Made by a program: the position numbers and the translations under genes | Shown here: positions 1-64,000 of the stretch, piece after piece | Numbering within the stretch: position 1 is the stretch's first letter | How the letters are laid out: each line of letters starts with the position of its first letter | Virus record (IMG/VR): IMGVR_UViG_2671180921_000012 | Strand: one strand, 5' to 3' | Length of the DNA stretch: 64,000 nucleotides | DNA from: a virus | Lineage: Duplodnaviria; Heunggongvirae; Uroviricota; Caudoviricetes | Notes under the pieces: model-generated | What the model was told of the DNA's origin: nothing | The model's input: the letters and a program-made list of their open reading frames with translations, nothing else | Databases searched by the model: none

Positions 1-21748: not shown

Positions 21749-22477
21749 ATGAAAGGCGAAGTGAAAGAGCGCGGCATGATTTTCAACGATGAGATGGTCC
21801 GAGCCATCCTCGAAGGAAGGAAAACGCAGACGCGGCGGATAATGAAAAATCAGCCTGCGGAAGTTGGTCCAGAAGCACCAGTGATGGTTAGGGAAATTGG
21901 TGCAGGTTTTCAGTGGTACGGGGCTGATGGTGTAAGCAGTGTTTTCAATTGCCCCTTTGGTATCGTCGGCGATCGAATTTGGGTTCGTGAAACATGGGCG
22001 ATATTAGGCAATGAAGATGGTTGCAGTGTGGACTGGAACGACAACCTTTGTCGTGGCGATGAGAAGAACGCAGCAAGGATTTATCGGGCCAGTTGTGAGC
22101 AAAAGCCTGGTGATTACGGTTTATGGTCGATACCCGATGATGCCGACTGGAAACCTCACACTGTGAATGAAAAGTTTGATGGTGGGTGGCGTCCATCAAT
22201 TCACATGCCGCGCTGGGCATCACGCATCCTGTTGGAAATTACCAACGTGCGCGTTGAGCGGTTGAACAATATCAGCGAATGCGATGCAAGGGATGAGGGC
22301 GTTCCGCCTGCTGGAAGTTTGCTTCCTGATCACCCGGGAACATTCCTTACTCCCAAGGGGGATTTCGCAATGGCCAAGGTTGCGTTCCAGCGCCTGTGGG
22401 AATCCATCTATGGTGAAGAAAGCTGGAACGCTAATCCCTGGGTGTGGGTAATCGAGTTTAAGCGCATTCAGGAATAA
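21749..22477 (+). CDS. ASCH-like domain protein (242 aa)
   Basis: N-terminal MIFNDEMVRAILEGRKTQTRR resembles ASCH-type motif common in prophages. Confidence 0.4.
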   Translation: MKGEVKERGMIFNDEMVRAILEGRKTQTRRIMKNQPAEVGPEAPVMVREIGAGFQWYGADGVSSVFNCPFGIVGDRIWVRETWAILGNEDGCSVDWNDNLCRGDEKNAARIYRASCEQKPGDYGLWSIPDDADWKPHTVNEKFDGGWRPSIHMPRWASRILLEITNVRVERLNNISECDARDEGVPPAGSLLPDHPGTFLTPKGDFAMAKVAFQRLWESIYGEESWNANPWVWVIEFKRIQE

Positions 22478-22560
22478 ACCGTGAGTATGCATCAAATCGT
22501 CAGTTTTTCAGGTGGACGAGCATCGGCCTGTCTCGTTCATCTGTTCGAATAGGTAGTGGC

Positions 22561-22764
22561 ATGACAATCGTAAAAACCCATACCGGTACCGTGATCACCA
22601 AAGATGGCCCGAAGGTAAAAAAACTGCACCAAACAGAGCGGATGTGGGTCGTTGGCAAAAACGAGTTTTACCACAAAGAAACTGGACGCCGCCATTTTGC
22701 AGAAAATACGCGCCGCCGACTGCTGTTAGACACCATCAAGCCTATCGAGGTGAAGCATGTTTAA
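22561..22764 (+). CDS. Hypothetical small basic protein (67 aa)
   Basis: ORF in operon context. Confidence 0.35.
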   Translation: MTIVKTHTGTVITKDGPKVKKLHQTERMWVVGKNEFYHKETGRRHFAENTRRRLLLDTIKPIEVKHV

Positions 22765-22996
22765 ACAGAACGAAAAAGCTATCGCTCAAATTGCTGATTA
22801 TATCCCGCGTGCGTGCCGGGGTATGCAGTTGCAGGAAGCCAAAGCGCGCCTGGAGAAAAAAATTGCGCTCTATATTGATGACGGCTGTGATGCCGCCGTT
22901 CTTAACGAGGCGTTCGCACCAGCTCTTAACAGTCATACTCGGGAGTCTTTTTTTTCGTGCATCGCAGCGCAACTCCACCAAGGAGGCATCCAGTGA
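22757..22996 (+). CDS. Hypothetical protein (79 aa)
   Basis: Start overlaps upstream stop; stop overlaps downstream GTG start. Confidence 0.4.
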   Translation: MFKQNEKAIAQIADYIPRACRGMQLQEAKARLEKKIALYIDDGCDAAVLNEAFAPALNSHTRESFFSCIAAQLHQGGIQ

Positions 22997-23637
22997 GCAA
23001 CCGTTTTTACATGATGTGTTTGCGTGAAACTGTGGGTAATAACGCCTCATTCCATTGCCATAACGGCAATGGTTACAGTTCTGATATCGATCGCGCTCAT
23101 GTTTACACGCTGGAAGAAGCCCAAAAAGCCTGGAATTGTGGGCGAGATATCGATCAGCCTGTTTGTGCCGATAGTGTGGATGCAATGGCTGTGTGGCACG
23201 TTGATTGCCAGTACATCCCTACAGAAAGCCTGATTGAGTCAGATTGCACTGCGTATGTGGCCTACAAAAAAGGTAGCTGGAACGGCAACGATGTTTACTG
23301 GCTTCAACACGGTGGATTGCCAACCGATGACTTCAGTAAAGCAACCATCTTTAGCGTCGCCAACAAAAACGAACCAGGAATAGTTTGGTTGCCATTTTCC
23401 ATTGCCGATGCAGCAAAGCGGCGGACGTTCAATATCAATAATTTTAACCGCAGAACAATGGTTCAGGGCGCAGGTTTGGTCATGCCTGACTGGTTGAAAA
23501 AGCAAAACAGAAGAAAGAAGTCGCGAAGCGGGAAGGTGCGTTGGAATTGTCCGCATTGCGGAAAAATAACCTGGCAGTACAGCCCATATGATTTTGAAGG
23601 CTGTAGTGATTACAACTGTGAAGGATGGCGAGAATGA
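22993..23637 (+). CDS. Hypothetical Cys-rich protein with C-terminal zinc-ribbon-like motif (214 aa)
   Basis: GTG start with AAGGAGG SD; NCPHCGK ... CSDYNCEG. Confidence 0.45.
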   Translation: MSNRFYMMCLRETVGNNASFHCHNGNGYSSDIDRAHVYTLEEAQKAWNCGRDIDQPVCADSVDAMAVWHVDCQYIPTESLIESDCTAYVAYKKGSWNGNDVYWLQHGGLPTDDFSKATIFSVANKNEPGIVWLPFSIADAAKRRTFNINNFNRRTMVQGAGLVMPDWLKKQNRRKKSRSGKVRWNCPHCGKITWQYSPYDFEGCSDYNCEGWRE

Positions 23638-24500
23638 CAATTGACTATCAGGTACTGCGTGAGGCGGCAGAAAAGGCAACACCAGACGAATGGGTCGCAT
23701 TTATTTCGACGGATACTGGTACTTATGCGGTGCACACGCCCGGTGATGAACGATGTGAAGACGTTATCAAATGGACCGGCTTTGATGGACAGAAAAATGC
23801 AGAGAACAACGCTCGTTATGTTGCCGCGTTCAACCCAAAGGTTGCACTGGAGCTGCTTGGTGAAATTAAGCGCCTGGAGGACACAAATATTGATGCTATG
23901 TGTCGAATTGCAGAGCTTGAGACTAATCTCGCGGCGCTGGCAGCGGAGAATGCGGCGCTGAAGGCCGGGGCTATGTATTTCTCATATGGCTCTGAATTTA
24001 GTTTCGAGTGTCACAAAACTGCTGAGGAGGCTATCGCTGCTGCTGAGGCTGCAATTGACGACTATAGAGGCGATGCTTGCGATGGATGGAGCGAAGAGGT
24101 CGAAAGCATTTGCTGGGGGGTAATTATTCAGCAGGCAACCAAGGTCGGTGAACGCAAGAAGAGGAAATGCGACAGAGTATCACCATGGATTGAAAGAGTT
24201 TGTGATTATGAGCTTCGACCTAATGTCGAAACCCCAGCCACCGATGCTTTCCTGTCTGAAATTCGTGCGGAAGCACGCAACGAGGGGATTAACTATACCG
24301 CCAGCCGTCTTGCTGCTGCGTTCAATCACGGATTTATCAATAAGTCTTTGCGTGAAGTTTTCGACGTTACACGCATGATTTTGTCAGCGAAAGAAGAGTT
24401 GGCTAATGAAGCGCATCCGATTGATGGCCTGTCTGGTGAATATGCGGAGAAATCCCTTGAAGAATGGGCGGAACAGATTCGCAAAGGAAGCAGCCAGTGA
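23625..24500 (+). CDS. Ead/Ea22-like coiled-coil protein (291 aa)
   Basis: N-terminal TIDYQVLREAAEKATPDEW, central coiled coil, C-terminal PATDAFLSEIRA module. Confidence 0.45.
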   Translation: MARMTIDYQVLREAAEKATPDEWVAFISTDTGTYAVHTPGDERCEDVIKWTGFDGQKNAENNARYVAAFNPKVALELLGEIKRLEDTNIDAMCRIAELETNLAALAAENAALKAGAMYFSYGSEFSFECHKTAEEAIAAAEAAIDDYRGDACDGWSEEVESICWGVIIQQATKVGERKKRKCDRVSPWIERVCDYELRPNVETPATDAFLSEIRAEARNEGINYTASRLAAAFNHGFINKSLREVFDVTRMILSAKEELANEAHPIDGLSGEYAEKSLEEWAEQIRKGSSQ

Positions 24501-24787
24501 ATATCGACACGACCGTAACGATCGATACGCTCCTAAATACCGGTCTGGCACTTCTCGGTTGGCTTTACATCATGTCCCGCACATGGCGATGGCTGGGTTC
24601 CATTTTCCTAAAACAGTGGAAAAAACGGCGCAAACAGGAACTACGCCAGAAGGCATTAGAAGCGTTCTATGACGCATTTGAGCTTAGCCGCATTGAACCA
24701 GGTACAACAGCCAGGATAGCGACAAAAGGCGACCTGATGATAGTGATGTTCCGACAGGAGAGAGCAGAGAAAGGGGAATCAGCATGA
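24497..24787 (+). CDS. Small membrane protein (96 aa)
   Basis: GTG start overlapping upstream TGA; hydrophobic helix then basic region. Confidence 0.4.
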   Translation: MNIDTTVTIDTLLNTGLALLGWLYIMSRTWRWLGSIFLKQWKKRRKQELRQKALEAFYDAFELSRIEPGTTARIATKGDLMIVMFRQERAEKGESA

Positions 24788-25518
24788 AATTTTCCAAATT
24801 TTCTGAGTTGGTGAATCGTATTTTGTCCAACAACCACAGCCATCGTCGCGATATGGATGTAACAATCGTTGTTCATTCGCCTGGCAGCATTGGTTCAACA
24901 CCTTCAGTTGAGGTTCAGTCAATTCACGCTGGTTTTGATTGGGATTCCGGGAAAGTGCTTATTTTCCCATCACAGCCACTGACCACGCTAACACCAGAAC
25001 AGATTACTGATATCACTGATAGTGTGCGCAAAGGTCAGTCTTGGCACGCATATCAGGAATACAAGAAGCATCAAGAGCAGTTGGAAAAATTGTCGATTGA
25101 ACTGGATGCCGCAAAACAGCGCATTGCAGAGCTGGAGGGTAATCGCACGGCGCTGGCAGTGGAGAATGAGCTGGCTCGTAAGGCAGTTCAGGCATTCTGC
25201 GATGTTGTTGGCGACAACACCGAGGTTATCGCTGAGGTGGTTGGGCGAGATGGCGTTCTGGTTATTTTGGAGGCCATGAAGGCAACAGGAAATATGCCAG
25301 CCACCGATGCTTTCCTGGCTGAAGTGCGGGCGCAGGGCGTGGATGCTGCTATAGAAGCTGCAAAAAATCTGGTGGCCCAAGAATATGAGTATAAGGATTT
25401 CAAAGCGGCGCAGAGTGATTGCTGTATGCACCCTGGTTCAGACCTGGTAGGGAAGGTTGAAATGACTGAGTGGTTAGTTGACTTTGCTGCCCAGCTTCGC
25501 AAAGGAGGCAACCAGTGA
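24784..25518 (+). CDS. Ead/Ea22-like coiled-coil protein, paralog (244 aa)
   Basis: Shares coiled-coil and PATDAFLAEVRAQ ... QLRKGGNQ C-terminal module with the 291-aa protein. Confidence 0.45.
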   Translation: MKFSKFSELVNRILSNNHSHRRDMDVTIVVHSPGSIGSTPSVEVQSIHAGFDWDSGKVLIFPSQPLTTLTPEQITDITDSVRKGQSWHAYQEYKKHQEQLEKLSIELDAAKQRIAELEGNRTALAVENELARKAVQAFCDVVGDNTEVIAEVVGRDGVLVILEAMKATGNMPATDAFLAEVRAQGVDAAIEAAKNLVAQEYEYKDFKAAQSDCCMHPGSDLVGKVEMTEWLVDFAAQLRKGGNQ

Positions 25519-26003
25519 GCGAAATTAATTACCAGGCACTGCGTGAGGCGGCGGAACGTGCAATTCCAGCAATGGAACGCCTGTTAATGTTGCCAGCTGA
25601 TGATGATTTGTTAAGTGAACAGGAACTTAAAGATTACGGTGTGGATATTGATGCGCTCAACGCCTTCAAATTTCTGGCCGGACCAGAAACCGTGCTGGCA
25701 CTACTGGATGAACGGGAAAGGAACCAGCAATACATCAAATCCCGCGACCAGGAGAACGAGGATATTGCGCTAACGGTAGGGAAGTTGCGCGTTGAGCTTG
25801 AGGCAGAAAAACAGCGGGCAAAGGATCTGTTTATGGAAAATGCTCGGCTTAAGTCAGGTATAGCCGGTCTGATACACCTCGGTATTCGATATGCAGATGT
25901 TGATGTCATGAAAATTGCTGGAGATGCCCAGCTTTCTACCCCATGCACTGACAGCATCATAAACAGCATTGCAACAGGCATTCGCATCAACGGAGGTGAG
26001 TAG
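25515..26003 (+). CDS. Ead/Ea22-like N-terminal-domain protein (162 aa)
   Basis: GTG start with AAAGGAGG SD; N-terminal NYQALREAAERA motif. Confidence 0.45.
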   Translation: MSEINYQALREAAERAIPAMERLLMLPADDDLLSEQELKDYGVDIDALNAFKFLAGPETVLALLDERERNQQYIKSRDQENEDIALTVGKLRVELEAEKQRAKDLFMENARLKSGIAGLIHLGIRYADVDVMKIAGDAQLSTPCTDSIINSIATGIRINGGE

Positions 26004-26175
26004 TGCGTGTGGCATGTATTGGCTTGTTACCGTACCCGACTCGTTTTTGGGCTTCTGCGCTAATTGCAAAGCCACAGGTCCTGATGGCTGACAACATCAC
26101 CCCAGCACCAAAGCGCCGCCATACCGGTATTGCAGCGGCACGACGAGCAGCAAAGAGACGCAGGAGAGCAAAGCG

Positions 26176-26364
26176 ATGAAAAACCGTAAAGCAAAGATTC
26201 TGTTAGTTCGTAGAAACGCTCCTGGCGTCTGGCAGTGGGTGAGACTCAGCAACCGACGGATGGGGTTAATGAAACATTACGGGATGATGGATTGTGGTTT
26301 TTGCAAAAAGCCCAGCGCGGCGCAAAACCGCTGGAAAAACCACTTGCGCACTAAAGGAGAGTGA
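26176..26364 (+). CDS. Hypothetical small basic protein (62 aa)
   Basis: ATG with AGGAGAG SD; stop immediately precedes next gene. Confidence 0.4.
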   Translation: MKNRKAKILLVRRNAPGVWQWVRLSNRRMGLMKHYGMMDCGFCKKPSAAQNRWKNHLRTKGE

Positions 26365-26365
26365 T

Positions 26366-26881
26366 ATGGCGTTAACACACCGCGAACTCTGTCAGATTGC
26401 GTACAAGTTCCTTAAGCGCAACGGGTTCAAGGTTTGTTTTCATGACCGCTTTATAGCTGTAACCAGTACCGGAGAACAGCCAGATGCTATGGGATTCAGA
26501 AATTCAGCATCATGCCTGATAGAGGCGAAATGTTCTCGTGCTGACTTGTTGGCAGATAGAAAAAAGCGTTTTCGTAAAAATCCGTCTCTTGGAATGGGCG
26601 ACTGGCGATTCTTTATTAGTGAGCCGGGAATTATTTCAATTGAGGATTTACCACCTGGCTGGGGATTACTTCACGTTGTTAACGGAAGAGTACGGAAAGT
26701 ACATGGGTGGCCCAAGGGTAATTGCTGTTGGGGTAATCCTGACGATAAGCCATTTACTGGAAATAAGCAGGTTGAATGCGATTACATGTTATCTGCATTA
26801 AGGCGTATGGAGTTGAGAGGGCACCTTAATGAAATATATGACGGTGTAATTGTTAATAAGAAAGAAGGAAACGCGGCATGA
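26366..26881 (+). CDS. MmcB-like PD-(D/E)xK nuclease-fold protein (171 aa)
   Basis: ORF 26294..26881 trimmed to ATG with AAGGAG SD; EQPDAMGF ... CLIEAKCSRADLLADRKK. Confidence 0.5.
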   Translation: MALTHRELCQIAYKFLKRNGFKVCFHDRFIAVTSTGEQPDAMGFRNSASCLIEAKCSRADLLADRKKRFRKNPSLGMGDWRFFISEPGIISIEDLPPGWGLLHVVNGRVRKVHGWPKGNCCWGNPDDKPFTGNKQVECDYMLSALRRMELRGHLNEIYDGVIVNKKEGNAA

Positions 26882-27264
26882 TCACTATTACCAAAGAGCG
26901 ACTGCTGACAATCAAGCAGTGGCGCGAAACATACGGACCTGGTAGCAACGTTGTACTGCCAGCAGAAGAAGCGGAAGAACTGGCACGGATTGCGCTGGCA
27001 TCGCTGGAAGCAAAACCAATAGGTGCTTTCCACATTGCAGAACAGCAGGTCGATGGCACAAGTGACTACATCAAGGATGGGGAGTGGCCTATTGATAATG
27101 GAATTATTGAGGTCTACGCCGCTCCACCCGTTCCAGTAGTACCGGAAGAAAAACCAATGCCTAATCCTCTTAGCATGTACGCGGTTGATGCTGTTGCCGC
27201 TATTGCAGAGGTGAGAGGCTGGAACGCCTGCCGCGCTGCAATGCTTCAGGGAAAAGGAGAGTGA
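26878..27264 (+). CDS. Hypothetical protein (128 aa)
   Basis: Shares ELARIALASLEAKP module with the N-terminus of the downstream DUF551-like protein. Confidence 0.4.
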   Translation: MITITKERLLTIKQWRETYGPGSNVVLPAEEAEELARIALASLEAKPIGAFHIAEQQVDGTSDYIKDGEWPIDNGIIEVYAAPPVPVVPEEKPMPNPLSMYAVDAVAAIAEVRGWNACRAAMLQGKGE

Positions 27265-27265
27265 T

Positions 27266-27475
27266 ATGGCTATTGCCGCAAGTTACACAATGCATCTCTA
27301 TTGTGACTGCCGCCAGTGTACGGAAGGTGTATATCCAGTGCCAGACTTCGGTGAGTATATAGGTACGTCATGGGCTGGCTGTGCAAAAGAGGCGCGCAAG
27401 GATGGCTGGCGAATAAGCAAAGACAAAACGCGTGCTTTTGCGCCTGGGCATAAAGTTTTGAGGATTAACAAATGA
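27266..27475 (+). CDS. Small Cys-rich protein (69 aa)
   Basis: HLYCDCRQC ... GC ... GH cluster; coupled to next gene. Confidence 0.4.
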   Translation: MAIAASYTMHLYCDCRQCTEGVYPVPDFGEYIGTSWAGCAKEARKDGWRISKDKTRAFAPGHKVLRINK

Positions 27476-28419
27476 CCACTATTACCAGAGAACAAGCTCT
27501 GAAAATTATTGAGGCAGCCGATGAGGTTATTAGTGCGCTGGCCGGAACTAACGAGGATGTTCACCCTGGTAGCGATAACATGCTACGCCTGTGGGATGAC
27601 CTGAATGACCGTTACGCGCCGCCGGAAATTGTGCGTGAACTGGCACGGATTGTGCTGGCATCGCTGGAAGCCGAGCCTGTTCTGTATCAGTCCTGCACTC
27701 GCCCCACCTGGAATAGCGGTGTTCCGTGGACGGAATGGAAAGAACGAAGTCGTGAGTGCTACGAAGACGATTTGCGCTTTACAGACACGCCTGACCATGC
27801 CGGTTGGATATACAAATGTCGAAAACTATATACCACTCCGCCAGCGCCGATAGCGTTAGAGGCCATTGAAAACGCAATTGAATACATCCGCAGTATCGCT
27901 TTTCACATCGATGAAGACGATTACCACGGCAAACATATTGCGTATTTCATGCAGCAAGCATTGGCCTGGCTGGAAGGGCATTCATGCAGCGACGACAGAC
28001 TGGGTAAAGCCGAGAATCAACCAGTACGCGGCAACCAGGCTGCCGAATCCAATCGCGATAATGAGTGGACTGGCAATCCTGATATTGATAACGCCATCAT
28101 CATGCTCGACCGCATAGATACGCTGGAAAATTGCGATGATGACCGTATTGAGGCTGTTAAGGCTGTTTTGCGTAGACTGGCTGGCAACTATCCGGTAATT
28201 CCGGATGGTTGGATAAGCTGTAGTGAGCGAATGCCTGAGAACATTCCCGGAAGTTGTAAAGAGTATCTGGTGTTTGATGGGCTTAATAATAAAGTTCATC
28301 ACGATTACTGGGTTGTCCCTGATGGAGACAGTGCGCCAGTTGCGTCGTTCTGGAATCATTACGGGGCACATGTAACTCACTGGATGCCTCTACCAGAACC
28401 GCCGCAGGAGGCGAAATGA
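27472..28419 (+). CDS. DUF551-like prophage protein (315 aa)
   Basis: C-terminal DGWISCSERMPE ... HYGAHVTHWMPLPEPP typical of DUF551. Confidence 0.5.
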   Translation: MTTITREQALKIIEAADEVISALAGTNEDVHPGSDNMLRLWDDLNDRYAPPEIVRELARIVLASLEAEPVLYQSCTRPTWNSGVPWTEWKERSRECYEDDLRFTDTPDHAGWIYKCRKLYTTPPAPIALEAIENAIEYIRSIAFHIDEDDYHGKHIAYFMQQALAWLEGHSCSDDRLGKAENQPVRGNQAAESNRDNEWTGNPDIDNAIIMLDRIDTLENCDDDRIEAVKAVLRRLAGNYPVIPDGWISCSERMPENIPGSCKEYLVFDGLNNKVHHDYWVVPDGDSAPVASFWNHYGAHVTHWMPLPEPPQEAK

Positions 28420-28676
28420 TGGATGTAAAAGAGAAGGTTTTGCAGGTGATGCGTTCCCGGGCTGCCCTGCAAGATAAAGCTCTCGGCGGGAAATATCCAT
28501 TCAGGATGGCAACCTGGAATCTGCGGTTGGCAATGGAGAAGGAATTTCCTGATGAAGAATGGCGTTCGGCAGATTTGCGCAAAATTCTTATGGAGATGGC
28601 TAAAGATGGAACAGTATCCAAAGATACCCATGCCAGCCGGATTGGTCAGGCGGTATGGAGACTGGAGGTGAGGTAA
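28416..28676 (+). CDS. Hypothetical protein (86 aa)
   Basis: ORF with start overlapping upstream stop. Confidence 0.35.
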   Translation: MMDVKEKVLQVMRSRAALQDKALGGKYPFRMATWNLRLAMEKEFPDEEWRSADLRKILMEMAKDGTVSKDTHASRIGQAVWRLEVR

Positions 28677-28752
28677 TAAGCTGGCCTGAAGCATTTGCGA
28701 TTGTAGGCGTAGCTATGGCGATTGCCGCTATTTTTATCTTCTGGGGGTAACG

Positions 28753-28986
28753 ATGGGAAAATTAACTTTTGTAGTCGAATTTGAGGATGGCAAAGAGCCA
28801 CCTGTTAGCGCCAATCTTGATGTTGCTGGTGGCAGGCTGGTTTCGGTTCTATTTGGTGATTACCGCGACGACTTCTTTCAGCCTGAAGAAGTTGATGTAG
28901 TGCGAGAAGCATTAAACGAGCTAAGTGTTGATAACGATGATGCTCATGCGGAAATCATCAAAAAAATGGAACTGCTAACTCACTAA
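28753..28986 (+). CDS. Hypothetical acidic protein (77 aa)
   Basis: ORF preceded by RBS-like sequence. Confidence 0.35.
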   Translation: MGKLTFVVEFEDGKEPPVSANLDVAGGRLVSVLFGDYRDDFFQPEEVDVVREALNELSVDNDDAHAEIIKKMELLTH

Positions 28987-29034
28987 ATTATCAATTATGG
29001 TGCTATCACCTACGACACCGAGAGAAAATTTATA

Positions 29035-29157
29035 ATGTCAAAAGTAAATGTTTTGATTTTTTCAGCAATTGTTGGCTTTGGTTTTACTGCCGGAGTGCAG
29101 ATTTATATTACGTGGGAAAAAATCATCAACTACGCATGGAGTTGTTTTATTAAGTGA
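29035..29157 (+). CDS. Putative 40-aa single-TM membrane peptide in AT-rich islet
   Basis: MSKVNVLIFSAIVGFGFTAGVQIYITWEKIINYAWSCFIK; stop overlaps GAGG SD of next gene; below ORF-track size cutoff. Confidence 0.35.
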   Translation: MSKVNVLIFSAIVGFGFTAGVQIYITWEKIINYAWSCFIK

Positions 29158-29164
29158 GGTAAGT

Positions 29165-29458
29165 ATGTGGAGAGGTAATAATCATGGCAAAAGCCAGATG
29201 ATACTTACCGAATATAAGCTAGACCACAAAACCAATAAATCACGCTCAGTATATTTGCTCCGGCACAATAGCCGCGTAAGAAATACCGTGCTGGAACAAA
29301 ATCTGACAGTTGAAATGGATAATTGCGGGGGATTCAAGCCAACAATTTCGCTTGATGATTTTCCTCGTGGTTTAAGCGAAAGAGAAGCAATGCTGAAATT
29401 AGCAGAATGGCTACAAAGATTAAGCATTGCTATTGAAGATAACTGGTCTGAACCTTAA
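29165..29458 (+). CDS. Hypothetical protein in AT-rich islet (97 aa)
   Basis: ORF 29069..29458 trimmed to ATG at 29165 with GAGG SD; markedly AT-rich. Confidence 0.4.
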   Translation: MWRGNNHGKSQMILTEYKLDHKTNKSRSVYLLRHNSRVRNTVLEQNLTVEMDNCGGFKPTISLDDFPRGLSEREAMLKLAEWLQRLSIAIEDNWSEP

Positions 29459-29692
29459 ATTTATATGATGACACTAAAACATTTTCTTGACCGCCCATTA
29501 TGGGCGGCAGCCGCAGGCTATGACTTTAATTATATGGATTGCATGTCTTGTACTGCCAATGCATACGACCATTCGTTCATCCTGCTGTTTAATTCTTTAA
29601 GAATATTGCCGGAAACAGTATTTCTTAGGTGATGGAATGACTGATATTGCCAAAATGAACATTGAAGAATGGACTAAGGAATGTGAAAAGAA

Positions 29693-30316
29693 ATGGCGCA
29701 AAAAGAAATGACCAGAATCACTGAAGAGCGCATATCAGAGATTATTTCCCGTATCGAAATGTATGGTCACGGTGCTGGATATACGGCAGATGAAGTATTG
29801 GAAATAGCCCAGCAGATGCTGGCCTTGAGACAAAAAGAGCAACATGAAAGCAATACGTGTAGATTGAATTTTGAGCAGTGGCTGGAACAGCAACGCGGGA
29901 AAATCGATGTGGACTGTGGTTGTGTGTCCACTGAAACATTCATGCACTGGCTGCGGGTAGCTTACGAGGCTGGCAACTATCCGGATATTCCGGATAGTTC
30001 GGCGCAAGCACCAGGGAAGGGGGGCTTCCCCGGAGAGCGGATTCGAATTAAGCCGCATGTTTACCGTGAACTGGTTAACCGCCTCCACGATACAGCGATC
30101 AAGTGTGCTGGCACCCAGCAATTACGGGAAAGAATTAGCCGCGTTTTGGGCGAAGTTATTACACCAGATCGTCATAAACAAGCCGAGAAAAGCGGTCTGG
30201 AAAGGAGTCATCTTGAAGCGGCATTAAACATTAAACCGGGGCATACGCTAGGTGTCATTGATGCCATGTTGGTTCATGAAATGGCTAAGGCGTTATTGCC
30301 ACTGGAGGCTGATTAA
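29693..30316 (+). CDS. Hypothetical protein (207 aa)
   Basis: ORF with ATG start; no recognisable motif. Confidence 0.4.
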   Translation: MAQKEMTRITEERISEIISRIEMYGHGAGYTADEVLEIAQQMLALRQKEQHESNTCRLNFEQWLEQQRGKIDVDCGCVSTETFMHWLRVAYEAGNYPDIPDSSAQAPGKGGFPGERIRIKPHVYRELVNRLHDTAIKCAGTQQLRERISRVLGEVITPDRHKQAEKSGLERSHLEAALNIKPGHTLGVIDAMLVHEMAKALLPLEAD

Positions 30317-30350
30317 ATTCCGGATAAAGCTGATATCTGATCACCATGCT

Positions 30351-30381
30351 AAAATCCCCTCAATTCACAGAGGGGATTTTT
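30351..30381 (+). terminator. Strong terminator-like hairpin immediately upstream of the lipoprotein-hot genes
   Basis: AAAATCCCCTC-AATTCACA-GAGGGGATTTT followed by T-run; ends 5 nt before the ATG at 30386. Confidence 0.55.
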
Positions 30382-30385
30382 GTAT

Positions 30386-30652
30386 ATGTTGCGTAGATTT
30401 TTAGGTAAAAGCGTTATTGTCGGTGCGATGTTGGCTATGTCTGGGTGTGCTATGGTGCAATACAATGACGGAGAAAAGGTTAGCATCCAGTCAGATGGTT
30501 GGTATGGCCTGGATAGCCTGCAAAAAACAGCGGATAAAGCCTGCCAGCAATACGGAAAGTCTAAAGCCGTATATCAGCATAGCGCGAACGCTAACCCTCA
30601 TCTTGCGCCCGGTTCGGGTGTTCAGAATACCATCTGGAAATGTGAGCCTTAA
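30386..30652 (+). CDS. Lipoprotein (88 aa)
   Basis: ORF 30380..30652 trimmed to ATG; signal peptide with lipobox LAMSGC. Confidence 0.55.
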
Positions 30653-30654
30653 AC

Positions 30655-30903
30655 ATGAGCGACTGGAATATTGCAGCCAAAAGTCAGGAAGAACGGGATA
30701 AGGTTAACGTAGATCTGGCTGCCAGCGGTGTGGCGTACAAAGAGCGATTGAACATACCAGTCATAGCGGAACAGGTGGCCAGGGAACAACCTGAGCACTT
30801 GCGTGCATATTTCATGGAAAGACTACGTTATTACCGCGAGCAGAGCGTGAAACTACCAAAAGGAAGTGATCCGGTATATCAAAAGGCAGATCCACAAAAA
30901 TAA
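30655..30903 (+). CDS. hot: DNA polymerase III theta-subunit homolog (82 aa)
   Basis: [36 protein letters not shown] closely matches recalled E. coli HolE. Confidence 0.85.
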
Positions 30904-30978
30904 GCCTTTTCAATAAGCTATATCACCACCAGCTAAAAAATACATTCTGACTTGCATGAAATGCGCCCTTTAGCGATA

Positions 30979-30998
30979 TACTGTATATAAACACAGTA
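30979..30998 (+). promoter_or_regulatory. LexA (SOS) box upstream of humD
   Basis: TACTGTATATAAACACAGTA fits CTGT-N8-ACAG; 16 nt upstream of humD. Confidence 0.75.
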
Positions 30999-31014
30999 TT
31001 TAGGAGGGCGTATA

Positions 31015-31407
31015 ATGGGATTCCCATCACCAGCAGCCGATTTTGCTGAAAGCAGAATTTCGCTTGACGCACAATTCATCAAACGACCAACCGCAACATA
31101 TTTCATGCGGGCCGCCTGCTCACATCTCCGTGAGGGGATTTTGCAAGGTGCAATGCTGGTGGTTGATTCATCTCTTCCACCACTGGATGGTTCTCTACTC
31201 ATATGTGCCGTAGAGGGAGAATTTCGCGTAAAGCGATACCGCAAGCATCCTCGCCCACACCTTGAGGATCTGGAAAGCGGAAGACGTGAGTCACTGCCAG
31301 ATGATGATGACAGCAGCTATTCCGGGAGTCAGGCCATATTCGGGGTAATCACATACATCATTAACGATGCCAGGAGTGGGGAATTTGATGATTGCCCGGT
31401 GATTTAA
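31015..31407 (+). CDS. humD: UmuD-prime-like translesion synthesis accessory protein (130 aa)
   Basis: GFPSPAADF ... ATYF ... similar to recalled UmuD lacking the N-terminal cleaved segment. Confidence 0.8.
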   Translation: MGFPSPAADFAESRISLDAQFIKRPTATYFMRAACSHLREGILQGAMLVVDSSLPPLDGSLLICAVEGEFRVKRYRKHPRPHLEDLESGRRESLPDDDDSSYSGSQAIFGVITYIINDARSGEFDDCPVI

Positions 31408-31479
31408 GCTGCAAAGAGCTGGTGCTTTATGCTTGTGAAGTTTATACTTGTGTACACATAACGAGTACACGAGGTGTTT

Positions 31480-31701
31480 ATGCAATCCATTAACTTCCGT
31501 ACCGCGCGTGGCAACCTTTCTGAAGTGCTCAACAATGTTGAAGCCGGGGAAGAGGTTGAAATCACCCGCAGAGGCCGTGAGCCAGCAGTAATTGTCAGCA
31601 AGGCTACTTTCGAAGCCTACAAAAAAGCGGCGCTGGATGCTGAATTTGCATCCCTGTTTGACACCCTGGACTCCACCAACAAGGAACTGGTTAACCGATA
31701 A
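31480..31701 (+). CDS. phd: Antitoxin Phd (73 aa)
   Basis: ORF 31474..31701 trimmed to ATG; [32 protein letters not shown] matches recalled P1 Phd; palindromic operator-like TGTGTACACA upstream. Confidence 0.9.
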
Positions 31702-32081
31702 TGAGGCATATATCACCGGAAGAACTTATTGCGCTTCATGATGCGAATATAAGCCGCTACGGCGGCCTGCCGGGAATGTCAGATCCGGGTAGGGCAGAGG
31801 CCATTATCGGGAGAGTTCAGGCCAGAGTTGCCTACGAAGAGATCACCGACCTTTTCGAAGTCTCCGCCACCTACCTGGTGGCTACAGCGAGAGGGCATAT
31901 ATTCAATGATGCCAATAAGCGTACCGCGCTAAACAGTGCGCTGCTATTTCTACGCCGTAACGGGGTGCAGGTATTTGATTCACCTGAACTGGCAGACCTT
32001 ACTGTAGGCGCTGCGACTGGCGAGATATCTGTATCTTCTGTCGCCGACACGTTACGTAGATTGTATGGTTCTGCGGAGTAG
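31701..32081 (+). CDS. doc: Toxin Doc, Fic-fold (126 aa)
   Basis: Start overlaps phd stop; [12 protein letters not shown] Fic-type motif. Confidence 0.9.
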
Positions 32082-32085
32082 ATTA

Positions 32086-32265
32086 ATGGCACGCAAATAC
32101 AACAAATTGTCCCGTGAAGCGTTAAAGATGCTTCTTGATGGCGTGAGTCGCCGCAAGGTAAAGCAATACCTGGTTGGTAAGCAAATTGGAGTCAGGACCG
32201 CTATTGCTGTGTTATGCCGTCAGGAAATGGTTGTGCTTAAACAGAGAATGCCGGGCAGCAGATAA
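32086..32265 (+). CDS. pdcA: Small basic protein downstream of doc (59 aa)
   Basis: ORF 32065..32265 trimmed to ATG with GGAG SD. Confidence 0.45.
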   Translation: MARKYNKLSREALKMLLDGVSRRKVKQYLVGKQIGVRTAIAVLCRQEMVVLKQRMPGSR

Positions 32266-32292
32266 AGCCCAATCAGTGATTAAAGGTGTGAT

Positions 32293-33336
32293 GTGAAAGC
32301 CGTAATTACTCCCTTTGTACAGAAAGAGCTTGGCCTCGCCACGTTCAAAGTGGATCAGGAGGTCAGAAAGCTGGTGGAGGCTGGCCGTAAATTTATTATG
32401 GAGCCGGTGCCGCGTGAGTTAATCGAGCACATGGAAGACGGCCTCGTTGTTACCGAGCAAACCATGGCAACAAATGAGGCGTTGCAGCCGTTTTTTAACA
32501 GCGATGAACTGTTTCGCCGTATTGGTGGAATTGACGCGCTGGTGGCGTGGTTGCGTAGGAAAGAGGGTCAATGCCAGGCCGCAGATCGTAGTTGGTGTGA
32601 CAACCATATTGTCCACGCTGAACGAGACAATAGCGCGGTGTTGTTGTGCTGGCATCACGATAACCATTACCGGATGCGTGGTTTTAATGAGCTGAAAGAA
32701 ACGCTGCACAATAATCGCGTTAACTGGATACTGGATGTCGCCCGTCAGGAAATGGGCCTTTCAAATAGCCATGATTTAAGTATTCAGGAGCTGTGCTGGT
32801 GGGCTTTCATGCGCAACATGATGCACCTGATGCCGGAAGAAGTCTGCCGCATATCAATAAATAAGATGAAGGCTACTCCGCAGGATAGCGGACCTCTGAA
32901 AGAGGCGGATATTCGCCCGTATGACGATCGCGCTACAGCATATGTTCAGATGATGGAAGAACGCGCCGCGCCGATGCGTGCAAAAGTATGCCCTGTGGAT
33001 GTTGACGCCGACCCTGGCATGGCGCATTTCAAAATACCAAAACTTCAATCGCTAAAATTGCCCGAGTACATGGATTTTGTGGCTTCCCGTCCATGCTGTG
33101 GCTGTGGAGCTGCGGGAGCTGGCGCTCACATTACGCCTTATATCGTTCGTCATAGTCGATTATGCGCGCATGACATTTATGCTATTCCTCTGTGCCAGTC
33201 ATGCCAGCGTGATATTGAGCGTGACCGCGATAATTGGGAGAAGACGCACGGTAGGCTGGCGATGCATCAACGATTGTTCTTTGATTACGCGCTTGGAGTC
33301 GGCGCTATCACAAGTCATTCGTCGAGCGTTAGATAA
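32293..33336 (+). CDS. pdcB: Cys/His-rich protein with C-terminal DUF968/HNH-like motif (347 aa)
   Basis: GTG start with AAGGTG SD; [37 protein letters not shown]. Confidence 0.5.
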
Positions 33337-33337
33337 A

Positions 33338-33367
33338 ATTGCTCTAATGTATTGCTATTTCTTTAAT
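33338..33367 (+). promoter_or_regulatory. Overlapping C1 operator-like sites upstream of lpa
   Basis: ATTGCTCTAATGTATTG followed by overlapping ATTGCTATTTCTTTAAT; TTGACA at 33405. Confidence 0.6.
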
Positions 33368-33424
33368 CGAGGGTATTATATTCGACGTTGATTAGTTGAC
33401 ATGGGCTAATCAGTAGGTGACAGG

Positions 33425-33877
33425 ATGTTACTTAACTGGCAGGGACGCCACTTCATGGAAATAAATCACTCACGAATAACATCGTACGAGATTGCGGATT
33501 ACATGATCCGCACTAAATCTCTTCTATCAGCGAAAGATCTCGCAGCAATTCTTGAAAAGGAATACCCGCATCTGGATGTCGATAAGCGCGATGTTTATCT
33601 GCGCTTAAAGGCTATCGCTGTGTCTAAGTATTCGTCTGTTTTGATTGATGACAGTACACGCCCACGTAGATTTCAGATCCACTCTCTGAATCCTGAATTC
33701 TTTCGCCGCAGCCGCGCTCCGCGCCGGTTTGATGAAAAACTCCAGAACGAACTCTATATGACGCAGGACGAAAAGGAACGCCGGGAGCACCAGCCTTGGG
33801 TGATGGCGCGTCAACTTTTCAATAAGGTGGTCCGTCAGCACCGTCATTACGGTAATGCCACATCCGCACGTATCTGA
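33425..33877 (+). CDS. lpa: Late promoter activator-like protein (150 aa)
   Basis: Operator-controlled gene immediately upstream of pacA as recalled for P1 gene 10; AGGTGA SD; assignment by synteny. Confidence 0.5.
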   Translation: MLLNWQGRHFMEINHSRITSYEIADYMIRTKSLLSAKDLAAILEKEYPHLDVDKRDVYLRLKAIAVSKYSSVLIDDSTRPRRFQIHSLNPEFFRRSRAPRRFDEKLQNELYMTQDEKERREHQPWVMARQLFNKVVRQHRHYGNATSARI

Positions 33878-33887
33878 TTGATTGCTT

Positions 33888-33905
33888 GCCCGTTCCGGGC
33901 CTTTT
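33888..33905 (+). terminator. Weak terminator-like hairpin after lpa
   Basis: GCCCG-TTC-CGGGC followed by CTTTT. Confidence 0.35.
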
Positions 33906-33963
33906 GACATGTGACTTTCGTTACCCTCGCGTCAAAAAGAGTTTTATACGAAAGGAAGCATAA

Positions 33964-35157
33964 GTGACCTGGGACGATCACAAGAAGAATTTTGCTCGCC
34001 TGGCGCGAGATGGTGGTTACACCATCGCACAATATGCCGCCGAGTTTAATCTCAACCCAAACACCGCACGTCGTTATCTCCGTGCATTCAAAGAAGACAC
34101 CGGAACAGCGGACAGCCGTAAGCCAAATAAGCCTGTCAGGAAACCACTAAAAAGCATGATCATTGATCACGCTAATGATCAACGTGCAGGTGATCACGTT
34201 GTGGCTGAAATGGCTGAAAAACAAAGAGTTAATGCTGTTGTCAGTGCCGCAGTCGAGAACGCTAAGCGCCAAAATAAGCGCATAAATGATCGTTCTGATG
34301 ATCATGACGTGATCACCCGCGCCCACCGTACCTTACGTGATCGCCTGGAACGCGACACCCTGGATGATGATGGTGAACGCTTTGAATTCGAAGCTGGCGA
34401 TTACCTGATAGATAACGTTGAAGCGCGGAAGGCCGCGCGCGCTATGTTGCGTCGGTCCGGGGCTGATGTTCTGGAAACCACTCTTCTGGAAAAGTCTCTC
34501 TCTCATCTCCTTATGCTGGAGAACGCCAGGGATACGTGTATTCGCTTGGTTCAGGAAATGCGCGATCAGCAAAAAGACGATGATGAAGGAACTCCGCCTG
34601 AATACCGTATCGCGAGCATGCTAAACAGCTGTTCCGCGCAGATAAGCAGCCTGATCAACACCATTTACAGCATCCGGAATAACTATCGAAAAGAAAGCCG
34701 GGAGGCGGAAAAGCACGCTTTGTCTATGGGGCAAGCTGGCATTGTTAAGCTGGCATACGAACGAAAGCGTGAAAACAACTGGTCAGTGCTGGAGGCAGCT
34801 GAATTCATCGAGGCGCATGGAGGGAAAGTACCGCCCCTGATGCTGGAGCAAATCAAAGCCGATCTGCGTGCTCCTAAGACCAATACCGATGATGAGGAAA
34901 GGCAAACAGCCGTCGGTGGCCCTTCTCTTGAAGATCTGGACAAAGTTGCGCGAGAACGGGCCGCCAACCGCCGCGCCGATGCCGCATTGTGGATTGAGCA
35001 GCGTAGGGAAGAAATCGCCGATATCGTTGATACAGGCGGTTATGGAGATGTTGATACTGAAGGTGTATCAAACGACCCATGGCTGGAACAAGACCTGGAC
35101 GAAGACGAGGAGGAAGACGAAGAAGTTACCCGCAAGCTATACGGGGATGATGATTAA
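33964..35157 (+). CDS. pacA: Terminase small subunit / pac recognition protein (397 aa)
   Basis: GTG start; contains the pac hexamer cluster in its 5' coding region; coupled to pacB. Confidence 0.85.
34157..34315 (+). other. pac: pac packaging site: 4 + 3 TGATCA/G hexamers
   Basis: Hexamers at 34157, 34164, 34176, 34191 and 34287, 34299, 34310, each carrying a GATC. Confidence 0.85.
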
Positions 35158-36641
35158 TGGCCAGAAGTTGCGTAACGGATCCACGTTGGCGCGAGCTGGT
35201 GGCGCTATATCGTTATGACTGGATTGCTGCCGCTGATGTTTTGTTCGGCAAAACACCTACCTGGCAGCAGGATCTGATTATTGAGTCTGTGCAGGAACAG
35301 GGTAGCAAGACATCTGTTTCGTCTGGTCACGGTACCGGGAAATCAGACATGACTTCTATCATGATCATGTTGTTCATAATCATGTATCCAGGTGCCCGTG
35401 CCATTATCGTTGCGAACAAAATTCAGCAGGTAATGACCGGTATATTCAAGTACATCAAGATAAACTGGGCTACTGCCACCAGCCGTTTCCCATGGCTTGC
35501 TGATTATTTTGTTCTGACAGAAACCGCTTTCTATGAGATTACTGGTAAAGGTGTATGGACTGTAGTACCGAAGGGCTTTCGTCTGGGAAGTGAAGAAGCT
35601 CTCGCCGGTGAACACGCAGATCATCTTCTGTATATTATCGATGAAGCCTCCGGTGTCAGTGATAGAGCTTTCGGTATCATCACCGGTGCTCTTACCGGAC
35701 AGGATAACCGCATCTTATTGCTGTCACAGCCTACACGCCCAAGCGGCTATTTCTACGATACACACCATAAACTGGCCAAGCGTCCTGGTAACCCTGATGG
35801 CGTTTATACGGCGATCACGCTTAACAGTGAGGAATCACCGTTGGTAACGCCAGCATTTATCAAAATGAAGCTGGCGGAGTACGGCGGGCGTGATAACCCT
35901 ATGTACATGATTAAGGTACGCGGCCTATTCCCTAAATCACAGGATGGCTTCCTTCTTGGACGTGATGAGGTTGAACGTGCAACGCGGCGGAAAGTCAAGA
36001 TTGCAAAAGGATGGGGCTGGCTTGCATGTGTGGACGTTGCTGGTGGTACGGGACGGGATAAGTCCGTTATCAATATCATGATGGTGTCCGGCCAGCGAAA
36101 TAAACGCCGTGTAATCAACTATCGAATGCTGGAATACACAGACGTTACAGAAACGCAGCTTGCCGCCAAAATTTTCGCAGAATGTAATCCTGAGCGATTC
36201 CCAAATATCACCATAGCGATAGACGGCGATGGCCTGGGTAAAGCAACGGCGGATCTGATGTACGAGTATTATGGTATTACCGTACAGCGTATACGCTGGG
36301 GTAAAAAGATGCATAGCCGTGAAGATAAGAGCCTGTACTTTGATAAACGTGCTTATGCCAACGTTCAAGCCGCAGAGGCCGTAAAATCTGGTCGTATGAG
36401 ACTGGATAAGGGTAATGAAACTATTGAGGAAGCGTCGAAAATCCCTGTAGGGATTAACTCCGCAGGTCAATGGAAGGTGATGAGTAAGGAGGATATGAAG
36501 AAAAAACTCAACCTGCACTCACCAGACCATTGGGATACATATTGTTTCGCTATGCTGGCTGATTATGTTCCCCAGGATGAAGTGCTTAGCGTCGAAGACG
36601 AAGCGCAGGTTGATGAAGCTCTGGCATGGCTTAATGAATAA
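35157..36641 (+). CDS. pacB: Terminase large subunit (494 aa)
   Basis: Walker A-like SGHGTGKS, Walker B-like [11 protein letters not shown]; start overlaps pacA stop. Confidence 0.85.
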
Positions 36642-36665
36642 CTCATTGACCATGCCGGATAGAAA

Positions 36666-37517
36666 CTATTGCGCGCTTTCGGGGTTGTCGTTTACTGGCT
36701 GCCCCTTCTTAGTTTTACGGCTGCGCGTAACTGATGCGGCTGATTTGACCTTTTTCTCTTCGCGAGTGATGGCAATTTGTTTTTTTACATTTTCAATATC
36801 TGCCAGGCGATATATTTTTGCCTGCGGCCAGCGGTCGCAGATGATCGGTTCTATAGAGTCATAAAGGCTAAATTTTGCTTTCTCGAATTCACCGTTGATG
36901 ATGATTCCATCACGGAGAGTTTCATCGCAGATAAACACACCACACAGCGGCACATGGTAACTAACTGATTTACCATCATTGTAGTTAGGGCTACTGGAAA
37001 TGTAGTGGACGCGCAGCATTGTTTCGCTAAAGCCGTGTACACGCATACGGAATTTTTCATCCTCCGGGTACTGCTTCATTAGCTCTTTTGTTGCTTCCAG
37101 GTTCTCTATGTATTTCGCACTGTGCTCATTGATCCCCGCGCTTTTCTGGATGCGAATGTCCTTATCAATCAGATGAATAATGCGGCCAGCGGTCATGTTG
37201 ACGCTGTTCACAGCTTCTGTCTGATAAGTCGTAACCTTACGCACACCGCGAAGGATGTTAGGCACAGGATATAAAATAGTCTTTGGGATATTGAGGTCTG
37301 GGTACTGTTCCAGTTCCCGCGCCATTAAAGTCCATTTATCAATTTCAGCCTGAATGCTGTCCGTTTCTTTGAACGGCAGAACGACAACCGGGCGTACAGG
37401 ACGACCGTCGCTGGCGGCATCAACGTGTTGGGCGCGTGCAACAGCTTTTTTTAGAAAGAGATCCCTGAAGCTGACGAACTCCTGGTACAGTTGTTCGCCG
37501 TAGACATAATTTATCAT
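36666..37517 (-). CDS. c1: C1 repressor of lytic functions (283 aa)
   Basis: 283 aa as recalled for P1 C1; adjacent to coi and the operator cluster beside loxP. Confidence 0.9.
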   Translation of the reverse strand: MINYVYGEQLYQEFVSFRDLFLKKAVARAQHVDAASDGRPVRPVVVLPFKETDSIQAEIDKWTLMARELEQYPDLNIPKTILYPVPNILRGVRKVTTYQTEAVNSVNMTAGRIIHLIDKDIRIQKSAGINEHSAKYIENLEATKELMKQYPEDEKFRMRVHGFSETMLRVHYISSSPNYNDGKSVSYHVPLCGVFICDETLRDGIIINGEFEKAKFSLYDSIEPIICDRWPQAKIYRLADIENVKKQIAITREEKKVKSAASVTRSRKTKKGQPVNDNPESAQ

Positions 37518-37627
37518 TGATCCTCCTCCAGAATTGACATGGCCAACAACTCACAGCGGATTACACTGGGAGTTGTTGGCCACCATTATAGAAGGATCCA
37601 ACGAAAATAATAGATTTATTAGTGCAT

Positions 37628-37837
37628 TTATTGTGAGTCTGGCTGGTTAGTGGCCATGAGATATTCGATTGTGTCAGTGAGATCATCCAGGTCGTCTTGG
37701 GTGATGCGGTACTCCTGATTGGATATCTTTGAGTAGTGTTCAGCAATGGCGCGGGCAGCGTCGGTTTCGGCGGGGTCTACAGATAAAGCGTTAGAGCAAT
37801 GTCTAACGTCGTCGATGGTTGGTGGAATGAAAGCCAT
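37628..37837 (-). CDS. coi: C1 inactivator (69 aa)
   Basis: 69-aa acidic protein directly upstream of c1. Confidence 0.8.
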   Translation of the reverse strand: MAFIPPTIDDVRHCSNALSVDPAETDAARAIAEHYSKISNQEYRITQDDLDDLTDTIEYLMATNQPDSQ

Positions 37838-38076
37838 AATTATGCCTCACTGTATTGACAACACAGAGCCTGAAGCTCTGACCTACTGTTTCACCCATGA
37901 TCCATGCTGGGGTAATCTAACAACATTGCGCTGTGTGTAAGATGAGCAATGCATAGCTGTAATGCCGTTGTATAAGGTTTCCCTGTTTGCTCATTTCCTT
38001 CTGAGCCGCTCTACAACGCTGAAGACACATTAAATAGTGAATCCAAAGTCGTATTACGAAACGGCGGCAAAACTAT

Positions 38077-38093
38077 AATTTATTAGAGCAATT
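38077..38093 (-). promoter_or_regulatory. C1 operator (Op99-type), minus orientation
   Basis: Minus-strand ATTGCTCTAATAAATTA, 16/17 match. Confidence 0.65.
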
Positions 38094-38158
38094 GTCAAAC
38101 AACTATGAAAAACAATCCAGTTTTTGGCTGGTGGAGTGGGATTTTTCTCTCAAAATTT

Positions 38159-38175
38159 ATTGCTCTAATAATTCT
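38159..38175 (+). promoter_or_regulatory. C1 operator (Op99-type), plus orientation
   Basis: ATTGCTCTAATAATTCT; opposite orientation to the site 65 bp upstream. Confidence 0.6.
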
Positions 38176-38218
38176 TGATTTTTATGCGCAGCTGGACGTA
38201 AACTCCTCTTCAGACCTA

Positions 38219-38252
38219 ATAACTTCGTATAGCATACATTATACGAAGTTAT
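38219..38252 (+). other. loxP: loxP recombination site
   Basis: ATAACTTCGTATA-GCATACAT-TATACGAAGTTAT, exact canonical loxP. Confidence 0.98.
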
Positions 38253-38271
38253 CTTAAGGGTTATTGAACAT

Positions 38272-38344
38272 GATCAATTTACCTGTAAATCCATACAGTT
38301 CAATACCTTATCAGGTCAAATAGTGATCACTTGATCATTTGATC
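38272..38344 (+). promoter_or_regulatory. GATC (Dam site) cluster in the cre upstream region
   Basis: Four GATC at 38272, 38325, 38333, 38341, three within 20 bp. Confidence 0.5.
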
Positions 38345-38441
38345 AAGGTTGCGCTACGTAAAATCTGCGAAATGTTGGCAGTGTTAGTGCTCCAGATTTC
38401 GCGTAGCGCACTTAGCACCACCAATCAATCAGAGGTGAAAA

Positions 38442-38663
38442 ATGGGATATTCAGCTGCTAAAGTGTCCACTCATCTTGAGCTTGAGAAAAACCGTGGTTA
38501 CTGGCGGGCAAAAGGGTTTGATCGTGATAGTTGCCAACTGTCATTATCGCGCGGTGAAGAGAAAATAGAACGCACGCGCGGTCGCTGGCGTTTCTATGAC
38601 GAGAACCATAAACAGGTAACGGCAGAGCCAATCCTGTACACTTTACTTAAAACTATTATCTGA
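38442..38663 (+). CDS. Hypothetical small protein between loxP and cre (73 aa)
   Basis: ATG preceded by AGAGGTGA SD; ends 8 nt before cre. Confidence 0.35.
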   Translation: MGYSAAKVSTHLELEKNRGYWRAKGFDRDSCQLSLSRGEEKIERTRGRWRFYDENHKQVTAEPILYTLLKTII

Positions 38664-38670
38664 GTGTTAA

Positions 38671-39702
38671 ATGTCCAATTTACTGACCGTACACCAAAAT
38701 TTGCCTGCATTACCGGTCGATGCAACGAGTGATGAGGTTCGCAAGAACCTGATGGACATGTTCAGGGATCGCCAGGCGTTTTCTGAGCATACCTGGAAAA
38801 TGCTTCTGTCCGTTTGCCGGTCGTGGGCGGCATGGTGCAAGTTGAATAACCGGAAGTGGTTTCCCGCAGAACCTGAAGATGTTCGCGATTATCTTCTATA
38901 TCTTCAGGCGCGCGGTCTGGCAGTAAAAACTATCCAGCAACATTTGGGCCAGCTAAACATGCTTCATCGTCGGTCCGGGCTGCCACGACCAAGTGACAGC
39001 AATGCTGTTTCACTGGTCATGCGGCGGATTCGAAAAGAAAACGTTGATGCCGGTGAACGTGCAAAACAGGCATTGGCGTTCGAACGCACTGATTTCGACC
39101 AGGTTCGTTCACTCATGGAAAATAGCGATCGCTGCCAGGATATACGTAATCTGGCATTTCTGGGGATCGCTTATAACACCCTGTTACGTATAGCCGAAAT
39201 TGCCAGGATCAGGGTTAAAGATATCTCACGTACTGACGGTGGGAGAATGTTAATCCATATTGGCAGAACGAAAACACTGGTTAGCACCGCAGGTGTAGAG
39301 AAGGCACTTAGCCTGGGGGTAACTAAACTGGTCGAGCGATGGATTTCTGTCTCTGGTGTGGCTGATGATCCGAATAACTACCTGTTTTGCCGTGTCAGAA
39401 AAAATGGTGTTGCCGCGCCATCTGCCACCAGCCAGCTATCAACTCGCGCTCTGGAAGGGATTTTTGAAGCAACTCATCGATTGATTTACGGCGCTAAGGA
39501 TGACTCTGGGCAGAGATACCTGGCCTGGTCTGGACACAGTGCCCGTGTCGGAGCCGCGCGAGATATGGCCCGCGCCGGAGTTTCAATACCGGAGATCATG
39601 CAAGCTGGTGGCTGGACCAACGTAAATATTGTCATGAACTACATTCGTAACCTGGATAGTGAAACGGGGGCAATGGTGCGCCTGCTGGAAGATGGCGATT
39701 AG
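38671..39702 (+). CDS. cre: Cre tyrosine recombinase (343 aa)
   Basis: Sequence matches canonical Cre as recalled; adjacent to loxP. Confidence 0.97.
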   Translation: MSNLLTVHQNLPALPVDATSDEVRKNLMDMFRDRQAFSEHTWKMLLSVCRSWAAWCKLNNRKWFPAEPEDVRDYLLYLQARGLAVKTIQQHLGQLNMLHRRSGLPRPSDSNAVSLVMRRIRKENVDAGERAKQALAFERTDFDQVRSLMENSDRCQDIRNLAFLGIAYNTLLRIAEIARIRVKDISRTDGGRMLIHIGRTKTLVSTAGVEKALSLGVTKLVERWISVSGVADDPNNYLFCRVRKNGVAAPSATSQLSTRALEGIFEATHRLIYGAKDDSGQRYLAWSGHSARVGAARDMARAGVSIPEIMQAGGWTNVNIVMNYIRNLDSETGAMVRLLEDGD

Positions 39703-39719
39703 CCGTTTATTTGCAACTG

Positions 39720-39736
39720 ATTGCTCTAATTATTTG
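39720..39736 (+). promoter_or_regulatory. C1 operator-like site
   Basis: ATTGCTCTAATTATTTG. Confidence 0.55.
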
Positions 39737-39752
39737 ATATTTATGGTGACAC

Positions 39753-40064
39753 ATGCGGAAGGATTTCAAAATAGACGGAAAATATGTGGTGCTGTCTGTA
39801 AGCTCTCAAATTCAGTCACCATCTGTCATTGTCACCGTAAAGTTGAGCGATAGGATGCCTGATATCGACTCGATATCTGTTGCGTTCCCCGTTAAAAGCA
39901 TGCGGAGTGCTGAACATTTTGTGATGAATGCAACGGAGGAGGAAGCGCGGCGCGGGCTTACTAGAGTGATGGTGGAATTTGGCGAACTCCTGGGTAAGGT
40001 AAACAATGCCCTTTCAATCAGTTCAGCAAGATCCAAAGCGTTAACAGCTTCCATGATGAAATAA
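39753..40064 (+). CDS. cra: Cre-associated small protein (103 aa)
   Basis: ORF directly downstream of cre with GGTGA SD; assignment by synteny. Confidence 0.5.
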   Translation: MRKDFKIDGKYVVLSVSSQIQSPSVIVTVKLSDRMPDIDSISVAFPVKSMRSAEHFVMNATEEEARRGLTRVMVEFGELLGKVNNALSISSARSKALTASMMK

Positions 40065-40088
40065 AAAAAGCCTGGCAAGGAGCCAGGC
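40063..40088 (-). terminator. Terminator-like hairpin oriented for the minus strand
   Basis: GCCTGGC-AAGGA-GCCAGGC with A-run on plus side, so T-run follows on minus strand. Confidence 0.4.
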
Positions 40089-40195
40089 TGCACAAAAGAG
40101 CGGGTTTGTATTCCGCATCCAATCAATCAAGAAGGAGTATAGCACACAGGTACTGAAGTGAAAAAATGTGATTCGCGATTAACAAAATGTCTACC

Positions 40196-40225
40196 ATTGC
40201 TCTAATTGATTGCTATAATTAAGCC
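40196..40225 (+). promoter_or_regulatory. Tandem overlapping C1 operator-like sites upstream of ref
   Basis: ATTGCTCTAATTGATTG overlapping ATTGCTATAATTAAGCC (includes TATAAT). Confidence 0.65.
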
Positions 40226-40279
40226 GCAGTTTTTGTCAACTACGAAGACGTTGCCATTACTTAACTCCTTGACATCATT

Positions 40280-40306
40280 GGCGGCCATTAGGCCGCCTTT
40301 TTTTTT
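40280..40306 (+). terminator. Strong terminator-like hairpin in the ref leader
   Basis: GGCGGCC-ATTA-GGCCGCC followed by nine T; ends 5 nt before the ref ATG. Confidence 0.6.
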
Positions 40307-40311
40307 GCCAT

Positions 40312-40872
40312 ATGAAAACAATCGAACAAAAACTTGAACAGCGCCGCGAGTGGCAGAAGGCAGCCAGAGAACGAGCGATCGCTCGGCAACGGGAAAAGTT
40401 GGCTGACCCCGCTTGGCGAGAATCGCAATATCAGAAAATGCGGGATTCTATCGACCGCCGTATCGCTAAACAGAAAGAGCGCCCACCAGCCAGCAAAACG
40501 CGGAAAAGCGCGGTAAAAATAAAATCTCGTGGCTTGAAGGGGAGAACACCAACGGCGGAGGAACGGCGCATCGCCAATGCTCTTGGCGCTCTCCCCTGCA
40601 TTGCCTGCTACATGCATGGAGTAATATCTGGAGAGGTATCTCTGCACCATATCTCCGGTCGTACCGCGCCGGGTTGTCACAAAAAGCAATTGCCCCTTTG
40701 TAGATGGCACCACCAGCATGCAGCACCGGCTGAAGTAAGAGAAAAATACCCCTGGCTGGTCCCTGTTCATGCCGATGGTGTGGTTGGAGGCAAGAAAGAA
40801 TTCACCTTGCTGAACAAGTCAGAGATGGAGTTGCTGGCTGACGCCTATGAGATGGCAAACATCATGCACTAA
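40312..40872 (+). CDS. ref: HNH-type endonuclease, recombination enhancement function (186 aa)
   Basis: 186 aa; Cys/His cluster LPCIACYMHGV ... HHISGR ... CHKKQLPLCRWHHQH. Confidence 0.8.
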   Translation: MKTIEQKLEQRREWQKAARERAIARQREKLADPAWRESQYQKMRDSIDRRIAKQKERPPASKTRKSAVKIKSRGLKGRTPTAEERRIANALGALPCIACYMHGVISGEVSLHHISGRTAPGCHKKQLPLCRWHHQHAAPAEVREKYPWLVPVHADGVVGGKKEFTLLNKSEMELLADAYEMANIMH

Positions 40873-40909
40873 TAAATATATTATTTTTAATCTGAAATAA
40901 TTGACAACT

Positions 40910-40932
40910 GACAAGTGACTTCAGTCAGAATC
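40910..40932 (+). promoter_or_regulatory. Candidate late promoter upstream of mat
   Basis: GACAAGTGACT, 5 nt, CAGAAT; same layout as prt, lyz, baseplate and lydA upstream regions. Confidence 0.4.
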
Positions 40933-41060
40933 ATCACATGCCCGGTACGGATGGATCCCTTTTCAAATATTCCATGGACGGCACAGTCTGAGTACCGGGC
41001 GCTACCTTCAGTTGTATTGCTAAGCCGCCGCTGGTGGCTTTTCTTTTTTGTAGGGGCGCT

Positions 41061-41702
41061 ATGGATAAGAAAATATGCGTTGTTTCGATGAGCGTCGGCA
41101 AACCGGCGTCAATGACTGCCGCATGGATCAACAATGAGCTAATAATGGCTGAGCGGACCAGCTACCCTGAACGCCGCCGCGATATGGAACTCCAGCTGCT
41201 GCGCGAATTGCGAGAAAAAGAGGAAAAGGGTTTTATCGTGCTGGTGGAAGAGGAAAACAGCTTTATTACTGGTCGAGTTGGCCAGCGTGTAAGGTTGCGC
41301 GATCCCTTCATGAACGGCAGGCCGGTACTGATTGAAGCAATGCAGATTTACAAGGAGCTGGAACGCCAGAAAGCGATCAAGTTACCGCGCAAGGAATCCG
41401 GCAAATACATCCTCCACCAAAGCATCTTCGATTCCGAACACGATAAAAAAGGCGATGAATTTTTCAACATCAACTGGAGCGAAATAACGACAGAGCACGT
41501 TCTGACGTTGTTATGCTGCTTCGCAACGGAATACAACAACGTTGCAAGCTCCGACTACATCAGGGCAATGGCTGGAGAAGTTGAGGCACGCCAGGAACCA
41601 TCGTTACTAAGCCCTCTGATTAACATAATTCGCGGAACCCAAACACTGGCGCAAAAACAAGTACCACAAGGGGAATTGACAGGTAAAGGTAATTATCTCT
41701 GA
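41061..41702 (+). CDS. mat: Hypothetical protein at the P1 mat position (213 aa)
   Basis: ORF 41034..41702 trimmed to ATG with AGGGG SD; symbol by synteny. Confidence 0.5.
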   Translation: MDKKICVVSMSVGKPASMTAAWINNELIMAERTSYPERRRDMELQLLRELREKEEKGFIVLVEEENSFITGRVGQRVRLRDPFMNGRPVLIEAMQIYKELERQKAIKLPRKESGKYILHQSIFDSEHDKKGDEFFNINWSEITTEHVLTLLCCFATEYNNVASSDYIRAMAGEVEARQEPSLLSPLINIIRGTQTLAQKQVPQGELTGKGNYL

Positions 41703-41741
41703 AAGATGCCCGGCGATAGACCGGGCAAAAGGGCGGAAAGT

Positions 41742-41990
41742 TTAATCAGCATTCAGGAGCAATGCGTTATCTATGATGATCTGCTCCCATTCTTCGAATG
41801 CCCGATCGCGGACGCCCTGGGGAACACTGTTAGTTTTGAAATCGACGACCGTACGCCATTTCCCGTCCGGACGGTACATGCGCAGAGCTTTACTTCCCCC
41901 TTCCCTGCGCACCTCAACGTTATGCTTGTCAGCAAACTCTTGTAATGCTCGTAGCGTCCCATGCTTTACTGTGTAGTATCGCTTTTTCAA
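41742..41990 (-). CDS. lxc: Small C1 co-regulator Lxc/Bof-like protein (82 aa)
   Basis: 82-aa ORF upstream-adjacent to darB as in P1. Confidence 0.6.
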   Translation of the reverse strand: MKKRYYTVKHGTLRALQEFADKHNVEVRREGGSKALRMYRPDGKWRTVVDFKTNSVPQGVRDRAFEEWEQIIIDNALLLNAD

Positions 41991-42427
41991 GTTTTCTCTC
42001 CAGCCTGTGCCAAGGCTTCAACTTCCAAATCGTAAGACTCAAACTCATAGTCCTGGTCGTCAACTTCTTCAGGCACTGGCAGTAAATGCCAGGCTGAGTA
42101 TATCTGACCATTATCAAAACGCTCCTGGCTGTAGAGCGTCGCGGCTATGAGTGTTAGCGCCGGGCGGTCATAACGGTAAATTTTGCGAACGTCACGGTCA
42201 ACGAGACGACCGAAATTACCATAACCGCGCTCCAGTAATAATTTTTTAATTTCCGGCCAGTATGGACCATAGCTGCGGTACAGGCGGGGATTTTTCAGTA
42301 ATCGCCCGCGTAGCCCTGACAGGAAGAAATCAACGTATTCGTCTTCTGTCTTTCCTAACAACGCTGTACGGAGTACCGCCTCAAGATATGTTTTATTCGG
42401 TTTTATTGTATCAGATAGTGTGGCCAT
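41987..42427 (-). CDS. ulx: Hypothetical protein upstream of lxc (146 aa)
   Basis: ORF between darB and lxc; symbol by synteny. Confidence 0.55.
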   Translation of the reverse strand: MATLSDTIKPNKTYLEAVLRTALLGKTEDEYVDFFLSGLRGRLLKNPRLYRSYGPYWPEIKKLLLERGYGNFGRLVDRDVRKIYRYDRPALTLIAATLYSQERFDNGQIYSAWHLLPVPEEVDDQDYEFESYDLEVEALAQAGEKT

Positions 42428-42460
42428 ATTATGCGACGCCCGGCGAACCGGGCGCTCCTG

Positions 42461-45400
42461 TTATGCGTATTGTTGGATGACGGCCAGAACGTCCGCCACG
42501 TTGTGTTTTGTCTCGATAATCCACCAGTTACCCGGGAAATCGCTGTTCTTCGCCTTCGCTGGCAGCCAGCGAGCGCCGAATTTCGCCTTGATTGCGTCTT
42601 TCGCACGGAAAAGAACGCCTTTCATGCCTGAGGCTTCCTGAAGCCCAAATACCTCGCCAGCGGCGAATTTTGGTGCGTACATCATCTTCAGGTCGGCGGT
42701 GGATACGCGATAATTCAGACCAAGAGACTGAGCTATGCTGGTGGCATCACCCTGTATTGATGATAACTCTTCTTGTTTCTCGTTTCTGGCGGCAATCTCT
42801 TCCTCCGTGATGTTGCCAAGGGTTAGGTTTATCCGATCAGCGTCGGCCTGTTTCTCTTCATCGGTGCGCCCGGCAAGAACCGTGTTAATTCTCTGCAATA
42901 TCTCCACATGATTCTTGCGCATGCTGAGCAATTCCGGCGTAACCTCGTTAAGATCCACCAGCCCAAGGATGGCAAGGTCGGAAAACATTGATACCAGGTT
43001 GTAGGTCATGCGATAGCTGAGTTGACCATAGGCTGATGGCAACTTCACCGCATCCATTTGATAGGCATCCATAAATTTAGAGCCGTTGTTTACGACATCC
43101 GCTATTGCAGGTGTGATTTTCCCTGTGGTGGCGGCCTCCCTGATTGCTGTTACCCACGATTGAGTCAGCGCGGCGACTGCATGATTCAGATTGGCTTCCC
43201 GTTCTGCTGCGATGCGCGCGCTTGCTGCGTCCATTGCCTGCTTGATCTCGGCTTTATTGCTGTAAATGCCAATGGTGCCAAACTGTGCTGTGGTGATCTC
43301 ATAATCTGACGCCCGGAACTCATTGGTACCGAAAATGGCATTGGTGACTTCAAGTTCAGAATCCCCGTTACGAGTAGCCCCCTGGCTTGTTTTTTCCGGC
43401 ATTCTGGCGATCGCATCCGCTATTTTCTCCTGAATTGCTTCAGGGGATAGCGTATCTCCGTATGACGCGATTACATCGCCATAATTGGAGCCAAACAATT
43501 CAACCAGGAATGTTTCTGCCGAACGGATCTGGCGGTTATTCCCTTCCGACATCATACCAAGCACCCATTTTGCAATTGACGACTTCAGCGCGCCGTCACG
43601 GCGATCCGGGTAAACCGCATGCTTCAGTGGGTCCGTATAGGTGCCAACAAAATCAATGCTATAGCCTGACTCTGTAGTCTGAACGCCGTACGAGTCAGTT
43701 ATTTTGATCATGCCGCGCTGCTGGAAACGGTAGAAATCGTCACAGGAAATGATGTCGTTAATCCCGGCGATGGAGACGCCACCACTGATTTTCTGCATAA
43801 CAGCATCTTCATCGGGAGTTACATCCACCTGTTTATCCAGCGTCTTCACATCCCAGTTACCCGATTTGGTGCCTTTGAAGGTAAAGATGATCTCCACGTC
43901 TGCGCGCTGGCTGTCGAAGTCCAGCGACTTAATGCGAACGATATCACCGGCACAATCATAGTATTGGCCTACACGCCATGAGCGATCGCCGATAACAAGG
44001 AACTCATTCGCATGGTTAACCAGATCAGGATCAACATCCAGAATGCCTTTATTTATTGCATCCTCCACCAGCGGGCGCAGGCGTTTGATATCCGTCGCGG
44101 CCTTCTGAGTACGGTTCAATAATTTCTCATAGCGGGAGATGGCCTGAGAGATATTAGCCTTGCGCTGAATGGCGCTTTTCAACGACGCGCGATACTGTGC
44201 TAACAACATACGGTCTGTGTGATGGACGCTACCCCAGCGGGCTTTCCAGTCTGCGTTATCAGCTGCTTTGGCCATTACCGCCTGTTTGAATTTGGCGACG
44301 TCGGCGGTGGTCTTTTCAAGTTCCGCTTTGCTTCGCTCCAATTCAGCGGTAAGTACCTCCACATCCTCACCAGCTGCGTGCTGCGCCTTGATGTAGTTCT
44401 GAAGGTCGATAGTAGCCTGTTCTTTCTGGCGAGCGCGTTTCGCAGCTTTCGCCTTATCCATTTGAACCTGCATCATTACCAGACGTTCGCCGTCATCCTT
44501 CGCGGTATACATCTGCATTTCGATCATGTCATTGGCGTCGGCGTTCTCCATTTCTGACTTATCTGAACGGAGGATATCGGAGATCCAGCCTGCTTTACGC
44601 TTCAGCGTCTTCAGTCGGTATTCATCGAAAGACCCCTTGCCGCAGTAGTAGTGAACGCGAACGCTTGCACGGTTGGAGCCAACTCGTGCACCGCGACCGT
44701 TACGTTGTGCGATACTGGCTGGTGTCCACGGCAACGTCAGGTGGTGGATATCCGTCGTTCCTCGATGCAGGTTGATACCCACCTCTGCCTTTTTGTTGCA
44801 GATGATGATCGGAGTCCGGCCCTCCTGGAAGTCGGCTGCAATCTTTTCCAGACCGCCCAACGACATTTCATTTTGCTGCGCGATATAGGCGTCATACAGA
44901 GCCATTTGCTCGTTGTATTTCGCTATCTGTGCATCTGTTGGTTCATCCGGTAGCTCTTTCGGCGGTTTAACCGCTTTCAGTTTCTTACCGGTTTTACCTG
45001 CCTCGGCAACCGTCTGAGCATTCAGGATACCCACCTTTGAAGGTTCAAGGTTAAGAGCATTGCAGATAATGCGCTTGAGCTTCTGGTGCTGCGTTTTTTC
45101 ATCGGTGAAGATGATTTGCTTACCTTCCGGGAAAAACTCCTTCAGCGTGGCGATCAGCTTCGCGTATTTGGGTGTAACGGGGTGAGTTACGGTCTGTTCG
45201 TCAATGCCAAACTTGGCCAGGCGCTTATTCACTTCCTGCTCAAATGCTTCCGGTACCTGCAACTGAATAAACTCGCCCTTATCTATCAGGGAGTATTGCG
45301 ATTGCTGCGTGATCGAATCATCACTGTCGTCGTCTTCGCTGGTGGCTTGTTTAGGCAAACTGTCCGCCAGCTGCTGCACCGCATCGGCGTACTCCGGCAG

Positions 45401-48400
45401 GAAACGATAGGTGATCCGGCGATAGTACAGGTCCATGTCAGTACATACGCGGTCCATATCCCTGATTATTGAGAAGATCGGACGGGCTTTCTCGTGCTCA
45501 ATCACGCCGTCTTCATTGACCGAGGTCGTTACGCCATTGTTGGCTTTGGCTGCCGCTTCCGCCTGCTGACGCAATTCTTCATACGCCGCCAGTTGTTCTT
45601 CCGTAAGTGGTGCATCCTGCTGGTGTTCGTCCAGTTCCGGGATCTCCACGGTATCCTTAACGTCTTCCGCCGTTTTAAGCGTTGTCCAGCGATGGAATAT
45701 GCCGCGCAGCGCATCAAGGTTTTCAAAGCCCACCAGCGCCATTTTTTCTTCAACTTCACCGCTGATTTTCTGTACCGTTTCCAGCCTGGTCTTGCCGAAG
45801 AATTTAACGAAGTCATCAGGACCGTAGATCCCCATCTTCTGCCAGTATTCCTTCGGCAGAACATGAGAAAGCATGTTGTATGCATCGATCGGGGTGTTAA
45901 CGACTGGCGTTGCAGTCAGGAGAACCGGCCCGCGCCCGCCATTCTTTTTCATCAGGTACGCGTTTTTGATTGCCATATCCCGCGCCGATTGCGCCACCGC
46001 GCTGGTGGGCAGATAGGCCAGTTGTGACGCTTCGCGACCATTTTTATAGCTATTGCGGTAGTTGTGACCTTCGTCGGCGATCACACTATCGAAGCCCATA
46101 TCCTCAAAGTACGGATACTTCTCTGCTTTTTCGGTGCCGGTATCTGAATACTCCGACAATACCCGGCGACGCGCGGCCTCTTTGCGGTGGGAGTCGGAGT
46201 CCATTGCGCTGGCTACGCGTCCGGCGGCAACGAAGTCATAAAGCATATCCTGTGCATGCTCATCTACGGTGTCATCACGTAGCGGAATGCGGGCGTATTG
46301 TTCTTTGGTAAACACGACTGCACGGTAATTTGAGTGCGGGATCGCGTTCATCCGCGCCGTGATAGTGGCTTCATCTGCCAGCTTAAGAGCATCGCGCATA
46401 ACTGGAGTGCCATCAGTACCAAGAACAGGTTTACCGTTCTCATCGAGCACCGGCACCTGGCGAATCTGATCGCCATCCATCAGCACATCAAGACCGACGA
46501 ACAGGTAGTTACTGAATGCCTCTTCACTCAGGAATTCTTTTGCTTCGTAATACCAGTTTTCCAGCACTGATTTAGGCACTACATACGCAGTACGGGTGGA
46601 GCGACCGTTCTCATAGTTGAACGCCTCAAGCGCCAGCGCGGTCGTAGTTTTACCCAGCCCGGTGCCGAAGCCCAGGATGCCGCGCCCATCTTCGGACAGT
46701 CGGCGCACTTCGCTATTCTGGTAATCAAATGGCTGGCGCTTACCGCTTAATCCCTTCAACCCAAGCGGATCGCCAGAGTGTTCATACGGGATATTGCTAT
46801 TGAAAACATCGTTGTATTTGGCAACCAGCTCATCGTAGCGATCGTGCGTCTTGATCCACTTATTGAACTGGTCCTCAAGCAGTGACATCTGCTCGCGGTA
46901 GCCGTTCGCCGTCGCGCTATCTTTGCCACCGATACGCGCACCATTCAGATACTTTTCCAGCTGTGCCGGGAACCCGGTCGCGTTTTCACCTGATTTACGG
47001 TCCCACTCGTAGCGGATCTCGCCTGTTTCTTTATCCTTGCGCTGGACGACACCGTATCGGTGCCCGACGAACAGACCATCACCACCGTGATAGGTGTCAG
47101 AAACCATTTCGTCGCCTTCCAGCTGCACTGACTGCACATAGCGCAGATCCGGATAGCCGTTTTCCTGCAAAAATTCCAGAATCACGGAACGGTCGAACCA
47201 ACGGCTATTGAGCTTAAACCGGATATTCTCTGCTGGCGTCTTGATGCGCTTCTCTTCGATCGCTGCCAGCTGATTAAGGACGTTGTTCTTTACTGGACCG
47301 TCGGGGAGCGTGGCGAGGAATTCCTGTTTTGGAGCCACTATCTCGTTAATGTCGCCGCTGGTGGCGCGGGCGAACGGAACAATCCCGCCATACGGTGAAA
47401 CCGCAATGCCAGGGGTGCTGGCCAATAAATTAAGCAACTCGTCATCACTGGCTGGCAGTTCGCCGGTAAACGCAAGGCGGAAATCATCGAGCTGGATTGG
47501 ATCGCGAGTGAGATCACTGTAGAGATAACGCAGGGTGTCCTGATAGCTGGTGGAGTCATAACTGGCGCTGGAATCATGCGTAACCAGTTTTCCTGTCAGC
47601 TCGTCAGAAATAGTGCCATCCAGCTTAATTGCACCACGGAAAGCAAACCAGGCGCGCGCACCGCTCCCCGATAATTTCGCTATCGGACCGCGACCGGGGT
47701 TACCAAAACGGTCAATCTCTGCCTGCAAACGGGATACCAGAGAAAGGCGCTGCTGTTCGATTTGTTCAGCACTATGCCCGGCGGCCTTCATGTCCTGATA
47801 TTCAATTAACATCCGGCCAATCATCGCCCCGCGATACAAGCGTTCACGGTATTTTTCAGGCTGGCTGTTAATCCAGTCCACCAGCTGCACCATATCGTCG
47901 CTGATTGATGTGGTGTATTTATCGCGGACATTTGCCATCTGGGTAAATGTCATACCGAGACGGCCTTCTGTTGTAGTCAGGTTACGCTGAAGAGCCTCCC
48001 AGCTGTCCGCGCCATAACTGGCAACATCAATCTTCAGCTCCTTCCCGGCATCAGCTTCAATCCAGCGACCACCAGCATATTTTTGCCATACGCCATTAAT
48101 CAGGCGCATTTCCCCTTCATCAACAACATCTGCGGTCGGTGACGGTTCAGCCATATCGAGCAAAGACCAGTCGATACGACTTTCGAAACGATGAATCAGC
48201 TTCGCTTTAAGAGCCTGGTTATCAATCTGCCCGTCGGCACGAACCTCAATACGCCCCTGGAATCCCTTCTCCTGAGTGCCATGAACAAACCGGCGGCCGT
48301 CCTTTTCAAACCACTTGCCAGAAATAAACGTTGGCCAAAGCACATTTGCCGATTCAAGAGTGCCTTCATCCACCAGGGGGATTTTCTCAGCCATCTCCGC

Positions 48401-49228
48401 CGGATGTTTGCGCATCAGCACCACGTCAACGACCGTACTGGTCCCGTTTGCGTCAAAAGTACCGGTAGGCAAGCGGTGGGCACCAAGAAATTCAGCTTTC
48501 CGTGATAGGCGCAGGCGTAACCGCTTCATGTTTGAACCTGAAACAATGGACGGCGGCACAATCACGCACATGAATCCGCCTGGCTTTATCTTGTCCAGCA
48601 TGCGGAGCATGAAGTAAGAACCCATGTCCGTTTCTTCTGCGTAAGGCTTATCGATGTTGCGTGTGTTATCACGACCACCGAACGGAACGTTACCCACAAC
48701 ATGGTCGAATGAATCGTTAGGCGTGCTTATAGCCAGCTGTTCGAACGGGGAAATCTGTACGCTGTCTTCCGGGTGTAACAACTGGTTTATACGACCGGAA
48801 ACACTGCTGATCTCAGTCGCGGTCATCACCGTACCAACCGGTTTTGTCTCATTAAAAACGCCGGTGCCCGCCGATGGTTCCAGAGTGTTACCTACGTCCG
48901 CGCCGTAGAGCTTCATGATCTCCCAGACACCTTCAGCGATCGGCTTTGGTGTGTAATATTCGGAGACGGACCCGCCAATGCCGCCTTCACCGGTGTACCC
49001 AGCCAGGATCTGGCGCTGTTCATCTGTCAGTGTCGCGCCGTCCACCAGCGAATTAAGCAAATCTATCGCCTTCTGATTCGCCTCCCGGCGTAGTCGGTCA
49101 TAGCTTTTGCCTTCCACCTTTTCCACGCCGTATCTAATCGGCGCTCGGTGAGATGTTATTGCCCTAATGTATTTCAATATTTCGCTGACACTTGAACAGC
49201 GAAACACCCCCATAGATAGCTTGTTCAT
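42461..49228 (-). CDS. darB: Antirestriction protein DarB: N6-adenine MTase-like domain fused to DExH helicase (2255 aa)
   Basis: 2255 aa; MTase motifs LEPSAGTGVF and VGNVPFG; helicase motifs GFGTGLGKT and DEGHNY. Confidence 0.9.
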   Translation of the reverse strand: MNKLSMGVFRCSSVSEILKYIRAITSHRAPIRYGVEKVEGKSYDRLRREANQKAIDLLNSLVDGATLTDEQRQILAGYTGEGGIGGSVSEYYTPKPIAEGVWEIMKLYGADVGNTLEPSAGTGVFNETKPVGTVMTATEISSVSGRINQLLHPEDSVQISPFEQLAISTPNDSFDHVVGNVPFGGRDNTRNIDKPYAEETDMGSYFMLRMLDKIKPGGFMCVIVPPSIVSGSNMKRLRLRLSRKAEFLGAHRLPTGTFDANGTSTVVDVVLMRKHPAEMAEKIPLVDEGTLESANVLWPTFISGKWFEKDGRRFVHGTQEKGFQGRIEVRADGQIDNQALKAKLIHRFESRIDWSLLDMAEPSPTADVVDEGEMRLINGVWQKYAGGRWIEADAGKELKIDVASYGADSWEALQRNLTTTEGRLGMTFTQMANVRDKYTTSISDDMVQLVDWINSQPEKYRERLYRGAMIGRMLIEYQDMKAAGHSAEQIEQQRLSLVSRLQAEIDRFGNPGRGPIAKLSGSGARAWFAFRGAIKLDGTISDELTGKLVTHDSSASYDSTSYQDTLRYLYSDLTRDPIQLDDFRLAFTGELPASDDELLNLLASTPGIAVSPYGGIVPFARATSGDINEIVAPKQEFLATLPDGPVKNNVLNQLAAIEEKRIKTPAENIRFKLNSRWFDRSVILEFLQENGYPDLRYVQSVQLEGDEMVSDTYHGGDGLFVGHRYGVVQRKDKETGEIRYEWDRKSGENATGFPAQLEKYLNGARIGGKDSATANGYREQMSLLEDQFNKWIKTHDRYDELVAKYNDVFNSNIPYEHSGDPLGLKGLSGKRQPFDYQNSEVRRLSEDGRGILGFGTGLGKTTTALALEAFNYENGRSTRTAYVVPKSVLENWYYEAKEFLSEEAFSNYLFVGLDVLMDGDQIRQVPVLDENGKPVLGTDGTPVMRDALKLADEATITARMNAIPHSNYRAVVFTKEQYARIPLRDDTVDEHAQDMLYDFVAAGRVASAMDSDSHRKEAARRRVLSEYSDTGTEKAEKYPYFEDMGFDSVIADEGHNYRNSYKNGREASQLAYLPTSAVAQSARDMAIKNAYLMKKNGGRGPVLLTATPVVNTPIDAYNMLSHVLPKEYWQKMGIYGPDDFVKFFGKTRLETVQKISGEVEEKMALVGFENLDALRGIFHRWTTLKTAEDVKDTVEIPELDEHQQDAPLTEEQLAAYEELRQQAEAAAKANNGVTTSVNEDGVIEHEKARPIFSIIRDMDRVCTDMDLYYRRITYRFLPEYADAVQQLADSLPKQATSEDDDSDDSITQQSQYSLIDKGEFIQLQVPEAFEQEVNKRLAKFGIDEQTVTHPVTPKYAKLIATLKEFFPEGKQIIFTDEKTQHQKLKRIICNALNLEPSKVGILNAQTVAEAGKTGKKLKAVKPPKELPDEPTDAQIAKYNEQMALYDAYIAQQNEMSLGGLEKIAADFQEGRTPIIICNKKAEVGINLHRGTTDIHHLTLPWTPASIAQRNGRGARVGSNRASVRVHYYCGKGSFDEYRLKTLKRKAGWISDILRSDKSEMENADANDMIEMQMYTAKDDGERLVMMQVQMDKAKAAKRARQKEQATIDLQNYIKAQHAAGEDVEVLTAELERSKAELEKTTADVAKFKQAVMAKAADNADWKARWGSVHHTDRMLLAQYRASLKSAIQRKANISQAISRYEKLLNRTQKAATDIKRLRPLVEDAINKGILDVDPDLVNHANEFLVIGDRSWRVGQYYDCAGDIVRIKSLDFDSQRADVEIIFTFKGTKSGNWDVKTLDKQVDVTPDEDAVMQKISGGVSIAGINDIISCDDFYRFQQRGMIKITDSYGVQTTESGYSIDFVGTYTDPLKHAVYPDRRDGALKSSIAKWVLGMMSEGNNRQIRSAETFLVELFGSNYGDVIASYGDTLSPEAIQEKIADAIARMPEKTSQGATRNGDSELEVTNAIFGTNEFRASDYEITTAQFGTIGIYSNKAEIKQAMDAASARIAAEREANLNHAVAALTQSWVTAIREAATTGKITPAIADVVNNGSKFMDAYQMDAVKLPSAYGQLSYRMTYNLVSMFSDLAILGLVDLNEVTPELLSMRKNHVEILQRINTVLAGRTDEEKQADADRINLTLGNITEEEIAARNEKQEELSSIQGDATSIAQSLGLNYRVSTADLKMMYAPKFAAGEVFGLQEASGMKGVLFRAKDAIKAKFGARWLPAKAKNSDFPGNWWIIETKHNVADVLAVIQQYA

Positions 49229-49239
49229 TGGTAATCCTT

Positions 49240-49261
49240 AACAAGTGACTAGTGTTAAATT
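49240..49261 (+). promoter_or_regulatory. Candidate late promoter for prt in the 75-bp divergent darB/prt region
   Basis: AACAAGTGACTAG, 5 nt, TAAATT; near-palindromic TTAACA ... TGTTAA. Confidence 0.45.
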
Positions 49262-49294
49262 CCGTTCAAACACGATGCGAATTATTCTAATTAA

Positions 49295-52025
<2,731 letters not shown>

Positions 52026-52036
52026 CCATCAAAAAT

Positions 52037-52058
52037 AACCCCGGCGGCTGCTGGGGTT
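52037..52058. terminator. GC-rich hairpin between convergent pro and lyz
   Basis: AACCCC ... GGGGTT stem; T-rich flank on the minus strand. Confidence 0.45.
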
Positions 52059-52316
52059 CTCGTTAACTATTATCGCCTTCGTCTGCGTGCCATATATTTT
52101 CGCACCGCGCGACGTGGGCAATCTGAAGCGGTTTCTTTCTGCTGCATCAATCTTGCAGCCATGCTCAAAAATGTCAGGCACAGCCGAAGCCCGGCATATA
52201 ATAGCGGTTCCAGTGGCCACGTCTCATTGAGCACATATACCGCCATGAAAATCGAGTCGAAAACTATCGCCGCCAGCGATAACTTCATTGTCGAAAGTCG
52301 GCGGAGCTGCCGGAGT

Positions 52317-52874
52317 TTATTCATTGACCAGTCCCGTCAGGCAAAGCTGGCGTTCTTTTTCACGGCGAATCTTTAAACCTCGCAGGGGCACGCCGTTACT
52401 GTTCACGAAATCAGGGAGATGGTTACACATATTCACCCATTCTCCTTTCTGCGCCCACTTGTGGATGGACGTTTCTACTCGCATGCCTCGCGCTTTGCTG
52501 TAGTAGGTCCGTAAACTATTGCATCCCATATTGAATGCCGCGCTTGTCATTGCGCTGAAGGCATTATCGGGCATGTCTTTGCCCAGGAAGTGCTGGTTAA
52601 TACAGCGTTCAGCGATCAGGATATTCTTTTCCCAATCAGCGGCGATTTGCTGGTCGGTTTTTCGCACGCCTGGCGTTACCCCGTGTGTATTACCAATCCC
52701 GTCAGTCCATACACCCGCCGGGCACATGTATGGATCACGTCGGCAACCTTCAGCGTTACCAATCAGCTCAAGCCCCGCCTGGTTGGTTCGCACATTGCCA
52801 TTACCCATCACGATGGTAATCATCACCGCGATAGCGCAAATTGCACCGCCTCCTGCGGCTGTTTTTCCCTTCAT
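52317..52874 (-). CDS. lyz: SAR-endolysin, lysozyme (185 aa)
   Basis: ORF 52317..52973 trimmed to ATG; hydrophobic Gly/Ala-rich N-terminal SAR-like segment; 185 aa as recalled for P1 Lyz. Confidence 0.85.
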   Translation of the reverse strand: MKGKTAAGGGAICAIAVMITIVMGNGNVRTNQAGLELIGNAEGCRRDPYMCPAGVWTDGIGNTHGVTPGVRKTDQQIAADWEKNILIAERCINQHFLGKDMPDNAFSAMTSAAFNMGCNSLRTYYSKARGMRVETSIHKWAQKGEWVNMCNHLPDFVNSNGVPLRGLKIRREKERQLCLTGLVNE

Positions 52875-52961
52875 AAAGACCTCATAAGCGAATTTTTTAC
52901 GCTCCAGGACAAACACCCATTCACAGCCAATACCGACTGACTCGATCCCTTTAGAAGGTAC

Positions 52962-52984
52962 AGGATAATGCAAATCACTTGTTA
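52962..52984 (-). promoter_or_regulatory. Candidate late promoter for lyz
   Basis: Minus-strand TAACAAGTGATT, 5 nt, TATCCT. Confidence 0.4.
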
Positions 52985-53007
52985 GCTACGTTTCAAAGAT
53001 ATACATT

Positions 53008-53024
53008 ATTGCTCTAATTAATTT
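53008..53024 (+). promoter_or_regulatory. C1 operator-like site upstream of ssb
   Basis: ATTGCTCTAATTAATTT, 16/17 match. Confidence 0.6.
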
Positions 53025-53043
53025 ATTTTATTAGGTGAGATAA

Positions 53044-53532
53044 GTGGCACAACGCGGTGTAAATAAAGTCATCCTGATAGGTACCCTGGGACAAGACCCA
53101 GATATCAGGTATATACCAAATGGCGGAGCAGTCGGAAGACTCAGCATCGCAACGAATGAATCATGGCGCGACAAGCAAACAGGCCAACAGAAAGAGCAAA
53201 CAGAATGGCATAAAGTCGTTTTGTTCGGAAAACTTGCTGAAATCGCGAGTGAGTATTTACGAAAAGGTTCTCAGGTCTACATCGAAGGGAAACTTAAAAC
53301 CCGTAAGTGGACAGATGACGCCGGTGTAGAACGTTACACGACGGAAATTATCGTCAGCCAGGGCGGCACCATGCAAATGATCGGCGCTCGCCGCGACGAT
53401 TCACAGTCCTCAAATGGCTGGGGGCAGTCAAACCAACCTCAAAACCACCAGCAATACAGCGGTGGCGGCAAACCTCAGAGCAGCGCCAATAACGAACCTC
53501 CAATGGACTTTGAAGACGATATTCCGTTTTAG
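53044..53532 (+). CDS. ssb: Single-stranded DNA-binding protein (162 aa)
   Basis: GTG start with AGGTGA SD; OB-fold N-terminus, Gly/Gln-rich tail ending DDDIPF. Confidence 0.9.
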
Positions 53533-53734
53533 AGTTTATGAGTAAAAAACGACTGAAAGAAAAGCGGTGGTCCAAACGCCAACAAAAGCACGAACTCGCT
53601 AAAAAACGCCAAAGTTGGCAATGGAACGCGCTTTTCACGAAAAGAACACCCCGAGATATTGCTTTCGCTGGTGGGAAAACATTCCTGACCCACCTGAAGG
53701 CGCAATACATCAGTTTTTAAGCAGAGAAAAGACT

Positions 53735-64000: not shown

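Follow-up and report, generated by a model that had tools for sequence, protein, structure and literature searches.

Reference P1 carries only pmgT, pmgU, pmgV, upfM, upfN and upfO between pap and hot, in 2.3 kb, whereas the same interval measures 9.1 kb in the P1-like phage-plasmid sequence analysed here (the window; 64,000 nt, IMG/VR record IMGVR_UViG_2671180921_000012). What are the additional genes, how are the two forms of the locus related, and what controls it? An earlier note, made from the sequence alone, had rightly stated that P1 has few genes at this position and described positions 23625-30316 as an expanded, variable cargo region of moron modules like those of lambdoid prophages. 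We conclude that this interval is probably the central part of an early operon of about 8.8 kb, a counterpart of the lambdoid ea region that P1 has in a deletion form. The exact sequence is already public, as E. coli plasmid CP088789.1 matches the window at 100% identity.

Gene content of the block

The interval 23625-30316 contains 13 well-supported plus-strand genes (E to Q) and three marginal ORFs (26003-26179, 29035-29157 and the remnant 29465-29632), and all 16 ORFs match a PHROG phage family (Table 1). The packed plus-strand arrangement described earlier was confirmed; of the small Cys-rich and membrane proteins named there, L is Cys-rich and small hydrophobic ORFs are present. Eight junctions of the block have 4-nt start/stop overlaps. 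Three are CAGTGA junctions (a GTG start over a TGA stop), exactly where the earlier note placed them at 22994, 24498 and 25516, and the other five are ATGA overlaps (23634, 24784, 26878, 27472 and 28416). All three CAGTGA junctions lie in a conserved 27-nt repeat that includes the Shine-Dalgarno sequence AAGGAGG. GC content departs from that of the backbone only at 29-30 kb. The 58-aa Arg-rich ORF is doubtful as a gene. The parent of the 55-aa remnant is a 124-aa membrane-protein gene, with a 128-bp deletion between 10-bp near-repeats. Upstream of the interval, gene A has no Pfam match at E<=0.01; its orthologue in pNR329_1 is named 'ASCH domain-containing protein' by PGAP.

Table 1. Features of the locus, in order of position in the window.
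Feature	Position	Strand	Remarks
C1 operator OpmgT/Op88 (21554-21570) overlapping PpmgT promoter segment	21554..21603	+	proposed operon start
Hydrophobic ORF, 28 aa	21652..21738	+	AGGAG Shine-Dalgarno; annotated 44-aa form of relatives has an in-frame stop here
Gene A, 242 aa, ASCH-like	21749..22477	+	phrog_874; first 232 aa correspond to P1 PmgT 1-232
Segment missing from reference P1, 7.5 kb	22444..29961	+	single junction at P1 85182
Gene B, 67 aa	22561..22764	+	phrog_1226, full length; annotated in CP088789
Gene C, 79 aa	22757..22996	+	phrog_1344; conserved 27-nt junction repeat (D1) at its end
Gene D, 214 aa	22993..23637	+	confident predicted fold; basic helix; C-terminal Cys4 zinc ribbon
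Gene E, 288 aa, Ead/Ea22-like	23634..24500	+	PF13935, E=3.5e-19; phrog_368
Gene F, 96 aa, DUF4752	24497..24787	+	PF15944, E=2.2e-42
Gene G, 244 aa, Ea22-related	24784..25518	+	phrog_368, E=1.9e-75
Gene H, 162 aa, Ead/Ea22-like	25515..26003	+	PF13935, E=7.6e-33
Arg-rich ORF, 58 aa	26003..26179	+	phrog_13831; dN/dS 0.63; not annotated in CP088789
Gene I, 62 aa	26176..26364	+	phrog_1380, full length; dN/dS 0.17
Gene J, 171 aa, candidate PD-(D/E)xK nuclease (Hjc-like)	26366..26881	+	invariant D40, E53, K55
Gene K, 128 aa	26878..27264	+	phrog_5117, full length; N-terminal module as in M, C-terminal domain differs
Gene L, 69 aa, Cys-rich	27266..27475	+	phrog_926; dN/dS 0.11
Gene M, 315 aa, N-terminal module and C-terminal DUF551	27472..28419	+	PF04448 at aa 246-312; phrog_60
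Gene N, 86 aa	28416..28676	+	'eaa protein' in deposited annotation; dN/dS 0.33
Gene O, 77 aa	28753..28986	+	phrog_3876; dN/dS 0.02
Hydrophobic ORF, 40 aa, marginal	29035..29157	+	annotated in SJ46
Gene P, 97 aa	29165..29458	+	phrog_1258; dN/dS 0.21
Pseudogene remnant, 55 aa	29465..29632	+	phrog_2638, positions 1-51 of 120
Gene Q, 207 aa	29693..30316	+	phrog_21459, phrog_60; N-terminal module related to K and M
Hairpin, 11-bp stem, then T-run	30351..30380	+	strongest plus-strand hairpin; proposed operon end
Gene R, 88-aa lipoprotein	30386..30652	+	phrog_7757; invariant lipobox G20-C21, plus C53 and C86

Three Ea22-like paralogs had been proposed. E and H pass the Pfam Ead_Ea22 profile, but a search of G against it gave no match, and G joins them through PHROG 368 and through DNA modules that it has in common with E. 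G and E have similar coiled-coil and C-terminal modules, and the DNA repeats D1, D2 and D5 occur in both genes. Lambda Ea22 is 56% identical to H over the N-terminal 78 aa of H (tblastn, E=2e-24). Ea22 has been described as a modular protein whose C-terminal domain varies (PMC7093339, PMC3824215, PMC10834534). In the second family, K is 37% identical to M over 70 aa (blastp), with repeats D4 and D6, and repeat D7 is common to Q and M. The earlier label of DUF551 proteins holds for M, which carries the domain, but not for K and Q, which share only its N-terminal module.

Conservation of genes D and J, at 48-88% identity, spans many enterobacterial genera and for D reaches Acinetobacter. The predicted fold of D had no match among solved structures. 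J had been called MmcB-like, which was not confirmed; J has invariant D40, E53 and K55, and 14 of 29 relatives gave sub-threshold matches to Pfam Hjc. The motif stretch of J also has a weak profile match to PDB 3dnx, its AF2 model is poor (pLDDT 61) and its dN/dS is 0.053. J is possibly a PD-(D/E)xK nuclease.

Long and deleted forms of the locus

Collinearity with P1 breaks at one P1 coordinate. P1 PmgT is a fusion of 232 aa of gene A (98.7% identical to PmgT 1-232) with an out-of-frame read into gene Q, and PmgU corresponds to the last 100 aa of Q (88% identity to Q 107-204). Apart from the three P1 reference records, the P1-type junction was found in only 5 of 218 plasmids, and about 98% of the plasmids matching the junction probe keep the block. 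Within a comparison panel picked by similarity to the query, the junction flanks lie 5.5-7.7 kb apart in all nine relatives, and the slot from pap to humD measures 6.0-10.9 kb in 10 other elements against 3.3 kb in P1. P7 is also of the long form, and a C1 operator is annotated in it as 'Op(hea)'. On this sequence comparison the long form is the norm and reference P1 is a rare deleted form, so that the genes are indeed absent from P1 but the term "expanded" had the direction wrong. P1 would have lost 5.5-7.5 kb by illegitimate deletion, an event that would have produced the fused PmgT ORF and reduced PmgU to a truncated remnant. The segment from pmgT to humD has been listed as variable region 8 of P1-like phage-plasmids, and pmgT has been called 'replaced' in relatives (PMC9603915); in the accounts of this variable region that were consulted we found no statement that pmgT and pmgU of P1 are deletion products.

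The expectation of variable cargo was borne out by presence and absence over 12 related loci, which is cassette-like and even sub-genic, with extreme turnover between backbones that are otherwise 93-99% identical. The present cassette set has 100% query coverage in only three PLSDB plasmids. Breakpoint clusters coincide more often than expected with gene boundaries (17 of 37; expectation 24%; p=0.003) and with shared modules (12 of 37; expectation 18%; p=0.03). Alternative cassettes in the slot encode PAPS-reductase-family, dATP/dGTP pyrophosphohydrolase-domain and ASCH proteins, and roughly 30% of P1-like phage-plasmid genes have been classed as 'recombining genes' that other mobile elements also carry (PMC10879196). 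The operon would be built of interchangeable cassettes and two modular families with swappable C-terminal domains (E/G/H and K/M/Q), and recombination in shared modules and at the conserved junctions between genes would shuffle its content. Purifying selection acts on the genes, with a pooled dN/dS of 0.146 (0.02-0.05 for D, J and O; pairwise values that are not phylogenetically independent), and nearly all orthologues have intact reading frames.

Transcription signals around the block

The C1 operator at 21554-21570 has one mismatch to the consensus, and a further operator-like site follows only at 33338. Positions 21554-21603 are identical to the annotated P1 operator/promoter, and this 50-nt segment has 0-2 mismatches in 11 of 11 P1-type loci, whatever their cargo. 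A consensus scan, which can overlook internal promoters, detected no internal C1 operator and no internal plus-strand promoter match in 23625-30316. The only two plus-strand promoter-like sites are at 21526 (PpmgT region) and 30988 (ahead of humD); six were observed on both strands, compared with 13.9 expected by chance. The hairpin at 30351-30380 was found only in loci that also carry gene R, and four weaker terminator-like matches all lie within genes. Because the block stands behind a C1 operator/promoter, lacks internal matches to an operator or a plus-strand promoter and is closed by a hairpin, it is most likely a single C1-repressed early operon rather than a set of morons. This operon is named pmgT in P1 and 'hea' in P7. 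The earlier bounds need revision, since the segment absent from P1 extends over 22444-29961 and the transcription unit would start upstream at 21554.

Transcription would begin directly after pap, span genes A to Q, with ribosomes handed on across the 4-nt overlaps, and stop at the hairpin terminator. Under such control by C1 the genes should stay off in the plasmid prophage and be expressed upon infection or induction. Repression through a monovalent C1 operator may be leaky. Gene R lies just beyond 23625-30316, beside hot, and occupies the place of pmgV and upfM-upfO in P1.

Role of the block and its lambdoid counterparts

Searches of the block proteins with PADLOC, Pfam and NCBIfam gave no functional assignment and no defence match. 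[quoted passage not shown] Host nucleic acids or defences are possible targets of some cassettes, for example of J, as a candidate nuclease, and of D, with its zinc ribbon. A rival idea, that the block is mainly counter-defence cargo whose early products shield the entering or induced genome by inhibiting or evading restriction, abortive infection or nucleotide signalling and whose turnover is driven by defence diversity, is compatible with the early repressor-controlled position, the extreme cassette turnover, the nucleotide-handling enzymes among the alternative cassettes and the nuclease-like motif in J. A phage dATP/dGTP pyrophosphohydrolase (MazZ), reported to inhibit host restriction enzymes, carries the DUF551 signature as well (PMC10834534). 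Compared with the preferred role, the timing would be the same and the target alone would differ. We consider it unlikely, as no protein matches a characterised anti-defence family, PADLOC matches are at chance level, and experiments on the lambdoid region show effects on lysis/lysogeny and host physiology rather than immunity evasion.

Lysogenic conversion or superinfection exclusion, as suggested in the earlier note, with genes active in the resident plasmid prophage for the benefit or protection of its host, is quite improbable in view of the control region. The entire block stands behind a conserved C1 operator, internal plus-strand promoter matches are missing and terminator-like matches are weak and intragenic, most intergenic gaps are too small for independent transcription units, GC follows the backbone except at 29-30 kb, and the homologues in lambdoid phages belong to the PL early operon (the early-left exo/erf-int region) rather than at late-region moron positions. 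In its favour are the adjacent lipoprotein R behind its own terminator, presumably similar in general form to phage exclusion lipoproteins, the occurrence of the same contents in prophages of pathogenic E. coli, and the link to oxidative-stress tolerance reported for YfdS, a cryptic-prophage protein with DUF551 (PMC4776307, PMC10834534). The block could also be functionless hitch-hiking DNA, left by recombination with co-resident lambdoid prophages and tolerated in a non-essential slot. P1 thrives without it, pmgT to upfO are non-essential in P1 (PMC10695390), and there is some decay, namely the 55-aa remnant and PGAP pseudogene flags in near-identical plasmids. IS elements have inserted in the slot (ISVsa5 in CP122640 and IS903 in P7), and an rve-family transposase interrupts the homologous region of an Stx2c phage. 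Given the low pooled dN/dS, the intact frames, the wide conservation of D and J and the retention of the block in nearly all junction-probe plasmids, we give this reading very little credence.

The preferred reading, a C1-controlled early operon, would make the block the P1-family counterpart of the non-essential early-left ('exo-xis' or 'ea') region, with near-identical genes exchanged with lambdoid phages. The lambdoid likeness noted earlier was confirmed: two Stx phages have block genes, at 96-99% identity, in the slot that runs from exo/bet or erf to int and follows the cI-type repressor region. Ea22 of SJ46 is 86% identical to that of lambda, and homologues of lambda orf63, which is not in the window, occur in three P1-like elements at 73-75% identity. 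Neither the window nor any P1-like locus examined contains ea8.5, orf60a, orf61 or orf73; only ea22 (everywhere) and orf63 (some elements) are shared with lambda's own exo-xis region. Genes of that region are transcribed early and affect lysogenisation and induction (PMC7093339, PMC3824215, PMC10834534).

The finding is real and largely ordinary, being the usual repressor-controlled accessory block, swapped with lambda-like phages, in a variable region that is already published. It resembles the pmgT-humD variable region of P1-like phage-plasmids in its pap-hot/humD position, strand and C1 operator/promoter. P7 encodes a D homologue (upf87.6), a protein like Ead (upf88.3) and a long version of PmgU. 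Like phage morons, the genes are accessory, horizontally exchanged and non-essential; unlike morons, the cassettes appear to lack individual promoters and terminators and to be translationally coupled in an early operon. With the lambdoid exo-xis and P22 'ea' early-left regions the block shares a repressor-controlled early operon of small, overlapping, dispensable genes and modular Ea22/Ead proteins, but it has no flanking recombination or integration genes, and its control is by P1 C1 rather than the CI/PL/N system.

The P1-like slot and its deleted form in P1

Three plasmids match the interval 23625-30316 at 100% identity, among them the E. coli plasmid CP088789.1 (pB16EC0630-4), an IncY plasmid of 91 kb from human blood. 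The flanks of the slot run collinear with P1 (95-98% identity), so the window represents a natural P1-like phage-plasmid. The deposited annotation of CP088789.1 lists ead/Ea22-like, DUF4752, DUF551 and "eaa" proteins together with many hypothetical proteins. Between pap and hot we count 18 plus-strand genes that are annotated or well supported, and label them A to R. The tightly packed gene block described in the earlier note is real, with 13 supported genes (E to Q) and three marginal ORFs in 23625-30316. Every ORF, small ones included, matches a PHROG family, all of them without known function, and none of the 20 ORFs matched NCBIfam. A search of the block against Rfam identified no structured RNA (one match, E=0.88). 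GC content is 47-51%, as in the flanks, with the exception of 40% at 29-30 kb; apart from this dip, comparison with the flanks and backbone revealed no foreign base composition.

The block had been regarded as an expansion relative to P1, which was described as having only a handful of genes between pap and hot. P1 does carry pmgT, pmgU, pmgV, upfM, upfN and upfO there and nothing else, but the direction of the change is reversed. Using blastn, window 18001-22443 aligned to P1 80739-85182 and window 29962-30311 to P1 85182-85528; P1 lacks 7.5 kb of the window at one coordinate, inside pmgT. The P1 PmgT protein (309 aa) joins residues 1-232 (of 242) of gene A to 77 residues that derive from the 3' part of gene Q in a different reading frame, and P1 PmgU corresponds to the C-terminal 100 residues of Q (88% identity). 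Judged by these alignments, P1 pmgT is a fusion and pmgU a fragment, both artefacts of a deletion. A 201-nt probe spanning the P1 junction matched end to end only in the three P1 reference records and in 5 of 218 plasmids; in all other records the alignment breaks at the junction. Both junction flanks are present, 5.5-7.7 kb apart, in 9/9 relatives examined. The slot from pap to humD measures 3.3 kb in P1 and 6.0-10.9 kb in ten other elements; the slot of the window (9.5 kb) is typical, and phage P7 has the long form, including a D homologue and an Ead-like protein. The rarity of the junction, the long slots of relatives and the long form in P7 therefore argue that the block is not an expansion and that P1, in its reference form, is a rare deletion derivative.

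The P1 junction has only 1 nt of microhomology. Deletion through a 32-nt repeat found in genes M and Q was considered and ruled out, as no such repeat is present at the left breakpoint in gene A. The five plasmids with the P1-type junction (NZ_CP117630, NZ_CP063350, NZ_CP063505, NZ_AP027878 and NZ_CP157116; 100% over 201 nt) came from natural isolates, with a crane (E. albertii), human rectal swabs and faeces, and a culture as sources, and the PLSDB tables list no protein-coding gene at their junction. Because the same junction occurs in these environmental and clinical plasmids, the deletion may circulate in nature too and is perhaps not a laboratory artefact. On the right of the slot, lxr and a second minus-strand gene (present in P7 and some plasmids) are missing between hot and humD, and DNA identity to P1 is only ~73% for humD and ~84% for hot, so this flank is a different allele set as well.

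P1 serves as a model phage and as a standard tool of genetics, and hundreds of clinically relevant P1-like phage-plasmids are measured against its reference genome. At this slot the reference is an atypical deleted form. Once this is recognised, annotation transfer is corrected, as is the "replacement" wording of comparative papers, such as the description of pmgT in JL22 as "replaced by a gene cluster" (PMC9603915). The stretch pmgT-humD has been published as variable region 8 of such phage-plasmids (PMC9603915). A CRISPRi screen found pmgT to upfO to be non-essential, with upfM left out of the test (PMC10695390). Conserved early proteins of the long form (D, J, the Ea22-like set and K/M/Q) have stood outside P1 laboratory genetics.

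Coordinates of features in the window and in comparison loci (L005, L007, L009 and L012; L009 is Salmonella phage SJ46)
Feature	Coordinates	Location or remark
pap	21048-21554	left flank
C1 operator OpmgT/Op88	21554-21570	window
Leader hairpin	21603-21625	window
44-aa "membrane protein" ORF of relatives	21605-21739	window
28-aa hydrophobic ORF	21652-21738	window
Gene D	22993-23637	window
55-aa ORF (pseudogene)	29465-29632	window
Hairpin with T-run	30351-30380	window
Gene R	30386-30652	window
hot	30655-30903	right flank
Segment without lxr and second minus-strand gene	30903-31015	window
humD	31015-31407	right flank
PAPS-reductase-family protein	L012 1569-2441	sibling cassette, same slot
dATP/dGTP pyrophosphohydrolase-domain protein	L007 7629-8315	sibling cassette, same slot
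Small ASCH protein	L005 8713-8994	sibling cassette, same slot
Lambda orf63 (DUF1382) homologue	L007 2473-2664	sibling cassette, same slot
SJ46 Ea22	L009 4510-5190	P1-like phage

Transcriptional organisation

The block lies between pap and hot/humD on the pap strand, as does the P1 pmgT operon (named "hea" in P7). An operator for the P1 repressor C1 is located directly after pap, with one mismatch to the consensus, and the next operator-like site is at 33338. Over 50 nt, the operator/promoter segment matches the annotated P1 element without a difference and has 0-2 mismatches in 11/11 P1-type loci, whatever cargo lies behind it; the depositors of P7 annotated the same site, Op(hea), as the control of the "hea operon". 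A consensus scan returned two promoter-like sites on the plus strand, at 21526 (the PpmgT region) and at 30988 (before humD), and none in 21556-30987; counting both strands, six sites were observed compared to 13.9 expected by chance. The block has no match to 8-mers of the type CACTATAA, a guess at the -22 box of P1 late promoters; the four such promoters annotated in P1 look different, so this negative carries little weight. The only strong plus-strand hairpin followed by a T-run is located just past Q, and other terminator-like matches are weak and intragenic. The three CAGTGA start/stop junctions that had been noticed, at 22994, 24498 and 25516, are all present, and five ATGA overlaps bring the total to eight 4-nt overlaps.

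Together, the C1 operator, the lack of an internal plus-strand promoter match, the terminal hairpin and the eight overlaps point to one C1-repressed, translationally coupled early operon of ~8.8 kb. As read from the operator, this operon would be repressed in lysogens and derepressed on induction. The suggestion that the cassettes are moron modules does not hold: morons have their own promoter and terminator per cassette, whereas the cassettes of this block showed no plus-strand promoter match and only weak intragenic terminator-like matches, and are joined by 4-nt gene overlaps.

The operon leader contains a hairpin with an 8-bp stem that is terminator-like on the minus strand only. In the window, the 44-aa ORF that relatives have annotated as a membrane protein is interrupted at codon 3 by an in-frame TAA, leaving a 28-aa hydrophobic ORF with a good Shine-Dalgarno sequence.

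Mosaic cassettes and their proteins

A gene-by-locus matrix revealed presence and absence of both whole cassettes and parts of genes, on a backbone that is 93-99% identical. This cassette-like distribution, together with genes 96-99% identical in Stx phages, bears out the description of a variable, lambdoid-related cargo slot. Across P1-like phage-plasmids, ~30% of genes have been classed as "recombining genes" (PMC10879196). Sequence modules recur within the block: a 27-nt junction module (SD-GTG-TGA) with which C, E and G end, N-terminal and coiled-coil modules common to E/G/H and to K/M, and a 32-nt linker common to M and Q. Homology breakpoints in 12 loci fell into 37 clusters, 17 of which are no more than 40 nt away from a gene boundary (24% expected, p=0.003) and 12 at common modules (18% expected, p=0.03). 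This enrichment is consistent with recombination at junctions and linkers that are conserved. It also agrees with a published description in which Ea22 comprises an N-terminal segment, a coiled coil and a C-terminal domain that varies, and DUF551 is a "portable" domain (PMC10834534). IS insertions in the slot were seen in CP122640 (ISVsa5) and P7 (IS903).

Most of the genes appear to be under purifying constraint. The pooled dN/dS of full-length orthologues (Nei-Gojobori) is 0.146, with values of 0.02-0.05 for D, J and O; only a 58-aa Arg-rich ORF (0.63) and gene C (poorly sampled, six substitutions) are seemingly unconstrained. A 55-aa ORF is the remnant of a gene for a 124-aa membrane protein that is intact in most sibling elements, and became a pseudogene by a 128-bp deletion between the 10-bp near-repeats CCGGAAACAG and CCGGAAAAAG. 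In near-identical plasmids, PGAP flags pseudogenes at the positions of J and K.

Three Ea22-like paralogs had been proposed. E and H match Pfam Ead_Ea22 (PF13935) with 70.2 and 114.5 bits (cutoff 27); G does not pass, and its tie to Ea22 is through phrog_368 and DNA modules common with E. The DUF551 domain (PF04448), proposed for more than one protein, was found in M only (52.5 bits, cutoff 22, aa 246-312); K and Q have the N-terminal module of M and lack the domain. F matches Pfam DUF4752. The family of J, which is spread over many enterobacterial genera, has invariant D40, E53 and K55 in a PD-(D/E)xK-type motif. J itself had no match in Pfam, and the MmcB-like identity proposed earlier was not confirmed for it; 14 of 29 relatives match Hjc, a PD-(D/E)xK resolvase, below threshold (best E=0.003), and the best match of a J profile in PDB was weak (3dnx, E=0.23). 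The AF2 model of J has a pLDDT of 61, too poor for fold comparison, and sequence searches of PDB with A and J gave no significant match.

The fold predicted for D has high confidence (pLDDT 93) and found no structural counterpart in PDB or among annotated viral models; D also has a Cys4 zinc ribbon that is conserved. Its P7 homologue upf87.6 is annotated as a "putative tyrosine protein phosphatase", an assignment that we reject: in D, the C-X5 is without a following Arg, the Cys/His are not conserved, and fold searches returned no phosphatase-like structure. R is an 88-aa lipoprotein of a small unnamed enterobacterial family in which the lipobox (G20-C21) is invariant and two further cysteines are conserved. 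Its gene lies 2 nt upstream of hot, where P1 has pmgV and upfM-upfO instead, and is always accompanied by the hairpin past Q. R is a candidate for a surface-acting (exclusion-type) function.

Relationship to the lambdoid exo-xis region

Parts of the block recur in 538 phage records, for the most part Stx-converting phages, as well as in 3,411 of 5,426 complete E. coli genomes. Two Stx phages among our comparison loci (L004 and L014) carry the homologous genes between recombination genes and xis/int. In the annotated Stx2a phage they lie between exo/bet and xis/int in PL-operon orientation. An Stx2c phage has D, parts of E/G/H, the 58-aa ORF, I, J, the 5' part of K, and N at 96-99% identity. 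There they are interrupted by an IS and lie between an Erf recombinase and an integrase adjoining the att site at sbcB, landmarks that were assigned by Pfam on ORFs; the Stx2a bet, exo and int proteins as queries found no landmarks in this phage.

The lambdoid exo-xis genes are early and dispensable, and influence lysogenisation and induction (PMC3824215, PMC7093339). Titles and abstracts from a partial coverage of the literature contained no connection between exo-xis or Ea22 and P1. An ea22-family gene is a feature of exo-xis that the block has as well (E and H), and lambda Ea22 is 56% identical to H over residues 1-78. Using tblastn, the lambda ea8.5, orf60a, orf61, orf63 and orf73 proteins had no match in the window. 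Homologues of orf63 (73-75% identity) occur only in three sibling P1-like loci (L002, L007 and L011), and the other four proteins in none of the P1-like loci examined. On this mixed comparison, the block would seem to work like the exo-xis or "ea" region and to trade genes with it, without being a copy of it. In SJ46, Ea22 is 86% identical to lambda Ea22 over residues 15-182, near full-length; the match includes the C-terminal domain described as distinctive of lambda Ea22 (PMC10834534).

The best-supported account is that of a C1-repressed early accessory operon, by analogy with the lambdoid early-left region. Its products probably influence the host or the choice between lysis and lysogeny, a mechanism that, beyond the transcriptional logic, we infer. 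Counter-defence roles are possible for some cassettes; PADLOC component models gave no significant match (two chance-level matches, E=0.0016 and E=0.0036, 13-15 bits). Going further than the early accessory operon itself, we tentatively suggest, as a rather unlikely reading, that the pmgT/"hea" operon is the plasmid-prophage functional analogue of exo-xis, setting lysis/lysogeny, host replication state or defence evasion, with P1 as a natural deletion mutant. If true, P1 with the block restored would differ measurably in lysogenisation, induction or host range, and D and the two protein families whose C-terminal domains can be swapped would represent new effectors that target the host.

This kind of system is known already and no new kind is revealed. 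The block and the lambdoid exo-xis region differ in position, the exo-xis genes lying between exo/bet or erf and xis/int and the block instead between pap and hot/humD. The near-identity of the genes of the block to the early-left genes of Stx phages is a concrete case of genes passing between plasmid-prophages and the integrated lambdoid prophages that share their hosts.

What the first reader, a model, noticed from the sequence alone, without database searches (positions are those of the whole stretch)
41703..41741. No restriction-modification genes or IS1 between mat and lxc: empty defence-cargo site
cre-cra-ref-mat is followed after only 39 bp (containing a GCCCGG-CGATAGA-CCGGGC hairpin at 41708-41726) by the convergent lxc-ulx-darB genes. 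In P1 as I recall it, the type III R-M genes res and mod (about 5 kb) lie between mat and lxc and IS1 lies in the same general region. The distance from cre to cin here (about 25 kb) is roughly 5-6 kb shorter than I recall for P1, consistent with their absence. This junction is therefore a likely swap site for defence cargo in related elements, and this element relies on darA/darB antirestriction without carrying its own R-M system.
Basis: partly seen in the sequence, partly recalled or inferred. Interest (0 to 1): 0.5.

Follow-up and report, generated by a model that had tools for sequence, protein, structure and literature searches.

The report
Empty cargo slot in P1-like phage-plasmid
This P1-like phage-plasmid has nothing but a 39-bp stem-loop spacer where phage P1 keeps its restriction-modification genes; this is a known minority allele (about 5% of relatives) of a published variable region that carries anti-phage genes in most other relatives, so it is real but ordinary.

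Summary
The mat stop codon (41700-41702) and the lxc stop codon (41742-41744, minus strand) are 39 bp apart, and GCCCGG-CGATAGA-CCGGGC lies at 41708-41726. In P1 and P7 this interval holds the type III res/mod genes. IS1 does not lie there: in P1 it is 13 kb away, and the insertion inside mod is IS5.

The window matches P1 everywhere except at the published variable regions of P1-like phage-plasmids. The same 39-bp junction occurs in phage RCS47, in 31 of 701 PLSDB plasmids, in 35 of 699 complete E. coli genomes that carry the flanks, and in 8 of 73 IMG/VR loci.

The other IMG/VR loci carry at least 11 alternative low-GC cassettes exactly between the two stop codons. These include type III R-M, CapRel (the validated SJ46 system), SIR2, PIN, DUF2971, JukA, GNAT, a deoxyribosyltransferase-like/YaaC pair and AraC+EAL. 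The swap-site reading is therefore supported.

The window holds no res/mod homolog and no complete known defence system, while the Dar anti-restriction genes are intact. About 30 kb of the replicon lies outside the window.

The slot is already published as RD-1, or "region 1". Interest is low. The modest added value is the census of defence cargo and the near-universal stem-loop 3' of lxc.

The parts
38442..38663 (+). cra
   Evidence: ORF; collinear with P1 207-428
38671..39702 (+). cre recombinase
   Evidence: 343-aa ORF; collinear with P1 436-1467
   Evidence: 103-aa ORF; corresponds to P1 c8 at 1518-1829
40312..40872 (+). ref
   Evidence: 186-aa ORF; corresponds to P1 ref at 2077-2637
41061..41702 (+). 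mat (maturation control), most likely 213 aa starting at ATG 41061. The mechanical ORF starts at GTG 41034.
   Evidence: The 642-nt length matches the mat annotations of RCS47, SJ46 and CP088789.1. Hits phrog_1837.
41672..41702 (+). Diverged 3' end of mat. Its allele travels with the slot state, and the protein keeps its length and the VPxGxLTGKxNY[LF] motif.
   Evidence: The BLAST match to P1 stops at 41671; alignment; Mat C-termini of all cargo classes
41703..41741 (.). 39-bp mat-lxc spacer: the unoccupied allele of the res-mod cargo slot (RD-1)
41708..41726 (.). Stem-loop GCCCGG-CGATAGA-CCGGGC. It is the local version of the stem-loop found 7-33 nt 3' of the lxc stop in 73 of 80 related loci.
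41742..41990 (-). lxc (modulator of the C1 repressor)
   Evidence: 82-aa ORF; 99% identical to 80 IMG/VR copies; phrog_2160
41987..42427 (-). ulx (Dar anti-restriction component)
   Evidence: 146-aa ORF; phrog_1629, Ulx-like anti-restriction
42438..42453 (.). Second GCCCGG-CGAA-CCGGGC stem-loop, between the darB stop and the ulx start
42461..49228 (-). darB (methyltransferase/helicase, anti-restriction), intact at 2255 aa
   Evidence: The coding span is 6768 nt, as for P1 darB at 10469-17236.
55940..61834 (-). ddrB, ddrA, darA and hdf: the second Dar anti-restriction operon. All are intact ORFs with coding spans equal or within 9 nt of the P1 annotation (hdf 612 nt in both).
   Evidence: ORF list; P1 coordinates; collinearity

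Best explanation
The 39-bp interval is the unoccupied allele of a cargo slot that every P1-family phage-plasmid has between the convergent stop codons of mat and lxc. This slot is the published variable region RD-1 or 'region 1', which holds res-mod in P1.

The slot begins right after the mat stop codon. It ends at a stem-loop a few bases 3' of the lxc stop codon. In this element only that stem-loop and 20 flanking bases remain. It therefore encodes no restriction enzyme or other slot-borne defence gene, while keeping the full Dar anti-restriction set (darB, ulx, hdf, darA, ddrA, ddrB).

Shown: the anatomy of the slot, how often it is empty, and the variety of cassettes that relatives carry in it.

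Inferred: cassettes are gained, lost and exchanged by homologous recombination between co-resident P1-like elements, using the conserved flanks. One crossover falls at or next to the lxc end or stem-loop. The other falls in or beyond mat, which explains why the last ~40 codons of mat are a cassette-linked allele.

Also inferred: the stem-loop acts as a 3'-end element (terminator, insulator or stabiliser) for the lxc transcript, and for convergent mat or cargo transcription. It is not a recombination signal.
For: - **Backbone.** The window is collinear with P1 at 92-98% identity except at five stretches. Those stretches coincide with published variable regions 1, 2, 3, 7 and 8 (PMC9603915).
- **Same junction elsewhere.** RCS47 has it, at 98.7% identity over 1.6 kb. 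It is contiguous in 31 of 701 PLSDB plasmids. It is also contiguous in 35 of 699 E. coli complete genomes and in 8 of 73 IMG/VR loci.
- **Occupied alleles**:
  - SIR2, 13 loci
  - DUF2971, 10
  - CapRel, 9
  - type III mod+res, 7
  - PIN, 6
  - JukA+HTH+Ant, 4
  - GNAT, 7
  - deoxyribosyltransferase-like + YaaC, 4
  - AraC+EAL, 4
  - a 135-aa ORF, 1
- **Validated cargo.** The SJ46 copy of CapRel matches PDB 7ZTB over all 373 residues (E = 1.4e-250). It is a validated anti-phage system (PMC9712102).
- **Composition.** Cassettes are 32-43% GC against 48-52% for the backbone.
- **Left boundary.** Mat stays full length in nearly every class (one GNAT_b copy ends 8 codons early), with a class-specific C-terminus.
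- **Stem-loop.** A stable stem-loop follows the lxc stop in 73 of 80 loci, built from at least 10 unrelated sequences. It is missing only where the co-oriented mod follows lxc.
- **Uncoupling from the backbone.**
  - An empty locus (L071) and a SIR2 locus (L049) are 99.92% identical over 10,247 nt of darB-ulx-lxc, up to the lxc stop. They then diverge.
  - The nearest flank neighbours of empty loci mostly belong to other cargo classes.
- **No R-M in the window.** Shown.
Against: - About 30 kb of the replicon lies outside the window (P1 coordinates ~31.8-63.3 kb). An R-M or other defence system there cannot be excluded. Only near relatives could be inspected, through incomplete PLSDB gene tables.
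- The stem-loop has no U-tract on the plus strand and only AUCUUUC on the lxc strand. The terminator scan did not call it, so its role as a terminator is not established.
- The recombination mechanism is inferred from mosaic patterns, not observed.
- PADLOC v2 (2023) holds only described systems. Uncharacterised ORFs elsewhere in the window could be defence genes. Examples are the 364-aa ORF at 54516-55610 and the SPFH protein at 7340-8167.
Confidence: 0.85

Rival explanations
1. The empty site is a secondary loss. An ancestor of this element carried res/mod or another cassette, and a later recombination or deletion removed it cleanly.
For: Empty loci are scattered among cargo-bearing loci in the darB-ulx flank rather than forming one clade. 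L071 (empty) and L049 (SIR2) differ by 8 nt in 10.2 kb of flank, so state changes are recent and frequent. L052 (29-bp empty) combines the mat side of the empty39 allele with the stem-loop and lxc end of the CapRel_a class, which fits recombinational replacement.
Against: The 39 bp hold no cassette remnant. Seven of the eight empty IMG/VR loci share the same 39-bp spacer length and sequence family. P1's sequence 3' of lxc aligns at about 65% with the empty-site stem-loop (hand count on the alignment). It looks like a decayed copy, which suggests res/mod entered an empty-like site. Direction cannot be decided from these data, and replacement by an empty allele through recombination is mechanistically the same as the best explanation.
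Confidence: 0.4
2. The element does carry its own R-M or another defence system, but at a different variable region, either outside the window or as an unrecognised gene inside it.
For: Other P1-like elements carry type I R-M in the pmg region (pSvP1, PMC6906374) or genes inserted between repA and parA (a GIY-YIG nuclease in NZ_CP148411.1). The window has uncharacterised cargo at 54516-55610 (364 aa, weak P-loop-like hit) and at 7340-8167 (SPFH). It also has a 7.5-kb block at 22444-29961.
Against: The pmg-region insert here encodes Ead/Ea22, DUF4752 and DUF551 ORFs, not R-M. The whole-window PADLOC scan finds no nuclease component of any system. The closest relative, CP088789.1, covers 61.8 of the 64 kb at 98.6-99.4% identity. 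It has no R-M annotated in the part that lies outside the window. Only 28% of E. coli P1-like elements have a complete defence system by DefenseFinder (bioRxiv 10.1101/2025.09.12.675607).
Confidence: 0.15
3. The GCCCGG-loop-CCGGGC stem-loop is a recombination or insertion signal that targets cassettes to this slot, rather than a transcript 3'-end element.
For: The same stem with different loops abuts lxc in five slot states: empty, CapRel_a, GNAT_a, GNAT_b and NDT/YaaC. L052 looks like a crossover at the stem. A second copy lies between darB and ulx. The RecA-dependent nuclease gene ref and the cre gene lie 1-3 kb away.
Against: Other classes have unrelated stem-loops at the same place (SIR2, DUF2971, CapRel_b, PIN, AraC). 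What is conserved is therefore a structure 3' of lxc, not a sequence. No matching repeat lies at the mat side of the cassettes. The motif is absent from the other variable-region borders of the window. Left breakpoints spread over 133 nt of mat, as expected for homologous recombination.
Confidence: 0.07

Closest known systems
Escherichia phage RCS47 (NC_042128 / FO818745), mat-lxc junction
   Same: It has the same 39-bp spacer with the same stem; one loop base differs (CGACAGA against CGATAGA). The mat 3' allele is nearly identical (2 substitutions in the last ~30 nt). Identity is 98.7% over window 40900-42500.
   Different: RCS47 is 115 kb and carries other cargo elsewhere. The window differs from it in other variable regions.
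Phage P1 / P7 res-mod locus (type III R-M EcoP1I / EcoP7I)
   Same: The flanking genes and orientation are the same: mat, then lxc-ulx-darB convergent.
   Different: P1 carries 5.1 kb of mod+res (6.3 kb with IS5) where the window has 39 bp. P1 has no clean stem-loop 3' of lxc, because the mod promoters occupy that stretch.
Variable region RD-1 (Venturini et al. 2019, PMC6906374) = 'region 1' (PMC9603915) of P1-like phage-plasmids
   Same: It is the same locus. Those papers already report that res-mod is missing or replaced in many P1-like elements, and that the region has low GC.
   Different: As far as I read those papers, they do not describe three things. These are the exact slot boundaries (stop codon to stop codon), the lxc-proximal stem-loop, and a census of the defence content.
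Anti-phage hotspots of P2-like phages and P4-like satellites (Rousset et al. 2022, PMC9122126)
   Same: It is a fixed position between conserved phage genes that holds many alternative, compact, low-GC cassettes enriched in defence systems.
   Different: The phage family is different (a plasmid prophage). Here an empty allele exists at about 5%. Experimental anti-phage evidence for cassettes from this slot is limited to EcoP1I (established knowledge) and CapRel-SJ46.
CapRel-SJ46 fused toxin-antitoxin (PDB 7ZTB; Zhang et al. 2022, PMC9712102)
   Same: In SJ46 it occupies exactly this slot, between mat and lxc. The same class is found in 9 of 73 IMG/VR loci.
   Different: It is absent from the window.

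Membership tests
P1-like phage-plasmid (Punavirus) with the RCS47-type empty res-mod slot | Backbone collinear with P1 on both sides of the slot | tested here: met
   BLAST of the window against P1 gives 95.9% identity for P1 1-3437 and 97.8% for P1 9743-22532, adjacent in the window.
P1-like phage-plasmid (Punavirus) with the RCS47-type empty res-mod slot | Intact convergent mat and lxc separated only by the 39-bp spacer | tested here: met
   The spacer differs from that of RCS47 by one base.
P1-like phage-plasmid (Punavirus) with the RCS47-type empty res-mod slot | The junction is seen in independent complete records, so it is not an assembly artefact | tested here: met
   31 PLSDB plasmids, 35 RefSeq E. 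coli genomes and 8 IMG/VR contigs.
Type III restriction-modification (EcoP1I-like) | Mod subunit (N6_N4_Mtase plus EcoP15I C-terminal domain) and Res subunit (ResIII helicase plus endonuclease domain) | tested here: not met
   These domains are present in the L017 cassette. tblastn of those proteins against the window gives a best E of 1.1. No REase or Res model is hit in the PADLOC scan.
Intrinsic (Rho-independent) terminator | GC-rich stem-loop | tested here: met
   A 6-8 bp G+C stem, -17.4 kcal/mol, z = -2.2 to -2.9.
Intrinsic (Rho-independent) terminator | U-tract immediately 3' of the stem | tested here: not met
   The plus strand continues with AAAAGGG. The lxc strand continues with AUCUUUC. 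The consensus scan did not call the site.
Phage-encoded defence hotspot (P2/P4 type) | A fixed position between conserved genes with many alternative cassettes | tested here: met
   At least 11 cassette classes plus the empty state, in 73 loci, always between the mat stop and the lxc stop.
Phage-encoded defence hotspot (P2/P4 type) | Enrichment of cassettes in known or candidate defence genes | tested here: met
   Type III R-M, CapRel (PDC-S33, 7ZTB), SIR2 (PDC-S25/ThsA-like), DUF2971 (PDC-S31), PIN (PDC-S34) and JukA together make up 49 of the 65 occupied loci.
Phage-encoded defence hotspot (P2/P4 type) | Cassettes demonstrably protect against phages | not testable with these tools
   Literature evidence only. 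CapRel-SJ46 is covered by PMC9712102. EcoP1I restriction is established knowledge.

The most novel reading that the evidence does not exclude
The mat-lxc slot may be a true anti-phage hotspot of the P1 family, comparable to the P2/P4 hotspots. If so, the uncharacterised cassettes found in it in relatives would be undescribed anti-phage systems. These are the nucleoside-deoxyribosyltransferase-like + YaaC pair, the GNAT acetyltransferase, AraC+EAL and the 135-aa ORF. The naturally empty allele seen in this window would be the isogenic landing pad and control for testing them.
Probability: 0.35. Interest if true: 0.5.

Novelty: already known. Interest (0 to 1): 0.2.

Why it matters
For this window it matters little. 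It is one of the roughly 5% of P1-like phage-plasmids whose res-mod slot is empty, a configuration already on record (RCS47) at a locus already published as a variable region.

The comparative picture has some use. It gives base-level boundaries for the slot, from the mat stop codon to the stem-loop 3' of lxc. Most occupants are known or candidate defence genes, including the experimentally validated CapRel-SJ46. That makes the slot a guilt-by-location source of candidate anti-phage genes. The empty allele is also a natural insertion site for engineering P1 vectors.

Tried and rejected
- **Type I R-M in the pmg insert.** P1's annotation notes similarity to hsd-flanking DNA around pmgT and phd, so I expected hsd genes in the 7.5-kb insert at 22444-29961. 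Pfam and PADLOC show only Ead/Ea22, DUF4752 and DUF551 ORFs.
- **Source replicon.** I looked for it in order to inspect the missing ~30 kb. The best matches are 99.6% (CP090076.1, CP088789.1) in PLSDB and 99.2% in RefSeq E. coli; none is identical. NZ_CP148411.1 shares the junction at 100% but is a different mosaic.
- **Canonical terminator.** The scan does not call the stem-loop.
- **Known RNA family.** There is no Rfam match at E <= 1 in 41000-42600.
- **Antisense ORF 41706-41945** (79 aa, ATG inside the gap). I judged it spurious: it overlaps lxc on the opposite strand, and its start is not conserved in other slot states.
- **Stem motif at other borders.** The GCCCGG...CCGGGC motif does not mark the borders of other variable regions. 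The only other copy lies between darB and ulx.
- **Literature.** I found no explicit description of a P1 mat-lxc defence hotspot. There are only general variable-region descriptions and defence-system tallies without positions.
- **First whole-window PADLOC scan.** It was swamped by methyltransferase models hit by Dmt and DarB, so I repeated it without those two proteins.

Full report
**1. What is in the window**

The mat ORF ends with TGA at 41700-41702. On the minus strand, lxc (82 aa) occupies 41742-41990. It is followed by ulx (41987-42427) and darB (42461-49228, 2255 aa). The gap 41703-41741 is therefore 39 nt.

GCCCGG (41708-41713), CGATAGA (41714-41720) and CCGGGC (41721-41726) form the reported hairpin. 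It folds at -17.4 kcal/mol with z = -2.2, and at -20.2 kcal/mol with z = -2.9 in the lxc sense with more flank.

The upstream gene order is cra (38442-38663), cre (38671-39702), c8 (39753-40064), ref (40312-40872) and mat.

**2. Comparison with P1**

In NC_005856, mat is 2716-3468 and res is 3544-6456 on the minus strand. mod follows up to about 9600 and is interrupted by IS5 (7652-8846) in this laboratory strain. lxc is 9750-9998. P7 has the same arrangement with an intact mod.

IS1 is not in this interval. It lies at 22626-23393 between isaA and isaB.

A BLAST of the whole window against P1 shows collinearity with P1 63312-94800 and then 1 to about 31836. There are five exceptions:
- 7098-8185
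- 22444-31014, of which only patches match
- 41672-41734
- 54525-55643
- 63224 to the end of the window

These coincide with published variable regions 7 (tciABC), 8 (pmgT-humD), 1 (res-mod), 2 (isaA-IS1-isaB) and 3 (cin/tail fibre) of P1-like phage-plasmids (PMC9603915). They also include RD-1 and RD-2 of Venturini et al. (PMC6906374).

P1 bases 3438-9742 (6305 bp, or 5.1 kb without IS5) are replaced here by 63 bp. Those 63 bp are the last 31 nt of mat, in a diverged allele, plus 32 nt of the spacer.

**3. Is the junction real, and how common is it?**

Phage RCS47 has the same junction: mat ends at 3467, lxc starts at 3507, and one loop base differs.

A 500-bp query centred on the junction gives these counts:

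| Collection | Records with the flanks | Contiguous (empty) junction |
|---|---|---|
| PLSDB plasmids | 701 | 31 |
| Complete E. coli RefSeq genomes | 699 of 5426 | 35 |
| IMG/VR loci with both flanks | 73 | 8 (seven of 39 bp, one of 29 bp) |

In the remaining PLSDB records the match breaks at query positions 259-275. That is within a few bases of the lxc stop codon. The empty state is thus a genuine minority allele at roughly 4-11%.

**4. What relatives carry in the slot**

I clustered the interval between the two stop codons in the 73 IMG/VR loci and scanned the ORFs with Pfam and PADLOC.

| Cassette | Size | Loci |
|---|---|---|
| SIR2_2 protein (PDC-S25 / ThsA-like) | 434 aa | 13 |
| DUF2971 (PDC-S31) | 346 aa | 10 |
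| RelA/SpoT (PDC-S33) | 378 aa | 9 |
| Type III mod+res | 5.1 kb | 7 |
| PIN_12 (PDC-S34) | 316 aa | 6 |
| JukA + HTH + antirepressor | 3.6 kb | 4 |
| GNAT acetyltransferase | about 201 aa | 4+3 |
| Nucleoside-deoxyribosyltransferase-like + YaaC-like | 169 aa + 346 aa | 4 |
| AraC + EAL | about 1.9 kb | 4 |
| Unknown ORF | 135 aa | 1 |

In phage SJ46 the RelA/SpoT gene sits exactly between mat and lxc. Its product matches PDB 7ZTB over all 373 residues. It is the CapRel-SJ46 fused toxin-antitoxin shown to defend against phages (PMC9712102).

All cassettes are 32-43% GC, against 48-52% for mat, lxc-ulx and darB.

**5. Anatomy of the slot and likely mechanism**

*The mat side.* Mat keeps the same length in nearly every class; the one GNAT_b copy examined ends 8 codons early. 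Its last ~40 residues are a class-specific diverged allele that retains the motif VPxGxLTGKxNY[LF]. The cassette therefore starts after the mat stop codon, and the adjacent mat end hitchhikes with it.

*The lxc side.* Homology resumes at the lxc stop codon. A stable stem-loop lies 7-33 nt 3' of that stop in 73 of 80 loci. It is built from at least 10 unrelated sequences. It is missing only in the type III R-M class, where mod is co-oriented with lxc and, in P1, the mod promoters occupy the stretch.

*The GCCCGG...CCGGGC stem.* This stem recurs with different loops in the empty, CapRel_a, GNAT_a, GNAT_b and NDT/YaaC classes. A second copy lies between the darB stop and the ulx start at 42438-42453. 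That makes two copies in the window against 0.03 expected.

*Function of the stem-loop.* It has no proper U-tract and is not called by the terminator scan. It matches no Rfam family. Its role as a 3'-end, insulator or stabiliser element for lxc and for convergent transcription is an inference from position and structural conservation.

*Evidence for exchange by homologous recombination:*
- Empty locus L071 and SIR2 locus L049 are 99.92% identical over 10,247 nt of darB-ulx-lxc, up to the lxc stop. They then diverge, and the mat side is 97% identical.
- The nearest flank neighbours of empty loci mostly belong to other cargo classes.
- The 29-bp empty allele (L052) joins the mat side of the empty39 allele to the CapRel_a-type stem-loop and lxc end.

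*Direction of change.* P1's sequence 3' of lxc aligns at about 65% with the empty-site stem-loop. That figure is my count on the alignment. It hints that res/mod entered an empty-like site, but the direction of change is not settled.

**6. Does this element lack its own R-M?**

- tblastn with type III Mod and Res finds nothing in the window; the best E is 1.1.
- The ORFs of the non-P1 stretches have no R-M or defence hits.
- A PADLOC scan of 80 non-overlapping ORFs covering the window hits only methyltransferase models, attributable to Dmt and DarB.
- Without those two proteins, only four weak hits remain: mad8, PDC-M59B and LmuB twice.
- The Dar genes are all intact ORFs whose coding spans match the P1 annotation or differ by at most 9 nt.

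About 30 kb of the replicon lies outside the window. The closest records are CP090076.1 and CP088789.1, at 99.6% identity over 24.6 kb. CP088789.1 covers 61.8 kb of the window at 98.6-99.4%. It has the same empty junction and no annotated R-M, but it is not the same element. The claim therefore holds for the window and is probable, not proven, for the whole replicon.

A survey of clinical isolates found complete defence systems in only 28% of E. coli P1-like elements (bioRxiv 10.1101/2025.09.12.675607). Lacking one is the common condition.

**7. Verdict**

The finding is not new. The locus is the published RD-1 or 'region 1', and the identical empty junction is in the published phage RCS47.

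This analysis adds base-level slot boundaries, the near-universal stem-loop 3' of lxc, and a census showing that most occupants are known or candidate defence genes. That census makes the slot resemble the P2/P4 anti-phage hotspots (PMC9122126). I found no paper in the held library that says so explicitly. Interest is low for the window itself.

Noticed in passing
window 54516-55610 (+), within 54525-55643: At the IS1 position of P1 (variable region 2, RD-2) the window has a 364-aa ORF instead of IS1 and isaB. It matches phrog_5902 (function unknown). It also has a weak P-loop or terminase-large-subunit-like hit (phrog_2, E = 5e-9). It has no Pfam or PADLOC match. It could be uncharacterised cargo.
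   Followed up: partly
window 7098-8185 (ORFs 7123-7359 and 7340-8167, +): The tciA-tciC (TerB-like) genes of P1 are replaced by a 78-aa membrane-protein-like ORF and a 275-aa SPFH/Band-7 protein (Pfam E = 1e-30; phrog_200). Neither has a PADLOC hit.
   Followed up: partly
window 22444-31014: A block of about 7.5 kb holds small plus-strand ORFs typical of lambdoid early regions: Ead/Ea22 twice, DUF4752 and DUF551, plus several ORFs of unknown function. It replaces the P1 stretch from pmgU to lxr. It contains no R-M, although some relatives carry type I hsd genes in this region.
   Followed up: partly
window 42438-42453: A second GCCCGG-CGAA-CCGGGC stem-loop (-17.1 kcal/mol) lies in the 33-nt gap between the darB stop and the ulx start. 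On the mRNA strand it is preceded by CAGGAG. Its function is unknown; it could be an attenuator, a processing site or a translational coupling element.
   Followed up: partly
window 41022-41063: A terminator-like hairpin with a T-run (41022-41050) precedes the probable mat start at ATG 41061. The window has GGGG where P1 and RCS47 have GGGGG. The longer 250-aa Mat reading frame annotated in P1 is therefore not open here. The 213-aa form annotated in RCS47 and SJ46 is intact.
   Followed up: partly
window 63355-63936 (-): The cin-like invertase gene is only about 69% identical to P1 cin and lies in the opposite orientation relative to the lyd genes. This suggests a different tail-fibre inversion module, matching published variable region 3.
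   Followed up: no
L020:10308-11857 (also L048, L058, L066): This two-gene cassette in the mat-lxc slot of some relatives pairs a 169-aa protein with a 346-aa YaaC-like protein. The 169-aa protein is nucleoside 2-deoxyribosyltransferase-like (Pfam E = 2e-4, below the gathering score). The YaaC-like protein scores E = 1.5e-45. The pair has no PADLOC hit and is a candidate for an undescribed defence system.
   Followed up: partly
L005 (NZ_CP148411.1) 5566-6774 and 33742-34917: The plasmid that shares the junction at 100% carries a transposase inserted between ddrA and ddrB, and a TnpB gene next to pacA. It is a different mosaic from the window.
   Followed up: no
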